From contig JBNKBE010000022.1 in the NCBI GenBank assembly GCA_050287085.1, positions 1 to 58,638 of the forward strand: a DNA stretch of 58,638 nucleotides, given 5' to 3'. A program made the position numbers and the translations under genes. This document shows positions 1-58,638 of this stretch, in pieces (positions within the stretch are counted from its first letter, which is position 1; every line of letters begins with the position of its first letter). The notes beneath the pieces were generated by a model. It saw only the letters and a list, made by a program, of their open reading frames with translations. It ran no database searches and had not been told where the DNA came from. The stretch is from Polyangiaceae bacterium. GTDB lineage: Bacteria > Myxococcota_A > Polyangia > Polyangiales > Polyangiaceae.

Positions 1-15
1 AACCCCCACAACGAC

Positions 16-573
16 GTGCCGAGAGCCACTCCGCAGCAATCTGCGACGGCGGCTGCCGCCTCCCCAACCGGGAGTGTCCCGGCGCCTCCGTCATCGATGA
101 ACGCCGTCGGCGCTCACGCGGGCGACACCGAGAGCTGCTTGCCTGAGGTTGCCCATCGCCCGGCGCCGGGCGCCTTCGCTACCGCGCTGGCGGGCACTGA
201 CATTCCCCGCGTAGATAAGCTGCGGGTTTCAGCACACTCAAGTAGCGTGATTCTACGCAAAGAGGGCGATCAGTGGCGACTGATTGGCAAACGCGGTTGT
301 GTTGTGGAGCAACAGCGCGTCTCCCAGGCGCTGGGCAACCTTACACGTCTGAGCGCAAAGAAGATGAGCGGAGCTCTTCCGAGTGGAACACGGTTTGAGC
401 GGCAAATCGAGGTTCTGATGGACGACAAACCCGCCCTCCATCTTGAAGTGGTAGAGGGGAACGGAAGCGAGGACATGGTCAGCCTCTTTGACGGATCGGT
501 ATACGAACTCCGCGGCCTCGATCACGAATTGTGGTCAACCGAGGCTGACGCATGGTGTGGCACCCGCCGCTGA
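16..573 (+). CDS. Hypothetical exported protein, DUF4340-like domain; probably 5'-truncated by the window edge
   Basis: Pro/Ala-rich linker, then VDKLRV..SVILRKEGDQWRL..VEQQRVSQALGNL, resembling DUF4340; no clear start or signal peptide inside the window. Confidence 0.5.
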   Translation: MPRATPQQSATAAAASPTGSVPAPPSSMNAVGAHAGDTESCLPEVAHRPAPGAFATALAGTDIPRVDKLRVSAHSSSVILRKEGDQWRLIGKRGCVVEQQRVSQALGNLTRLSAKKMSGALPSGTRFERQIEVLMDDKPALHLEVVEGNGSEDMVSLFDGSVYELRGLDHELWSTEADAWCGTRR

Positions 574-726
574 ACAGGCTCCTCCCCACTCTCCTCGAAA
601 GAAGCCTCTTCCGCGGCTCCGCACGTGTGATCTCGCGGCGCTCTTTGTCCGTTGGGACCAAATCGAGCGTTAGGCTTCACCGCTCCTGACCACATCCAAT
701 CGGACGTGGTCAGGAGCTGGGCTGCT

Positions 727-1800
727 CTACAGCCCGAGCACCCACTGCAGTCCAGCGAAGAGATGCGCCTCGCCCACAATGGGATCCGAGTAGTCGACAT
801 CCTCTTTTGCCATATTGGTGAAGAATACGCGCCCCGGCCCCTCGCTTCTGGTCCAGGAAACGGCGACGTTCATGCCGTTACCCCAAGTGCAGCGAACGAG
901 AATCTCGCTGTCGTCGGCGATGTAGTTGGTGCCATCAAGGTTGCCGTTGTAGTCGAACGTGTCAGGCAGTCCCGCAGCGGCAGGGTGCTCAGCCTCACGG
1001 GTGCAAGAGCTGGTGCCTTCAAAGTTCTGACTGCTTGCGCGGCCCCCGATGAGCTCATTGTAGAGGTGCGGTGGGTTCATGTTCTGAAAGGTGACGTCGG
1101 CACAATGAGTCCCGAACAGGCCACCCCCGTCCTGGAGAAAGCGCTGCAAAGCTTCCGCCTCTGACTGCCCTGATGCGTTGGCGCCAAACGGACTGAAGCA
1201 GGTGTTGATCATGCCGACTGCCGCGTACTTGGCAAGGCTCTCATCGCTGAACACCGCCGGATCTACCGATGTGTCCACTTCATACCCCCACTCACCGAGC
1301 TTCGCGGACAAGAGCGTCAGCTGCCTCGGCACCGAGTTGATATTCAGTGTGCTGAACGAATAGAGCAGGACACGTGCTGGACGCATATTGGGACCGCCGC
1401 CCATATCGTCGTCCGCCATGTCCCCATCCCCGCCAGCGCCGGCCAGCCCGGCCGCGCCCGCGCCGCCCTGGGCAGTATTTCCCGCTGCGCCGCCCGTTGC
1501 CGCACCTCCGGCTCCGGCGGAGCCGGAGGTGCCACCCCCCCCGGCTACCTCATTGCCGACGCCGCCTGCGCCCGACTGCGCGCTCCCTCCGCCCGCGCCG
1601 GCCACCATGGCGTTGTCGTCCGGTGGTTGAGCTGAGCCACCACTGCCGCCGCCTGCTTGAGGTCCGTTGCCTGCCTCGGCCCCGGAAGCCCCGCCGCCAG
1701 GCCCCGGTAGGCCAGGGGCCGGCGAACCACTCGATTCGCAAGCGCTGATCGCCAGCGCCGCAAGCATTGCCATCCAGCTCGTAATCATCGGTCGTGCCAT
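727..1800 (-). CDS. ThuA-like (trehalose utilisation, GATase-like fold) lipoprotein
   Basis: Lipobox LAISAC, Gly-rich linker, then ALQRFLQDGGGLFGTHCA and VSWTRSEGPGRVFFTNMAK, typical of ThuA domains. Confidence 0.8.
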   Translation of the reverse strand: MARPMITSWMAMLAALAISACESSGSPAPGLPGPGGGASGAEAGNGPQAGGGSGGSAQPPDDNAMVAGAGGGSAQSGAGGVGNEVAGGGGTSGSAGAGGAATGGAAGNTAQGGAGAAGLAGAGGDGDMADDDMGGGPNMRPARVLLYSFSTLNINSVPRQLTLLSAKLGEWGYEVDTSVDPAVFSDESLAKYAAVGMINTCFSPFGANASGQSEAEALQRFLQDGGGLFGTHCADVTFQNMNPPHLYNELIGGRASSQNFEGTSSCTREAEHPAAAGLPDTFDYNGNLDGTNYIADDSEILVRCTWGNGMNVAVSWTRSEGPGRVFFTNMAKEDVDYSDPIVGEAHLFAGLQWVLGL

Positions 1801-1988
1801 GCAGTTCTTCCTGTTGCCCTTCGAGTCTTCCGCCGCCTCAGCGCCCTTGTGGTGATCAGAGCGCGAGGCGATTGCCCGCGTCGACCACTCCTCGGCTCCG
1901 GCCCATTGCCGAAGCCGAAATGGTCACCCAGACTCGCCAAGCGGCGGCGGAATCCGTCTTTTATTACGTTACGGCCCTCGCCCGCAAC

Positions 1989-2600
1989 TCAGGCATCAAG
2001 GAACATGCTCGGTTCGCCGGTGAGCTCGGAATGCGCCCTGGCAAAACGCTTGCGCGCACTATGCAGACGGGAATAGACGGTTCCGACTGGAATACCCAGT
2101 TCCTCAGCGACCCCGACGCAAGACTTCCCCTCTAGGCAGACCTGAAACAAGACGGTACGTGATGTATCGTCAAGCTGCTCCAGCAACAATCGAATCTGTT
2201 CGAGACCTTCGGCAGCGACGGCCGCCTGCAGAGGGCTTAGGCCGCCGCTGATCGCCATATCCAACGCCGTGTCATCGCTGGTCTCGTAGTAGCGCCCAAC
2301 TTTGCGGCGCGCCGTGCTCCACACCCGAAAGGCGATAGCCGCAAGCCAGGTGCCGGGCTTTGCCTCTAGCTCAGTGAATCCACCCCGATGATGCGCGACC
2401 AGGAAGACATCCTGAACCAGGTCCTGGATCTCCTGCCTGGGAGCACCGAGCTTGGTCAAGAATATCGCAACGAAGGGGGCATAGGCAGCGAAGAGCTCCC
2501 GGGCATCGTGATGCCGCGGCGCCTCGGGTGCAGGTGCGGAAACCGAGGTCAGTCTCGGTTTTGCACATACCTTCGGCGCAGCCCAAACCGATGAACCCAT
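1989..2600 (-). CDS. ECF-type sigma-70 factor (start uncertain, 2600 or 2645)
   Basis: Region 2 DLVQDVFLVAH..TWLAAIAFR; region 4 VAEELGIPVGTVYSRLHSARKRF. Confidence 0.9.
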   Translation of the reverse strand: MGSSVWAAPKVCAKPRLTSVSAPAPEAPRHHDARELFAAYAPFVAIFLTKLGAPRQEIQDLVQDVFLVAHHRGGFTELEAKPGTWLAAIAFRVWSTARRKVGRYYETSDDTALDMAISGGLSPLQAAVAAEGLEQIRLLLEQLDDTSRTVLFQVCLEGKSCVGVAEELGIPVGTVYSRLHSARKRFARAHSELTGEPSMFLDA

Positions 2601-3035
2601 CGGCGGCGGCCCGAGACGCTCACTGCGTGCTTGGACTAGCTCCACTGGTCATCTCCGTTGTTGTGCCTCGAATCCACTCAACAACCTTAGAAGCATCTTG
2701 TGCTGGCCAGTAGAGGAGAGAAATCTCCCCGCCCCAGCGCGTTGGTCAGAGTTAGAAAAGTTTGTGTTGAGCAAAATGTGAGCACTTGCCCCACGAAGAT
2801 GCAGATTTGGAGATCGAATCTCTAACATCGGAATCGGTCCAGTGCCGGGACGGACGGCGCTCCAGTGCAAAGCGCTTCACTACGAAACGCGCGCCGCCGC
2901 CTAATCGCACTTCCGTAGGTGCCAACAGACCAGGGAGGTAGCGGAACGGACTCGGGATGCTCGACACTGCACACGCGACAGATCAGACTCAAATACCCGG
3001 AGGCACGGCCGCTTGTTGACGTCTCCATCAGACCG

Positions 3036-4880
3036 ATGCGAACACACCTTTCCCCCTATGCCGCTCTGATTGCTGCGCTCCTGCTTCTTCTTCCGAGCTG
3101 CGTGAGCAAACTGGAAGATGTGCTGCCCTTGCGGCGCTCAGCAAGCGCTGGCACCGACAACCGCGGCGATAGCGGGACAGAGGCCTCAACCCCTCCCGAC
3201 ACGGGTTCACACACCAATCTGTGCGCCGACAAGAAGAAAAACGGGAAGGAAACGGACGTCGACTGCGGCGGTCTCGATTGCAAGCCGTGTGAGTTGGAGC
3301 GTTCCTGCGCTCGCAACAGCGACTGCCTCAGCGAGGTATGTGCCGGGAGCTGCGTGCCGGCTGCCTGCGCCAACGAGAAGCAGGACGGGGCCGAGACGGA
3401 CAACGACTGCGGCGGCCCCTGCGCAGCGTGCGGCCCGGGTCAGCGCTGCAACGTCGACTCCGACTGCAGCGAAGGCGGCTGCGGGGTCGACAAGCGGTGT
3501 GGAAACGTGGACTGCTCGGACACCACCGAAGGCGCCCTGGCTCACTGCGGCGAGACATCAGCCTGCGGCCCATGCGGCGACGGCCAAGCATGCGAGAAGC
3601 CGGCCGACTGTGAGAGCAACACCTGCATCTCGAACTCCTGCCGGCCGAGTCACTGCACGAACAACAAGAAAGACGAAGCCGAGACTGACGTGGACTGCGG
3701 CGGCGATTGCGGCGCACAGTGTAACGTCGGCCAGACGTGCCAAGAAAACGATGACTGCGCTGAACGCGCCTGTCTGACAAGCAGTACAGGCGCGCGCGTC
3801 TGTCACCCCGGCACTTGCCGCAACAATTCGCTCGACGGCGACGAAACAGACGTCGACTGCGGCGGAGGTTGTGGCCTCTGTCCCGACGGCAACGCTTGCT
3901 CGCAACACAGCGACTGCCAGAGCAATAGCTGCAGCGAGACGTGCCAAAAAGCTACCTGCGACGACGCTCGTCTCAACCAAGACGAAGCCGACGTCGATTG
4001 CGGCGGAGGCTGCCAGCCGTGTGAACCGGGCGCCGCCTGCGCCGAGGCGAGCGACTGCGGCAGCGATCGCTGCGAAGAGGAGCGCTGCCGCGCAAACGCC
4101 GCGGACGAGGCATGCCTTGCGCCCGGTGAATGCCGCAGCCTGCTGTGCGACATGACCTGCCAGCTTGGGGGGACCCAATCTTACTGCGAAGCCGACGATG
4201 ATTGTCTCGGTGGTGCCTGTAGCGCAGAGAACCGCTGTGAACCCTCAGCCCTCGACGGACCCTGCCGCGACCATGCCGACTGCGAAACTCAAACCTGTCT
4301 TAGCGGCGCTTGTCAGCCCGGCGAGATCGGTGCTCCGTGTAGCGAAGCAACGGACTGCGCGTCGAGCCACTGCGTGCAAGGCGCTTGCGCTGACTTGGAC
4401 CTTGCTGTCACCTCTGATGGAGTAGATGAATCGGATCTGCTCCTTGTGCACTTTCGCATCGCGCGGGGCGCAGTTGCCGTCAACTGGGAGGAGCTAGCCG
4501 TACTGTTCTTCTTCACGCCCGAAGTCCGCACGAATCTGGGAACCGTCTATGAATCCGATCCAGATTCCAGCCAATTGTGCGTCGACCTGGGCAACGACCA
4601 ATGGGCCTACGTCTGGCGCAACTCGAAAACCGGACCGGTACTGACGTCACTGACCTACTACTACTCACAGGTGAATGATGCGTCTTGGGCGCCCATGGTC
4701 AACGCCAACGACTTCTCCTATGTGGCAGACGAAGGAGCCAATCCCAACATCGGCATCTGTCGCCTGGTTAACGGTCATTGGCGCCACGTGCAAGGAAACA
4801 TTCCCCCAATGGTCGTTGACCCATGTAGTCAGGTGGAGCCAGACTGCTCAATGGTCACTTGTGACGACCCCGGAGAATAG
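3036..4880 (+). CDS. Cys-rich repeat lipoprotein (ETDVDCGG repeats) with a C-terminal CBM3-like domain
   Basis: ATG 3036 MRTHLSP with lipobox-like LLLLPSC; five E(T/A)DxDCGG units; C-terminal HFRI..WEELAVLFFFT..VNDASWAPMVNANDFSY resembles CBM3. Confidence 0.75.
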   Translation: MRTHLSPYAALIAALLLLLPSCVSKLEDVLPLRRSASAGTDNRGDSGTEASTPPDTGSHTNLCADKKKNGKETDVDCGGLDCKPCELERSCARNSDCLSEVCAGSCVPAACANEKQDGAETDNDCGGPCAACGPGQRCNVDSDCSEGGCGVDKRCGNVDCSDTTEGALAHCGETSACGPCGDGQACEKPADCESNTCISNSCRPSHCTNNKKDEAETDVDCGGDCGAQCNVGQTCQENDDCAERACLTSSTGARVCHPGTCRNNSLDGDETDVDCGGGCGLCPDGNACSQHSDCQSNSCSETCQKATCDDARLNQDEADVDCGGGCQPCEPGAACAEASDCGSDRCEEERCRANAADEACLAPGECRSLLCDMTCQLGGTQSYCEADDDCLGGACSAENRCEPSALDGPCRDHADCETQTCLSGACQPGEIGAPCSEATDCASSHCVQGACADLDLAVTSDGVDESDLLLVHFRIARGAVAVNWEELAVLFFFTPEVRTNLGTVYESDPDSSQLCVDLGNDQWAYVWRNSKTGPVLTSLTYYYSQVNDASWAPMVNANDFSYVADEGANPNIGICRLVNGHWRHVQGNIPPMVVDPCSQVEPDCSMVTCDDPGE

Positions 4881-4971
4881 AGCGCCCGAGCAACGCCGGT
4901 AAAATTGCGCTACCGCATCGCGACGCTTGGCCTGTGCAACGGCCACCCGCCAGCGGCAGACAACGGCCCCG

Positions 4972-7872
4972 CTAAGGAACAACAATATCCTGCGCGCTAC
5001 CGTCGTAGCTCACGGTGACGCCCATGGCCTCCGTGTCCAGATCGAAGCCCACCGGATGCTCCGGGCTGACCTTGACGACGATGAAGGTCCTCGCGGCAAC
5101 CATCCCGGGATACGCACCGCGGCGCTCGGCGACATGCAGCGTGGACGCTGCGTCGTCCCACGCAAGCTCGATCTCCGAGAACTCGCCGCGTTCATAGCCA
5201 AATGTCAGACCATCGTCCTCATACAATGTGAAGCTGCCGTTCGCGCCCGCGTAGACCCAAAGCACAACCGGATCCGCGACGACTTCGTCCGTATACTGTA
5301 GCTCAGGACCCACAGGCACAATCGCTCCGGCCCGCATGAGCAGCGGAATCTGGTCGTAAGGCGCATCAACCTCAACCGACTGACCCCCGGCGATGGCAGC
5401 ACCCGTCCAAAAGTCGTAAAACCCGCCGGAAGCGCCTGGTACGACCACACTCCGACTGCGCGCCTCGTACTCCGTAACGGGGCAAACGAGAAACGCCGGA
5501 CCGAACATGTACTCATCCTTCACATCGTGCAGGGCGGGCTGGGAAGGAAAGTCCATCACGAGCGGGCGCATGATGGTGCCAGCGCGCTGCGTTACATCAC
5601 CCGCCAATGAATAGATGTAGGGCATCAGGCGGTAGCGCAGACGATCAAACTTCAGCTGCGCCGCATAGGTCGCCTCGGAGAAGTTGTACATCTCGCGCGG
5701 GCCCGTTCGGTCGTCTTGACCGTGCACTCGAAGCAGGGGCGTGAAGGCTCCGTACTGAAACCAGCGAACGTTCAGCTCCTCCCACTCGACCCCATCCCCA
5801 GGGAACTCCGGAAATTCGGCGAAACCACCGACATCCATCGTCCAGTACGGAATGCCTGACAACACGAAGTTCAGCCCAGCAGGAATCTGCTTACGAAGGG
5901 CTGTCCACGTAGTGGAAATGTCTCCCGACCAGCTTGCAGAAGCATAACGCTGCTGACCCGCGAAGGCGGAACGCGTGAGGATGAAGACGCGCTGATCGGG
6001 CGCCGCCTTCCTTTGTCCATCGTAGACGGCCGCGCTGTTGAGCAGAGAGAACGCGTTCAGCATACGTGAGCCGGAGCCCATCGCCGTCGGGTGCATGTGC
6101 GTCTGATACAGGTTGCGATGCTGCTCCGTAGACTCGTACGGACCCTCGACGACTTCGGGTTCCGTGCCGTCCATCCACCACGCATCGACGCCAAGGTCGA
6201 AGAGATCGCGCTTCATCTGGGACCAGAACATCTCCCGCGCCGGTGCACTGAAGGCATCATAGTACGACATCTGATACCCAGCGAAGTCGACAATGCCCTC
6301 TTCCGCATTGATCGCGTAGAGATGACCTGCTGCGTCCAACTCCTCGTAGCTGTCACTCCCCGCATGAAACTTGGGCCACACGCTGACCATGAGATGCGCG
6401 TTGTAGTCCGCGTGGATCTGATCCAGAAAGCCCTTGGGGTCCGGATAGCGCTCCAGGTCAAAGTCATGAGAGCCCCAGGTACCGGGTACCCAGTACTGCC
6501 AGTCTTGCACGATGCTATCGATCGGGATTTCGCGCGATCTGAAGTCTTCCAGAATAGCGAGGATTTCGGCGGAACTCTGGTAGCGCTCCCGGCACTGCCA
6601 GAAGCCGTGCACCCACTTGGGCATCATGGGGGCCTCGCCAGTAAGCCGCCGGTAGCCGGCAATCACCTCATCGAGCTCGGGCCCGTGGACAAAGGTGTAG
6701 TCGATACCATCAGCTACCTCAGACCACAGACGCGTATCGCTGTCCTTGGCTGGCGGCTTCACGCTCAAGGTGGCAATGTTGACGTCGATGTCCGGTGTGA
6801 AATCGAGACGCAACGCAACCGTCTGCCCCGCTGCCAGCGTCACCCTCGCGTAGTCGCGATCGGGCGCCCATCCTTGCCGCCAGTGATCAATCACGACCTC
6901 GTCGTCTACCGACAGCCGAATGGCGCCACTCGACCAGGTTTGAAATAGATACTCGCCCGCTTCAGCCGCCGTGAAGTCGCCCTGATACGCGCCTCCTTCA
7001 CTGATCGTCTGGAGCTCGGTCGTGTCGCCCCAGCGAGTCCAGGAAGCATTGTCCCACAACACGCCGTAGCCCTTGCTCGACACAAAGAAGGGAACGACAA
7101 TTTGCATATTGTACTGCACCAGGCTGAGCGGCGTGCCCTTGATATTCATCAAGTCTTGCTGGTGCTGACCCATTCCGTAGAGGGCCTCTGGTTGCTCTGC
7201 CCAACGTTGAGCTACACTGAAGACCTCTTCACCCTGAATTGTTCTGGGGGTCAGCGTGCGCTCAATCTCGCGAAGAAGCTCCGAGTCTCCAGCATCGAAG
7301 AAGGTGACGTTGCCCGACGCATGCTCGACCCGCACCTTCAGCCGAGACGTGAGGAGCGTGGTGCTCTCGTCTTCTTCGACGAGGCCCCAGGCCACGTCCG
7401 CCTCACAACGTTTGGGTTCGGTAGCGACCGTCGTGCGACCAAAGAACTGGGGATTGGATGAAAACTGAACGCGCACGATGCTCGGCGTGCAGATCTCCAG
7501 CGCCAGGGTGCCGTCTGAGAGCTCGACCGCCGGAACGGGCCCCGTGTGATCAAGCGCCTCGGGGTCGTTCATAGGGACCACACCAGTGCCAGCGCTGCCG
7601 CCCCCAACGCTCGCTCCGGCAGTCTCCGCAGCGCCCCCGCCAGCACCCTCTCCCGCACCGCCGCCGCCGCCCCCGGCGCCAGCATTCGACGCGCCGGCGA
7701 CAGTACCCCCAGCCCCAGCGCTGTCGGCGCCGCCGCCCCCAGGACCGGAACCTCCGGGCGAGCTCCCGGGAGGTCCCCCGCCGCCGTGCCCGTCACAACC
7801 TAGCGGACCCGCCGCCGCGAAGAGGGCACTAACGACCAGAACGCGCGCTGCAATCGGTGACGGCAAAGTCAT
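4972..7872 (-). CDS. GH31 glycoside hydrolase, likely alpha-xylosidase, with PA14 insertion; lipoprotein
   Basis: Nucleophile motif WWMDGTEPE, WSGDI, WTMDVGGF, IVQDWQYW; PA14-like IRLSVDDEVVIDHW; C-terminal FTLYEDDG. Confidence 0.92.
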   Translation of the reverse strand: MTLPSPIAARVLVVSALFAAAGPLGCDGHGGGGPPGSSPGGSGPGGGGADSAGAGGTVAGASNAGAGGGGGGAGEGAGGGAAETAGASVGGGSAGTGVVPMNDPEALDHTGPVPAVELSDGTLALEICTPSIVRVQFSSNPQFFGRTTVATEPKRCEADVAWGLVEEDESTTLLTSRLKVRVEHASGNVTFFDAGDSELLREIERTLTPRTIQGEEVFSVAQRWAEQPEALYGMGQHQQDLMNIKGTPLSLVQYNMQIVVPFFVSSKGYGVLWDNASWTRWGDTTELQTISEGGAYQGDFTAAEAGEYLFQTWSSGAIRLSVDDEVVIDHWRQGWAPDRDYARVTLAAGQTVALRLDFTPDIDVNIATLSVKPPAKDSDTRLWSEVADGIDYTFVHGPELDEVIAGYRRLTGEAPMMPKWVHGFWQCRERYQSSAEILAILEDFRSREIPIDSIVQDWQYWVPGTWGSHDFDLERYPDPKGFLDQIHADYNAHLMVSVWPKFHAGSDSYEELDAAGHLYAINAEEGIVDFAGYQMSYYDAFSAPAREMFWSQMKRDLFDLGVDAWWMDGTEPEVVEGPYESTEQHRNLYQTHMHPTAMGSGSRMLNAFSLLNSAAVYDGQRKAAPDQRVFILTRSAFAGQQRYASASWSGDISTTWTALRKQIPAGLNFVLSGIPYWTMDVGGFAEFPEFPGDGVEWEELNVRWFQYGAFTPLLRVHGQDDRTGPREMYNFSEATYAAQLKFDRLRYRLMPYIYSLAGDVTQRAGTIMRPLVMDFPSQPALHDVKDEYMFGPAFLVCPVTEYEARSRSVVVPGASGGFYDFWTGAAIAGGQSVEVDAPYDQIPLLMRAGAIVPVGPELQYTDEVVADPVVLWVYAGANGSFTLYEDDGLTFGYERGEFSEIELAWDDAASTLHVAERRGAYPGMVAARTFIVVKVSPEHPVGFDLDTEAMGVTVSYDGSAQDIVVP

Positions 7873-7997
7873 GCCGATCGGCTACGCTGGCGTCAGCGCC
7901 GCGTCAACGCCCTTTCTCGGGCAACTGCTCATCCGGGTCCAACACCCCTAGCAGAGCCTGGCCTCCGAAGAGGCCCCCGCCGCGGGGAGTCTGCGAC

Positions 7998-9593
7998 TCA
8001 GAACCAAATGTACGCGCGGCCGCGAATGCTGAACATATTGGTCTGCTCGTCCAGCCGCGTCCCGCTTGGGCCGTACTTGATGTCCGCATCCGCCAGCCCA
8101 AAGACCAACTTGAAGGTGGCGCGCTCAAGGATGTCATGCTGAATCGCCGCAAAGTATTGCGTATGGGCTTGCTGCTCGCATCCCTGACGATAGATCGGAC
8201 TTCCTGCGGCATCCGTTTCAGGGTTACCCGTTACCGGGTTGCGAACCGCGATCTGCCCGCAGTCTTGACTGATCCGATCGGTCTGGTTGAAACCGCCTCC
8301 GAGGACAAGCCCTTTGAGAGCTGGCGACAGCCAATCCAAGCGTGCGTTGAGGAAGCCACCATAGGTCGTGCGCTCCACGCTGCCCGTGAGACTGAAGACC
8401 CCCAAATCATCGTAGACGTCGGCGTAGCCCTGTGCGTACGAAGCGCCGAACTCCAGATACGGATAAAACACAAACTGCGCACCGCCACCAAAGCCCTCCC
8501 GCACTTCGTCCCGCTGCAACGTAGAAGTGGCTGCGTCCGTTTCCTGTCGCGACACAAAACCGACCCGCTCCCAGGCGGCCTTGAGCTTCAACCACTCAAA
8601 GTCCAAGATCGCAGCGGGACGTACTCCCCAGGGAATGAAACAGGACTGTCTAGGCTGAACGGCCCCCGTGGGATTGCCGTTCGCGTCGACTGGCCTCCGA
8701 AACTCCGACGTTGAAGGGCACCGTGTCGTGCGTTCGACATCAATGCCCACCAACGCTTCAAGCTCGAAGCGTAGGTAGTCGGTCGGATAGGCGTGAAGCG
8801 CAATCTGTCCGAGCGGACCCTGCCGATAGAAGGCGTGGTTGACCTCGTACATGTCCACGACCACGTTGCGGTCGTGATCGGCTGGCGTGGCGCCTTGATC
8901 TTCGAGCGTGTCGCGCTCGAGACCCATACCCTTGTGGTAGACCTCCCAAGCTTCGAAACGCCCAAATTGAATATCGAATAGGTCCCAGTAGCCAAACTTG
9001 ACCCAAGCGTCGTCAACATCAACCACCACCTGGTTGTTGGCGGCATCGGATAGCGCAAGGAACTCACCCTGAGCTTTGGCGAACCACTTGCCGTGCGTGT
9101 ACGTCGGCGTGGCGCGCAACATGAAGCGCCCCTGCTGGGTGAACTCCGACTCATTGCCGTCCGATTGCGTCGGCAAGTCGGTTTCCGTAGCGCGATACCC
9201 GGTGTCGATCCAGGTGTCGCCGCTCAGCATGAGCCCCGTGCGCCGATAGTCGCTCTGAAAGCCGTGGGCGTTGAAGAGCATCGACCCCTGCGGAATACCG
9301 GTCCGATGACCTCCGGTCCTTCCGAAGGTGTAGACCCGACCAAACGCAATCTCAGCGCTGCCGTAGGTGGATTTGCCCACGTTGGGATCAAAGTCTGTAA
9401 TGGGTCGCTTGCCACTGTCTGCCTCGGCAGCGGTTGTGCTGAGCGCTTCTTCTTCACCACTCTCGGCGGCTGCCGAGACCTCCGTGGCATTGGCGTCGAG
9501 GGAAGCTTCGCCGTCGGCAGAAGACTGCGCTACGGCTTCGCCGAGCGCAAACGTATACAGGGTCGCGATTGAAAGAGCGACAGATCGCTTCAT
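7998..9593 (-). CDS. Putative outer-membrane beta-barrel (porin-like) protein
   Basis: Sec signal MKRSVALSIATLYTFALGEAVAQ; VDDAWVKFG and IQFGRFEAW strand motifs; C-terminal aromatic beta-signal RAYIWF. Confidence 0.7.
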   Translation of the reverse strand: MKRSVALSIATLYTFALGEAVAQSSADGEASLDANATEVSAAAESGEEEALSTTAAEADSGKRPITDFDPNVGKSTYGSAEIAFGRVYTFGRTGGHRTGIPQGSMLFNAHGFQSDYRRTGLMLSGDTWIDTGYRATETDLPTQSDGNESEFTQQGRFMLRATPTYTHGKWFAKAQGEFLALSDAANNQVVVDVDDAWVKFGYWDLFDIQFGRFEAWEVYHKGMGLERDTLEDQGATPADHDRNVVVDMYEVNHAFYRQGPLGQIALHAYPTDYLRFELEALVGIDVERTTRCPSTSEFRRPVDANGNPTGAVQPRQSCFIPWGVRPAAILDFEWLKLKAAWERVGFVSRQETDAATSTLQRDEVREGFGGGAQFVFYPYLEFGASYAQGYADVYDDLGVFSLTGSVERTTYGGFLNARLDWLSPALKGLVLGGGFNQTDRISQDCGQIAVRNPVTGNPETDAAGSPIYRQGCEQQAHTQYFAAIQHDILERATFKLVFGLADADIKYGPSGTRLDEQTNMFSIRGRAYIWF

Positions 9594-9614
9594 CAAGGGT
9601 ACTCCGGGCTGAGT

Positions 9615-9652
9615 GAACGCGCGCTACGCCAGGAGCGTAGCCACGCGCGTTC
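9615..9652. terminator. Stem-loop between the GH3 and porin genes (terminator or mRNA-stabilising hairpin)
   Basis: GAACGCGCG/CGCGCGTTC outer stem and CTACGC/GCGTAG inner stem; no strong U-tract. Confidence 0.5.
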
Positions 9653-9670
9653 CTACCTCATTCTGTCTGA

Positions 9671-12211
9671 TTACTGTACTGAAACTGTGCCGATCATGTT
9701 GGCCGGGATGTCGCGCGAGTTTGGACCCACCATGATGGTGTGCTCTCCTGTTTCGACAACCCAATCGTCCACCGTCTCGTCAAAGTAGGCCCAATCCTTG
9801 ACGGGAAGCGGAATCGTGACGCGCTTGGTCGCACCCGCCTCCAGATCGACTCGAACCGCGACCTTGTACTCCTTCTTCGGGCGCTGCAAAGGACTGTCTG
9901 GGCCGCTTGGAAAGCCAACGTAGACCTGAATGACTTCAGTACCCGCCACCGATCCGGTATTGGAGATGTCAACCGCAGCCCGCACCACACCGTCTTTCGC
10001 GGTCGTGCCGCAGGGCAGGGTCAGCGAGTTGTAGCTGAACGTCGTGTAGCTCAAGCCGTAACCAAAGGGGAAGAGCGGCGCTACACCCCGCGCCTCAAAG
10101 TCGCGGTAGCCGTGGAAGTACTGGAACGTGAAGCGCGGCACGCCGCTACCAACGTCTCCCGCGTCCGCGATCGCAACCGGCCAGGTCTGCGGCAGACGAC
10201 CACTGAAGTTGGTCGTGCCATACAGCAGATCCGCCACGCCGTAGGCGCCCACCATGCCCGGGTACCAAGCCATTACGATACCCTTAACCTGATCCTTCCA
10301 CCCCGCCATCGTGATCGGAGCGCCACCGTAGAGAACAACCAGAGTGGGCTTTCCCTGTGCCGCAACCTGAGCGATGAAGTCAGCTTGGCCGTCCGGGAGC
10401 TCAAGCGTCTCGCGATCGCCGCCGTTTTGCCACTCCTCGCCTTCGTCAAAGCTGGTGAGCGCAGCGAAGACAATCGCTAGATCGGCACCGGCAGCCGCCG
10501 CCGGATCCGTCCCCTCTACAAGATTGATCCCCGCGGGAGCCCGCTCGACCAAGCCTTGGACGGGAGAGATGCGCTCACTCGGGAAGACCTGGCTGCTGCC
10601 CTTGTCGCCCATGCGGGCGGCGTTCGCCCAAGTGCCAGCGCCGTTCTGGTATTCCCAGTCGTCCCAGAAGCTCACCTCACCCTTGGGACAGTTGGTCTGG
10701 GCGCCGTTAACGGGCTTGGGGCAAGGCCCGGGCATCGGCGGGGCCAACAACGCCACCGTGGTGTACTTCTCCGGCGTGATCGGCAGCAGCGCGTCGTCGT
10801 TCTTCAACAGCACCGTGCCTTCTTCGGCGGCACGCTCGGCCAGAGCAACGTGATCTGGATGCTCCAGGTAGGTGTTGTTGTTGAAGTAAGTACGGACGCC
10901 TTTGACCTGTTCGGTGTCATCGCAGCACTGCTGCCAGCTCTCCGTGAAGCCAAAGCGGTACTTCTGAGTCAGAATGTGGCGGACCGCCCCGTCGAGCGTT
11001 GCGGCGTCGACCTGGCTTTCAATGCCGTCGAAATAGACGCGCTCCGGCATCTCCACCTCTAGGCCCGCATTGACGCTGGGCGCCCCGCTGACAGCGGCGC
11101 CCCAGTCCGACAGCACAAACCCCTTGAAACCCAACTTGGTGCGCAGGAGGTCTTTCAACAGCGCCGGGTTCTCGGTCACGTGAGTGCCGTTGACCGCGTT
11201 GTACGACGCCATGATACAAGCCGGATCAGCCCCTTTGATGATCATTTCAAAGGGACGCGCATAGTTCTCCCGCAAAGTACGGTCGTTCATGTCCGCGCTC
11301 ACGTTGACACGACCGGTTTCCACCTCGTTGCCGACGAAGTGCTTCGGACAGGCCTGGGTGAACTGCTGACAGCCCACCACGAAGGCCGTCCCGAACTTCC
11401 CGGTCAGCCACGGGTCTTCGCCGTAGGACTCCTGAGCGCGGCCAGCGGCGGGGTGTTTGGTCAGGTTGACCGTTGGGGCCAAAGTGTTGTTCCACCCAGC
11501 AGCTAGGACCTCTTTGCAGATCGCAGCCCCCACCTCGTACTCGAGTCCGAGGTCAAAGCTCGCCGCACGCGCGACCGAAACCGGAAACGCCGTTGCCTTG
11601 CGGCCCGCGTTGTTCTCCTCTTCCCATTGGCTGATCCCGCGCGGTCCGTCCCGGAACTTGAACGCCGCGACGCCGGCCGTGTCTCTCGTGCTGAACTGAG
11701 CGTTCCGGTCGCCACTGCACCAATAGCCAGGGCATACCTGCTCACCCCCCATCATCTCCGCCTTCTCGGCACCTGTCATGGCACCGAGCTTCGCCGTTAC
11801 CTTGGCTTCGATGGTGTCGTAGGGAAACGTTTCTCCAGGGGACGTCGGATCGGCGTAGTTCTCGGACGCACACATCATCGCTACGTCAACCGTTGGTTCG
11901 ACGGGCATCATGTTGGGCGCGCCTGCGCCACCCCCCATGTTGTCCGGATTCCCCGCGCCGCCAGACGGGCCCGCGCCCCCTTTCCCTACGTCCTCCTGAT
12001 CGCCAACCTGGCCAAAGGGATTACCACCGGACATCCCTCCGGTGGACGTCCCCGCATTGTTAACTTGTCCCCCGGAGGCTGTTCCCGCCATCGAGTTCGG
12101 CGCGCCCCCTACGCCCTGCTGCGGCGGCACATTGCGCTCACACCCGACGAGGGCCAGGAGACCCAAGGTGTAGAGCGTTTTGGGGATGCTGAAGTAACGA
12201 TTCTTTTTCAT
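9671..12211 (-). CDS. GH3 beta-glucosidase/xylosidase, lipoprotein, with Fn3-like C-terminus
   Basis: Start ATG 12211 MKKNRYF with lipobox LALVGC; RDGPRG, GRAQESYGEDP, CPKHFVGN, nucleophile GFVLSDW, PLFPFGYGLSYTTF. Confidence 0.93.
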   Translation of the reverse strand: MKKNRYFSIPKTLYTLGLLALVGCERNVPPQQGVGGAPNSMAGTASGGQVNNAGTSTGGMSGGNPFGQVGDQEDVGKGGAGPSGGAGNPDNMGGGAGAPNMMPVEPTVDVAMMCASENYADPTSPGETFPYDTIEAKVTAKLGAMTGAEKAEMMGGEQVCPGYWCSGDRNAQFSTRDTAGVAAFKFRDGPRGISQWEEENNAGRKATAFPVSVARAASFDLGLEYEVGAAICKEVLAAGWNNTLAPTVNLTKHPAAGRAQESYGEDPWLTGKFGTAFVVGCQQFTQACPKHFVGNEVETGRVNVSADMNDRTLRENYARPFEMIIKGADPACIMASYNAVNGTHVTENPALLKDLLRTKLGFKGFVLSDWGAAVSGAPSVNAGLEVEMPERVYFDGIESQVDAATLDGAVRHILTQKYRFGFTESWQQCCDDTEQVKGVRTYFNNNTYLEHPDHVALAERAAEEGTVLLKNDDALLPITPEKYTTVALLAPPMPGPCPKPVNGAQTNCPKGEVSFWDDWEYQNGAGTWANAARMGDKGSSQVFPSERISPVQGLVERAPAGINLVEGTDPAAAAGADLAIVFAALTSFDEGEEWQNGGDRETLELPDGQADFIAQVAAQGKPTLVVLYGGAPITMAGWKDQVKGIVMAWYPGMVGAYGVADLLYGTTNFSGRLPQTWPVAIADAGDVGSGVPRFTFQYFHGYRDFEARGVAPLFPFGYGLSYTTFSYNSLTLPCGTTAKDGVVRAAVDISNTGSVAGTEVIQVYVGFPSGPDSPLQRPKKEYKVAVRVDLEAGATKRVTIPLPVKDWAYFDETVDDWVVETGEHTIMVGPNSRDIPANMIGTVSVQ

Positions 12212-12641
12212 TCCGATCTCCGCGGGGTCGCACAAGTAGCGGGTCCCCAAAAGGCCGAGTTGCTCGCGGTGCGGGCACTCTCCATCACCGCTACCGGTAC
12301 GCGCTAGCGCACCACCATCAGCGCAAAATTGGGGCAACACCGGGCTGACCGGTTGGACCGGTTCACCCAGCTCCAGACGCCCCTCGCCACCGATTGCCAG
12401 TTCGATGTTCTGGGCGATATGAGTCCGACCAATTTGATCACCGTATCCCCGCCTATGTAGCACACCGGCGTACCTGCTCGCGGAAAGGTCTCGCTCGGCG
12501 AAACAGCCGGAGTCCTGGCGTTCAAAACTTTCAGGCCGGGTGGAACGCCTGGCGCTCACCGGCCCGATTCGCGCGCTTCAAACCGCTGCAGCTCTTTGGG
12601 ATGCGGACCGCAAGCCACTTCTCGCAGCAACAACGCACCAG

Positions 12642-12673
12642 ACCCGCGACCGCCCGTCAGGGCCGTCGCGGGT
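12642..12673 (-). terminator. Hairpin downstream of the DUF1552 gene
   Basis: ACCCGCGAC/GTCGCGGGT stem with inner GCCC/GGGC, about 35 bp past the stop at 12708. Confidence 0.5.
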
Positions 12674-12707
12674 TGTAACCCACAAGGTAGCTTACGCTGC
12701 CAACATA

Positions 12708-14177
12708 TCACCCCAGGCCCGAAAGCGGTCCGGTGCAGAAGTCGGGGTGACCAAAGGTCTGCGTGTCAACGCCAAACATATTGAGGATCGAAACCAACAT
12801 GTTGTTGTGCGGCTGAGACGGGACTTTCAACCACCGGTGCCCTTCCAACTTGCCCCCGGCCTTGCCAGCCATGAGAAAGGGCATGTTGCTCTGATTGTGG
12901 TTTTCGGGCATCTGAATCTCAGAAACGGAAAGCACCAGCGAATTGTCCAGCAGGGTGCCTTCACCTTCGTCGATTGAGTCCAACTTTTGAAGGAGATACG
13001 CGAGCTTCTCCATGTAGAAGCTGTAGATGACTTCTAGGGAGCCAGGCTGAAAACCGCGGTCGTGTTGATACCCGTGATGGTGGTCCGTGAGCGGCTGTCC
13101 ATTCTGGTCCTTCAGGAAACCCAGCATGAATTTCGCTTCCGAGTCTGACCACTGCATGGTGCCGACTCGCGTCAGATCACACGCCATCGACGCCACCAGC
13201 AAGTCGGTCATGATCTCCCCCTTCAGGGGCACCTTCGCCCCGGTGGTGATCGACGCGTTGCCGCCATCAGACGCTCCACGCGAAACTCCATCCGCGATCG
13301 GATCGTCGTAGAATCCGGGGACGGGATCGACCCCCTCCGGAACCACACATCCCGCGTTGACCGTTTGCTTCAGCCCCTCTTCGGTCTGCTGTATCAACGT
13401 CATGTGGGCGTCCAGCTTGGCGCGGTCCTCCGCCCCGAGCTGGGTCATCACCCGCTTGAAGTCCTCCTGGACGCCGTCCAAGATCGAAGTGTTCCACTCG
13501 ACCATCTGAGAGGCGACGTCCGCGTCCCCATTCACGCCGGCGAAAATCCGGTTGAAGGCATTGAGCGGATCGCTCGCAGGAGGTACAGGCGTGGCAGCGC
13601 CGCCTGGCATGGACGGCGCCTGATACGTGATGATGTTGCCTGGATGAGGCTGCCCGCCAGCGGTAATTCCCGTCGACCAACCCGCCGAGAACTCCAAGCT
13701 GGGAAAGCGCGTCCCGGTCGAAATGGAATCAGCGATAACCTGATCGATAGACGGCCCGGCGGAAAACCCCGCGTTGCCGCCGTTGGTATTGTAGTTGCCG
13801 GCCAGCAGCTGCTGTCCGGTCAGCACGCCACCCATTCCGCGACTGTGCGGATGCCCAAAACCCAGCCGAGTGACGGATAGGTCCACTCCATCCACGAACA
13901 CGAGGCGGTCTGAGAAGGGCGACAGGGACGACATCATGGGCTGCAGGGTGAAGTCACGCTCGCTCCCCGTGGGACGCCAGCGATCCAGCAGTGTGCCGCC
14001 GGGATTGTAGAACACGATCAGACGCGTTGGCGTGTCGCTCTGGGCGTGAGTGTGCCCGGGGCGCAGCATCGCAGAGAGAAAGGGCAGACCGATAGCGACC
14101 CCCCCTGCCCCTCGCAGCAGAGTTCGGCGGTGAATGCGATTCTTCGAAGTAATCATCCAATGACTCGTTTCTTTCAC
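12708..14177 (-). CDS. DUF1552 family protein (Tat signal)
   Basis: IHRRTLLRGAGGVAIGLPFLSAM; SIDQVIA; SILDGV; LGAEDRAKLDAH; ACDLTRV; EGTLLDNS. Confidence 0.92.
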   Translation of the reverse strand: MKETSHWMITSKNRIHRRTLLRGAGGVAIGLPFLSAMLRPGHTHAQSDTPTRLIVFYNPGGTLLDRWRPTGSERDFTLQPMMSSLSPFSDRLVFVDGVDLSVTRLGFGHPHSRGMGGVLTGQQLLAGNYNTNGGNAGFSAGPSIDQVIADSISTGTRFPSLEFSAGWSTGITAGGQPHPGNIITYQAPSMPGGAATPVPPASDPLNAFNRIFAGVNGDADVASQMVEWNTSILDGVQEDFKRVMTQLGAEDRAKLDAHMTLIQQTEEGLKQTVNAGCVVPEGVDPVPGFYDDPIADGVSRGASDGGNASITTGAKVPLKGEIMTDLLVASMACDLTRVGTMQWSDSEAKFMLGFLKDQNGQPLTDHHHGYQHDRGFQPGSLEVIYSFYMEKLAYLLQKLDSIDEGEGTLLDNSLVLSVSEIQMPENHNQSNMPFLMAGKAGGKLEGHRWLKVPSQPHNNMLVSILNMFGVDTQTFGHPDFCTGPLSGLG

Positions 14178-16084
14178 TGCCCCGCGGGGACCAACTCTCG
14201 ATACAAGAAGCCGTCGGTTTGGGTGACCGCCAACATCAGGTCTTTGATGTTGCCCCCCGCCTCGACGAAAGCGACTTCAGCGGCACCGCGACTGACCGCG
14301 TCGCCGTCGTCGACAGCGCGCCCGTACGCGTACGTCAGGTAGCGTCCAACATAACAATCGAGGACATCTTCGCTCTGCGCCAATTTCTGGGCGAACTCGA
14401 CAACCCCGTCAAAAGGCCCAGCCACGTCGGTGATAGGAATGTTGCCCGTGGCATCAATGGCCGCGCCATTGTCCGTGTCGCGCCATAAGCCAACGCCGTC
14501 GAATTGCTCGAAAGCAAGCCCCAGCGGATCCATCAGGGCATGGCAGCCAGCGCAGGCGTCGTCCTCTCGATGTCGCTCCAAGCGATCCCGCACTGACTGC
14601 CCCGGCTCAAGCTCGGGGAGCTCTGGTGGAACAAAGGGCGGATTGGGCAAGTTGCCGCAGAGCATCTTGGTGTAGAGCCACTTCCCACGCTCCACAGGAT
14701 TGGTCCGGCTTCCCGGCGTGGTTGCGGCCAAGATGCTCGCCTGCGTGAGAAGACCGGCGCGCGGAGTCGACTCGAGGGACACTTGCACGAAGTCGTCCCC
14801 CGTGACGTCCTCATAGCCGTAGAAGGTGGCAAGGTCCTCGTTGACGAAGGTGTAGGGCGCCGTGAGAATGGTCTTCAGGTCGCCCTCCCCCTCCCAGATC
14901 ACATGATCGAGAAACGTCTCCGTTTCTTGGCGGAAGAGCTTACCCATTCCGGGCAGGTAGGTTGGGTAGTAGCTAGCGTCGCGCTCCAGGTAGTCGAGGC
15001 CGCCAATAGTGAACAACAGTCGATGGAAGTACCGTAAGCTATCCTTTGACTTTCGGGTGTCTTCGAGCATGCGACGAGCCTGTTCGGCAACACCCTCTTT
15101 CGTAGCCAATAGGCCCTGATCCGCTGCGGCCAGCAGTTCGTCGTCGGGGGTGGAGCTCCATAGCAAGTACGATAGGCGTGTAGCTAGCTCGTACCCAGTG
15201 GGCTTGGCTAACCCACACTCGGCATCGACGGGCTCACCCACCTCGAGCCGATACAGAAACTGTGGCGCTTGCAGCGAACGCTCGATCACCGCCCGAACGC
15301 CGCTAGCAAACCCACCACCAAGCGTACTGCCCGTTGCGAATGCAGCCCTGTAAGCGTCGAGCTCGTCGCTGGTTGGGGGTCGCCGAAACACGCGAGTGAG
15401 GTATCCGGGCAGGAAGCTCTGTTCACACTGAGCTTCGCCCTGCGCCATGTCGCAACGGGTCGCCATCTCTAGCGAGCTCTGGTCCGCGGTGAGCTCCAGG
15501 CCGAGGCGCTGAGCCACCTGCCGATAGCCGTCGATCAACAGGCGCGACACGCCCAGGGCGTCAGCGTCGTTACCAAAGCCGCTGCCGGCCTCCTCACCGG
15601 GGAACTCGTCAGCCGGGTTGGAGGTTACTCCGAAAAGGTCTCGAACCGAGTTGTTGTACTCGAAACGCGTGATGCGTCGCAGTGGCGAGCGCGGGGCCGG
15701 TGCACATCCGGGCTGAACCCCTCCTCCTCCCCCGGCTCCTCCGGCGGTGGCGCCCGCAGAGCCCTCGACGATAGGCCCTCCCGCGCCTGAACCCGCAATT
15801 GCATCGGAACCGCCGCCACCTGGGACGGCACCCGTGCCCCCGGCCATCCCGGGTGCCATCGGGTCGTCCGCAACGACCTGCCCATCGCAACCAATGGCCG
15901 CAAGCCCCAGAGCGAGGGCGAACCCCCATCCGATACCACGGCCAGGACCTTCCGCCAGAGCTGACAACCCTCGGTGCTGACCGAAGACGCGGTGCTCACC
16001 GAAGGCGCGGTGCTCGTCCCCCGCACCGCGCTTTCGCCCAATGCCGCGCTTCCCCCGCGGGCAAGCTCGTGAATGCGTTCGCAT
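14174..16084 (-). CDS. DUF1587/1595/1592/1588/1585 multidomain lipoprotein with a CxxCH motif
   Basis: LRRITRFEYNNSVRDL, FLYRLE, YELATRLSYLLWSSTPDDELL, RAGLLTQAS, TNPVERG, CAGCHALMDPLG; stop overlaps the DUF1552 start (ATGA). Confidence 0.92.
   Translation of the reverse strand: MRTHSRACPRGKRGIGRKRGAGDEHRAFGEHRVFGQHRGLSALAEGPGRGIGWGFALALGLAAIGCDGQVVADDPMAPGMAGGTGAVPGGGGSDAIAGSGAGGPIVEGSAGATAGGAGGGGGVQPGCAPAPRSPLRRITRFEYNNSVRDLFGVTSNPADEFPGEEAGSGFGNDADALGVSRLLIDGYRQVAQRLGLELTADQSSLEMATRCDMAQGEAQCEQSFLPGYLTRVFRRPPTSDELDAYRAAFATGSTLGGGFASGVRAVIERSLQAPQFLYRLEVGEPVDAECGLAKPTGYELATRLSYLLWSSTPDDELLAAADQGLLATKEGVAEQARRMLEDTRKSKDSLRYFHRLLFTIGGLDYLERDASYYPTYLPGMGKLFRQETETFLDHVIWEGEGDLKTILTAPYTFVNEDLATFYGYEDVTGDDFVQVSLESTPRAGLLTQASILAATTPGSRTNPVERGKWLYTKMLCGNLPNPPFVPPELPELEPGQSVRDRLERHREDDACAGCHALMDPLGLAFEQFDGVGLWRDTDNGAAIDATGNIPITDVAGPFDGVVEFAQKLAQSEDVLDCYVGRYLTYAYGRAVDDGDAVSRGAAEVAFVEAGGNIKDLMLAVTQTDGFLYRELVPAGQ
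15972..16015. repeat. 18-bp imperfect tandem repeat (about 2.5 copies) in the DUF1592 N-terminal extension
   Basis: CGGTGCTGACCGAAGACG / CGGTGCTCACCGAAGGCG / CGGTGCTC, encoding EHRAFG-EHRVFG-QHR. Confidence 0.7.
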
Positions 16085-16093
16085 GTTTGCAAT

Positions 16094-16120
16094 AGTGGCC
16101 TGGATACCCACGCAGGTTAC
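16094..16120 (-). promoter_or_regulatory. Putative ECF promoter GTAACC-N16-CCACT for the DUF1592/DUF1552 operon
   Basis: Minus strand GTAACC tgcgtgggtatccagg CCACT, 9 nt before ATG 16084; same motif at 20841 and 24469. Confidence 0.7.
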
Positions 16121-16164
16121 GGACGGATCGCGTGGGCGCGAAAATGCACTGCCGACCGCTCCAA

Positions 16165-18015
16165 TCAGGGCGCGCAGTCGAGCCGGGCTCCAGCCCAAAC
16201 GGCATGATCCAGGGCTGTCGTGTTTCCCCCTATCCCGACGAATAGCCGCAGCTCCGTCTTATCTCGTAAATCGACGTCGACGGTTTGCGCAGGACTCATT
16301 CCAGTCACGACGCCACTTTCGAACAGTAGTTCACCGTCAGCCCAAACCTCGAACTGTACGGAGCCTTCGGTCGCTTGATCGTCGTCGATGCCAATGTCGG
16401 CCGTGAAGCGAGAACAGGCCCGCCCCAGGCGATAACGTATCAGGGACGGCCCGTGCACCCCCAGGCCCTTCTCGTAGGTCGTATCGCGCAAACGAATCTC
16501 TGCGCCGTCGAGCGGCTCGTCCTCGCCGTTAGTGCTGTCGATCTCGACCGGACCAAAGCCGTTCGTCACGTACGTCCAAGGTAGGTTGCTCAGGTACACC
16601 TGCCCGCGAGGAAGCGCCGGCTCGGTACCGACCACCTTGAGGGCCAGCGCATCGTGGGGAGGAACGGTCACTGTCAAATGGTCGGACTGTGACGCAAGCG
16701 TTTGCCCTTGCCATAGATCGTGAACGGCAGGCTCGTCCCCCTCAACCAACCAGATATCCTTCCAGGATAGCGAGATCTCAGCGGCAGCATCGCCACGATT
16801 CCACATTACAACGGCGCGCGCCCCACACTCCGCCAGAGGCTTGGCCAGCACGTCAACACTCCCCTCGCTCATGACCAGCGCCGCCTGAAGACCCAGTGGG
16901 TCCTGGTTGAGCGCAATGACGTCGGTGTTGGTCAGAATCGATCGCGTCTCCTCGCTCATGGTGATGAGATCGTTGCCCGCAATAAGGGGCGCCGAAAGAA
17001 TGGACCACACCGAGAATTGAACGCGCTTCTCCCCCGCTGTGAAGTCCGCGTTGCCAATCTCCAACATATCGGGGTCGTTGAACGCCCCGGGACGCGCATA
17101 GGCTGCCAGCGGCACGGCGGCATCGATCGACTTCACCACAGCGTCCCACGTGGGCTCGGCGTCCCATACCCGCCACAGCTGAACAAGGTTGTGCATCCAC
17201 TCTTGGAAGCCGCCAGTTGCCAGGCTGACCACTACGTCTCGACCGCTGGCCTTCAACGCGTCGACCAAGTCTTCGATCGCCCCTTGTGAAAACCGATTCG
17301 CTGAGCACCGAACATACTTGAGGTAGTCTACGCCCCAACGCGCGTAGTTCGCCGCGTCTATGGACTCGTAGCCCTCCCCGCCGGGCGACGGCCTGCAATC
17401 CTGGATGTGAGAGTAGAAGCCGAAACGCAGACCGCGATCGTGAATGCGATCCACGAGCGAGGTGATGCTACTTGACAGCCGCTCGGGATCGAAAAGACGC
17501 ACGCCTTCCGCGTCGCGCCCGATCTGCCAACAGTCATCCAGGTTAACGTAGCTATATCCCGCACTCTGCATCCCACTGGCTATCAACGCGTCGACGGTCG
17601 CCATCAACTTGGCCTCGTCGAGCTCAGCGCGACACCGAAACGCATTATAGCCATTCCAGCCCATGGGCGGTCGGGCGGCGATCAGCCCCTGGGGAATCGC
17701 CGGGCTGCAGTCCTCAGGGAAGCCCGGCTCCGGTGGCTTGGTTCCCGCTTCGACCGGCTCCGGCCCAGCTTCCCGGGGCGGGGGCACCGCCATTCCCCCG
17801 TCCACGACTTTCGGAGTGCTGGCATCTCGACTCCCGGGCGTGGGCTCGGCACCGGCACCGGCACCGGCCTCGGCACCGGCGCCCGATGCACTTTCCATTG
17901 GAGGCGCCAGCTCGATGTCTTCGCGCCCGCACCCCACCAGCGAACCCACACCCGCGCCAAGTGCGGTGACCAGCCCCAGGGCTGAGCGGATGGCATGTCT
18001 AGAATAGCTCAACAC
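16165..18015 (-). CDS. GH27 alpha-galactosidase-like lipoprotein with C-terminal NPCBM; catalytic nucleophile substituted
   Basis: PPMGWN, VNLDDCW, FNDPDMLEIG, APLIAGND, IALNQDPLG; NPCBM YEKGLGVH..FTADIGIDD..DHAVWAGARL; YLKYV instead of YLKYD; start uncertain (GTG 18015). Confidence 0.88.
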   Translation of the reverse strand: MLSYSRHAIRSALGLVTALGAGVGSLVGCGREDIELAPPMESASGAGAEAGAGAGAEPTPGSRDASTPKVVDGGMAVPPPREAGPEPVEAGTKPPEPGFPEDCSPAIPQGLIAARPPMGWNGYNAFRCRAELDEAKLMATVDALIASGMQSAGYSYVNLDDCWQIGRDAEGVRLFDPERLSSSITSLVDRIHDRGLRFGFYSHIQDCRPSPGGEGYESIDAANYARWGVDYLKYVRCSANRFSQGAIEDLVDALKASGRDVVVSLATGGFQEWMHNLVQLWRVWDAEPTWDAVVKSIDAAVPLAAYARPGAFNDPDMLEIGNADFTAGEKRVQFSVWSILSAPLIAGNDLITMSEETRSILTNTDVIALNQDPLGLQAALVMSEGSVDVLAKPLAECGARAVVMWNRGDAAAEISLSWKDIWLVEGDEPAVHDLWQGQTLASQSDHLTVTVPPHDALALKVVGTEPALPRGQVYLSNLPWTYVTNGFGPVEIDSTNGEDEPLDGAEIRLRDTTYEKGLGVHGPSLIRYRLGRACSRFTADIGIDDDQATEGSVQFEVWADGELLFESGVVTGMSPAQTVDVDLRDKTELRLFVGIGGNTTALDHAVWAGARLDCAP

Positions 18016-18979
18016 CGAGATAGCCCGTAATGTTCGCGGTGATGGGACCTGGCGACAGGACCGGCATACCGTCAATTAGATAGCGCCGATACGTCGGATA
18101 GTAGTCGGCATCCAGCGCAACGCCGAGGTACAGCCGATCTCGGAGCCGAGCATTGGCGGAGGTCTCGAAGCCCACCGAACCATTGATTCGATCCACCGTG
18201 GATCGCAGCGAGCTTGCTTCAAACTCCCCGTGCAGACGGGCCCAATGAGCCTCTCCTCGCAGCCCCACAACCGCAAAGAACGCAGGGGCATCGAGCACCC
18301 GATAACGCACGGCAGCTCCCAGAACCGCTTCGGTATAGCGGCCAGCGTACCCGGTGCGCTCCACCCGAAACCCAGGTCCGGTGGAGACGTCCAAGCGAAG
18401 TCCGAGACCGGGTGCAGACGACAACCACAACACCGACGCAAGCTCGATGGACAACTCTGATCGACGCTCGCCAGTCCAATGGCCACCGCCACCGATCTCC
18501 AACGCCAAGCTCCGCCGCTCCTGCTGCGGGCTTGTAATGCTCCCATATCGCTCTCGGTCTGGAGATAGTGCGCTCGACCGCAATACGGTCTTCACGCTCA
18601 GGGCGACGGCTGCGGCGCTGGCTCCCGAGAAGGGCGGCGACTCCGTCAGCGGCCGAGTAGTGAGGGCTTCGGCGCCGGCGTCGAAGACCCATAGCAGCGA
18701 ATCGTCTCCCAGCGCGGTCACCCAAACCAAAGCCTCGACGTGGAGTCGGCGCGACAGCTCGGCCGCCGCCTGAACCACGTTTTGAGACGCTGCAGCGGGC
18801 CCCGCGGCCGCGCTGCGTGTTGTTTGAATACCCCACGGTGATAGGGCCAGCGAAACCGCCCGATAGAGCTCAGGGTCCGGCTGCAGCACGGCTACGCGAC
18901 GCGGCGAGGCCCCCGCTGCGCCAACGACGCAGAACAAGACGCCAACAACGGCGAGCGCGGCGATACTCCTCCTGGGCAT
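17999..18979 (-). CDS. Putative outer-membrane protein (N-terminal domain plus beta-barrel) of the ECF cassette
   Basis: Signal peptide MPRRSIAALAVVGVLFCVVGAAGA; amphipathic strands in the C-terminal half; ends YLGVELF. Confidence 0.65.
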   Translation of the reverse strand: MPRRSIAALAVVGVLFCVVGAAGASPRRVAVLQPDPELYRAVSLALSPWGIQTTRSAAAGPAAASQNVVQAAAELSRRLHVEALVWVTALGDDSLLWVFDAGAEALTTRPLTESPPFSGASAAAVALSVKTVLRSSALSPDRERYGSITSPQQERRSLALEIGGGGHWTGERRSELSIELASVLWLSSAPGLGLRLDVSTGPGFRVERTGYAGRYTEAVLGAAVRYRVLDAPAFFAVVGLRGEAHWARLHGEFEASSLRSTVDRINGSVGFETSANARLRDRLYLGVALDADYYPTYRRYLIDGMPVLSPGPITANITGYLGVELF

Positions 18980-18990
18980 CCACCCCAAGA

Positions 18991-20199
18991 CTACCTGAGT
19001 CTTCGCAATACCGCCCGTGCGTCCGCAGCGTTGCTGCCCTGAGGAAACCGCTGCAGATATCTTTCCAACAGTCGTCGAGCCAAGGTCGCATTTCCGCGGG
19101 ATGCCTCCAGGCGCCCTCGAGCGTAGAGCGCATTCTGCGCCCAAGAGTCCGACCCCGCCTCAAGCTTGCCGTAGAGACGCGAAGCTTGCCCAGGATCACT
19201 TCGTTCCAGCGAGGTGGCCCGCTCGAACAAGGTCTGCGATGAAATCGCCGGCTCACGCACCCGGACAGCCTCTCCGGCCCGCTCACGGGCGTGCGCAACT
19301 GGACTTGGCTCGGTCGTCTGCTCAGCGGCCGAGCGCTTCGCCCTACGCGGCGGTACGCTGCGGGCACGCGCCGCCCCCAACCCCTCAGAAGCTTGCCCCT
19401 TTGCTGGAGCCTGTGGCGCTTCGTCGGACTCACCGCGCGCGTCCGTCCCGGCAGCGGCGCTCTTGGACGCGCTCCCTTCACCATCAGCTGTGCGCATCCC
19501 TCCGACGACGGCTCCGGACGCCGACGATGGGGTGGACGGGCTTTCCGTTGTTGTGCCGTCCTTCGCTACCGCCTCCCCGGAGCCAGCCTTGGGGGCGTCC
19601 GTTGCGCCTTCGGTGTTGTCTCTTGGCACCCATACTTCGCCGGCCGCAACACGAGACGAGTGCCCCCCCGAGCTAACCTCGACAACCCCCTCGTACACTT
19701 GCACCCGAGCGCCATCGCCCACCCTCGACACATCGAATCGCGTACCCACGACCCGCACCCGCTCGCTACCCGCTTGTACGATCAGCGGTGCCCCACGAGG
19801 TCGAGGAGCAACGCTACAGGTTATGGTTCCTCGGTCGAGAACAATGAGCATACCCTGCGGGGTTTCTGCGCCAACCACCACCGCAGACTCGGGCCCAACG
19901 TCCACGGTCACCCCGGGTAGCGCCAAGTGTGACGCGCTGACCCCCGTGATGATGTGGGAAGGCTGATCGAGCGCCGCCTGCTCCGGTACCAGCTGACGGT
20001 TAAGGGCAAACGCCAACACAACGCAGGCGGCCACTGCCACAGCCGCAAACCACGGCCGCCACGACACCGCTTTGGAGCGAGCGGGGCCGCGGTAGGGGGG
20101 TGCCGCCTCCAGGGCTAGCCGCGCAAAAGTTGCACGCTCGATGCGCGCCCAGCGTTGCTCGCTCAAAGGCTCGACGTCTACGGGCAGCGGCCGTCTCAT
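18991..20199 (-). CDS. FecR-domain anti-sigma factor with C-terminal TPR-like helices
   Basis: Single TM WFAAVAVAACVVLAFAL; FecR motif VRVVGTRFDV..VQVYEGVVEV; C-terminal ALYARGRL..LERYLQRFPQG; coupled to the sigma gene by ATGA overlap. Confidence 0.88.
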   Translation of the reverse strand: MRRPLPVDVEPLSEQRWARIERATFARLALEAAPPYRGPARSKAVSWRPWFAAVAVAACVVLAFALNRQLVPEQAALDQPSHIITGVSASHLALPGVTVDVGPESAVVVGAETPQGMLIVLDRGTITCSVAPRPRGAPLIVQAGSERVRVVGTRFDVSRVGDGARVQVYEGVVEVSSGGHSSRVAAGEVWVPRDNTEGATDAPKAGSGEAVAKDGTTTESPSTPSSASGAVVGGMRTADGEGSASKSAAAGTDARGESDEAPQAPAKGQASEGLGAARARSVPPRRAKRSAAEQTTEPSPVAHARERAGEAVRVREPAISSQTLFERATSLERSDPGQASRLYGKLEAGSDSWAQNALYARGRLEASRGNATLARRLLERYLQRFPQGSNAADARAVLRRLR

Positions 20200-20828
20200 C
20201 TCGGGGCCTCCTCGGAAGCTTGCTCAGACCCCATCAAGAACTCCGACAGCAGCGGATCCCGCTGGGCCCGTTCTTCCAATGCTCGACGCGCCCGCCAGGT
20301 CCTGATCTTAGCCATTCCGAGGGTCGAGTCCATGATCTCAGCGACTTCCCGAAGGCTACGTCCCTCCAGGGCGAATAGGGTAAAAGCCATACGTTGGCGG
20401 GGCTCCAATCGCTCCAATTCAAGATAGAGCCTGCGGACAGCCTCCCGACTTCTGGCGTGTTCTTCGGGGCTCGGAGCCTCGGACGCCGCGTCCTGCACGG
20501 GTTCCAGGCTCGGAAGCTTGGTCTTGCGCCGAAAGTGGGCGTAGGCGACGCGCACGGCGCAGCGGTGGATCCAGGTGCGGAGCGACGACTCGGCGCGGAA
20601 GCTCGGAAGGGAGCGAAATACCTCGAGAAAGGTGTCCTGCAGCAGGTCGTCCATGTGCGCATTGGAACCGATGAGACGAAAGAGAAGACGATGGACATGC
20701 ACACGCTCACGCTCAAAAATCTGGCGCTGAGCTCCCGGATCCCCGGATTTGCATCGCTCGACCAGAATAGCCTCGTCGGGCTGCACGAGTGAGATACGGG
20801 CACTCGATGGAACCCGCGGATTGACCAT
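20196..20828 (-). CDS. ECF-type sigma-70 factor (start probably ATG 20828, downstream of the promoter motif; ORF extends to 20858)
   Basis: DDLLQDTFLEVFRSLPSFRAESSLRTWIHR; region 4 LEGRSLREVAEIM..KIRTWRARRAL. Confidence 0.92.
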   Translation of the reverse strand: MVNPRVPSSARISLVQPDEAILVERCKSGDPGAQRQIFERERVHVHRLLFRLIGSNAHMDDLLQDTFLEVFRSLPSFRAESSLRTWIHRCAVRVAYAHFRRKTKLPSLEPVQDAASEAPSPEEHARSREAVRRLYLELERLEPRQRMAFTLFALEGRSLREVAEIMDSTLGMAKIRTWRARRALEERAQRDPLLSEFLMGSEQASEEAPR

Positions 20829-20840
20829 TTCTCTCGGTTT

Positions 20841-20869
20841 AGTGGGACCCGCCGTCATGGAGGTTACAC
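20841..20869 (-). promoter_or_regulatory. Putative autoregulatory ECF promoter GTGTAACC-N16-CCACT
   Basis: Minus strand GTGTAACC tccatgacggcgggtc CCACT, 12 nt before ATG 20828. Confidence 0.72.
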
Positions 20870-20949
20870 CCTCGGCACAACAAGAGGCGGTGCTGTTCCA
20901 GCGAAAGCCATAACCACATGCGATCGTTTATGTTTTCGGAAGACCCAGG

Positions 20950-22164
20950 TCACTCATAGGCGAAATAGGTCGCCGACAGCAGCCACAGCCCCCCGTCGGC
21001 GATGCGGTTAACCGCGAGCGCCAACTCGTGCCCTCCCGACTCCGACAGGATCGGATCCTCAAAGACAAAAGGCGGAGTGACCGAGCCCGGACACCAATTG
21101 GCGCGAGGCGCGCGCACGCTTTCCATGGCACCACACGGATTCTCTGCGCAGTACTGGTCGATCGACAGGAAGTCGGAGGAATAACTGGCCGGACTGCACA
21201 GAGTGGCGCAGTCGTCACGCCACGGGTTCACGACCCCCAGCTGGCTCGCATCGACGGCGAGAGTATGCTGCCGGCGACAAAACTCCTCCGCGGGTCCGAT
21301 GCAGCCGCTCTCGATAGCCCCGCCGCCGTGACCGGTGGCCCGATACTCGATTCGCCCCGAGCGGGTCCCGCGCGGGACCCGGAACGGCACGGGCTTGGGC
21401 TCGGATTCCTTCTCAAAACCAAAAAAGAGCGGCACCACAGCCAAGACCTTACGAGGTGGAGGCCCGGCTTGAAGCTCAAAGTGGGCGCTGACGATCCATT
21501 CGCCTTCCGCGCCACTCACAACGCCCTCGCCGTCGCCATAGGTCTGGATATCAACGGTGAGCTCATGAGAGCCGAGCCGACCGTTGACGACATCTGTGAC
21601 GTCCACGTCGAGCTGCAGAGGTCCGCCGAAAGGCGTAATGGCGCGCACGAGCTCGAGACCGGGTGACACGCCGGCATCTGGGTCGCTCGGATCGTCCAGC
21701 GACAAGAGCAGCGTCCGGTCAAACGCGTCGCACAAACGCGGCCAGTTGTGCCCTTCGGGTATGGAGTCCCGCGTCCAGCGATCGAAGGGAAAACACGGCG
21801 ATTCGAGCTCGACGATGAGCCGAGCTCGAGCCACAGGCTCCGAACCGAAGTCGACCTCCGTCGTCGCACGCTGAAAAAACTCCGCCTCCGGGTTGCTGGA
21901 AATGCGGACAGCGTCAAAACCGGAAACCTTCCGCCCTGGCGGCGCCGCATCCACCCGTGATGGCGCACGGGCGTCAGACGGCGTCGCGGCGTCTGACAAC
22001 GTCGCAGCATCTGCCCGAACCGCAGTGTCTGACGCGCGCGAACGCGGCTGCTCTGACGAGCCGCCAAACGCCTGCTCTGACCTGCAACTCGCAAGCGAGA
22101 TCAGCAGCGCCGCCGAGAAGAGTCCGCGGACTGCACGCCCAATTGAAACGGTGTGTGAAGCCAA
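20950..22164 (-). CDS. Peptide-N-glycosidase F-related lipoprotein
   Basis: Lipobox LISLASC; CDAFDRT, LELVRAITPFG, ATGHGG, AEEFC, NPWRDDC, RANWCPG. Confidence 0.82.
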   Translation of the reverse strand: MASHTVSIGRAVRGLFSAALLISLASCRSEQAFGGSSEQPRSRASDTAVRADAATLSDAATPSDARAPSRVDAAPPGRKVSGFDAVRISSNPEAEFFQRATTEVDFGSEPVARARLIVELESPCFPFDRWTRDSIPEGHNWPRLCDAFDRTLLLSLDDPSDPDAGVSPGLELVRAITPFGGPLQLDVDVTDVVNGRLGSHELTVDIQTYGDGEGVVSGAEGEWIVSAHFELQAGPPPRKVLAVVPLFFGFEKESEPKPVPFRVPRGTRSGRIEYRATGHGGGAIESGCIGPAEEFCRRQHTLAVDASQLGVVNPWRDDCATLCSPASYSSDFLSIDQYCAENPCGAMESVRAPRANWCPGSVTPPFVFEDPILSESGGHELALAVNRIADGGLWLLSATYFAYE

Positions 22165-22224
22165 GGCATGCTTCTACTACGACCCGGCGCTGAAGACCAG
22201 ACGCCGCCAACGCTCCGAGTGTTC

Positions 22225-22317
22225 GCGGCCCGAGTTCGGGCGCTGACCGTCCGTCAGGGACTCTTGAGCGGCCCGAGTTCGGGCGCTGACAGAAACTCCC
22301 GGTCCGTCAGGGACTCT
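22225..22317. repeat. Imperfect direct duplication of the 3' end of the cytochrome c peroxidase gene
   Basis: GCGGCCCGAGTTCGGGCGCTGAC at 22225 and 22268; GTCCGTCAGGGACTCT at 22249 and 22302. Confidence 0.85.
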
Positions 22318-23414
22318 AGAAACGCCACGATATCCGCTCGTTCTTCTGCCGTCAGCACAAGGGGGTGAATCTGGACGTCGGTGCTTGGATGACCCGACCC
22401 CCCGTCAGCGTAGTGATCTACCACGTCCTCCAGCGTCGCCAGGGATCCGTCGTGCATATAAGGCGCCGTGACCGCCACGTTGCGCAAGCTCGGCACGCGG
22501 AACTTGCCCAAGTCGCCGCTGCGGCCGGTCAGCTCTTGTCGCCCAATGTCACCGCCTTCTTCAAAGACGCCGTTGTTGAAGTAGCCGTCATTGGTCAGCG
22601 TGCCTTCCGAATGACAATGGAAACACTCGGCTCTTTCGCCGAAGAAGAGGCGCAAGCCTCGGGTAGCGGAGGCTCCCAGGGCCTCGGAATCTCCCGCCAA
22701 ATAGCGGTCATAGGGGCTGCTGGTGCTGACCAGCGCTCGAACGAAACTGGCCAGCGCGCGCGCCAGGTGCTCCTCGTCTGGGCGAACCCCGAAGGCAGCC
22801 TCAAACGCTTGCACGTACTGCGGATCGTCCGCCAAACGCGTGACTGCGCGCTCGACGTCCAGATCCATCTCCACCGGATTGCTGATCGGTTGCAATACCT
22901 GCTCTTCGAGCGTCGCGGCGCGACCGTCCCAGAACAGGCCGGCGCGCACCCAGGCAAGATTCGCTAGATGAGGCGCGTTGCGTTCTCCCGTCTGACCGCG
23001 AACGCCTTCGCTCACGCGCGCTGGATCCGAAAAGCCGTAGCGCTGCTGATGACAATTGGCACAAGACACCGTGCGGTCCCGCGAAAGCACGGGGTCGTAG
23101 AAAAGACGCCGACCGAGGGACGCCGCCGCTTCGGTGAGGGGATTGTCAGCCGGAGCGGTGTCCGCAAGCGAAAACGCAAACCCGGCGGGTTGTGCAACCC
23201 GTCCCAGAATCGGCGGAGCAAGGCCGCTATCCGACTTCGCTGAGCACCCGACGCTGGCGTCACCCCGAGCTCCGCCGTCACACTCGACGACGCGCCCGGG
23301 CGCCCCTTCGCACGCGGTCAGCAGCCCAAGAGCCGCGGGCAACCCCCACACGACTTGCAGCCCCAGCACGACGTCGAGCCCCACAGCGCTTGCCCCCTGA
23401 AAGCGCGTTCTCAT
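22254..23414 (-). CDS. Di-heme cytochrome c peroxidase, MbnH/MauG-like
   Basis: LGRRLFYDPVLS, CANCH, RNAPHL, FWDGRA, CFHCH, FRVPSLRNVAVTAPYMHDGS; ATG 23414 overlaps the upstream TGA. Confidence 0.92.
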   Translation of the reverse strand: MRTRFQGASAVGLDVVLGLQVVWGLPAALGLLTACEGAPGRVVECDGGARGDASVGCSAKSDSGLAPPILGRVAQPAGFAFSLADTAPADNPLTEAAASLGRRLFYDPVLSRDRTVSCANCHQQRYGFSDPARVSEGVRGQTGERNAPHLANLAWVRAGLFWDGRAATLEEQVLQPISNPVEMDLDVERAVTRLADDPQYVQAFEAAFGVRPDEEHLARALASFVRALVSTSSPYDRYLAGDSEALGASATRGLRLFFGERAECFHCHSEGTLTNDGYFNNGVFEEGGDIGRQELTGRSGDLGKFRVPSLRNVAVTAPYMHDGSLATLEDVVDHYADGGSGHPSTDVQIHPLVLTAEERADIVAFLESLTDREFLSAPELGPLKSP

Positions 23415-24457
23415 GGGAGCCACCGAAACAAATCGCCCCCCTCGGCGGCGCGGCGCAGTCGCTCCCCAGCCTCCGTTTCGGGTCCAACCTGGGTCAGTGG
23501 ATCGAGAAGCTTGAAGTCGGAGAGGTCGGTTTCGGTCATAGCTGCGTCGAGCAAGCCATCCACTGGGAGCTCGAGTTCGATGGCATCCCCCGCGGACCCG
23601 GAAGGTGCCCGAACGAAGATCCAAGGCGCGCCCCCCTTTTCCCCCACCGCCGCCCCCATGTGGATCAGGGCGGGAACCGCGGGGGCCGCGTCTGAACTCA
23701 CCTGTCCTTCGAAACGCAGGAATAGAAATCCAAGCGAATGGGGCCACTTCAGCTGGGACGCTTCGTCTAGCGGCGGTCCGGCTGGGCCCAGCAGCGCATT
23801 GCATGCCGTGGATAGGCCAAAAAGAAAGGCGAGCCCGTCATAGTCTCCGGGCGGCGCAGCAAGCGCGAAGGTGAGCGACTCCGGCGCTTCCGCATTGACG
23901 AGCTGCACGCCGTAGGGTGCGGGCTCCCCGGCGCCGTCCAGCAGCGTAGCCGCAACCCGCTCTTCACCCCGAAGCACCTCGAATTGAGATAGGTAGAAGC
24001 GCAGATTCGTCGGCATCACGGTGCCGGCCTCCGCTAGCTCGTTCGGCTCGCCAAAGGTCAAGGCCTGCATTCCGAAGCGCAGATCCACCGTCACCTGAGT
24101 ACGAGACGTTGACTCCTCCGAAAGAGTAGGCGCCGCTGGGCATGCGGACGGTACGCCGTCGGGCTTGACCTCGGGCGCGTCCCCGTCCACCCCGTCATCG
24201 CCCTTCGTCGGAGCGCTGTCGGCGCCCGCCGAACCCCCGTTTTCCGGCCCGCCCGCGCCTCCGCCCGGCTCCTGGCTCCCGCCGCCCCCGGCTGCAGGTT
24301 CCGACGAAACACCCGCCGCGTTGTCGGCCCCCATGTCCGGAGAGCGGGAAGACGGAGACTCCCCCCCACCCGAACACCCCGCAAGCCCAGCGACCCCAAG
24401 ACAACCAAACGAAGCCCTCACCCACAGCCATCGCCTCATCGATACCGCCATCTCCAT
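23411..24457 (-). CDS. MbnP-like lipoprotein
   Basis: Lipobox LAGC; NLRFYLSQFEV, PPGDYDGLAFLFGL, LKWPHSLGFLFLRFEG, LIHMG; coupled to an MbnH-like gene. Confidence 0.75.
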   Translation of the reverse strand: MEMAVSMRRWLWVRASFGCLGVAGLAGCSGGGESPSSRSPDMGADNAAGVSSEPAAGGGGSQEPGGGAGGPENGGSAGADSAPTKGDDGVDGDAPEVKPDGVPSACPAAPTLSEESTSRTQVTVDLRFGMQALTFGEPNELAEAGTVMPTNLRFYLSQFEVLRGEERVAATLLDGAGEPAPYGVQLVNAEAPESLTFALAAPPGDYDGLAFLFGLSTACNALLGPAGPPLDEASQLKWPHSLGFLFLRFEGQVSSDAAPAVPALIHMGAAVGEKGGAPWIFVRAPSGSAGDAIELELPVDGLLDAAMTETDLSDFKLLDPLTQVGPETEAGERLRRAAEGGDLFRWLP

Positions 24458-24468
24458 TCCATGACGTC

Positions 24469-24497
24469 AGTGGTCACTCGCCTCGGGACGGTTACAC
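24469..24497 (-). promoter_or_regulatory. Putative ECF promoter GTGTAACC-N16-CCACT for the MbnP/MbnH/PNGase operon
   Basis: Minus strand GTGTAACC gtcccgaggcgagtga CCACT, 11 nt before ATG 24457. Confidence 0.72.
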
Positions 24498-24711
24498 ACA
24501 AAGGGCGTCGCCGGCCGCGCCACACGATTCGCCAAGGCAAGTGGTGCTCGCCGCGGCGCGTGTGAACCAACGGGCATCAGGCCACGCCTCATCATGCGAT
24601 AGCGATAATGCGAGCGCGGCGAAGCGAGTCGAGTTGCTTTCAACGACCGCACGCGAGTGGTATCTGAAGGCCCATGACCTTCACATCACCCACAACCGCT
24701 TGGCATCCTCG

Positions 24712-25068
24712 ATGAGCCCGGTAGCTCGTATTGCCCTGGCGGCTCTGGCGCTCCTGCACGTCTACATCCTGGTGCTCGAGATGTTTCTCTGGACCCAGCC
24801 AGCAGGACGAAAAGCCTTCAACCTGAGCGCCGAATTCGCTCAGGCGTCCAAGGGGCTCGCCGCCAACCAAGGCTTGTACAACGGCTTCCTGGCCGCAGGC
24901 TTGGGGTGGGCCGCGATTCCCAATCCTCACGACCGCGCCGCCGCCCTGTTCTTTCTTGGCTGTGTGCTGGTTGCAGGGCTCTACGGTGCTGCGACGGCGA
25001 GCAGGAAGATCCTGTTCGTGCAAGCCGTACCCGCGACGATCGGGCTGGGTCTGGTGTTGTGGAGCTGA
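24712..25068 (+). CDS. DUF1304 family membrane protein
   Basis: ALLHVYILVLEMFLW, LAANQGLYNGFLAAGL, VAGLYGAAT..ILFVQAVPA. Confidence 0.9.
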   Translation: MSPVARIALAALALLHVYILVLEMFLWTQPAGRKAFNLSAEFAQASKGLAANQGLYNGFLAAGLGWAAIPNPHDRAAALFFLGCVLVAGLYGAATASRKILFVQAVPATIGLGLVLWS

Positions 25069-25237
25069 CGCACAACAAGACGATCCCCAGCGCGAGCCTC
25101 GGGCGGCGCGACGTAAAATGCGCATGCGCTCCGATCACACTTTGACGATGTCATAAAATTGAGACGTGGAGGCCGGAATGCACCCCCCCGGCCTTCAGCC
25201 CCTTACGCGTCCCTGCGAGATCCTCCAAATCGTCCCT

Positions 25238-26191
25238 ATGACGACCCCTTTCTTCCGCAGCAGCTCTTGGAAGCACAACTTGGCTGTCTGCGGCATGCCC
25301 ACTTGGTCCCTGCCACCGACGAGCCAACGCGCTGCGGCGGTATTGGGTGGACTGGTCTTGCTCGCGTGTAGCAACGGAACAACACCTCGCGACAACGACG
25401 GGATGGGGGGCAGCGGCGCACCGATCCGCCCCACCCCTCGCGAGGTGGTCGACGTACCGATGGCGCCCACCGACTTTGGCACCCCGACGATGGTGGGCAG
25501 CGGCTCGTCCGGCGACCGCTACGCCAAGGCGGACGTCGAGCGGAACGGAACCCACTACCGTTTCATAGCAAACGGTTGGGGGCCCGGCTTCGAGTCGCAC
25601 TCCCTGTCGTGGAACGGCACGTCATTTGTCGTTGAAACGATGAACGGCAGCCAAGGCGACAACTACGAGCCCGCCTCATATCCGTCGCTGTTCTGTGGTC
25701 GCTATTCGGACTCCACCTCCATGGAATGTGGATTGCCGCGCGCGCTGAACGCGCTGACCAGCGTGCGAACGGGATGGAAGTGGCAACCAAACGGCAACAC
25801 CGGGGAGTACAATGCCGCCTACGACGTTTGGATCGGAGACGCCAGTGGGAACCTCTCGGGCTATCTCATGGTATGGTTGCGGGATCCAAGCCGCCAACAG
25901 CCCGCGGGTAAACTCACGGAGTTCGACGTCACCGACATCAATGGCTTGCCCGGCACATGGGATATCTGGACGGGCATGGTCAACGGACGCCCCATCACGA
26001 ACTACGTGAGACCCGAAGACGCGGACGTGACGGAAATCCAATTCGACATGATGGACGTGATTCGGGATGCCACTGCGCGAGGCTACATGGTGCCGGGTGA
26101 TACGCTGATGAGCGTCGCCATCGGCTTTGAGATTTGGAACGGCCCGGTCGAGAACCTGCAGACGCTCGACTTCTACGTCGGAGTTCAGTGA
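25238..26191 (+). CDS. GH12-like lipoprotein; nucleophile Glu replaced by Tyr
   Basis: Lipobox LVLLAC; ANGWG, PASYPS, YNAAYDVW, GYLMVWL (canonical E-I/L-M-I-W), IGFEIW; start uncertain. Confidence 0.8.
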   Translation: MTTPFFRSSSWKHNLAVCGMPTWSLPPTSQRAAAVLGGLVLLACSNGTTPRDNDGMGGSGAPIRPTPREVVDVPMAPTDFGTPTMVGSGSSGDRYAKADVERNGTHYRFIANGWGPGFESHSLSWNGTSFVVETMNGSQGDNYEPASYPSLFCGRYSDSTSMECGLPRALNALTSVRTGWKWQPNGNTGEYNAAYDVWIGDASGNLSGYLMVWLRDPSRQQPAGKLTEFDVTDINGLPGTWDIWTGMVNGRPITNYVRPEDADVTEIQFDMMDVIRDATARGYMVPGDTLMSVAIGFEIWNGPVENLQTLDFYVGVQ

Positions 26192-26329
26192 GCCGCGGGG
26201 CTGCAGGGGCGGCTCCGACTTGACGCGCAGCCTCGCGCCCTCGCTCGCGGGGCTGCAGCGGGTAGCCCAACCGAACGCCGGCGGGCACCTCGCGCCGCAG
26301 GCCGGCTTGAAGGGCCCCACGCCTTCTAG

Positions 26330-26394
26330 GCACCGCGGCGCGGATTGCACCGCGGCGCGGATTGCACCGCGGCGCGGATTGCACCGCGGCGCGG
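26330..26394. repeat. 17-bp perfect tandem repeat, about 3.8 copies
   Basis: GCACCGCGGCGCGGATT at 26330, 26347, 26364, partial at 26381. Confidence 0.92.
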
Positions 26395-26446
26395 CTGTCG
26401 GACAACGCCCTTGAGCTATGGCCTCCTGAGCGCTCTCCCCGGGAAG

Positions 26447-27232
26447 CTACGTCGACGCAGCTTCTCGATTCGGAACCGCAACGGCAAAAAGCTGGCGACG
26501 TTTGAGCACCGCCGCCAACGCCCAGAACGCCAGCTTGCCAAGGCCTAGCGGGATGAGCGGGAATAGCCGAGGATGCCACGCTGACGTGATAACGCGGCAC
26601 TCCAAGGTGCGAAACCCGCCTTCCTTCAGCGTGTTGGCCAACAGCCGAGGAGTCCAGGTGTGCAGGTGGTGATCGATGTCGCGAGCGTCCCAGGTGCGTT
26701 GCCCCGCGGCGCGCCAGTCCTCCAGGGGCAGCTTGAGCAAGAGCTGTCCCGAGGGTTTAAGAGCGCGCGCAAGCTGTTCGAGCGTCGCTGGCACGTCACG
26801 TACGTGCTCGAGAACGTGATTGCTGATGATGACGTCGAATTCTGCGACCGGTAGCTCCTCGAGCGAGGCGTAAACCTGAAGCCCCGATCCTTGCGCCAAG
26901 ACGCGGGCGTGAGGGTTTACTTCGAGACCGGCCGCTGACGCCGTGTGCTCAGGGAGCAAGCGCAACATGCCGCCATTGCCGCAGCCAAAGTCTAAGACGC
27001 GATGCTCTCGGCTCAGGTAGGGGAGAAAGTACTCCAAATTGAGACGGTAGCCCACGTGCCCGGCGTCTGCCTGGCGCGCCGAAACGTATTCTGCGCCCGC
27101 CGTGCCGGCATAATGCGCGCTGACCAGGCCGCGCGTTTCGGGTCCACGCCCCGCGCCGTCGGACTCAAGAGCGGGCGCCTCTTGCGGCACGCTACCGCGC
27201 GCGGCCTCGTCCTGTTTGAGCCGATATTGCAT
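26447..27232 (-). CDS. Class I SAM-dependent methyltransferase
   Basis: VLDFGCGNG, FDVIISNHVLEHV, ALKPSGQL. Confidence 0.88.
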   Translation of the reverse strand: MQYRLKQDEAARGSVPQEAPALESDGAGRGPETRGLVSAHYAGTAGAEYVSARQADAGHVGYRLNLEYFLPYLSREHRVLDFGCGNGGMLRLLPEHTASAAGLEVNPHARVLAQGSGLQVYASLEELPVAEFDVIISNHVLEHVRDVPATLEQLARALKPSGQLLLKLPLEDWRAAGQRTWDARDIDHHLHTWTPRLLANTLKEGGFRTLECRVITSAWHPRLFPLIPLGLGKLAFWALAAVLKRRQLFAVAVPNREAAST

Positions 27233-27577
27233 CTCGACGAGTTAAGCACAAAAGCCAGGTGAGGAAAGCTCCGCATCCCGCCTCCCGTGAGGTTGAGAAG
27301 GCGGGAGAAGAGCCATGGTACAAAGGCGAGAGCCTCGCGTTCCCACTCAGAGGCAGCGCCACGGCTCGACGCGCCTTCCGGGTTCGAACACCAGGCGGGT
27401 CACCCATCCTGGGCACCAACGACGCTCGTCCAGGCCCGGCTTCGACCCGCCCCTCGTGAGCTCATCACATCGCTGTTACTAGCAGACCGACATGTTGCCC
27501 AACGAATGAAACTCACAAGGGGACTCCATATGCCTACCCCGGCTAAGCGCTACCTCAGTCGCACCTGGACCAAGATA

Positions 27578-28975
27578 CTATTGAGGACACGTACTTCCCG
27601 CCCTAACGGCCCTGGCTTCACACGCTGGCGCCGAATTGCCACTGGCAAATATCTGGCCGTTGGTCTCCTCGAAGGTGCACTCCTCGACGATCTGAGCGTC
27701 CCCTGACGAGGCTACGATGCTGTATCCCATTGGGTCAGTGGTCTGGTTGCCCACTATCCACGCGTCTCCTGCCGCTGTTCGAACTTCGCAGTAGCCGCCA
27801 ACCCCGGGGAAGGACACGCCGGTATAGATCGCCGCGCCCGTCTGCGCCAAATTGTCGCGGATCTCGGCAGCATCCAGATTCAGGTTCCCACCATTAATAA
27901 TGGCTCCGCCCCGTCCGTCCGCCTTGTTCTTTCGCAATGACGACTGCGTTACAACTACACCTCCCAGCTTAGTCGATGTGTCTATGTTCACAATCCCACC
28001 CCCCGCCCGGTCACAAGAATCGAGACAAGGAGGGTTGGGACCGTCGTTGCCCGGGCACGAATTGAACCCGCTGCCGCAGCCCTCTGCGGTGTTTTCCGAA
28101 ACACTGGAGGAATCCGTAAGAGCGACACTTCCACCGCTGTTGAAAATGCCACCGCCGGAAGGCGCTCTGTTGTTCATGATCCGGGTATTACTTGCACTGA
28201 TCGTGGCCGAGCTATTGGTGGCGAAGTTGTAGATGCCTCCGCCAATCATCGTAGCCGTGTTGCCGATAATGTCCGTGTTGCTGAGGACCACGTGTCCATT
28301 GTTGTTGGCGAGTGCCCCCCCACGCTTGGACTGGTTGTTTGTGAGCACAACGCTGTCGAGCGATACCACGCCCCGGTGATTGTAGATCGCTGCTCCAAGT
28401 CCCGACTCGTACGACAACGCATTCCCCCCAGACAGGATTCCATCATAGATCTCCAGCGTGCCATAGTTGTTCACCAGCTTTCCTGCGCCACCGCCAATAT
28501 GAGTCACATCGATATTGGCCAGCTGCAGATATGCGTTCTCCCGGACCCTGAAGGCTGATGAGCTCGCGCTGTCTATCTTAGCGCGGGTGTTGCCGGAACT
28601 GTAAATCCCAATCACCCGACCCGTTTCGACGTAGAGCCTCCCCACCACGAAGTGATAGTCGGTAAAAAGGACTCGGACGCCTGTGTCTGAGTCTTCGGTG
28701 AGCTCGATTGTCACGTCCTGAAACTGTGGTTCCAGGTCCTTGCAATCGTACTGCTGGCTCCCTGCATTGGCCGAAGCGACTGCCTCCGCCAGGCTGCAAT
28801 AGCCGTCGTCCTTATTGAGCACGTCCGCCTGGATATTGTCTTCGCTGGTGGATACACGGTAATAGCTGGCATGTGCCTGTTGTATACCCGCAAAGGAGAC
28901 CACAACGGCTAACCCCAGCCCCAATAGTCCACCTGGCCGCGGCCGGCCTGGAAGTCCTATAAGCGCCTTCATCAT
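27578..28975 (-). CDS. Secreted CSLREA-like / polymorphic-membrane-protein-type beta-helix protein
   Basis: Signal peptide ending QQAHA; YCSLAEAVASAN; repeated GAAIYN, GGALAN, GGGIYN, GGGIFN, GGAIIN. Confidence 0.72.
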   Translation of the reverse strand: MMKALIGLPGRPRPGGLLGLGLAVVVSFAGIQQAHASYYRVSTSEDNIQADVLNKDDGYCSLAEAVASANAGSQQYDCKDLEPQFQDVTIELTEDSDTGVRVLFTDYHFVVGRLYVETGRVIGIYSSGNTRAKIDSASSSAFRVRENAYLQLANIDVTHIGGGAGKLVNNYGTLEIYDGILSGGNALSYESGLGAAIYNHRGVVSLDSVVLTNNQSKRGGALANNNGHVVLSNTDIIGNTATMIGGGIYNFATNSSATISASNTRIMNNRAPSGGGIFNSGGSVALTDSSSVSENTAEGCGSGFNSCPGNDGPNPPCLDSCDRAGGGIVNIDTSTKLGGVVVTQSSLRKNKADGRGGAIINGGNLNLDAAEIRDNLAQTGAAIYTGVSFPGVGGYCEVRTAAGDAWIVGNQTTDPMGYSIVASSGDAQIVEECTFEETNGQIFASGNSAPACEARAVRAGSTCPQ

Positions 28976-29267
28976 TTCCCTATCCCTTTCATTGTATCGC
29001 CCCCCTGCTTCGCCATCCGGCCCAGTGTGACACCGGAACCAGCTAGACGCGCCCACTCGAATAACACCCATCGCCCTTGCTGTCCACCCGGCGGGCACGT
29101 CGTGTGGGGCCCCGCCGGTTGCTGCACCGGTCCCATCGAGGCGACCGACAAGGTTCTTGACTGAAGCCTGATAGGAGGCGCTACCACGACTTCAAACTTC
29201 GCCCCAAATACGGACTTCAGCCGAAAAAACCGCCCGCCGCCGCCATCGCCTGCTCTACGCTCAGGGC

Positions 29268-29807
29268 GTGACCGATCCCCGACTGCAGGTACAAGCCGCC
29301 AACATCACTGCGCTCGTCGTTGATGCGATCGTCAATGCCGCCAACCCAACGCTGCTCGGCGGAGGCGGCGTAGATGGAGCCATTCACGCCGCGGCGGGTC
29401 CGAGCCTGCTATCCGCTTGCCGTCAGCTACCCGAAGTGAGCCCCAACGTGCGCTGCAGGGCGGGTGAGGTGCGCGTAACCGCTGGCTATGAACTGCCGGC
29501 ACGTTACGTCATCCACACGGTGGGCCCTGTTTGGCAGGGGGGTCATCAGAGCGAGGTGCAAGTGCTGGCCGCGTGTTACCGCAATGCTTTGAAGCTCGGC
29601 ACGGAACTCGGCGTACGCTCGATCGCCTTTCCGGCGATCAGCTGCGGCGTCTACGGCTTTCCGCTTGCCCTCGCCGCGGAGACGGCCGTGGGGGAAGTGC
29701 AGCGCTTCTTAGAAACAGACCGAGCCCTGAATGCCGTGATCCTGGTTGCGTTCAGCTCCCCGGTACAAGCGGCCCTCGAGAACGCGGTGCATCACGCCTC
29801 TTGCTGA
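29268..29807 (+). CDS. ymdB: Macrodomain O-acetyl-ADP-ribose deacetylase (YmdB-like)
   Basis: VDAIVNAANPTLLGGGGVDGAIH, VIHTVGPVW, SIAFPAISCGVYGFP. Confidence 0.92.
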   Translation: MTDPRLQVQAANITALVVDAIVNAANPTLLGGGGVDGAIHAAAGPSLLSACRQLPEVSPNVRCRAGEVRVTAGYELPARYVIHTVGPVWQGGHQSEVQVLAACYRNALKLGTELGVRSIAFPAISCGVYGFPLALAAETAVGEVQRFLETDRALNAVILVAFSSPVQAALENAVHHASC

Positions 29808-30694
29808 GTCTTTCGCCGCCACCGCGTGAAGCGATAGGAAAGATATCCCCGCTGCAACCCCACCTGCAATGCGTGCCCGCCATACAACATCGACCAGTAG
29901 CTGCCCGTCACGGGTAACCAGCCCAGCGCGCGCATCAGCGCTGCAATAGCTAGATCTCGCGGACGCCCCAGTTCCAAGTAGTCCGTCAGATCGACGTCCT
30001 CCACCAACTCGAAACCATGTCGAGCCGCCAGCTGCGAAAGCTCTGAAACATCCAAGAGGCTGCGAACGACCCAGCCTCGCCGGAAGCGACCCACCCAATA
30101 CCGCGCCTGGGGATTGGCTAGAACATCGGGCCCCGACAACATGTCATCGCAGATCACCAGTTGACCTCCGGGTTTGATTGCGGCTGCGCACTGTTGGAAA
30201 AAAGCTTCCGCGTCCGCGGCGTGGACAAAGGATTCGGTCGCGTATGCCAGATCGACCGGCGTGAGCCCCGAAGGCAACGCGCAGAAGTCGGCGCGCAAGC
30301 ATTGTACCCGGTCACTCAATCCGGCTTCGCTGATACGACCTAGCGCGAGCTCGACCTGAGGCGCGCTAATGGTAACCCCAACCCCGGTAGCTTCAGCTTC
30401 GCGGCAGATTCTGCACAAGCTGGCACAAACGCCACAGCCAAGATCCAACAAACGGGGCGAGTTGGGGATCGCCATCTGGCGCAAACGCTGAATGACCAGC
30501 GCGTCAACGTAGGCCATGGCCTCGTCTCGACTCTTCACCCCGGGCCCCCACACGGCCCGATGAATCGTCCCGTCTGTCCCCTGTCCGAGACGGAGCATCA
30601 AAGACGTATTGTCGTCGTAGTAGGCCTCAACGGGATCTGGACGAACACGCGAGCCGTCGGTGATGGACTGATCAGTCAAGCGGTTCGAGAACAT
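29792..30694 (-). CDS. SAM-dependent methyltransferase (tocopherol/sterol MT-like)
   Basis: YYD..IHRAVWG, LLDLGCGV, GVTISAPQV, IKPGGQLVICD. Confidence 0.85.
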   Translation of the reverse strand: MFSNRLTDQSITDGSRVRPDPVEAYYDDNTSLMLRLGQGTDGTIHRAVWGPGVKSRDEAMAYVDALVIQRLRQMAIPNSPRLLDLGCGVCASLCRICREAEATGVGVTISAPQVELALGRISEAGLSDRVQCLRADFCALPSGLTPVDLAYATESFVHAADAEAFFQQCAAAIKPGGQLVICDDMLSGPDVLANPQARYWVGRFRRGWVVRSLLDVSELSQLAARHGFELVEDVDLTDYLELGRPRDLAIAALMRALGWLPVTGSYWSMLYGGHALQVGLQRGYLSYRFTRWRRKTQQEA

Positions 30695-31235
30695 AGTCGA
30701 CTACCACGAAGTATGGGAACCCACTCGTGGTGGTCCAGGTGATCTCGATTTCCGTATCGGAGAAGTCACACCAATGCGCCGCAGAGGCGCCTTCGGGCTC
30801 GTTCAGGTTGATGTTCTGCCGGCCTGGCTCGTGGTTGGTAAGAACCGCGCAATTGATAAAGCGGCGCTCGGTGGCGGGCTGGCCCGCGATACCATGAGAG
30901 AGGGTCACGCTCGTCGCCGTCCTGCTGGAGACCGATAGCACCTTGCGAAAGAAGGGAACTGACTTGCCCCCCGGTGTGGTCAGATAGCCCGCGACGCTCT
31001 GAGCATCTATCACGTCTGAATCGAGGGAGCTAACCTGCTGATTCAGCTCGTCCACACGCTTTTCGAGCGCGGCGATCGCGCCCGTCAGCTGATCGAAATT
31101 CGTGTTGAAATCCTCGGCCACGATCGGCGCACCGGACTGAAAGTGGATGGGGTCGGTCACAGCGTAGGCAACGCCCCCCACCAGACCGATACCCACGACC
31201 GAACCCGCTACGATCCTGTCAATTGCCTTTCGCAT
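30672..31235 (-). CDS. Hypothetical secreted protein with a coiled coil
   Basis: Purine-rich RBS; signal peptide ending VAYA; FQSGAPIVAEDFNTNF followed by heptads. Confidence 0.7.
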   Translation of the reverse strand: MRKAIDRIVAGSVVGIGLVGGVAYAVTDPIHFQSGAPIVAEDFNTNFDQLTGAIAALEKRVDELNQQVSSLDSDVIDAQSVAGYLTTPGGKSVPFFRKVLSVSSRTATSVTLSHGIAGQPATERRFINCAVLTNHEPGRQNINLNEPEGASAAHWCDFSDTEIEITWTTTSGFPYFVVVDYVLEPLD

Positions 31236-31671
31236 CGTTTCTATCCCTCTCTAGTGAAAACACGCACTTCCGAACCTGTTGGTGTTCCAGAATCCTCGTT
31301 TGCAGTTCCCGTCTGGCAACGGTTCGGCGTCGCGGAGCGGGTGCGCTATCGGATCGGAGATCTCGAGCTGGCTGAAAGCACGCGGACGACCGCTGCAAGC
31401 GCTGAGCGCCAACACGAAAGGAAGCGTACGCCCGTGGACAGAACTCCAACCCCAGTGCACGGGGTGGGCATACCACATTGGGCCCGCTGGCTGCTGAATT
31501 GTATAGACTTCCCGAGCACCCTCCCCGGCGCACCACTCCTGAGTGCCCACCCCTCGCAGGGGCCCGAAACGGGGCTGCCTTGCGAGGTCGTTGCTCGGGC
31601 GGCGCCGACGAGGGCGATCAGCGCGTGTTGTCCACGCCGAACACAGCGACCCCGCTGTGAGCGCCGCAAGC

Positions 31672-32151
31672 TTATAGATCGTCGGGCGCGAACACTCGCT
31701 TGTTGCGTGGCGCTCCGGCACCGGGGCTTGGCGTGGGCCGATTGCCCCCACCCACTGCCGGAGGTCGCGTCGCGGTTGGACTGTCACCGCTGCCCGACGA
31801 CGTTTCCCCTTCTCCGACGTTGTAGCTACCCTCAGCGTCTCCCAATACGGACTCTACCTGGCTCGCACCCACACCCAGTTTGGAGAGTATTTCGTGGCCC
31901 AGCGCATTCCACGCGGCAACGCATAGCGCCGCGATGACCACCAGCAGGATGACGTACTCCACCGTGGAAAGCCCACGCTCGTCACACGACAGACGACGCG
32001 CAACACGCCCCAGCGGACTCTGGCCACCACGGCCCGCCCAACCCCTGCCCCCGCGACCAGCACGCCCAGCGGAAGTCCATGTGGAACAACCTGGAGCTAC
32101 CGGCGGCCCCAGCCTCGATGTCGCTTCCCCTTGAGCTACAACCGTGTGCAT
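31672..32151 (-). CDS. Flp/type IVb pilin-like protein with a low-complexity tail (start uncertain)
   Basis: DERG/LSTVEYVILLVVIAALCVAAWNALG matches the Flp prepilin G-xxxx-EY motif. Confidence 0.75.
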   Translation of the reverse strand: MHTVVAQGEATSRLGPPVAPGCSTWTSAGRAGRGGRGWAGRGGQSPLGRVARRLSCDERGLSTVEYVILLVVIAALCVAAWNALGHEILSKLGVGASQVESVLGDAEGSYNVGEGETSSGSGDSPTATRPPAVGGGNRPTPSPGAGAPRNKRVFAPDDL

Positions 32152-32406
32152 GGGCGGAGCTTGCTCTCATCCTCCGGCCCCGACAAGTCTCAAATTGCGA
32201 CCCCGGTGGCGAGGCGCGACTCGACTCCCGGGGGTGAGACAATGCGATCGCCGGAACCGCCAGCGCGTGAGCCCTTTGGAATGCCGCCCAGCGCAGCAGA
32301 CGCGGGGTTCAGGGCTGCGCTCGCGAGCCCCGTCTCACCGCGATGGAACACTCAACAATACCGTTGATCGCAACGCCACTGCTCGTCGCGACTCAGCCTA
32401 GGGCGC

Positions 32407-33549
32407 CTATTGGCAGCCGACCCGCGCCGAGGAGATGACCACGTCGTCGTACCAGATGTGGCCAAGGTTGGCGTCATAGTCCTGAGCCCCGATCTTCAAG
32501 ACGGTGTACTCCGGGGCCCAGTCCGTACGCGGCTCCCCGCCTTGACTCCCCTGAAAATCGAGAACATGCATTTCCTCGAGCTCGGTCTCGTCGATCCAGA
32601 CGCGAAACTCCGCTGCGCTACCACCCCCAAAAAACGCTTCGACGCAGTACCAACGGTCTGCTTCGTACTGAAAGCCAGCACCGCTGAACTCGCCGGGATT
32701 GCCACCGTCGGTGAAGCCGTTGGAGTAGCGGGTTACCTCACCGCCACCACCGCCGATCAAGTTGAGGTCCATCATCGCCTCGTCCCCCGGACCCTTGCTG
32801 GAAATCCCGAGGCGTAACTCGACCCCCGAATTGTCGCGAGCGGTTGCGCCCACCAAGAACCCACTATGACCCATGATGGTCGACGTGGCCTTCTCCCAGT
32901 TGATGAAGACCCGCACGTAGAAGGTGTTGCCCTCAACGGGAAACACTCCGATCGGGATCAAGAAAGACCCCAAGCCGGTGTTGGAGCTGGTCACGCGGAC
33001 CGAGTTCGGTGGGCTATGAGCCTTGGTCGCATCGAGGGCGGGCGCAAAGCCCTGATTGACCGCCCACTCCTCATAGGGTTCCCACTTCGTAGAATCCGGA
33101 AGCTCACCTGCAGTGGAGTCAAAGTTGTCGGTCAGAATGTAAGCGCCCGGATCCCCACTAATACCCGGGGTTCCGGAGGTCCCTCCGCTCGCTGAACCCG
33201 AGGCCCCGATCTGTCCGCCCTCGCCGCCGCTCGCGCTCCCGCCCTCGCTGCCGCCGCCCGCCGCCGCAGCTTGTCCTCCACCACCGCTGGCGTCAGGACT
33301 GGCGTCCCCACCCGCTGCACCCGCAGCGCCCCCGCCGGTGGCGCCGGCTTGTGGCGTTTCGGGCGCGCCGGACGCACCATCCGTCACCCCGCCTCCCCCG
33401 CCGGACGCTGACGGACTCGACGGACCGGCGCCGCCGCTCACGCTTGGGGGGTTTGGCTCCGATGCGCTGCACGCCGCAACCAACGCAATCAACCCATAGC
33501 CAATTCGAGCCCCGGAAAACGCGCGGAGCCTGCCCACGCCGGTAGCCAT
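32407..33549 (-). CDS. Lipoprotein with a Cip1-like (polysaccharide-lyase-like beta-sandwich) domain
   Basis: Lipobox LVAAC, Gly-rich linker; DNFD, KAHSPPNSVRV, FYVRVF, WYCVE, IWYDDVVISSARVGC. Confidence 0.7.
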   Translation of the reverse strand: MATGVGRLRAFSGARIGYGLIALVAACSASEPNPPSVSGGAGPSSPSASGGGGGVTDGASGAPETPQAGATGGGAAGAAGGDASPDASGGGGQAAAAGGGSEGGSASGGEGGQIGASGSASGGTSGTPGISGDPGAYILTDNFDSTAGELPDSTKWEPYEEWAVNQGFAPALDATKAHSPPNSVRVTSSNTGLGSFLIPIGVFPVEGNTFYVRVFINWEKATSTIMGHSGFLVGATARDNSGVELRLGISSKGPGDEAMMDLNLIGGGGGEVTRYSNGFTDGGNPGEFSGAGFQYEADRWYCVEAFFGGGSAAEFRVWIDETELEEMHVLDFQGSQGGEPRTDWAPEYTVLKIGAQDYDANLGHIWYDDVVISSARVGCQ

Positions 33550-33753
33550 CAGCCTGCGCTCAACGCCTGAACAAGGAAGTAACATAGACCCGGAAAGCTA
33601 CCACGGGCGCTTCGTGCCGTCCGGTATCCCATGCCGGCCTTGTTCCCAAAGCGAACGGTGCGCCGAACGACGTAGCGCTCGCGATCCGACGCGGGTCTCA
33701 AAAATCGGCGCTCTGAAAAAGTTCGCACCTGACCACTACCTCGGCACCCGAAA

Positions 33754-35040
33754 CTAGCGTTTCTGCGTCGCTCCCAGCGATGAGTCGCGTCGGGCGCGAA
33801 CGACGCCTGAGACGCGGGGAGCAGCGACGCCATGGCGAGGCAGAACCACTTTGACGGTCGTCCCGTGCCCAGATTCGCTCAGCACGTCGATGCGACCGCC
33901 GTGCCGCAGCACAACCCGGTGCACGACGCTCAATCCAAGCCCACTCACCTCCGCTCCCGACTTTGTCGAAAACGACCTGTCGAAAGCGCGAAGGCGCGTC
34001 GCCCTGTCCATCCCCCGCCCGTTGTCGGTCACCTCAAGCACAACGAGCTCATCCGGCAATTCGTCCGCGCTTGCGTCGACTGCTGTCGCGGCTCGCACTT
34101 CTAGGTCGATGCGTCCAGCCCGCGGCATGATGGCTTCCCCGGCGTTGAGAAGCAGGTTCCACACGAGCCGCGTCAAGTCCGCCGCGGCACCGCGGATCAT
34201 CGGCGCTCCGGGCATGACACACGCCCGCACCACGACGTCCGCGGGCAGAACCGCACGCACCAGCTGCACAGCGTCCTTCACGATCCCGCCTAGCTCGACC
34301 CAACCTGAAGGAGAGGGCGCCTCGCGCCCAAGGGAGAGCAGGTCCTGTACCAGCGCGCTCCCCATCACGGCGGCTTCTCGAATCTGGTCTATGTACTTCG
34401 CGGCTTCGTGCGCCCCTAGCGCCAGACGGGCCATCTCCGCATTTCCGACGACCGCTGACAGGAAGTTGTTGAAGTCGTGCGCCATCTCGCGCGCCGACAA
34501 AGCGAGCTGCTCGAGCTTCTCACGGTCGTCAGCCACGCCTTCGGGCGAGGGCTTGGGACGAGCCCGAAGCCGAAGTATCGTGGCACAGAAGAGCCCTGCG
34601 ATTTGTTCGAGCGCGCAAAGCTCCCGCGCGCCGGGTGAGGAACCCGACGCCTTGGGCAGCGCGACCAGCGCTCCGAGAGTGCCACCAGCGCTGGCAATGG
34701 GGGCCACCATGCCCCCGACCAGAAGCGCTGGGTCCACGCCGAGCCCCAGCGACTCCGCCGCCGTCGCAGTGATGGCCCAGGCTCCGCCAGCTTCGCGAAT
34801 GGCCAAACGCGGGAGTGCACAGTCAACAAGTTGCCGCCCAAGCTGGGAAGCATTGGCCCTGGTGCGTAGGGCTTGTGGTGTCACGCAGACATCAACGCGC
34901 TCACCCACCACCAGCAGGGCTACTAGATTGCTCCCTGGATGACGCAGCTGCCACTCCGCCTCAGCGCACTCGAGAGCCGCCTCCACGTCATGCACCGTAC
35001 TCAGTCCGCGAGCCAAGCTCGACACGAGAGCAGCACCCAT
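33754..35040 (-). CDS. Orphan sensor histidine kinase (GAF-like input, HisKA, HATPase)
   Basis: H-box AHDFNNFL, N-box NLLLNA, DNGRGM, FSTK..GLGL. Confidence 0.88.
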   Translation of the reverse strand: MGAALVSSLARGLSTVHDVEAALECAEAEWQLRHPGSNLVALLVVGERVDVCVTPQALRTRANASQLGRQLVDCALPRLAIREAGGAWAITATAAESLGLGVDPALLVGGMVAPIASAGGTLGALVALPKASGSSPGARELCALEQIAGLFCATILRLRARPKPSPEGVADDREKLEQLALSAREMAHDFNNFLSAVVGNAEMARLALGAHEAAKYIDQIREAAVMGSALVQDLLSLGREAPSPSGWVELGGIVKDAVQLVRAVLPADVVVRACVMPGAPMIRGAAADLTRLVWNLLLNAGEAIMPRAGRIDLEVRAATAVDASADELPDELVVLEVTDNGRGMDRATRLRAFDRSFSTKSGAEVSGLGLSVVHRVVLRHGGRIDVLSESGHGTTVKVVLPRHGVAAPRVSGVVRARRDSSLGATQKR

Positions 35041-35422
35041 GCGGACAACTGTTTAGCCGATGAAGTCCTCGGATGCTACGCCGCTGAGCTCGTTGTGTCA
35101 GGAATGGCGTGTGCGAAATCCATCTAGTCAACTCATGCCATTAAGAAACCGCCGACACCTAGAGTTCATGCTCATTCAAACTGGACCCCGGCGCACGCCC
35201 AACCGCGACCACAACCCGGAACCCCACAGGATCCGCAGCGGCGATAGCACATTGGTGTCACCTCAGCTGGTGGCAGGCCCTGGCAGCTCCTACGCCACCA
35301 GAAATTCCACCTTAGCTCCTTATCAGGAGACTACCTGACCAGGCTCGGCCGGTGTGCCGACCACGCCTCTCAGCGATGGGCGCCAAGTCCACCCCTCGCT
35401 ACGAGCCCCGTCGGCGAGAGGG

Positions 35423-35449
35423 CTAGCGGGGACTAGCGGGGACTAGCGG
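35423..35449. repeat. 10-bp tandem repeat
   Basis: CTAGCGGGGA CTAGCGGGGA CTAGCGG. Confidence 0.75.
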
Positions 35450-35616
35450 CGGTCCCCTGTCCAACGTCAGCTTCTGAGGCCTAAGCGGCGGCCTCCGCAG
35501 CGGCGGGTCCAGACGCGGCCCCTGGCTGCGCGATTCAGCGGCGGAAGCTGCTTCGACGCGCGATCAGACGCTGCACAGCCCCTAGGTCCGCCCAAGTGTG
35601 CTACAGGGAAGAACTA

Positions 35617-36393
35617 GTGATTACCGTCGTAACGGTCGTGTACAACGGAGCTCGCTCGATCGAGCAGTGCTTGGCCTCGGTCGCTGCTCAAACAGTGCGT
35701 CCCTTGCAGCACCTCATAGTCGACGGTGCGAGCCAGGACGGCACTCCTGAACTCGTCGCCAGGACCGGCTCAGCCCACGTGACGCTGCTGAGCGAGCCGG
35801 ACCAAGGGCTCTACGACGCCCTCAACAAGGGCGTCGCCAGAGCCCGCCATGACATCGTCGGCCTACTGCATGCGGACGACACCTTTGCCGACAACCAAGT
35901 GCTGGCGGATGTCGCTTGCGCCTTCGACTCAGATCCTGAGCTCGATGGCGTGTACGGAGATTTGGTATTCGTGTCCAAAACAAACCCTGGCCTAGTCCGG
36001 CGCTATTGGCGCTCGGGTGCGCCAGGGCGCTTTGATCGCGGCTGGATGCCTCCACATCCGGCGCTCTTTTTGCGTCGCCGTGTATACACCCACGCGCGGC
36101 CCTTTCGCTTGGATTTGGATATCGCGGCGGACTACGAGTTCATGCTGCGCGCCCTATATCTGCAGCGAGCGAAACTCGCCTATATTCCCCGCGTACTCAC
36201 ACGCATGCAGCTCGGGGGCAAGAGCACGCATCCCACCAATCTCGTTCGGAAGTCGCTACAAGACTGCAAGGCGTGGACGATGAACGGTCGTCCCATCCAG
36301 GCACCGATTGCCGTCGCCTGTAAAAACCTCAGAAAGCTAGGCCAGTTCTTCCTTCGCCCCGAGGAGAGCAAGGCCGAACCTCCCTCGCTCTGA
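35617..36393 (+). CDS. GT2 glycosyltransferase (WcaE-like)
   Basis: VVTVVYN, IVDGASQDGT, SEPDQGLYDALNKG, LHADD, MPPHP, AADYE. Confidence 0.92.
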   Translation: MITVVTVVYNGARSIEQCLASVAAQTVRPLQHLIVDGASQDGTPELVARTGSAHVTLLSEPDQGLYDALNKGVARARHDIVGLLHADDTFADNQVLADVACAFDSDPELDGVYGDLVFVSKTNPGLVRRYWRSGAPGRFDRGWMPPHPALFLRRRVYTHARPFRLDLDIAADYEFMLRALYLQRAKLAYIPRVLTRMQLGGKSTHPTNLVRKSLQDCKAWTMNGRPIQAPIAVACKNLRKLGQFFLRPEESKAEPPSL

Positions 36394-36453
36394 ACGCGAT
36401 GGCTTGAACTGCGAACGCTGCCCTAGCCATGGCATCACCCCTTGACCGTTGCC

Positions 36454-37071
36454 TCAGCGCCGGGTGGTCGTGCGTGCCCGACCGCTCTTAGACTTCCTCT
36501 GACTCCTGGGCTTCTTTCGGGGACTTGCACGGCGGCGCTGCGCCAACTTCGACACGTTGCGTTGCCGCTCCCGAACCACTGCGGCGTGGCGCTTGGGGCT
36601 TGGGTCACGAAGCAGCGCCTGGCACACCCAATCCCCCTTGGCCAACCACACTGCTGGCCCTAGGTGTACGGGGTTGTTGCCGATCGCGATGGCGAGGTAT
36701 GGGCCAACTCGCGCCCCCACAGACACCACGCTTCCCCCGGCTTCTCCCCCGACAGACACCGTCGCCGTACCCCCTACCCCGTGCGGCCCAGACATGACGA
36801 TGTAGACGTACACGTCCGGGCAACGGTCAGCTCGATAGCTGGGAACCAACATCGTCAGTCCGGAAGCCTCGAGGGCTTCCCAACGCGCTGAGGCCGCTCG
36901 GTCGAAACCCGGTGACGCCTCGACGTCCGCCAGATACGGAAGGCCGCGCGTGAGCCAACTCGAGCGCGGCGATGCTGATTCCGCCTGGGCGCTGAGAGCG
37001 AAGAACAGACTGAAGCCGATCAGCGCACGGCCGAGCACATTTGAACCTATCCTGGGACCCATTCGATTCAT
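36454..37071 (-). CDS. Hypothetical exported protein with a basic C-terminal tail
   Basis: Signal-like LIGFSLFFALSAQA; upstream sigma70-like promoter; no recognised domain. Confidence 0.5.
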   Translation of the reverse strand: MNRMGPRIGSNVLGRALIGFSLFFALSAQAESASPRSSWLTRGLPYLADVEASPGFDRAASARWEALEASGLTMLVPSYRADRCPDVYVYIVMSGPHGVGGTATVSVGGEAGGSVVSVGARVGPYLAIAIGNNPVHLGPAVWLAKGDWVCQALLRDPSPKRHAAVVRERQRNVSKLAQRRRASPRKKPRSQRKSKSGRARTTTRR

Positions 37072-37192
37072 CTCTCACGTGCTCAAAGCACCTTCGCGCG
37101 CCGCGCTCGTGGCCACGTCCCAGCCAGCCACCGCTTGCCAACATGACCTCGACGAAAGCCGCAGAATGAGCCGCTCTCGAACGTGAGCTATC

Positions 37193-37221
37193 ATTGTCTC
37201 CCACGAACCCGCTCTTGTCAA
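37193..37221 (-). promoter_or_regulatory. Sigma70-like promoter
   Basis: Minus strand TTGACA-N17-GACAAT, about 120 bp upstream of ATG 37071. Confidence 0.55.
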
Positions 37222-37331
37222 GGTAGCCCCTTTCCGTTTACCTACAACCGTCACTCCCTGAGAACGATCAAGCCGTAGCGGTCGACTAGTACGTCCCTCC
37301 GCGAGCGTGAATCCCGTGCGCGCAGCTGCCG

Positions 37332-38096
37332 CTAACTTCGGTCCTTCAGCGCGCGCAGCGCTGCAAAAACTTCTTCGTCTGTCGACGTCGGCATGCCAAG
37401 CGCTCGCCGCACAGAAGGCATGTGAACACGAAGAAAAGGGTTGGTTTCGAGTTCCTCTCGCAGGGTGCTCGGCACGCTGACTTCCCCCTTGGACCTGCGC
37501 TGCTCGACTTCCGTTCGCCGCAAACGAATGCGCTCGTTTTCCGGCTCTAGCGACTGAGCGAACGCGAGGTTGCTGAGCGTGTATTCGTGACAGAAGTAGA
37601 GCGGCAGATCGAGAGGCAGCTCACGCAGACGTACGTTCAGGGAATGGTGCAGCTGCTCGGCCGTGCCCCCAAGCAGTCGTCCACAGCCCGCGCCAAATAG
37701 CGTGTCGCCCACAAAAGCGCCTTCGTCGTGGATGTAGGCGACGTGACCCGTCGTATGGCCCGGAATGAACATCACGCGAAAGCGCAGCCCCGCGACTTGA
37801 AGCTGGTCACCCTCATCAACGGGGCTGTCTAGCCCAGGGATCCGCGCGGTCTCCGAACGATGCCCGTACACGCGCAACCCTGGAAAGCGCTCCAAGAGGG
37901 CTTGATGTCCGCCGATGTGGTCGTGATGGTGATGCGTGGTCAGAATTGCCACGGGACGCCGTCCCAAGCGCTCCACCGCGGCCAGCGTTGGCTCGGGCCG
38001 ACATGGGTCTACCAGGACACAACCTTCAGCACCGGACTCCGAAGCCAGCCAGAAGGAGTAGTTATCCGAACGAGCTGCGATGATTTCGATGCGCAT
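37332..38096 (-). CDS. gloB: Hydroxyacylglutathione hydrolase (glyoxalase II)
   Basis: DNY, THHHHDHIGG, PGHTTGH, GDTLFGAGCGR, HEYTLSN, ETNPFLR. Confidence 0.95.
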   Translation of the reverse strand: MRIEIIAARSDNYSFWLASESGAEGCVLVDPCRPEPTLAAVERLGRRPVAILTTHHHHDHIGGHQALLERFPGLRVYGHRSETARIPGLDSPVDEGDQLQVAGLRFRVMFIPGHTTGHVAYIHDEGAFVGDTLFGAGCGRLLGGTAEQLHHSLNVRLRELPLDLPLYFCHEYTLSNLAFAQSLEPENERIRLRRTEVEQRRSKGEVSVPSTLREELETNPFLRVHMPSVRRALGMPTSTDEEVFAALRALKDRS

Positions 38097-38179
38097 ATAT
38101 TCGATGCCCTAGCACCGCAGGCGCAATTGCCCAGTGCCAGTACTCCCGCCGGCGCAACCTGCGCCCCGGCCACAGGCCA

Positions 38180-39985
38180 CTACGAGCCGACGATGCCCCC
38201 ATCCTTGCGTTGAATCGCCACCGTTGCGTCCCGCGGATGCGTCACGCCATCGTAGCGGGCGGGAAAGCTGGTCTTCGCCGGATCGCCATCACCGGGATGC
38301 TGGACGTTGACAAAGAGCGTGCGGCGGTCCGGCGTGCTCGTTAGCCCAGTGATCTCGGACCCGGGCACGCCAGCGAAGAGTCGCCGCATCTCGCCGGTGC
38401 CGGTATCGGCCACAAGCAACTGATTGTTGATGTCGCCGGGTTGCTTGCCATCCGTGGCCACGAACAAGCGTCCGTCTGGATCCATCATCAGACTGTCCGG
38501 GGAACCGAATGCGGCTTCGGTGCCGATGCTCTGCTGACCCGAAGCAAATAGCTCCCAGGAAAAGCGCAGGCCTCCGTGACCCGCGGCGGGACGAATGCGC
38601 AGAATGTGCCCGTCAGCGTTGGGAGCAAATGGGTTCGCCACTCCGGGCGAGGTGCGCTCGTGATTGTTCGTGAGCGAACAGTAGACATCTCCGTTGCTCG
38701 CAACGGCCATCCACTCGGGACGATCCATGGGCGTTGCGCCCGCAACGTCCGCGGCAAGCCGTGCCCATGTCACCACCGTGCCCATGTCGCTAAACTGCGC
38801 AGCCACACGGGCATTTCGTAGGCTAAGCTCATGCCATAGGCCGGTACCATCGGCTAGGAACTGAGCCGCATAGAGCGTTCCATGATCGAGCGGGCTCATG
38901 CCTGCGGCCCGCAGTCTGCTCCAATTGTCTGCAGACACGAACTTGTAGACGTAGTCAAAACGTTGATCGTCGCCCATATAGACGACGACGCGGTGATCCT
39001 CTGTCTCCGTGACGGCGGCGCCCTCGTGCTTGAAGCGCCCTAGCGCCGTTCGCTTGACCGGAGGCGCGGAGGGTCGCATGGGATCGATCTCGACAACCCA
39101 TCCAAAGCGGTGCTCCTCGCCGTGATATAGCTCCGACGCTAGGTCGAAGCGAGGATCGAAATGATGCCACCCGTAACCAAAGCCATCGCGCGAGAAGCCG
39201 TAGCGCTTCTGTGCGGGCGACAGCTCGATAGCCCGCTGAGAACCGAAGTATCCATCGATGTTCTCCTCACACGTCAAGTAGGTACCCCATGGGGTGTGCC
39301 CACAGGAGCAGTTGTTGACGGTACCAAACGCCGGGCGCATGGAAGGGCCAAGTAGCGCGTGCCCCGCCGCGGGCCCTGTGAACACAACCGGAGTATTGAC
39401 GTGGATGCGTCGCGCGAGGTGGCTTGGAACTTGATGCCAGCGCCCTCTACTTTGGGCTAGTGAAACAACACTCACACCGTGAGCATGCTGGGAACGTCGG
39501 ACATCTTCTAACGACGCAGGCAGTGAACGACCCAGGACGTGAATGTTCGAACCCAGCTCATGATTGATGCACAATAGCCCGCGGTCGCTGCGCAACATGC
39601 CGCCCTGCATGCGCTCCGCAAACAGGTGCATACCGTCGTGGCCAACTCCTATCTGCCACGCCTGCCGCTCTGCCTCGGACACGTCTGCCCCGGACGGGGG
39701 TGCTGGCAACGCCAGCAATGGGTCACCCCACGGTATCAATACGTGGTAGTCGTAGTCGGGTGAAATACCTGGCTCACGTCCTCGCGCCTGTGCTGCCGGA
39801 AGTCCCCGAAAGCGGAGCAAGGAGTTGCGAGCATTCAGAGCTCGTCCCTCCGCTTCGCCCAGAGTGAGAGTGGAGGCTGCCGCAAGCGCGCCCCAAATCG
39901 CCTCCCGACGCGCCACTCGACCGCCGACAATGTGCTGGAAAGCCCGCTCGAGGCGGCGCTCGGGTAGGACTGCGTCTTCAAGCAT
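38180..39985 (-). CDS. phoX: PhoX family alkaline phosphatase (Tat-like signal)
   Basis: ARREAIWG; HDGM, INHE, NNCSCGHTPWGTYLTCEEN, GRFKHE, YMGDD, MDRPE, NVQHPG. Confidence 0.92.
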   Translation of the reverse strand: MLEDAVLPERRLERAFQHIVGGRVARREAIWGALAAASTLTLGEAEGRALNARNSLLRFRGLPAAQARGREPGISPDYDYHVLIPWGDPLLALPAPPSGADVSEAERQAWQIGVGHDGMHLFAERMQGGMLRSDRGLLCINHELGSNIHVLGRSLPASLEDVRRSQHAHGVSVVSLAQSRGRWHQVPSHLARRIHVNTPVVFTGPAAGHALLGPSMRPAFGTVNNCSCGHTPWGTYLTCEENIDGYFGSQRAIELSPAQKRYGFSRDGFGYGWHHFDPRFDLASELYHGEEHRFGWVVEIDPMRPSAPPVKRTALGRFKHEGAAVTETEDHRVVVYMGDDQRFDYVYKFVSADNWSRLRAAGMSPLDHGTLYAAQFLADGTGLWHELSLRNARVAAQFSDMGTVVTWARLAADVAGATPMDRPEWMAVASNGDVYCSLTNNHERTSPGVANPFAPNADGHILRIRPAAGHGGLRFSWELFASGQQSIGTEAAFGSPDSLMMDPDGRLFVATDGKQPGDINNQLLVADTGTGEMRRLFAGVPGSEITGLTSTPDRRTLFVNVQHPGDGDPAKTSFPARYDGVTHPRDATVAIQRKDGGIVGS

Positions 39986-40089
39986 CGGTGCTGCTTATAG
40001 GCACTCTACCGGTGGCCCACAATAGGGCTCCCAAGACTTCGCAGCAGCGACGCCCGCCGCGTCAAAGCGAAGTTGGGACCCTCCGGTGC

Positions 40090-40389
40090 TCAAGAGCCGG
40101 TCATGGCAAGCTGGGAGTCCAACCGAACGTAGGTATCTTCGAAAGGAGAACATGCGTAGCGCTTGTCCTCGAACTCTACAGCGATCAGAAAGCCGCTCTC
40201 GCCGTCGTCGGTCAATGCGACATACCGCTCCCCCGCCTGCAGAGCGACAACCCTGCGCCCCCGACCATTGCGATCGAAGGCCGCAAAGTCACGGTCCAAG
40301 CTCTCGCCGTCGCCGAGCTCAAATCCCGACACTTGGTACCCGCTTTCAATTCGTACAAACTCCCCCTGCACAGTATTGGTTCGCGCCAT
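40090..40389 (-). CDS. Small hypothetical protein
   Basis: 99-aa ORF with a GAAGGGA RBS-like element and protein-like composition. Confidence 0.6.
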   Translation of the reverse strand: MARTNTVQGEFVRIESGYQVSGFELGDGESLDRDFAAFDRNGRGRRVVALQAGERYVALTDDGESGFLIAVEFEDKRYACSPFEDTYVRLDSQLAMTGS

Positions 40390-41009
40390 GTCTTGGTCTG
40401 GTCCCTTCTTTGCTTGGACTGAATCGAGCCGTTGCGGCCCGATTGCCGCACGCCGCTGCCATGAAGGATCCGTGCCAGTCGAGGATTTCGCGCCAATGGA
40501 CGCCCCTTTGGACGTCGCTATTCCTCATTGAAACGGCCAAACCCGCAAAGCCTGCGGACCCCCGATTCTCGCCGATAATACTTACGGGTTAACGCCTCGG
40601 ATACACCGATACTGCATGGCGCACGCCCAGGTCATGACGGCTGTGCCCCAGCGGAACCCCGCCCGCGGCGACAGTGCCGTTGGCCCACGTGCGAGTGCGC
40701 GGCGGCGGAGAAGCATCCTTAGCGCCGTCGCCAAGCAATTTGGGCCACCTAATCCCCTTAACGCACGTCTAGCCGTCACGGCCGGAGACCACTGCATGGT
40801 TTGTACCGACGACAGGCGCGGACGAGGTAGCGCCCTCGCGTCAGGTGCGGGGTCGGGTCGTCCCTGCACCCACCTCTCCACGCGGACTCGCCCGCACCCC
40901 ATGCAGTCCGTGCGCAGTCTTCTCGGCGACCTGCACTGCCCGAGGGCAACTTCGGATTTCGCCAGCCACCGTTAGACGAGGCGCCAAAGTCGTGCGACAA
41001 CCCGCCCCC

Positions 41010-41891
41010 ATGGCGTCCCTCCTTCCTAGCTTTTCCCTCCTCGATGCCAGCGGTGCGCTGATCATTGCCGCCATTCTGTCGCTTCTCGTACTCGGTGTTG
41101 CCGCAATCGTCGTCGCGCGCGCTCGCTATGCCCAACTCCGACGCGAGCTGCTTGCATTCGATCCACAAGGCGACTCTAGCGCACCCGTGCTCGCACGGGC
41201 GGCGGCCGATTTGGGGCTGCAACTCGAGCGCCTCCCCGCGGGCGCCGATCCGGGGGCCATCAACGTCCAAAGCATTGTCGAACGCGCCATGCAGCAGGAG
41301 CTCCGCGGACTGCTGCTGGCAGAGCGTTTCGTCGCAGCAACAACCGGCTTGCTCATCACGCTTGGCCTGGTGGGCACATTCTACGGGCTAACGACGTCCA
41401 TTGGAAAGCTGGTCGGCATCGTTTCCGGTGATCTATCTCCGGAGGCAAACGTGGCCGAGTCCCTCACCCGCGGCTTGACCGATGCGCTCTCCGGCATGAG
41501 CGTCGCCTTCACGACGTCGCTCGTGGGCATCCTAGCAGCCGTTGCCATGACGTTGCTAGGCGTGGGGGCGAGCATCGCAGAACAGCGTGCAAGCTTCATG
41601 GCCCAATTCGAGCACACGCTCGACACGCTCGTAGCGGCCTTTGCCCGGGAGCATTCAAGCACCGTTCGCGACGAGCAGCTGATGAGCGCAGCTACCAAGC
41701 TCGAAGAAAGTCTCACCCGCTTCGAGATGGCCTTGACGCGTTTCGCGGACAACACCCGCGACTTCCACGAATTCAACGCGCACTTGAAAGACAATATCCA
41801 GCGCATGAGTCTGAGCTTTGCGGACCTGTCGCAGCAGCTTTCGTCGCGGCTGCCATCGCGGAATACCAACATGGAACGAGGGCAGAAGTGA
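41010..41891 (+). CDS. MotA/TolQ/ExbB-family protein, ZorA-like
   Basis: Three TMs; LGLVGTFYGL and GMSVAFTTSLVGI; helical C-terminal tail of about 100 aa. Confidence 0.85.
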   Translation: MASLLPSFSLLDASGALIIAAILSLLVLGVAAIVVARARYAQLRRELLAFDPQGDSSAPVLARAAADLGLQLERLPAGADPGAINVQSIVERAMQQELRGLLLAERFVAATTGLLITLGLVGTFYGLTTSIGKLVGIVSGDLSPEANVAESLTRGLTDALSGMSVAFTTSLVGILAAVAMTLLGVGASIAEQRASFMAQFEHTLDTLVAAFAREHSSTVRDEQLMSAATKLEESLTRFEMALTRFADNTRDFHEFNAHLKDNIQRMSLSFADLSQQLSSRLPSRNTNMERGQK

Positions 41892-42835
41892 GGACGCGTC
41901 GACGCAGCTGGCTCACTGTCTCAACTTCCACTGGCGAAGGAGGCACCAACTTCTGGCCTTCCTTCGCCGACCTCACCTCGACCATCGCGCTGATACTCTT
42001 CGTGCTGGTGCTCCTGGCTTATATTCAGAACCTATTCAGTGGCAAGCAGCTGGAGCGCGCGCGTGCCGAACTAGAACAGACCATGAGCCGCCTAACTGGC
42101 TCACAAAAGCAAGTCGCAACCGCCCGCAAACAACTGAGGCTTCTGGCGGCTGAACTCGAAACCGGGCAAGAACAACTACGTCTTTCGCGGCAGCGGGTCG
42201 ACGAGCAAGCCGAGGTGATAACCAAGAGCAACCAAGAGCTCAGCGAGGTGCGAGCAAAGGTGCAAGGCATCGGATTGGTGCGCCTCAGCGTTCTTGAGAA
42301 AGTGCAGCATTCGCTAGAAGGAGAGCTCGGCGGCGAAAGGGGCTCGGCAGCGCGGGTAGCGGACAACGGCAATATCGTTCTCGATGAGAACCTACTATTC
42401 GACTACAAGTCGACCACGATCAAGCACGCAGGTCAGGCGTTCCTACGTCGTCTCGCCAAAGCGTTCGCAAGCGTGTTAGCCGATCCGGCGGTGCGCGAGA
42501 ACATCGACGTCATCGTGGTCCAGGGTCACACAGACACCCGTGGCTCCGCAGCCTATAACCGTGAGCTGTCCGCCGCTCGCGCCAATACGGTGCTCGACTT
42601 CATGTTCGAGGCCGAGCACGCCCTGGGTGAGCGCTACGGCCGCTACTTCGCCGCCAGCGCGTACTCGGAATTCCGTCCCATTACGACGGAAGAAAACGAA
42701 GAAGCTCAGCGCCGCAACCGTCGCATCGAACTGTCGGTAGTGCTCAGGGACTCACGCGTCAAAGACGTGATCGACAGCTACTTCGAGCACCAAGCCCCCC
42801 TGCCGAAGGATACAACAGCACCACAGGCGCCCTAG
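41888..42835 (+). CDS. OmpA/MotB-family protein, ZorB-like
   Basis: FWPSFADL TM with Asp; coiled coil; VQGHTD, NRELSAARA, NRRIE; GTGA overlap with the upstream gene. Confidence 0.88.
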   Translation: MRTRRRSWLTVSTSTGEGGTNFWPSFADLTSTIALILFVLVLLAYIQNLFSGKQLERARAELEQTMSRLTGSQKQVATARKQLRLLAAELETGQEQLRLSRQRVDEQAEVITKSNQELSEVRAKVQGIGLVRLSVLEKVQHSLEGELGGERGSAARVADNGNIVLDENLLFDYKSTTIKHAGQAFLRRLAKAFASVLADPAVRENIDVIVVQGHTDTRGSAAYNRELSAARANTVLDFMFEAEHALGERYGRYFAASAYSEFRPITTEENEEAQRRNRRIELSVVLRDSRVKDVIDSYFEHQAPLPKDTTAPQAP

Positions 42836-42938
42836 GGTCCGCGGCTGGACAATCACTCGAAGCCGGTCGAAACCGCCGCGAGCGGGACGCCTATGGAGCG
42901 CCCCCCCGACCGCGGAGCAGCGCGCTCCCGCGAGAACG

Positions 42939-45083
42939 TCAGGCCGCTCCGCGCATCGTCGGCTTCCAAACGCTAACACGGTTCCGTCCGCCGCGCTTGG
43001 ATGCGTAGAGCGCTTCATCAGCCGCTTTGAAGAGGGCGTCCCAGTCCTGACCTGCACGCGGAAAAGTCGCGACCCCAAGCGAACACGTCACCCGAAGCGA
43101 ACCAGACGGAGCATGAAACTGCGTGTTCTCGAGCTCCTGGCGAACGCGCTCTGCCAGCAGTCTCGCTCCTTCTTCATCGGTTTCTTCGCAGACGACGACG
43201 AACTCCTCACCCCCAAAGCGCCCCACGGCGTCGGTCTCCCGTTTGGAGCGACGCAACACCTCGGCAAAGCCGCGGATCACCACGTCGCCAATATCATGGC
43301 CATGGGTGTCGTTGACCTTCTTGAAGTGGTCGATATCGCCGATCAAGACGCTGAGCGGCTTCTTAAAACGGTGCGACGACTTGAGTTTCAAACGGGCTGC
43401 CTCTATCAACGCTCGCTTGTTGAGGAGGCCCGTTAACCCGTCGGTAGTCGCTAGATCCTCCAGGCGCCGCAGCATGCGGGCATTGGCGAGCGAAACAGCG
43501 ACGTGTCGAGCCAAGACTTCGAGGGTGGGTCGCACCGCGTCCGAGAAGGCGTTGTCCGTTTCACTGCCCAGTATCAGGGTGCCGAGCACGACGTCGTGCA
43601 CTTGAAGCGGAAGCACGATCAAACTTGGCATGTCCGGAGCTGGCAAGCCCGGCCCGAAGACAGCCTGATGCCCCGCGCTGAAGATGCCGCCGTAGGGCAA
43701 GACATGGCGATTGTCGACGACCATGGTCACGAGATCGCCGCCGTATTCGAATTGCGCGCCCACCAACGTATCGCTACCGGGCCCGCTCACTGCACAGATC
43801 TCGTGACGCCGTGTCTTCGCGTGGTGGACCGTCACCGCCGCGAAGTCAAAGGCGGCAAACTGTCTTGCCGAACGGACGCCTGCCTCGATAACCTCTGCCT
43901 CAGTGCGAGCCTTCGATAGCTGGTCAACCGCGAAATAGAGCTTTCCTTGGTCTGTCTTTGAGCCTTCCAGCGCTACGAATACGCGCTCGCTGCGGACGGC
44001 GCGTGCGACAAATTGGGCGGCGTCGGCAAGCAAGTGCAAGGCGCTGGCGTCCAGGGCTCCGTCGGTTGTCGTATGCACGACTAGCACGCCCACGATATCG
44101 CTTCCGTCAAACACGGGTACGGCGCCCACGCTGCCGTCCGTCGGGGCTTGGGCCTCCGGATAGAGAGGAAAGCAATCTTGCGAGCGGGCACCCTCCAATA
44201 CAGCCGGTCCCCCACACTCAAGACAGGCGGCAAAGATACCGCGAGTCGTGGCGAAAGGCCCAGGGTCGAGCTCGGCCAGAACGCTGGAGGCCTCGCGAAC
44301 TTGCACCCACCTGCGATCAGGCGATAGCCACACCAGCGCCGCCGTTCGAAGCGATAGCGCGCGCCTCAACAAGTAGAGCATGAAGCGCAAGGACAGTTCG
44401 AGATGCTCAACGGATGAGACGACAAGGTGCTCCGGATCTGAAGCCGGTTGCGGTGCCGATGCCGCGACCGGCCCTTGAGAGACGCGCTGCAAGCGGTAGC
44501 TGCGTGCCGCCTCCCGGACTCGGTGCAGCTCCGAATCGACCCGGTGTTTCGAGGCTCGCCGCATGCGCGCAATCTCGGCCCTGACCGTAGCCAGATTAAT
44601 GCTGGCAAAGGCCGCCAGCAGGACGACGTGAACTCCCGTAACCGCCAAGGAGGCGCCGTGCTTGTACCAGCCCAGGCCCCCCTCCAAACAAGCGCTGAGC
44701 AGGAATGCCGTCGCCGCCGCCGTCGGAGCCAAGAACCCCGCGCACAGCATGATGTTGAGAAAGACGATGCCATGCGCCGCGGCGAAGAACGGTGGCGGTA
44801 CCAGCTCCACCACGGAGTAGGCCACCACCACCATATAGAGCGCACCCTCGACTTCGTCGCGCAGGGTAGCTCCACCCGCGAGATCAGAAAAGCGCCGCCT
44901 GGCACGCGGCACGAGCGCAAGCAATGCCAACAATAGCGGTCCACCCACCCAAACGGCGTCGGTCGTGAGGCCTCGACCGGGGCGCAGTACAAGGCCCGCC
45001 GAGAGAGCCCATGCCCCCAGGCTCGGTAGTGCCCAAAAGAGCCATCGCTGAAAGCTCGCCAAGGCTTGCACCGCCGCGTCCAT
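42939..45083 (-). CDS. Membrane-bound TM-GAF-GAF-GGDEF diguanylate cyclase (DmxA-like architecture); ORF extends to 45137
   Basis: About six TMs, two GAF-like regions, TDGLTGL, DIDHFKKVND, I-site RETD, active site GGEEF. Confidence 0.92.
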   Translation of the reverse strand: MDAAVQALASFQRWLFWALPSLGAWALSAGLVLRPGRGLTTDAVWVGGPLLLALLALVPRARRRFSDLAGGATLRDEVEGALYMVVVAYSVVELVPPPFFAAAHGIVFLNIMLCAGFLAPTAAATAFLLSACLEGGLGWYKHGASLAVTGVHVVLLAAFASINLATVRAEIARMRRASKHRVDSELHRVREAARSYRLQRVSQGPVAASAPQPASDPEHLVVSSVEHLELSLRFMLYLLRRALSLRTAALVWLSPDRRWVQVREASSVLAELDPGPFATTRGIFAACLECGGPAVLEGARSQDCFPLYPEAQAPTDGSVGAVPVFDGSDIVGVLVVHTTTDGALDASALHLLADAAQFVARAVRSERVFVALEGSKTDQGKLYFAVDQLSKARTEAEVIEAGVRSARQFAAFDFAAVTVHHAKTRRHEICAVSGPGSDTLVGAQFEYGGDLVTMVVDNRHVLPYGGIFSAGHQAVFGPGLPAPDMPSLIVLPLQVHDVVLGTLILGSETDNAFSDAVRPTLEVLARHVAVSLANARMLRRLEDLATTDGLTGLLNKRALIEAARLKLKSSHRFKKPLSVLIGDIDHFKKVNDTHGHDIGDVVIRGFAEVLRRSKRETDAVGRFGGEEFVVVCEETDEEGARLLAERVRQELENTQFHAPSGSLRVTCSLGVATFPRAGQDWDALFKAADEALYASKRGGRNRVSVWKPTMRGAA

Positions 45084-45171
45084 CGAGACGCGCGCTACCA
45101 GAGCGGACTCGACCCGGACCACTTTGTTGCAACCCAAGACCCAGATCGGCTAGGAGCTCATGTAGGCCGAT

Positions 45172-46596
45172 GTGAAAGTTGGACTCCGCTTCCAGATCCT
45201 CCTCATGCTGGGAGCGCTGCTCTCGGTCTCGTTTCTGGGGCTGTTCCTGGCGATCGCAAGCTCGAGTTCGCTCGCGCTCGAGCAGATCTACGTCCCTAGT
45301 GCGCGTTGGATCGGCGAACGCACCGCAGCCGAGCTTGTCGGCTCCAAGGACGAGCTGACGGAGCGCGACCTTAGGATACAGCTACAACAGACCCCTTTGG
45401 TGAGCGCAATTGCCGTCTTCGACTCGGACGGCACTCTCCGGACGAGCGCAGGACGGCTCCCGGGCCCCCTGACCAAAGCCCCACCGGCCGGGATTCAGCG
45501 CCGAGGTACTTTCCTCCTGACGACGGTTCGCAACGAGCAGCGCGGGGCGACAGTCGTTCTGCCGCTCGGACCACCCCGCGAAGGCACCCTGCACCGCCTG
45601 CTGGCCTTAAACATGAGCCTGGTTGCGGTGGTGCTGTTGATCGCCATGCACTTCACGCTGACTCGCTGGATCGTACGCCCCATCGGCGATCTGTCGCTGG
45701 CTGCGCAACACGTGGCAGCCACCCCCCAATCCCTCCGGGTCGACGCCTTTGGCTCGCGCGAACTGCAGCAGTTAGCCGACAGCTTTCGGGTGATGACGGA
45801 CCGACTGCTCCAGGAAGAGAAGGCCCTGCGCAACAAGGTAAGCGAGCTGGAAGCCAAGACCCACGAGCTCAGCCAAGCCCAAGGGCAGTTGGTCCAGTCG
45901 GAGCGCCTGGCGTCTGTCGGGCAGCTCTCAGCGGGCGTCGCTCACGAAGTGGGCAACCCCTTGGCTGCGATCTCTGGCATGCTCGACCTCATCGCCACCG
46001 CCGATCTCTCGCCCGAAGAGGTCCAAGACTTCGTGGGTCGAATGCAGCGCGAGACCAACCGTATTCAGGGCATCGTACAAGATCTGCTTCAGTTTGCGCG
46101 CCCCAGCCACGGACCCACAACACTCGCACCCGCGCGGGGGAGCGTCGAGGCGGCCGCTCACGAGACCGCCACACTCGTAGCTCCGCAGCCCCTCTTTCGC
46201 AATGTGGAGCTAGCGCTTGATGTTCACCCAGAGCTGCCCGATGTCAAGCTCTCCCAGGACCGCCTGACGCAGGTGCTGCTCAATCTGCTGATGAATGCGG
46301 GACACGCTTGCAAAGAAGGTGGGCGCGTGACGGTCAAGGCACAGCAGGACGGCGGCTTCGTCGTACTGGATGTGTGCGATACCGGAGCCGGAGTCCCGGA
46401 GGACGCTCGCCATCGAATCTTCGAGCCCTTCGTCTCGACAAAAGAAGTGGGCGAAGGCACTGGGCTAGGCTTATCCGTCTGCCGAAGCCTCGTAGAAGCC
46501 GCAGGCGGCACACTCTCACTCGAAGCCAGCACCGGCGGCGCACACTTCCGAGCGCGACTCCCGCTGGCGGACAGGCTAGGATCTCAGAAGGCGTAG
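45172..46596 (+). CDS. HAMP-domain sensor histidine kinase
   Basis: Two TMs, HAMP, ERLASVGQLSAGVAHEVGNPL, NLLMNA, FEPFVSTK..GTGLGL. Confidence 0.93.
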   Translation: MKVGLRFQILLMLGALLSVSFLGLFLAIASSSSLALEQIYVPSARWIGERTAAELVGSKDELTERDLRIQLQQTPLVSAIAVFDSDGTLRTSAGRLPGPLTKAPPAGIQRRGTFLLTTVRNEQRGATVVLPLGPPREGTLHRLLALNMSLVAVVLLIAMHFTLTRWIVRPIGDLSLAAQHVAATPQSLRVDAFGSRELQQLADSFRVMTDRLLQEEKALRNKVSELEAKTHELSQAQGQLVQSERLASVGQLSAGVAHEVGNPLAAISGMLDLIATADLSPEEVQDFVGRMQRETNRIQGIVQDLLQFARPSHGPTTLAPARGSVEAAAHETATLVAPQPLFRNVELALDVHPELPDVKLSQDRLTQVLLNLLMNAGHACKEGGRVTVKAQQDGGFVVLDVCDTGAGVPEDARHRIFEPFVSTKEVGEGTGLGLSVCRSLVEAAGGTLSLEASTGGAHFRARLPLADRLGSQKA

Positions 46597-46624
46597 TGTG
46601 ACAAGCCGACGCGCCGGAGTCTCT

Positions 46625-47119
46625 TCACTGAGGCTCCGAGCGCCGCACAACCCGGCCTGCAATCGCAAGCGCCAGTTCCGCTAGCAGAAGTCCCACGAGA
46701 AAGACCACCCACGGAGAGTAGCCAGACAGCTGATAGTCGCTCCAAGGCAGAGACACGAGCAGCGGTCCGCGCAAGAGCAGCACCGACAGAGACGCGCAGC
46801 TCGCCCCCACAAGCGCCCTCACCCACCGCCGATCGACCCACCGCCGAGCGTCTTTCACACCACCGAAGAACGCCATGGCAAGTCCAACGCAATAGGCCGC
46901 GGAACCGTACGCGACCGGGTCTTGTACGAAGGCGGGGCCAAAGGCACCATCGACCACGGCCGCCGCCAGCACGCAAAAACCCACCGCATACACACGTGAT
47001 CCAAGTCCAGCCACAAGCGGCGTTGTAGCGGGCTCCGTCGGAAGCACAAGGTCCCGGGTTGGCTGTTTCCGCCAGCCGCCCGCCACGACGCCCTCGGCCA
47101 AACCACGCGCGGTAGACAA
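46625..47119 (-). CDS. Hypothetical membrane protein (about four TMs)
   Basis: Hydrophobic segments fill the gap between the kinase and MBOAT genes; start uncertain. Confidence 0.5.
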   Translation of the reverse strand: MSTARGLAEGVVAGGWRKQPTRDLVLPTEPATTPLVAGLGSRVYAVGFCVLAAAVVDGAFGPAFVQDPVAYGSAAYCVGLAMAFFGGVKDARRWVDRRWVRALVGASCASLSVLLLRGPLLVSLPWSDYQLSGYSPWVVFLVGLLLAELALAIAGRVVRRSEPQ

Positions 47120-47148
47120 ATCTAGAACCCTCCTCTAATCGCAACACC

Positions 47149-48930
47149 GTGCTCTTCAACACGCTCGCCTACGCGTGGTTCCTAGGAGTTGTCTTCTTCA
47201 CCTCCTGGGTGCTCGCGCAACCCGGAAAAGGCCTCTGGGCTCCTTGGATCGCGGTTGTCGCGTTCGCAGCCTATCACCTGAGACTAAGCCCGGCCTCGAG
47301 CGGAAGCCTGACTCCCATCGCACTTGGAGTTGTAGCCGCGACGGGTTTTGCAACCGCTGGGGTCGAGCGTGGCCCCTGGCGCCACGATAACAGACTCACG
47401 ATCCTGCTCAGCTGCGTCCTCAACGCAGCAGGGCTCGGGCTGCTGTCGAGCTGGGCATTGGGTCGCGATCCACTGTCAGCGGCCTGGCTGGCCATGAGAC
47501 TTCCGAGTCTGCCCGGACCCTGGCAACCCACGCAGTTGGCCGCCTGGCTCGGCCCAATGGTGCTAGCCGGTGCCAGCTGGAGTCTCCTTGCCTGCCGACG
47601 CCCGCGACTGACCTTCCTACTGCTGGCCAGCTACGTCTTCTATGCTCATTGGGACTACCGCTTTCTTCCCCTCATCATCGGTTCGTCGAGCATCGACTAT
47701 TGGCTTGGCCGAAAGATCGACGCCGCCTCCGACAACCGAACTCGCAAGCAATGGCTGGGGCTGACGGTCGTCGTCAACCTGGGCGTCTTGGCGTTCTTCA
47801 AGTACTACAACTTCGGCATCGATAGCGCACGGGCCGCCCTTTCTGCCCTCGACCTGAATGTGCCCGATTGGACACTAGAGGTCGCTCTTCCCGTAGGCAT
47901 CAGCTTCTTCACCTTCGAATCGATGAGCTATGTCGTCGACGTCTATCGCCGGGAGCTACCAGCTCATCGAAGCTACCTCGAATATCTCACCTTCGTTGCG
48001 TTCTTTCCGCACCTAGTCGCCGGACCCATCGTCCGCCCGCGCGATCTGCTCCCCCAGCTTGCCGCTCGCCCCACATTCTTCGCCCCCGCGGCGAGCGAAG
48101 GGCTGTTCTTGATCGGGATCGGTCTGCTCAAGAAGATCGCGATTGGGGACTACTTGGCCCTAAACCTCGTCGAGCGAGTCTTCGACGCACCTACGATGTA
48201 CTCGTCGTTGGAGTGCTATGCGGGTGTGATTTCTTATGCGCTGCAGATCTACTGCGACTTCTCCGGATACACGGACATCGCCATCGGCTCGGCGCTGCTT
48301 CTCGGTGTTCGCTTCCCGCTCAACTTCAACAGCCCCTACAAGGCCGACAGCATCCAAGACTTCTGGCGCCGCTGGCATATCTCGCTGTCGTCGTGGCTGC
48401 GGGACTACCTCTACATCCCCCTGGGAGGCAATCGCCGCGGCGCCGGTCGCACCTATGTCAACCTCATGTTGACGATGCTTCTTGGAGGCTTGTGGCACGG
48501 AGCCAGTTGGAACTTCGTGATCTGGGGTGGCTTGCACGGCTGCGCCCTATCTATCGAGCGAGCCCTCCAGCGCGAGCCCAGGCCCAGTAGTAGCGGCTGG
48601 GCGCGATGGCTTCGCGTCGCATTGGTCTTTCACTTCGTTTGTCTTGCGTGGATCTTCTTTCGCGCGTCGACCTTCAACCACGCACGGGTCATGCTAACGC
48701 AGCTGTCAGCGTTGACGACATTTCACCCCAATCTCCACCCCAAGGTGCTATTTGTGCTTGCTCTAGGTCTGGTGAGCCATTTTTGGCCGCAGCATACCTT
48801 CTCTCGGGCAAAGGCGGCTTTTGTTCGAGCGCCGGCACCTGTTCAGGGCGCCTGGCTCCTCCTGATAGCGTTATGCCTACGTGAGATGGAATCAGCAGAA
48901 GCGGTTCCCTTCGTCTACTTCCAGTTCTGA
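47149..48930 (+). CDS. MBOAT O-acyltransferase, AlgI/PatA/DltB family
   Basis: LPVGISFFTF, FFPHLVAGPI, YCDFSGYTD, FWRRWHISLSSWLRDYLYIPLGG, GLWHGA, C-terminal PFVYFQF. Confidence 0.95.
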   Translation: MLFNTLAYAWFLGVVFFTSWVLAQPGKGLWAPWIAVVAFAAYHLRLSPASSGSLTPIALGVVAATGFATAGVERGPWRHDNRLTILLSCVLNAAGLGLLSSWALGRDPLSAAWLAMRLPSLPGPWQPTQLAAWLGPMVLAGASWSLLACRRPRLTFLLLASYVFYAHWDYRFLPLIIGSSSIDYWLGRKIDAASDNRTRKQWLGLTVVVNLGVLAFFKYYNFGIDSARAALSALDLNVPDWTLEVALPVGISFFTFESMSYVVDVYRRELPAHRSYLEYLTFVAFFPHLVAGPIVRPRDLLPQLAARPTFFAPAASEGLFLIGIGLLKKIAIGDYLALNLVERVFDAPTMYSSLECYAGVISYALQIYCDFSGYTDIAIGSALLLGVRFPLNFNSPYKADSIQDFWRRWHISLSSWLRDYLYIPLGGNRRGAGRTYVNLMLTMLLGGLWHGASWNFVIWGGLHGCALSIERALQREPRPSSSGWARWLRVALVFHFVCLAWIFFRASTFNHARVMLTQLSALTTFHPNLHPKVLFVLALGLVSHFWPQHTFSRAKAAFVRAPAPVQGAWLLLIALCLREMESAEAVPFVYFQF

Positions 48931-48938
48931 ACAATCTC

Positions 48939-48988
48939 TTTGCTCGCGCACTCAAACTTGCCGTTTGCTCGCGCACTCAAACTTGCCG
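48939..48988. repeat. 25-bp perfect tandem duplication
   Basis: TTTGCTCGCGCACTCAAACTTGCCG at 48939 and 48964. Confidence 0.9.
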
Positions 48989-48990
48989 TC

Positions 48991-49335
48991 ATGACCCCCA
49001 ACGAAGACTTGCCCTCCCCAGACGGAACAGTTCCCGACGGCCATGGTGCGTCTCGGGCCAAGTTCGATCTCGACGGCCGAGCCCGTCCGGCGTTCATCCT
49101 CAAGTTGCCCCAGGACCCCACCCTCGAGCCAATCGCCGCAGCCTTCGAACGAGGAGACTTCCAGGAAGTCCGGCGTCTCGCGCTTGCCCTGCTCGCTCAA
49201 GGGCCGGAACCCGCGGTGGCACAGGCCGCGAGGGACTTGTATCGTCGCACGCAACCCGATCCGCTGCTCCGCGTTTTTCTGCTCACCTCGCTCGCGCTCT
49301 TCGCATTCCTGGTGGCGTGGACCTACGCGACGTGA
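48991..49335 (+). CDS. Small hypothetical protein with a C-terminal TM
   Basis: ATG 48991; helical AAFERGDFQEVRR; TM FLLTSLALFAFLVAWTY. Confidence 0.7.
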   Translation: MTPNEDLPSPDGTVPDGHGASRAKFDLDGRARPAFILKLPQDPTLEPIAAAFERGDFQEVRRLALALLAQGPEPAVAQAARDLYRRTQPDPLLRVFLLTSLALFAFLVAWTYAT

Positions 49336-49336
49336 G

Positions 49337-49948
49337 CTAGCAAACCAGATGGAAGCCCATACCCGCTGCTCGCGCGGCGTCCCCGTCGGCATCTTCCCGA
49401 TCGCCTATCACCAGACAGTGAGCTGGCAGCACTCCCACGCGCTCCGCCGCTGTCAGGTAGCCCTCCGGGTGTGGTTTGAGCCGTGCCGGCCCACCCGCTT
49501 CCCCGCTGGATACGACGACGTCGAAGTGCGTCCAGCGCGAGAACGCCAGTGCCTTTTGCGTCGCGGGATAGTCGCTGACAAGCGCCAACTTTCCCCCCGC
49601 TGAGCGGTAGTTCGCCAGCTCTTGAAGGAGCTCCTTGCGAGCAAAACGCCCCAGCCACTTCATTGGACGGCGTACCATCCAGTCCTCCACGATCGCCCGG
49701 ACGCGGGCCTCCGCGACGCCAAGCCGGGCCGCGGTGAGGCGCAACTGCTCTTCGTAGGGGCTCGAGCGCTCCAGCCGCTCCGCTAAGCGCACCTCCTCGT
49801 GGCTCCGCCGGAAGGCGCGCAGGACCGCGATAGCTGACCAGCCCATGACGAGCAACTCAATCGCCATCAACAAACGCACGGGGCGCTGTCGATACAACGT
49901 CCCGTCGAGATCCACCAGCACAGCGCCATACGACCGCAGATCCGGCAT
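49337..49948 (-). CDS. HAD-superfamily hydrolase
   Basis: DLDGTLY, VSD, LKPHP, IGDREDAD; start at MPDLRS. Confidence 0.9.
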   Translation of the reverse strand: MPDLRSYGAVLVDLDGTLYRQRPVRLLMAIELLVMGWSAIAVLRAFRRSHEEVRLAERLERSSPYEEQLRLTAARLGVAEARVRAIVEDWMVRRPMKWLGRFARKELLQELANYRSAGGKLALVSDYPATQKALAFSRWTHFDVVVSSGEAGGPARLKPHPEGYLTAAERVGVLPAHCLVIGDREDADGDAARAAGMGFHLVC

Positions 49949-50286
49949 ACGCAGACGGTAGTCGAGCCCAGGGAAAATGCCAAGCGGCGCCCGGGCCCGG
50001 ACAGCTTTGATATGAGGTGCGTCGAGCGGGCTTGCTCGCTCCGAACGGTTTTGGGTTCGGCCGGTGGGAGGGCTTTGGGGGGCTGGTGGCAGCACCGCTT
50101 TGCTGATGAGCTTGCCGCCATCACATCCCGGGGTGTCACTTGGAAAGGGCGTTGCGCTCAGAGTTAGCAGGTTGTGTGCCAGCGCCGAACGCCTCCGCCG
50201 ACCGAACGCGCAATGTGCCTCAACCACCCCCACGTGATTGGCGCCAGGCGTTGCTAGCAGTATGGTTCACCATTCAGCAGCCCCTC

Positions 50287-51174
50287 ATGACCAAACCCAT
50301 CATCGTCGTTGCCAAGCGCTCCGCGTACGGAAAGTTCTTGGAAGAGGACCAAGATCCGCGCGTCCGCGAACTGCTGCGCAGGGCGGACCCCAGCGTGCGC
50401 CGCTGGAAAAAGGCTCACGCGGCACACGTTCGAACCCTGGACAAGGTCGTGAACACCATCGAGCGCGCGGGCCTGAACGCTTGGGTCTTGCACGGCGCCC
50501 ACAAGGTATTCAACGGCGATAGCGCCGAGCTGGTCGTCAGTGTCGGGGGAGACGGCACGTTGCTGGCCGCATCACACCATCTCAACAAGGTCGCCATCCT
50601 GGGTGTCAACAGCGCACCCGGACACAGCATCGGCTTTTTCTGCGGCGCGACCGCGGCCGACTTCGAGGCGCGTTTCAAAGCTGCGCTAGACAAGCGGCAG
50701 TATACGACGATCCCGCGCATGCACGTCGACGTCGCTGGACGAATAATATCCCGACGCGTACTCAACGAAGCGCTCTTCTGCCACGCGATTCCGGCTGCCA
50801 CCACGCGCTACATCCTACGGCACGGAAGAAAGCGCGAAGAGCAACGGTCCAGCGGCGTGTGGGTCGGCACGGCTGCGGGCTCAACGGGTGCGCTGCGCTC
50901 GGCTGGCGGCCGGCTGCGTCCAATAACGGCGCGTGACCTGCAGTGGGTCGTGCGGGAACCCTATGTTGGCGAAGGGCAGCCCTACCGGATGACCCGCGCC
51001 GTAATACCCGAAGGAGAAAAGCTCTCGCTCCAGAACAAGATGCATGACGCCTGGCTATTCCTGGACGGTCCCTTCATGAAAACACCTGTTGCCCTCGGCG
51101 AAACGGTGCACTTTGCACTCTCCAAAGAAGCGCTCCTGCTCGCGGGCCTCGACGGAAAGCGGCCCCGGCGCTAA
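50287..51174 (+). CDS. nadK: NAD(+)/NADH kinase
   Basis: VGGDGTLL, GVN, VLNE, TAAGSTG..SAGG. Confidence 0.85.
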   Translation: MTKPIIVVAKRSAYGKFLEEDQDPRVRELLRRADPSVRRWKKAHAAHVRTLDKVVNTIERAGLNAWVLHGAHKVFNGDSAELVVSVGGDGTLLAASHHLNKVAILGVNSAPGHSIGFFCGATAADFEARFKAALDKRQYTTIPRMHVDVAGRIISRRVLNEALFCHAIPAATTRYILRHGRKREEQRSSGVWVGTAAGSTGALRSAGGRLRPITARDLQWVVREPYVGEGQPYRMTRAVIPEGEKLSLQNKMHDAWLFLDGPFMKTPVALGETVHFALSKEALLLAGLDGKRPRR

Positions 51175-51185
51175 GGAAGGACGGA

Positions 51186-52415
51186 ATGGCCGCTGCAACG
51201 CAAGAGACGAAGATGCGACAAGTAGAGCTGCTCAATGACTTGCGCCCCAAGATGCAGGCCTGGCGCCAGCAGCTTCATCAGCGACCGGAGCTTGCGTTCA
51301 AGGAGGTGGGGACGGCTGAGTTCGTTGCCCGGCAGTTGCGTTCCTGGGGGTTGGAGGTGGAGTCTGGCATTGCCGGAACCGGCGTCGTGGCGCGCTTGCG
51401 CGCTAAGCCTACGAGCGTCGATGCATCTGCGGACTCCAAGCGTCCGCGTGCAATCGGGCTGCGTGCCGATCTGGACGCCCTGCCGATGGAAGAAGCAAAC
51501 GAGTTTCCTCACCGTTCACTTCATGCGGGTTGTTTCCACGGCTGCGGTCATGACGGTCACACCGCGATGCTGCTGGGAGCAGCACACTATCTCGCCGAAC
51601 ACCGCGACTTTCGGGGCGAAGTAATCTTCATTTTTCAGCCGGCGGAAGAAGGCGCCGGAGGGGGGCGCGTCATGGTGGACGAGGGCCTCTTCGAGCGTTT
51701 TCCGTGTGATGAGATCTACGCGCTCCACAATTGGCCCTCGCTTCCCCTGGGCAAGATCGCGGTGCGTGCCGGAGCCATGATGGCGGCCACCGATCAGTGG
51801 GACTTGGTGGTTCGAGGCAAAGGCGGCCACGCGGCGTTTCCGCACCTCACGGTCGACCCCATCCACGTGGCAACACAGATCCAGCAGGCCTTCCAAGGAG
51901 TGATCTCCCGTTGGAACGATCCAACACACCCCATGGTACTGACCACGACACAATTCCACGCCGGAACCGCCTACAACGTTATCGCAGACACAGCGACGCT
52001 ATGTGGCACGTTGCGCACGCTCGACCCAAAGAAGCAACGGCAAGCCGCAAAGTTGATGCATGCCACAGCTACTGGCGTCGCTGCAGCCCTCGGCGCCGAA
52101 GCGACCTTCACCTTTCAAGAGGGTTACCCCGCCACCATCAACGATGCCACGTGCGCGGCCTACGCGGCCCAGGCAGCGGCGCACGTCGTTGGCACCGAAA
52201 ACGTCATAACGGACATCGCGCCGTCCATGGGCGGGGAGGACTTTTCGTTTATGCTCGCCGAACGACCAGGCGCGTACCTATGGCTGGGACAAGGTGACGC
52301 AAGCCACACCGCAGGTCTTCACAGTTCGCACTACGATTTTAATGACGCGGTGCTCCCGCTCGGTGCAGCGCTGCACGTATCCTTGGTGCAGTCGCGGCTA
52401 GCGCTAACTGCCTAG
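51186..52415 (+). CDS. M20D amidohydrolase (hippurate hydrolase-like)
   Basis: LHQRPEL, LRADLDALP, HGCGHDGH, FQPAEE, GGEDF, LHSSHYDF. Confidence 0.93.
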   Translation: MAAATQETKMRQVELLNDLRPKMQAWRQQLHQRPELAFKEVGTAEFVARQLRSWGLEVESGIAGTGVVARLRAKPTSVDASADSKRPRAIGLRADLDALPMEEANEFPHRSLHAGCFHGCGHDGHTAMLLGAAHYLAEHRDFRGEVIFIFQPAEEGAGGGRVMVDEGLFERFPCDEIYALHNWPSLPLGKIAVRAGAMMAATDQWDLVVRGKGGHAAFPHLTVDPIHVATQIQQAFQGVISRWNDPTHPMVLTTTQFHAGTAYNVIADTATLCGTLRTLDPKKQRQAAKLMHATATGVAAALGAEATFTFQEGYPATINDATCAAYAAQAAAHVVGTENVITDIAPSMGGEDFSFMLAERPGAYLWLGQGDASHTAGLHSSHYDFNDAVLPLGAALHVSLVQSRLALTA

Positions 52416-53107
52416 CCGCATCTCTCCGGAGTACACGCCCCCTCGGCATCGGGCACTGTCAGGGTGACCTCCGCCTCGGACCACGCGGTTCGCAGTACCT
52501 GCACCAAGTGCTCGCTCGACTGGGCCCCGGAAACGCCATAGCGCCCAACCCTGAAGAAGGGCACACCGCTTATCCCGAGGCGCGCCGCCAGCTCCAGATC
52601 CGCCGTGACCTCGTCTGTGTAGGCGCCGGACGCGACAACGCCTGCCGCAGCATCTGCATCAAGCCCAACCTGCTCTACACGAGCCAGCAGCCCAGCTTCG
52701 TTGTCCGGTGCCATCCCCTCGCAGAAGTGCCCAGCCAAGAACGCCTCCTTCAGTTCCGACTGAGCCCCCTGGACCCGCGCCCAATGCAACAGGCGATGGG
52801 CGTCCAGCGTATTGCCCCACTGAATACGCCCAAAGTCGAAGCGCAAACCTTCGGCGCCTGCCAGGGACGCCACGTGTTCCATCATTCCTTGAGCGCGCGC
52901 CAACGAAAGGCCGTACTTATTTGCCAAACGCTGTGCGTAGGCGGGTCCCTCGGCGGACGAGCTACCAGCTGCCGGATCGAGCTGAAAGCTGCGCCATCGG
53001 ATCGCAACGGGGACATCAAATGACTGAAGCGCCGCTTCGAAACGCCGCTTTCCGATGTAGCACCACGGGCACACCACATCAGACCATATGTCGACAGTGA
53101 GAGACAT
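52412..53107 (-). CDS. DsbA family oxidoreductase (FrnE-like)
   Basis: WSDVVCPWCYIGKRR, NTLDAHRL, GISGVPFF, VSGAQ. Confidence 0.93.
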   Translation of the reverse strand: MSLTVDIWSDVVCPWCYIGKRRFEAALQSFDVPVAIRWRSFQLDPAAGSSSAEGPAYAQRLANKYGLSLARAQGMMEHVASLAGAEGLRFDFGRIQWGNTLDAHRLLHWARVQGAQSELKEAFLAGHFCEGMAPDNEAGLLARVEQVGLDADAAAGVVASGAYTDEVTADLELAARLGISGVPFFRVGRYGVSGAQSSEHLVQVLRTAWSEAEVTLTVPDAEGACTPERCG

Positions 53108-53195
53108 GACTGCGAGCCTGGCACGATCGCCCAAACGCGCAAAGGCGATTTGTGGAGACTCTGGGCTTTGTCCACCGCAGCGCCTCACAGTATGG

Positions 53196-54011
53196 CTAGA
53201 ATGTAAGACCCAAGGCGCGGTGTAGAAAACGCATGAAAGGGGTCGCCTCATCAAAGGCCGCAGCAACGTAGTCGACGATCTGCGGGGAGAAGAGCAACTC
53301 GTGTTCGAAGTCCCTCACGGCGATGTGATCTTTCCGCTTGAGAGCCACGATCTGGGGGTGCTCCGGATCGAAACCTCGCGGCGCCCTAGCCAGACTATCG
53401 CCCCCTAGTTCAAAGTCGCGAGCAAACGGAGGCACCGACGACGCGCTGACATATTCCTTGCTGTGGCTGACGATGCGTTTGCGGATCTGCAACAAGGCCG
53501 GGGCATCCGGATGCCATACGCCAGCTCCCAGGAACGCACGCTCCGGGTCGAAATGGAAGTAGTAGCCCGGCGCGTGAACATCCTTGCCCACTTCGTGTCG
53601 AAAGTGGATTCCCACGTTGAGCTTGTACGGGTCCTTATTGGCACCGAATCGCGTGTCCCGCTGTGGACGCATGAGTGAGCCGCCCACGCGCTTGTCACTG
53701 GCCACGAAGTGCGGCGCAATTGACTTCAAGCGAGGTCCCAAAGCTCGAATGAAGGCGAGCGCAGGCTCGCGCACCAACGCTTCGTAGCGCGATTGATTTG
53801 CTTTGAACCAGTCTCGATCGTTGTGATGTGAAAGCTCAACCAAGAACCCAATGGCGTCGCGGGTGAAGCCCGAGAACTCGGGCGCACTCGCCTTCTGCGC
53901 CCCACGCGTCTTGGTACGTCCCTTCTCCGCGACGCTCGTCTCGCTCCCCCTAGCTTTGTTCTTGGACTTGGACTTGGATGAGACTGCTGAGCGACGCGCT
54001 GCCATGGCCAA
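53196..54011 (-). CDS. DUF2461 / TIGR02453 family protein
   Basis: HNDRDWFKAN, RDTRFGANKDPYK, APRGFDPEHP. Confidence 0.9.
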   Translation of the reverse strand: MAMAARRSAVSSKSKSKNKARGSETSVAEKGRTKTRGAQKASAPEFSGFTRDAIGFLVELSHHNDRDWFKANQSRYEALVREPALAFIRALGPRLKSIAPHFVASDKRVGGSLMRPQRDTRFGANKDPYKLNVGIHFRHEVGKDVHAPGYYFHFDPERAFLGAGVWHPDAPALLQIRKRIVSHSKEYVSASSVPPFARDFELGGDSLARAPRGFDPEHPQIVALKRKDHIAVRDFEHELLFSPQIVDYVAAAFDEATPFMRFLHRALGLTF

Positions 54012-54083
54012 ACACTAGCCGACCCGTCCTGCCGTCGCCAAGACCGTTTCCGCCCCCCAGGTGATCTGCTACAGGTCGATGCC

Positions 54084-55232
54084 TTGCAGCCATTCGCAGC
54101 ATCACCTGCGCCCGATAGCTCGAGCGCCTCCGGCTTCGTCGGCGCCGCCCCGGCTCCCAGACGCTGGTTGGAGTTCGTTCTCACCGGCGGCTCGACATTG
54201 CTGGTGTTGGCCCTCGGGCGGCTTCTGGGCGTCGCGGTCGAGCCTGACACGTCGCTATTCTGGGTGAGCTGGGCCACGTTCCACGGCGCAATCCTGGTCA
54301 ACGACCCGCACTTCGCTTCCTCCTACTTACTGCTCTATCCAGAGCTCGCCAAACGCCTCACCGATAGCGAAAGCCCCCCTCTGCAGCGTCTCCGCTACGT
54401 GTGGGCAGGCCTTGTTGCCCCCTTGCTGTTGATCGCGTGGGTGCTGACCAGCTTCATCACCCGCGACGCCGTGCTGCTCGGCTATCTGATCCAACTCATG
54501 TTTCTCCTCGTCAGCTGGCACTACGTCAAGCAGGGGTTTGGCGTGTGGTCGGTCCTGTCGGCACGGCGAGGTGTTCGCTACACAGAGCTTGAGCGTCGCG
54601 GGGTCCTAGCCCATTGCTTCGCCGCCTGGGCGTTTGCCTGGAGCCGGCGTGCAAGCGCTGGCGGAGAGTTTTCGGACAAGGGAGTCGTCTACACAGCGCC
54701 AGCCCACCCCCAATGGCTCTATCCAGCAGCATGTTTCTTGTTCTGGACCACATTCCTCACTGCCGCGGCATTGTTGATACGAAAGTGGCGGAGAGACGGC
54801 CAGCATCCGCCCCTGACGGCACTGTTCGGGTTGCTAACAAGTCTCTGGGCTTGGACGGTCTTCAGCGACATGGACCCGTTTCTGATGTACTGCATTCCCG
54901 CGTTGCACTCGCTACAGTACTTGTACTTCGTGGCGCTACGCGTGCGCGGAGACGCGACCCAGGCGCTTACATTTCGTTCACCTCGCACCAGGCAGATACG
55001 CTTTGCGGTCGGCGCCGTAGCTCTCGGGGTTGTCATGCTGCGCGTCACGGGCGAGGCGCTGGACGTGGTCTTTCCCGTGCCTCCAGACACGGCCCAAGCG
55101 TGGCGTTTTGGGGATACGCCGCTCTTCGCGGCACTGGTCACAATCGTCAACCTGCATCACTACTTCATCGACAACGTCATATGGCGACGCGACAGCCCCG
55201 CTGTCCGAGCGCTCGCAGCAGCGCCGCGCTGA
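54084..55232 (+). CDS. Multi-TM membrane protein with spaced His motifs
   Basis: About nine TMs; NDPHF, WHYVKQ, HSLQY, HHYFID. Confidence 0.75.
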   Translation: MQPFAASPAPDSSSASGFVGAAPAPRRWLEFVLTGGSTLLVLALGRLLGVAVEPDTSLFWVSWATFHGAILVNDPHFASSYLLLYPELAKRLTDSESPPLQRLRYVWAGLVAPLLLIAWVLTSFITRDAVLLGYLIQLMFLLVSWHYVKQGFGVWSVLSARRGVRYTELERRGVLAHCFAAWAFAWSRRASAGGEFSDKGVVYTAPAHPQWLYPAACFLFWTTFLTAAALLIRKWRRDGQHPPLTALFGLLTSLWAWTVFSDMDPFLMYCIPALHSLQYLYFVALRVRGDATQALTFRSPRTRQIRFAVGAVALGVVMLRVTGEALDVVFPVPPDTAQAWRFGDTPLFAALVTIVNLHHYFIDNVIWRRDSPAVRALAAAPR

Positions 55233-55397
55233 GAGCAAGCTCTGAGCTGGTTGCATTGCAGCCCCACTGCGACGGCCACAATGCTGCGGCACGACATTCC
55301 GCTCTGAATCCTATAACCCACACGCGAAGCTTGTCCGCCGCTGCGCACACCGGCACCCTTGCGATGGGCCCACGCTTTGAGCGCGCCCAGGCATAAC

Positions 55398-56795
55398 ATG
55401 AGACCCGCGATCCCCTTCCGTTGGGCCCTATGGGCTCTCATCTGCACCCCATTGGTCAGCTGCAAGGCGGCGGACGTTCCTTTCGGTTCGAAGAAGGCCA
55501 CGCGCCGCGATGCCGGAAGCTCTGCGCCTCAGCACCGAGAGGCAGGCGCGGGCGCGGAAGCTCCGGCACGCCTCAGCGTTGGCTCCCAGACAACAGCCTT
55601 GCCTCGCGCGTGCCAACCCAGCGCCAAGCGATGCGACGCATTCCCGGAGGCGCGCCCCGACAGACTCAGTGAACACGTGACGGTGTACGCGGACGATCAT
55701 CTTCAGATGATCGTCCATGGCGGCACTCGCTCGATACCAGAGGCGTGTGCGGTCGGTGGTCCCGTGCACTACGAAAGCCAGCTGTGGATCTACGACGACC
55801 CCTGCAATCGCTGGCTCAAACGCGAGTCGCCGGTCGCGCGCGGTCGCCACTACGGGGCCTACGGTGACGGCAAGCTCTGGCTCTTCGGTGGTCGCTATCG
55901 GGCCCCGGAAGAGACCGGCGCGTTCACGCTCTACGACGATCTTTGGCGATACGACGTAGCGACCGACGAGTGGGAACAGCAAGCGCCCGTCTCAACACCT
56001 GGCCCACGCTACGGCGGCCAGATGGTCTACGACGCGACGCGCAACCGCTTGTGGCTGTACGGTGGGTCCACCGACACTACGGGGGCCTACAACCCTTTGG
56101 ACGAGCTCTGGAGCTACGACATCACAAGCTCCGAGTGGAAGCGGCACAGAAGCGCCAACAGCCCGGGTGGACGCTTGCTGTTCTCGATGACGGCCGATTC
56201 CCAACGTGACGGCCTGGTGGTATTCGGCGGAATCGACGAGAGTTCCTTCACCGCCGGCGCCTACTATTCAGACCTCTGGTTCTTTGACTTGGCCGCCGGT
56301 GATTGGTCGAAGCTCGCCCCCGACCGCGCTGGACCCGCTGGACGCTTCTTTTCCGGCATGGCGTACGCGGCGGCCTTGGATGCCTACATATTGTTCGGCG
56401 GCCATGACGATACTATGTTGGGTCATCGCAACGAGACCTGGTTGTTCGATCCCGCGGCCGATCCAGCGGCATGGGTGGAATTCTCGCACGCCGGAGAACG
56501 GAAGCCCGCGGGAGATACTCAACTCAACCAAGCCCGGGGCTTGTGCGATTTCCCGCCCGACTTCACGGTGATCGATGCGGCCTCCCCGGAGCGACGCAGC
56601 GCTCACAGTCTCATCTACTCGCCCACGTGTGGGCGTGTGCTGCTCTTCGGTGGCAAGACCGACTGCGGCTCGATCGACGATATTTGGCACTTCGATCTGC
56701 GCACAGGATGGGAGCGGCGCGAAGCCGCGCGGGAGGGGGAAGCGTGCCTGCGCTGGCGCAAGGAGGCCAGTTCGTGCGGCGACTTGTGCTTCTAG
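55398..56795 (+). CDS. Kelch-repeat beta-propeller lipoprotein
   Basis: Lipobox LVSC; six GG...(D/E/Q)xWx(Y/F)D Kelch-type units. Confidence 0.85.
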   Translation: MRPAIPFRWALWALICTPLVSCKAADVPFGSKKATRRDAGSSAPQHREAGAGAEAPARLSVGSQTTALPRACQPSAKRCDAFPEARPDRLSEHVTVYADDHLQMIVHGGTRSIPEACAVGGPVHYESQLWIYDDPCNRWLKRESPVARGRHYGAYGDGKLWLFGGRYRAPEETGAFTLYDDLWRYDVATDEWEQQAPVSTPGPRYGGQMVYDATRNRLWLYGGSTDTTGAYNPLDELWSYDITSSEWKRHRSANSPGGRLLFSMTADSQRDGLVVFGGIDESSFTAGAYYSDLWFFDLAAGDWSKLAPDRAGPAGRFFSGMAYAAALDAYILFGGHDDTMLGHRNETWLFDPAADPAAWVEFSHAGERKPAGDTQLNQARGLCDFPPDFTVIDAASPERRSAHSLIYSPTCGRVLLFGGKTDCGSIDDIWHFDLRTGWERREAAREGEACLRWRKEASSCGDLCF

Positions 56796-57040
56796 CCGTA
56801 GCGCCGTCCCGACAGTCCGACCGCTCGCCTAGCCGCGGAGCGGAGGCACGGAGTGCACGCCCTACTATTCGCCTCGCGTCGTTGTGAAGTGGCGCCGCTC
56901 GTTGTGCCTTGCTAGCCTGCGAACGACGATTCGGGATTGGAAAAGGCTTCGGTATCGGGCCGGACTAGCGCGGGGGCGACCCAAAGCCAGTAGGCTCTCC
57001 CTCCACCTCGAGTTGTAGCAAAAACGAAGGGCGCGTACCC

Positions 57041-58638
57041 GTGAGACCATTGATCAGAGCGAGCCACTCCGTCGACCATACGACAACGTCCCAACAGCAC
57101 ACCAAACCATGCACGCGCGGCCGCCACGCGCTGTCGAGTGTTGGGCAGAGTCCTCGTTCCCGGGACAGCACTTCCCCCCGAAGGAAGCCGTGGACCGCTC
57201 TCACGCGTACCTGGCTCGCGGGCTCCATCGCGCTTCGCGTCCCGCTCGCCGCCGGTGCCAGCGTCGCCGCATGTCTCGCAACTCTCAGTCCCCAAGCCAT
57301 GGCTGCACCGCTGGTCGTGGGTAAATTCACAGGCTCCAAACCCCAGGGCGTTCGATCGGCGGTCGTCTCTGCGTTGGAGAACGCTAACCACGACGTGTTA
57401 CCCGAAAGCAAAGATCCAGCCGTCGATGCCCGCGCTGACGCCGTCGAGTTCGCCACGGTCGCTCTCGACGAAAACCTTCGGGGCTTCGTCTACGGAAACA
57501 CGAGTCTTGGCATGGGCAGTTGGAAGCTTGTGGTCGAAGTTCGCTCCGGTGATACGGGAGAGCTCGTCGGCAAGCGAACCTTCAAGGCAAAGAGCTACGA
57601 TGGACTGATCAAGGTCATCGCATCCGATCTTGCGGACGCCCTGAGCGGCTCTTTGAAACGAGCCCAAGCGCCAAAACAAGAAGTGGAGTCTAAACCCGCG
57701 GCGGAGGAACCCAAGCCAGAGCGCCCGCCAGAGCCCCCCACCTCGGCCGCTACCGCGGACGAGGAAGAGGCGGAGCCCTACTTCGACGCCGACGATGACG
57801 CGAACCTTGACGATGACGAGGAGACATCACGGCCTCCGGCAACTCGCCGCAAAGGCGATCCGCTGCCTGCACTGCTCGTCGCCCTCGGCCCCCAGTTCGT
57901 ACAACGCGATTGGGCGCTCAGCGACTCTCTCGTCGGAGGCAACGATGGCGTGATCTCCCCGACCCACGTCGTACCTCTGATCGGGATCGGCGCAACCCTG
58001 GAGTTCTACCCCGGCGCCTTCTTTGGCGGCGGCGCCGCGCAGTACGTGGGACTCGAAGCTTCCTTCGCTCGGAGCTTGGTGGGCAGTACCGACGTCCCCG
58101 GCGACGACAAGGCGCGCGAGACAACGTTCAAGACCTTTGCCGGCGCCCTCCGGGGTCGCATCCCGCTCGGGGATAGCTTTCAGCTCGGACCTTTCGTCGG
58201 CTACGGACGAAACGATCTGATTCTCGCAGGGGAGAAGAACGTCGCAACCCAGCCCGATGTGAAATACGCGTTCATCCACGCCGGCGCCGATGGCCGCCTG
58301 GCGCTCGGCAAAGCCTTCGCGCTGGACGCGCGACTCGAATATCGCCACCTGCTCGGATTCGGAGACCACGCCATTCGGGACCTTGGAGGCGAGCGTTGGT
58401 TTCCCCACGTGGAAGGCACTGGCTTCGCCGCCAAGCTCGGCGGTACTCTGCAGGTCGGGGCTGGTTTCGGAGTGCGCCTCGGCGGTACGCTGACCAATTA
58501 CGTCATGAGCTTCAATCCCAGCGTGGATGACTTAGCCGACGCCGCGGCCTCAGGCCGCAGACCACCCCCCATTGCAGGCGGCGCCTCGGATATTTACTAC
58601 GGCGCCGACCTGTCGCTCACCTACGCTCTGCAACCCTA
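57041..58638 (+). CDS. Putative outer-membrane protein, absent from the ORF track because its stop falls at the window edge
   Basis: Frame read by hand from GTG 57041: signal-like VAACLATLSPQAMA, acidic/Pro linker, beta-strand C-terminus ending LSLTYALQP then TA at 58637-58638. Confidence 0.7.
   Translation, partial: MRPLIRASHSVDHTTTSQQHTKPCTRGRHALSSVGQSPRSRDSTSPRRKPWTALTRTWLAGSIALRVPLAAGASVAACLATLSPQAMAAPLVVGKFTGSKPQGVRSAVVSALENANHDVLPESKDPAVDARADAVEFATVALDENLRGFVYGNTSLGMGSWKLVVEVRSGDTGELVGKRTFKAKSYDGLIKVIASDLADALSGSLKRAQAPKQEVESKPAAEEPKPERPPEPPTSAATADEEEAEPYFDADDDANLDDDEETSRPPATRRKGDPLPALLVALGPQFVQRDWALSDSLVGGNDGVISPTHVVPLIGIGATLEFYPGAFFGGGAAQYVGLEASFARSLVGSTDVPGDDKARETTFKTFAGALRGRIPLGDSFQLGPFVGYGRNDLILAGEKNVATQPDVKYAFIHAGADGRLALGKAFALDARLEYRHLLGFGDHAIRDLGGERWFPHVEGTGFAAKLGGTLQVGAGFGVRLGGTLTNYVMSFNPSVDDLADAAASGRRPPPIAGGASDIYYGADLSLTYALQP

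Follow-up and report, generated by a model that had tools for sequence, protein, structure and literature searches.

Three minus-strand copies of a bipartite motif stand ahead of three operons in a 58,638-nt stretch of DNA from a Polyangiaceae bacterium (the window, meaning the whole stretch analysed), and the middle operon begins with an ECF sigma factor gene. The question raised by this locus is whether the sigma factor reads all three sites as promoters of one regulon, and to what signal it responds. Prediction of an ECF regulon from an autoregulatory motif is routine. For this promoter, cassette, and regulon, no paper was found in a literature search that covered few subscription papers, and the tables and logos of ECF supplements may bear on novelty.

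Motif copies in the window and genome

An exact search of the window for GTAACC-N16-CCACT gave three minus-strand copies (16094-16120, 20841-20867, and 24469-24495), while dinucleotide shuffles of the window (n = 100) contained a mean of 0.01 copies and in no case three. The copies reported in a sequence-only reading of this DNA were therefore borne out, as was its distance of 9-12 nt from CCACT to an ATG, the in-frame ATGs lying at 9 nt (site 1), 12 nt (site 2), and 11 nt (site 3). Its coordinates were right for site 1; the ends given for the other two (20869 and 24497) carried two extra upstream bases relative to the true ends (20867 and 24495). The gene identities it assigned hold by Pfam, with DUF1592/1588/1587/1595/1585 and DUF1552 in operon 1, sigma r2 and r4 followed by FecR in the sigma cassette, and MbnP, CCP_MauG, and N-glycanase_C in the third operon.

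Genome-wide, four exact copies were found versus 0.77 expected from half-site counts. The fourth copy (C6:26402) was rejected as a target; it overlaps the stop codon of the gene preceding a TonB-like gene, such a site is missing at the same junction in 5/5 relatives, so this copy is probably a chance occurrence. In relatives, GTAACC varies at its last C and CCACT at its first; the motif is better written as GTAAC-N18-CACT(A). When this genome (G000) was scanned for GTAAC-Nx-CACT with an ATG opening at least 100 codons, five sites were obtained at x = 18 and 0-1 site at each of 12 other spacers. A sigma-70 consensus scan gave three sites versus 2.2 expected, none of them coinciding with GTAAC-N18-CACT motifs.

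Motif conservation upstream of the sigma gene

20196..20828, minus strand: ECF sigma factor, 210 aa (Pfam Sigma70_r2 and r4_2; homologues align from Met1)
20841..20867, minus strand: promoter site 2 (autoregulatory), GTAAC-N18-CACT, 12 nt 5' of the sigma ATG, conserved in the clade

Conservation upstream of sigma orthologues had been proposed as a check, and the motif precedes the sigma gene in 23/23 clade members that have upstream DNA (18-nt spacer in 20, plus three variants), all carrier genomes seen being assembled from metagenomes and several of the loci compared being close kin and not independent. For the clade relatives alone, the count is 22/22 (19 with the 18-nt spacer, 2 with a 17-nt spacer, and 1 with TACA). 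The clade has support of 98/94. A related pattern, G[TC][AC]AC-N18-[CT]AC[TC], lies ahead of 10/16 sigmas of a sister clade; the site was not found at four sister-clade sigmas with the same type of gene triad, nor ahead of three homologues from 12-14 Mb genomes.

That the motif is chance or a local duplication without function is scarcely credible. It was defined post hoc, a worry already voiced in the sequence-only reading, and the C6 copy does look like chance, but independent sites in relatives answer this: the motif is kept although the clade sigmas are only 54-75% identical, and the copies have unrelated spacers and fixed ends.

The scan of the genome and its relatives that had also been suggested gave a divided result, with conservation at the sigma gene but genome-wide counts hardly above background in relatives. 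There, a genome carries 0-3 exact copies, in most cases fewer than the reversed-pattern control gives, the relaxed pattern is under its control in most genomes, and neither in genomes with the sigma nor in those lacking it did the genome-wide counts stand apart from reversed-pattern controls. The ATG-anchored pattern gave 12 matches in 6 same-genus genomes with the sigma and 6 matches in 11 without it. Because the counts are near background, the evidence is positional, and the regulon comprises only 1-5 sites per genome.

On this positional evidence, GTAAC-N18-CACT is likely the autoregulatory -35/-10 promoter of the sigma encoded at 20196-20828. It is improbable that another ECF paralogue reads the sites or that they are operators of a separate transcription factor. 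G000 has 27 sigma-like ORFs, up to 64 matches occur in relatives, and no evident covariation of sigma region 4 residues with GTAAC versus GCAAC was seen, all of which would leave room for another reader. Against this, the motif tracks the sigma lineage across genera and precedes the sigma's own gene, whereas it is missing ahead of the remaining 26 sigma-like ORFs in G000; the next closest paralogue is ~30% identical, and a layout of 5+4 bp at -35/-12 that is not palindromic suits a sigma factor, not a dimeric regulator.

Geometry of probable leaderless transcripts

The start codon lies 8-9 nt past CACT at 28/41 sites, which places GTAAC at -35 and implies leaderless mRNAs. A C precedes the start codon at 31/41 sites versus 720/1802 in the background, and a Shine-Dalgarno-like sequence is present at 1/41 sites. 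For a leaderless transcript, a -10 element 6-9 nt ahead of the start codon and no Shine-Dalgarno sequence would be expected; the three window sites are at 9, 11, and 12 nt. First ATGs of G000 show TA[CT]NNT peaks 6-9 nt upstream. From this geometry, the motif-headed mRNAs are likely leaderless.

DUF1592-DUF1552 and other probable targets

16094..16120, minus strand: promoter site 1, 9 nt 5' of the DUF1592 ATG and directly past the GH27-like stop codon (orthologue comparison)
14174..16084, minus strand: DUF1592-family predicted lipoprotein with one CxxCH (PSD3/5/4, PSCyt3, PSD2; Pfam)
12708..14177, minus strand: DUF1552 protein (HXXSHH) with twin-arginine-like RRTLL (Pfam); ATG probably at 14156
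12639..12675, minus strand: GC-rich hairpin past DUF1552, -29.6 kcal/mol, with no T run after it and absent from the terminator scan

Sites of the site 1 type were found ahead of 6/6 DUF1592 orthologues at ≥57% identity versus 0/24 below that value. At locus L153, the DUF1592-DUF1552 pair is flipped to a divergent orientation and the promoter is still kept. Only 1/28 of the DUF1592 paralogues in G000 is preceded by the GTAAC form; the family has no known function (PMC5615132). The hairpin likely marks the end of the DUF1552 transcript. The GH3-porin-GH31 genes (12559-4972) were considered as part of operon 1 and rejected, as the likely GH3 start lies ~500 bp beyond DUF1552, with the hairpin in between; these genes were not found downstream of DUF1552 in the relatives examined.

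An unlinked target is the lipoprotein gene at G000:C15:112544, which is motif-headed in several genomes. The site is present at 4/7 of its top-tier homologues versus 0/23 of the lower tier, and two of the three top-tier homologues without it are in sigma-carrying genomes; the ESM Atlas gave no usable match for this lipoprotein. Other motif-headed genes in relatives encode a GH141-like protein and a 3-keto-disaccharide-hydrolase-like protein. A second ECF is a motif target in four relatives, and the output may thus extend to a wider cascade. The regulon itself is small.

The MbnP-MbnH-PNGase operon

24469..24495, minus strand: promoter site 3, 11 nt 5' of the MbnP-like ATG, between this gene and a divergent DUF1304 gene (this genome only)
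23411..24457, minus strand: MbnP-like predicted lipoprotein, W-P-H replacing WxW
22254..23414, minus strand: MbnH/MauG-like di-haem protein with two CxxCH, ATG overlapping the MbnP-like stop
20950..22164, minus strand: PNGase F-like predicted lipoprotein (Pfam N-glycanase_C)

The sequence-only reading had joined this operon and the DUF pair in one regulon. In that account, the sigma would co-induce haem/Tat DUF proteins and a copper/peroxidase module in a conserved metal or redox response. Site 3 does match the full consensus and is intergenic (chance ~5e-6 per gene start), MbnPH pairs are described beside FecIRA-like systems (PMC3621798), and the two closest MbnP homologues come from genomes carrying the sigma. 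A counterpart of site 3 was nevertheless found at 0/21 MbnP homologues, those two included: in relative G011, GTAACC is present with no CACT at the right distance, and in relative G010, the MbnP gene follows close behind another gene. No MbnPH pair was found beside any other clade sigma examined. The MbnP-like protein passes the Pfam MbnP threshold (61.8 versus 27) and falls below that of TIGR04052 (24 versus 140 bits), and a search of PDB sequences gave no usable match; the MbnH-like protein scores 292 bits versus a TIGR04039 cut-off of 363. With W-P-H for WxW and scores under both cut-offs, the "copper module" label was dropped, and a conserved metal or redox regulon is highly improbable. 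The PNGase F-like protein matches PDB entries 3ks7 and 7zgn and PNGF-II (E 7e-10 to 1e-5). The operon was likely recruited recently in this genome, outside the ancestral regulon.

What stands of the proposed regulon is thus an ECF-type promoter for which this sigma is the most likely reader, with the DUF1592-DUF1552 pair as a conserved target; a conserved combination that includes the third operon is not supported.

The sigma cassette and its probable signal

18991..20199, minus strand: predicted anti-sigma, start overlapping the sigma stop (Pfam, structure model)
17999..18979, minus strand: predicted outer-membrane protein, 326 aa, without a Pfam family (model, Foldseek)
16165..18075, minus strand: predicted lipoprotein, GH27-like plus NPCBM/CBM51; Cys at 17931, then conserved REDIEL

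The anti-sigma was modelled as a cytoplasmic helix (14-32), a transmembrane segment (49-69), a FecR beta domain (81-190), a disordered linker of ~120 residues, and TPR-like helices (321-401); among its homologues, FecR is matched by 78/78 and TPR_14 weakly by 59/78. The model of the outer-membrane protein (pLDDT 90) has an N-terminal helix, an alpha/beta domain, and an 8-strand OmpA/NspA-type barrel, with Foldseek matches to OmpA/NspA (E 2e-8) and TolB (E 5e-6), and the alpha/beta domain is inferred to resemble the TolB N-terminal domain. Its ESM Atlas matches are unnamed Myxococcota clusters. A scan of 39 window ORFs gave neither a TonB-dependent receptor nor a Ser/Thr kinase family.

The true start of the GH27-like gene is probably later than 18075. 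The GH27 nucleophile Asp (rice Asp130) is replaced in 16/16 copies, by Val at 17313 in this genome, and the CBM51 domain is retained. The acid/base position (rice Asp185; numbering as in PMC2670981) falls in a variable segment, with a nearby D in some copies and G/T/N in others. Loss of the nucleophile is no proof of inactivity, since GH97a works without one by inversion (PMC2670981).

Our best reading is an autoregulated, TonB-receptor-free surface signalling system that is probably glycan-responsive. We put at roughly 0.6 the probability that GTAAC-N18-CACT is the promoter of sigma 20196-20828 and yields leaderless mRNAs for its own cassette and a few targets, with a surface glycan as the probable signal, judged only from the neighbour genes. 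The leaderless geometry, the C15 lipoprotein as a fourth target, the nucleophile-less GH27-CBM51 lipoprotein, and the barrel protein were absent from the sequence-only reading, and they favour a glycan signal over copper or peroxide.

A specific route can be proposed tentatively. At rest, the FecR-TPR protein would keep the sigma bound to the inner membrane, and its linker would be long enough for the TPR helices to contact the small barrel protein at its periplasmic domain. With its catalysis impaired, the GH27-CBM51 lipoprotein may serve as a sugar-binding co-sensor for a galactose-bearing glycan and pass the signal through the TolB_N/OmpA-barrel protein to the anti-sigma, a TonB receptor playing no part. 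Once released, the sigma would then give positive feedback and induction of leaderless genes, among them the one DUF1592-DUF1552 pair.

The same promoter and reader could instead serve envelope or contact stress, with the GH27-like lipoprotein as structural cargo or output. Sister clades keep the sigma, FecR, and barrel genes and a similar promoter with no adjoining GH27 gene, so the triad works without GH27; the barrel N-domain is TolB-like, and nearly all targets are envelope lipoproteins. We consider this unlikely, as the cassette of the core clade always includes the GH27-CBM51 gene, with its binding module intact, and several targets and neighbours are carbohydrate-related.

Significance

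The findings supply a likely promoter, which could serve as a reporter, for an ECF lineage of myxobacteria that resembles ECF267, a group for which the 2021 classification, as far as its available part goes, settled neither promoter nor regulator. They single out 1/28 DUF1592 paralogues as a regulated target, which gives a handle on a family with no assigned function (PMC5615132), and they suggest a receptor-free signal route across the outer membrane. If the glycan reading is true, it would provide the first defined inducer for the "planctomycete-specific cytochrome" pairs, which have long lacked an explanation, and link them to the use of glycans.

Comparison with known systems

By its published description, the sigma lineage resembles ECF267 (Casas-Pastor et al. 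2021, PMC7826278), which is found in Polyangiaceae, has a FecR-like anti-sigma fused to TPR at +1, and lacks a TonB-dependent receptor; here, the +2 gene encodes an OmpA-type barrel. In its available part, that description gives 1-3 kinases in the neighbourhood and no conserved promoter, whereas in the present lineage promoter conservation is strong, the 39 window ORFs scanned include no kinase, and the barrel protein and GH27-like lipoprotein are fixed partners. ECF267 is placed there in a clade with ECF02 and ECF32 (HrpL), which fits the hrp-box-like promoter. The HrpL promoter is GGAAC-N16-17-CCACNNA, with starts 0-7 bp beyond it (PMC4149516); the two share a -35 of the xxAAC form, the spacing, and a CAC-type -10. 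The present promoter differs by a T at the second position, the mRNAs are likely leaderless, no type III secretion genes are present, and the sigma is probably autoregulated and anti-sigma-coupled, whereas ECF32 is described as not autoregulated.

As in FecIRA/MbnIRT (PMC3621798), an ECF sigma, a single-pass FecR-domain protein, and an outer-membrane partner share one operon. Here, that partner is an OmpA-type barrel of 326 aa plus an alpha/beta domain instead of a TonB-dependent transducer with an N-terminal signalling domain, and the anti-sigma ends in TPR helices after its linker of ~120 residues. The third operon follows described MbnP-MbnH pairs (PMC11951088, PMC3621798) in having an MbnP-fold partner and then a MauG-like di-haem protein; it differs in W-P-H for WxW, in falling under both TIGRFAM cut-offs, and in the PNGase F-like gene that comes next. 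The Rsi24C-GH5/RsgI biosensors of Clostridium thermocellum (PMC3526467, PMC10766802) likewise tie a GH module minus catalytic residues to an alternative sigma; there, the GH module is described as fused to the anti-sigma in a one-membrane cell, whereas here, the putative sensor is a separate lipoprotein in a two-membrane cell.

Probable promoter motif and its conservation

The bipartite motif GTAACC-N16-CCACT has three matches in the whole window, all on the minus strand, against a mean of 0.01 in shuffled versions (n = 100), and the copies are a genuine feature. The sequence-only reading was right on this point, on the ATG 9-12 nt past each copy and on the identities of the three gene groups behind them, which Pfam confirmed.

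16094-16120, minus strand: site 1, in-frame ATG 9 nt downstream, before DUF1592-DUF1552
20841-20867, minus strand: site 2, in-frame ATG 12 nt downstream, before the ECF sigma gene
24469-24495, minus strand: site 3, in-frame ATG 11 nt downstream, before the MbnP-like gene

In the 6.2-Mb genome containing the window (G000), there were 4 exact copies versus 0.77 expected, and GTAAC-Nx-CACT followed by a long ORF gave 5 sites at x = 18 and 0-1 at each of 12 other spacers. This looser pattern at x = 18 added two sites outside the window, C6:26402 and C15:112544; the former was rejected as a target, overlapping the upstream stop codon and being absent in 5/5 relatives. The consensus from the collected sites is (T)GTAACYT-N16-CACTA. 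The scan of relatives proposed earlier counts against the regulon reading: whole-genome totals there were not above reversed-pattern controls. The regulon is therefore very small, and the argument for it is positional.

Named close homologues of the sigma were labelled Polyangiaceae or related myxobacterial bins. An orthologue (64-75% identity) was present in 6 of 17 same-genus genomes, each with the motif 8-11 nt before the sigma start. In a tree of 47 distinct sequences >140 aa, with duplicates and fragments left out, the clade of the window sigma comprised 25 rows (support 98/94), 23 of them with upstream DNA; GTAAC-N18-CAC[TC] was found in 20, a 17-nt spacer in 2 and TACA in 1, counts that are not independent since the relatives are kin. 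The form G[TC][AC]AC-N18-[CT]AC[TC] preceded the sigma in 10/16 sister-clade rows and 1/6 outgroup rows. The motif was absent before three sigma homologues from complete genomes of 12-14 Mb and one other, and none of the 26 further sigma-like ORFs that G000 contains has it. The conservation that the sequence-only reading had proposed checking is present before the sigma clade, and we put the probability that GTAAC-N18-CACT is the promoter read by this sigma at about 0.85.

Geometry of the probable promoter

Geometry was taken from 41 sites with a downstream ORF matching a window or C15 protein, a count retaining one intragenic site and two where the script chose an earlier GTG despite an ATG at 8 nt. 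The start codon lay 8-9 nt past CACT at 28 sites, C directly preceded it at 31 (background 720/1802), and an SD-like word was found at one. If transcription begins on the ATG, then at the 8-nt distance GTAAC would span -35 to -31, and the A in CACT would fall at -11. The same arrangement is found in the HrpL promoter, GGAAC-N16-17-CCACNNA, whose 5' ends are described as lying mostly 0-7 bp beyond the motif (PMC4149516, consulted in part). Across 2350 ORFs of G000, TA[CT]NNT showed about threefold enrichment at the four offsets 6-9 nt upstream of first ATGs (63 counts in total, against 1-9 at each other offset), with no peak at internal ATGs, which makes leaderless genes plausible in this organism. 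Leaderless mRNAs are predicted from these promoters with fair confidence. Divergent back-to-back promoter copies occur in several relatives (L392:6903/6990, L395:10200/10418, L403:1975/2011).

Probable conserved targets

DUF1592-DUF1552 stood up as a motif-headed target: the motif preceded the 6 best of 30 DUF1592 loci examined (at least 57% identity, G000 included) and 0/24 others. The pair is flipped to divergent at one locus (L153), keeping its motif, and the order sigma-FecR-barrel-GH27-site-DUF1592-DUF1552 is complete in the deepest clade member. G000 has 28 paralogues of DUF1592 and 26 of DUF1552, and glycoside hydrolases are frequent neighbours in the loci read; the GTAAC form precedes only 1/28 of the DUF1592 paralogues. 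According to PMC5615132 (in the part consulted), DUF1592/1552-type pairs have no known function, and there are hints that they are connected with carbohydrates. A fourth conserved target lies outside the window.

G000:C15:112544 (L079:8545-10187), plus strand: predicted lipoprotein, 535 aa

This protein has two related cysteine-containing domains, no Pfam, NCBIfam or Atlas match and no known family. Homologues occur in 48/301 family genomes, with the site before 4/7 top-tier and 0/23 lower-tier homologues; the gene is not linked to the sigma in G000 or two relatives (G011, G104). In four relatives, the motif also heads a second, distant ECF gene beside the cassette, a possible sigma cascade.

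L061:14897-15718: motif-headed second ECF locus
L149:7142-7790: the same
L156:14375-14946: the same
L158:8291-8967: the same

Other motif-headed genes in relatives encode a GH141-like and a 3-keto-disaccharide-hydrolase-like protein. At L101:9807-12952 (G011:C73), a second FecR-TPR gene and a GH27-like gene are motif-headed without a sigma, away from the main cassette.

Sigma cassette and candidate signal

In the predicted anti-sigma, an N-terminal helix is followed by one TM helix, a FecR domain, a disordered stretch of about 120 residues and TPR-like helices. The barrel protein model (pLDDT 90) combines an alpha/beta domain with a barrel and matches OmpA/NspA and TolB, the latter match probably belonging to the N-domain. 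The product of gene four, a predicted lipoprotein, combines a GH27 domain with an NPCBM domain; its CBM51 matches solved carbohydrate-binding modules. Aligned with rice alpha-galactosidase 1uas, it has Val at the position of Asp130, the nucleophile (PMC2670981), and this Asp is missing in 16/16 copies examined. The protein is likely inactive, and no firmer than that, because GH97a is active without that residue (same source, consulted in part). An inactive GH5 serves an anti-sigma as sensor in C. thermocellum (PMC3526467, in part). Sister clades have the triad (sigma, anti-sigma, barrel protein) and lack the GH27 gene. We put a glycan signal at slightly less than even odds. From window position 17931 onward (minus strand), REDIEL, directly after the lipidated Cys, is conserved and the next linker is not; the barrel protein may use this segment as a docking strand.

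MbnP-like operon and other window genes

The matches of the operon's final gene are solved PNGase F-like proteins, in keeping with a glycan theme; its DF-D-R, EL-R and EEFC motifs presumably resemble catalytic ones. Site 3 was found before 0/21 MbnP homologues and has a chance of about 5e-6 per gene start, so we read it as a recent recruitment in G000, unlikely to be chance. In the MbnP-like protein of the window and in most members of its subfamily, W-P-H stands in place of the WxW that copper binding by MbnP requires (PMC11951088, in part), and they score far under TIGR04052. The copper label that the sequence-only reading gave this module is not supported, and a conserved copper/peroxide regulon is very improbable. 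The Polyangiaceae subfamily (L369-L385) has conserved C-N, W-P-H and H-M-G motifs, and may bind metal differently. An 8-codon ORF (24436-24462, minus strand) starts 6 nt past the CCACT of site 3, its stop overlapping the ATG of Met7, a start that would give a more typical signal peptide; it is possibly a leaderless uORF coupled to the MbnP-like gene.

4972-12559, minus strand: GH3 lipoprotein, unclassified 532-aa barrel-like protein ending WF, GH31+PA14

These genes resemble a unit for sugar use that lacks SusC/SusD and probably has a promoter of its own. Another ECF sigma, unrelated to the first, has a ThuA-like lipoprotein and a cysteine-rich repeat protein as its neighbours (1989-2645, minus strand; 2919-4880, plus strand), and the motif is absent before it. 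L149 and L156 likewise have ThuA-like genes close to the cassette.

Comparison with known systems

Searches of the accessible literature found no account of this promoter, cassette or regulon. ECF267, described from Sorangium and Chondromyces with kinases nearby and 'target promoter motifs not conserved', has the same type of anti-sigma and likewise lacks a TonB receptor (PMC7826278); 'CACT' was not found in the examined part of its supplement. Judged by the consulted part of that published description, two ECF267 features are lacking in the window cassette, which is therefore not filed there. The cassette would work like an autoregulated ECF system of the FecIR type.

Follow-up and report, generated by a model that had tools for sequence, protein, structure and literature searches.

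Four adjoining genes of an uncultured Polyangiaceae bacterium, encoding an ECF sigma factor, an anti-sigma factor resembling FecR and bearing TPR-like helices, a predicted outer-membrane barrel protein and a lipoprotein with GH27 and NPCBM domains, make up what, judged by sequence, is an apparently new variant of cell-surface signalling. The GH27 domain lacks its catalytic nucleophile, and the pseudo-enzyme is likely an exchangeable module for sensing sugar, which would turn on a handful of exported proteins in a system lacking the customary TonB-dependent receptor. The evidence is about evenly balanced on the specific proposal that the four genes form one envelope-spanning switch, in which the lipoprotein would be the sugar sensor and the barrel would relay the signal to the anti-sigma factor, thereby freeing the sigma factor.

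Organization of the cassette

The cassette, like all other features given with window coordinates below, lies on the minus strand of the window, the whole stretch of 58,638 nucleotides that was analysed. The gene order is sigma factor (210 residues, 20196..20828; Pfam Sigma70_r2 and r4_2, TIGR02937 above cut-off), FecR-TPR anti-sigma factor (18991..20199; PF04773, E 2.5e-9), barrel protein (17999..18979) and GH27-NPCBM lipoprotein (616 residues, 16165..18015). The first two ORFs share an ATGA overlap, the second and third are separated by an 11-nt gap, and the third and fourth overlap by 17 nt. The initial annotation had described four tightly coupled genes, with which both the ORF spacings and the joint occurrence of the genes across loci agree; the order is kept in Polyangiaceae. 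As in cell-surface signalling, the ECF sigma gene adjoins that of a single-pass FecR-domain anti-sigma factor, but in place of a cognate STN-bearing TonB-dependent transducer beside the pair an 8-stranded barrel is encoded. The absence of a TonB-dependent receptor, likewise proposed in the initial annotation, holds for the cassette and its contig (C22), on which PF00593, the TonB-dependent receptor barrel, had no match, though nine such barrels are encoded elsewhere in the same genome.

The anti-sigma factor has a short cytoplasmic N-terminus, one transmembrane helix (residues 49-67) and a FecR domain (residues 95-174), followed by a low-complexity linker and C-terminal TPR-like helices. The TPR matches lie under the Pfam cut-off (E 0.004-0.006), and the C-terminus aligns as a helical repeat. 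The transmembrane helix and the Gly-Thr motif VVGTRF are present in all nine of nine copies. Pfam gave no STN-type or FecR_C match, the score of 19.8 bits was well short of the 385 bits required for the FecR equivalog, and a sequence search against solved structures returned nothing useful.

The product of the third gene consists of a signal peptide, a TolB-N-like alpha/beta domain (residues ~26-144) and an 8-stranded barrel (residues ~154-326) ending in Phe, a terminus shared by 73 of 120 barrel sequences. It has no Pfam or NCBIfam match. The barrel of the AlphaFold2 model (pLDDT 91) resembles OprF (4rlc; VIA Z 17.7, rmsd 1.6, 133 aligned), NspA (Z 17.6) and OmpW (Z 17.1), and the N-domain resembles TolB (7mx5; VIA Z 8.7, rmsd 3.1, 102 aligned). 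With eight antiparallel strands in the model, a signal peptide and a C-terminal aromatic residue, the protein is predicted to be an OmpA/OprF/NspA-like outer-membrane barrel, as the initial annotation had supposed.

Association of barrel and lipoprotein

The barrel gene lies directly upstream of the pseudo-GH27 gene in nine of ten genome loci, and the eight of 201 family genomes that encode a pseudo-GH27 are the same eight that have the top barrel scores. At 22 other GH27 loci neither a barrel nor a FecR match was found within 1.5 kb. In a tree of 101 barrels all 31 GH27-paired members fall inside one clade of 36 (support 1.0), and these patterns indicate that barrel and pseudo-enzyme co-descend. 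In one genome the two are on separate contigs, each behind its own FecR.

The mature lipoprotein begins, at its predicted lipidated Cys, with the tag CGREDIEL (17908..17931), which is conserved in homologues. Where related barrels are followed by Cys-rich lipoproteins of unrelated origin, these too bear it. The tag pattern had nine matches in the 201 genomes, eight of them real, four on pseudo-GH27 and four on Cys-rich lipoproteins; the ninth (G081) was a chance frame and was dropped. Six of the eight real tags stand directly behind a barrel, and none occurred among 170 genomes without a barrel match. Since the tag goes with the barrel and turns up again on cargoes that are rich in cysteine but otherwise unrelated, the sensor slot is probably swappable, and CGREDIEL is proposed to be a barrel-docking strand. 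At several loci the barrel gene is not followed by a tagged lipoprotein, and the Cys-rich cargoes of the sister barrels have no sugar-binding domain. Cargo counts by automatic label are limited to GH27, as the labels missed several Cys-rich cargoes that were identified by eye. Conotoxin and knottin Pfam matches on the sister cargoes were taken as matches to cysteine spacing, not as toxins.

Putative promoter and regulon

A putative ECF promoter, GTAAC-N18-CACTA, precedes the sigma gene (20840..20867; 11 nt to the sigma start) and is found 7-10 nt ahead of the sigma start in loci L002, L004, L006, L008-L010, L042, L059-L062, L066 and L078. Across 26 cassette loci there were 29 matches at spacer 18 and one at all other spacers from 12 to 24, the motif having been derived from the same loci on which it was scored. 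A second copy (16093..16120) lies 8 nt ahead of the start of a DUF1592/1588/1587/1595/1585 lipoprotein gene (14174..16084), next to a gene for a DUF1552 (HXXSHH) protein (12708..14177). Both, assigned by Pfam, are putative targets with orthologues in relatives: those of the DUF1592 protein adjoin the cassette and are 57-70% identical, and those of the DUF1552 protein (L002-L004, L006, L007) are 74-82% identical. Only one of the 27 DUF1592 matches in the window's genome has the promoter. Besides the sigma gene and this pair, the motif precedes an unlinked lipoprotein family in five genomes, in three of them on another contig. In the window's genome this copy lies on contig C15, at 112544; family, structure and Atlas searches with the C15 target lipoprotein were all blank. 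The genome-wide counts in five genomes (23 matches vs 59 for the reversed control) show no enrichment, and because they are no higher than the controls, position-anchored copies alone were counted. The position of the first copy suggests that the sigma factor autoregulates its own operon. The DUF1592/DUF1552 targets have no known carbohydrate role, and the GH3, GH31 and GH12 genes in the window are not among the motif matches.

Proposed mechanism and the role of the lipoprotein

According to the switch model, the lipoprotein would be located at the outer membrane, its acidic tag paired with the barrel. As ligand it would recognize a glycan with galactose or arabinose in it, either in the NPCBM site, in the half of the GH27 pocket that is left, or in the two together. 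The TolB-N-like periplasmic domain of the barrel protein would hold the TPR end of the anti-sigma factor, replacing the classical STN-STN contact. Binding of the ligand would release this hold, and the anti-sigma factor, self-cleaved at Gly-Thr as in FoxR and FecR, would be degraded. The freed sigma factor would read GTAAC-N18-CACTA and induce the operon that encodes it, along with a small number of exported proteins. In all this we infer the sugar binding, the protein contacts and the independence of the cassette from TonB. A precedent is RsgI6-GH10, which has very low activity and retains binding (PMC4711584). Counting against the switch are the variability of half of the GH27 pocket, targets of no known carbohydrate role to the exclusion of the nearby GH3, GH31 and GH12 genes, sister cargoes devoid of a sugar-binding domain, the one genome with barrel and pseudo-GH27 on different contigs, and a promoter motif that shows no genome-wide enrichment and was obtained from the very loci on which it was scored.

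The lipoprotein might instead be an output of the system, a non-catalytic surface lectin or adhesin anchored or exported by the barrel, with the anti-sigma factor monitoring, for example, barrel assembly, envelope stress or tag occupancy. We consider this rather unlikely, although it would suit the position of the lipoprotein gene as the last of the sigma factor's own operon, the exchange of cargoes between unrelated domains, the barrel loci that lack a tagged lipoprotein, and targets that are exported proteins of unknown function and not nearby hydrolases. It accounts less well for the single lipoprotein of each cassette, which is translationally coupled to the barrel and co-descends with it, whereas other targets are preceded by promoter copies of their own. 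That catalytic residues were lost selectively suits a receptor, though it is also compatible with an adhesin.

The switch model can be extended, tentatively and with some doubt, to a TonB-free receptor platform in Polyangiaceae. The TolB-N-bearing barrel would grip the FecR-TPR anti-sigma factor on the inside and take up a plug-in lipoprotein on the outside by means of the eight-residue tag. One lineage would have swapped a knottin-repeat cartridge for an alpha-galactosidase, whose nucleophile would have been turned off first and whose pocket would since have been retuned between species, yielding a family of lectins of enzymatic origin, each signalling the presence of other glycans from plants or microbes.

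The pseudo-GH27 lipoprotein and its sugar pocket

The lipoprotein comprises a lipobox with Cys29, the tag, a flexible linker, a GH27 TIM barrel, Melibiase_C and an NPCBM/CBM51 domain (16180..16602; PF08305, E 4.8e-46). Its membership of GH27 is evident from PF16499 (E 3e-46) and PF17801 (E 9e-15), and it superimposes on rice alpha-galactosidase 1uas with a target-normalised TM of 0.91 (rmsd 1.7 over 359 columns). The Asp of the YLKYD motif is the GH27 nucleophile. The window's copy contains LDDCW, YLKYV and NDPDML, as the initial annotation had claimed, and the Val of YLKYV (Val235, codon GTT at 17311..17313) aligns with the Asp of the rice (1uas) and tobacco (6f4c) enzymes. The loss recurs in homologues, a point that the annotation had left to be checked: among the 119 closest, the column reads V95, A10, T7, R4, S1, N1 and D1, so that 118 lack Asp. 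In a tree of 243 catalytic domains these sequences form a single clade of 143 members (support 0.982; 121 distinct at 90% identity), 142 of which have no acid at this position, whereas all 100 domains outside the clade keep D or E.

Further pocket changes in the window's copy (rice numbering) are Trp16 to Tyr, Cys162 to Ala and Trp164 to Gly. The reported retention of the sugar-binding motif LDDCW holds for this copy but not for the clade, in which the second Asp of LDDCW is kept in 25 of 119 homologues, with 15 residue types at that position, while 57 of 119 retain the acid/base Asp. For this reason it is uncertain whether the old GH27 pocket binds a galactoside or arabinopyranoside. Trp164 is retained in one of 119 homologues; a column labelled W164 was misaligned for the outgroup and was left out. 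The clade has lost seven positions whose conservation in active GH27s is 90% or more, among them 190, 201, 213, 235, 285 and 312, of which 201, 235 and 285 line the pocket. Taken together, the columns indicate that the old pocket is half eroded.

These losses, together with clade-specific invariant residues that lie mostly outside the catalytic motifs, would agree with a lipoprotein that senses through NPCBM alone, or senses a non-glycan ligand, while its GH27 domain is a sugar-free rigid spacer or protein-binding surface. Such a role is improbable, given that D160, K233, R282 and D316, the aromatic residue at Trp16 and the two pocket cysteines are retained in 118-119 of 119 homologues, although the four polar residues may be structural. 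Basal clade members, moreover, have lost the nucleophile yet kept Trp16 and both Asp of LDDCW, and Ile or Glu at the second LDDCW position is a mark of arabinopyranosidases (PMC4598101). In the switch model the NPCBM domain is an equally good candidate sugar binder. In an alignment with 2vmg/2vmh its TNGFG, GVH and LDH stand opposite STGYG, GTH and SDH, which we take to be the sugar-binding residues, and the TNGFG aromatic, the GLGVH His and the Asp and His of the DH motif are retained in 114, 109, 115 and 116 of 119 homologues.

Dependence on TonB

In one of the ten loci (L006) genes for a TonB receptor, ExbB and TonB lie just upstream of the cassette. This locus and the nine receptor barrels in the window's genome leave room for a TonB-dependent transducer encoded elsewhere, to which barrel and lipoprotein would be accessory, the more so as in classical FecR signalling it is the TonB motor that has to pull the anti-sigma factor apart (PMC12036975). 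No candidate substitute for this force was found for the cassette, which, like locus L006, also counts against the switch. A distant transducer is nevertheless very improbable. The anti-sigma factor ends in TPR-like helices without an STN or FecR_C match, whereas FoxR binds the receptor through an STN-like subdomain (PMC11637429), and no second case like L006 appeared among the ORFs scanned, a subset, at the other nine genome loci.

Residual activity and sequence decay

Retaining catalysis by GH27 relies on the Asp of YxKxD, and that the domain is still an enzyme, by way of a different or borrowed nucleophile, is hardly conceivable. The fold is intact and the acid/base Asp of WRxxxD is present in the window's copy (Asp285, with one residue deleted before it), but no more than 11 of 119 homologues have an Asp or Glu within one residue of the nucleophile site, and 62 are without the acid/base Asp. 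According to PMC12137362, both catalytic Asp show strong conservation in GH27. Sequencing error or gene decay, suggested by the single base that separates GTT from GAT, has a negligible chance and is ruled out by the homologues: the loss is clade-wide, the Val codon is GTT, GTC or GTG in 21 of 22 loci, with GTG two changes away from Asp, and dN/dS values of 0.04-0.22 in the TIM domain (10 pairs) indicate that the clade is under purifying selection. The possible error at 17312 raised by the initial annotation is not seen in one Logan contig (depth 16) either, which may itself be the source of this DNA; the sequence had this one holder in Logan, and none among RNA data sets.

Comparison with known systems

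No description of the cassette or of an inactive bacterial GH27 was found in a search that covered mainly the open literature; supplementary groups of the ECF classification (PMC7826278) may include the sigma factor. If the proposal is correct, a surface signal crosses both membranes without a TonB-dependent transporter, through a receptor slot filled by varied domains, and a clade-wide pseudo-enzyme exists in a family described as having strongly conserved catalytic Asp residues. The putative promoter motif provides a ready reporter and connects a specific sigma factor with one DUF1592-DUF1552 pair that had long gone unexplained, and a tag-docked exchangeable sensor might be used in building biosensors.

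With the GH27 alpha-galactosidases and beta-L-arabinopyranosidases (1uas, SaArap27A 3a21, GsAbp 4nx0) the lipoprotein has in common the fold, the arrangement of its domains and roughly half of the -1 pocket; it differs in belonging to a clade in which 142 of 143 members lack the nucleophile and the acid/base and specificity positions vary freely. Pseudomonas SigX-CfrX-CmpX-OprF (ECF102) likewise has an ECF sigma factor proposed to be controlled together with an 8-stranded OprF-type barrel of its own operon; that system has a soluble anti-sigma factor and a mechanosensitive channel, without a FecR domain or lipoprotein sensor (PMC7826278, PMC8999054). In Clostridium thermocellum, SigI6-RsgI6 (GH10) and sigma24C-Rsi24C (GH5) also have a GH fold of little or no activity that is proposed to sense polysaccharides for an alternative sigma factor, and the sensor modules are exchangeable among paralogues (PMC4711584, PMC6852018, PMC3990059). 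In those systems the RsgI-type anti-sigma factor carries the GH domain as a fusion, in a cell with a single membrane, whereas here GH27 is encoded by a separate gene as a lipoprotein beyond a second membrane, and the anti-sigma factor is of the FecR type. Also related in layout are FecI-FecR-FecA and FoxI-FoxR-FoxA (PMC11637429, PMC12036975), in which an ECF sigma factor adjoins a single-pass FecR-domain anti-sigma factor with Gly-Thr and an outer-membrane partner is encoded alongside; autoregulation is presumably shared as well. The present cassette departs from them in having no TonB-dependent transducer and no detected STN-type domain on either partner, in an anti-sigma factor that ends in TPR-like helices and a partner that combines an 8-stranded barrel with a TolB-N-like domain, and in a proposed receptor that is a separate lipoprotein.

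Loss of the GH27 nucleophile

The cassette comprises four coupled ORFs, all on the minus strand: an ECF sigma factor (20828-20196; Pfam r2/r4, TIGR02937), a FecR-domain protein (20199-18991; ATGA overlap with the sigma gene), an unannotated exported protein of 326 residues (gene 3, 18979-17999) and a 616-residue lipoprotein (18015-16165) with Melibiase_2, Melibiase_C and NPCBM domains, the only GH27 match in the 6.2-Mb genome. As the initial annotation had reported, the nucleophile of the latter is replaced by Val: codon 17313-17311 is GTT, yielding YLKYV where the aligned rice (1uas) and tobacco (6f4c) alpha-galactosidases read YLKYD. Most named relatives are from Polyangiaceae or Myxococcales MAGs. 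In the best 119 of 4168 homologues at E <= 0.001 (49-67% identity), the nucleophile column contains Val (95), Ala (10), Thr (7), Arg (4), Ser, Asn and Asp (1 each), such that 118 of 119 lack Asp. A tree of 243 full-length catalytic domains was built from these 119, 150 listed cluster representatives and the fetched loci. A single clade of 143 (support 0.982) takes in all 142 sequences that have no acidic residue at this position, and Asp or Glu is retained in 100 of the 100 outside it; the recurrence that the initial annotation proposed to look for therefore extends across the clade. Its lone Asp (P0120) is deeply nested and accompanied by loss of the other pocket acids. At 90% identity, the clade holds 121 distinct sequences. 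In 21 of 22 loci Val is encoded as GTT, GTC or GTG. Ten chosen pairs gave dN/dS values of 0.04-0.22 for the TIM domain and 0.07-0.50 for NPCBM. One Logan contig, possibly the source of the window DNA, matches the window. Judged from sequence, this is a genuine, old loss. Outside the clade, three GH27s (P0381, P0350, P0389) carry Glu at the nucleophile position (YVKYE, YVKFE).

Candidate sugar-binding sites

Pocket residues are named in rice numbering, with their general GH27 roles; their positions come from computed alignments. Among the best 119 of 4168 homologues, 118-119 keep D160, K233, R282, D316, both pocket cysteines and an aromatic residue at the Trp16 position; 57 keep the acid/base Asp, 25 the second LDDCW Asp and one Trp164. 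The pocket of the clade is half retained. Basal members (P0245, P0117, P0119, P0122) lack the nucleophile and still possess Trp16 and both LDDCW Asp residues, so the nucleophile appears to have been lost before the other residues. The NPCBM domain aligns to CBM51 structures, one of them solved with methyl-galactose, and its aromatic, His, Asp and His positions, which we take to bind sugar, are kept in 114, 109, 115 and 116 of the same best 119. Because the GH27 pocket is half kept and the NPCBM positions are conserved, the old pocket is not singled out as the binder; the galactoside or arabinopyranoside ligand initially suggested is a possible one. The second LDDCW position shows 15 residue types in the best 119; passages of PMC4598101 assign Asp to galactosidases and Glu or Ile to arabinopyranosidases.

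Predicted barrel, anti-sigma factor and co-occurrence

Gene 3 is modeled as an alpha/beta domain followed by an 8-stranded barrel (pLDDT 91). In structure comparisons of the model, the barrel matches OprF, NspA and OmpW (Z 17.7, 17.6 and 17.1), while the N-domain resembles TolB (Z 8.7, rmsd 3.1, 102 residues). The gene 3 protein falls in no Pfam family and has 154 homologues at E <= 0.001; the closest Atlas clusters are unnamed Myxococcota proteins. R264, Y293, R299 and Y300, conserved in 97-98% of homologues, are read as lying on the outer barrel face, and the N-domain also keeps R109, K130 and R134; an acidic strand could be taken by either surface. In nine of nine copies, the anti-sigma factor carries VVGTRF and a single TM helix.

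The tight four-gene coupling noted at the outset was confirmed. Kin are non-independent and some loci are duplicates in these counts. Seven of ten pseudo-GH27 genome loci contain all four genes and two end at a contig edge after the barrel; in the remaining one (L005) FecR directly precedes the pseudo-GH27 with no barrel between, and sigma-FecR-barrel lies on another contig without the lipoprotein. That genome's division into FecR and pseudo-GH27 (L005) versus sigma, FecR, barrel, promoter and a second sigma (L120) looks like duplication with reciprocal loss. Among 201 family genomes, the 8 with a pseudo-GH27 are the same 8 with the top barrel scores, a barrel match being present in 31. No barrel or FecR match lies within 1.5 kb of any of 22 other GH27 loci, 19 of which have a nucleophile readable as Asp. 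A 101-tip barrel tree places all 31 barrels paired with GH27 inside one clade of 36 (support 1.0).

The pseudo-GH27 follows the barrel in 17 of 80 metagenome barrel loci. Its CGREDIEL tag starts at the predicted lipidated Cys, and similar N-termini (CGRYDVEL, CGPEDIEL and CGEDVDF, for example) mark proteins found behind other barrels, which consist of knottin-like Cys-rich repeats or are rich in Cys and Asp; the position behind the barrel is thus swappable. A DNA-level search of the 201 genomes with C-[GS]-R-E-D-[IV]-E-L gave 9 matches (reversed control, 1), one of which was discarded as a chance frame. Four of the other 8 are on pseudo-GH27s and four on Cys-rich lipoproteins; 6 are directly behind a barrel, one is at a contig edge and one in the split genome. 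None is in any of the 170 genomes that lack a barrel match. The tag therefore accompanies the barrel rather than the enzyme fold. The lipoprotein would dock on the barrel via the tag.

Tagged tandem knottin-like cysteine-repeat lipoproteins lie behind sister barrels at L054, L063, L067, L070, L071, L085, L098, L116, L162, L170, L179 and L181. Their matches to Pfam conotoxin models reflect cysteine spacing, and conotoxin identity was rejected. By eye, the genome holding the window has six further sigma/anti-sigma/exported barrel-like sets (C1:421505, C1:174851, C23:55636, C18:77869, C8:128106, C33:44474); behind some of these sit lipoproteins whose N-terminal tags differ, and no set matches the gene 3 profile.

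Putative promoter and regulon

One copy of GTAAC-N18-CACTA, a putative promoter, is found 11 nt upstream of the start of the sigma gene and another 8 nt upstream of that of the adjacent DUF1592 gene. In 26 cassette loci (212 kb), the same from which the motif was drawn, G[TA]AAC-N18-CACTA has 29 matches, against one at all other spacers of 12-24. Less circular support comes from the 27 DUF1592 matches in the genome, only the cassette-adjacent one of which is preceded by the promoter. The third exact genomic copy precedes a 535-residue lipoprotein with two copies of a Cys-containing domain (G000:C15:112582-114189; L119:4583-6190) and no Pfam, NCBIfam, PDB or Atlas match; in four other genomes its homologues (55-80%) are likewise preceded by this promoter, in two of them on a contig separate from the cassette. 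No genome-wide enrichment of the pattern was found. The sigma operon, DUF1592 and the C15 lipoprotein are putative targets in a small regulon. Glycan enzymes are common near the cassette (GH3, GH31 and GH12 in the window; GH9, GH54 and esterases in relatives), and none is among the promoter-motif matches.

A weaker copy, GTAAC-N18-CACTG (24495-24468, minus), which scores 13.8 where the training sites score 20-31, stands 10 nt ahead of a three-gene run of MbnP-like, MbnH-like di-haem peroxidase and PNGase-F C-terminal-like genes (24457-20950, minus) just upstream of sigma, possibly a further target. At L008:7142, L009:8967 and L208, the same promoter stands before an additional, distinct ECF sigma gene beside the cassette, which suggests a sigma cascade. 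Between the GH3 and GH31 genes, a 532-residue exported protein (9596-7998, minus), porin-like in sequence with a C-terminal Phe and no Pfam/NCBIfam match, is a possible sugar porin. The 6.2 Mb hold more than 20 DUF1552 matches besides the 27 of DUF1592; parts of PMC6004670 tabulate a CBM2-bearing DUF1592 protein for a lignocellulose community, and parts of PMC5615132 place CBMs on some PSCyt/PSD genes.

Comparison with known systems

The most probable reading, held at about even odds, is that the cassette forms a trans-envelope switch in which the inactive GH27-NPCBM lipoprotein senses glycans; the main rival, in which the lipoprotein is a lectin-like output rather than a sensor, is considered less likely. 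[quoted passage not shown] The clade-wide nucleophile test, pocket analysis, tag test and promoter come from this analysis. As a glycan-sensing switch, the cassette resembles FecA-FecR-FecI in layout but departs from it on a defining test. Classical FecR release requires TonB, according to sections of PMC12036975. The reported absence of a TonB-dependent receptor holds for the window contig but not for the genome, which has 9 elsewhere, and a relative (L006) has one upstream of the cassette. According to PMC11637429, FoxR undergoes self-cleavage at Gly-Thr and contacts its receptor through an STN-like C-terminal subdomain, whereas the C-terminus of the cassette anti-sigma factor appears TPR-like from weak matches. 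Like RsgI6-GH10, as described in part of PMC4711584, the cassette would use a (nearly) inactive hydrolase as sensor, but it differs on a defining RsgI test.
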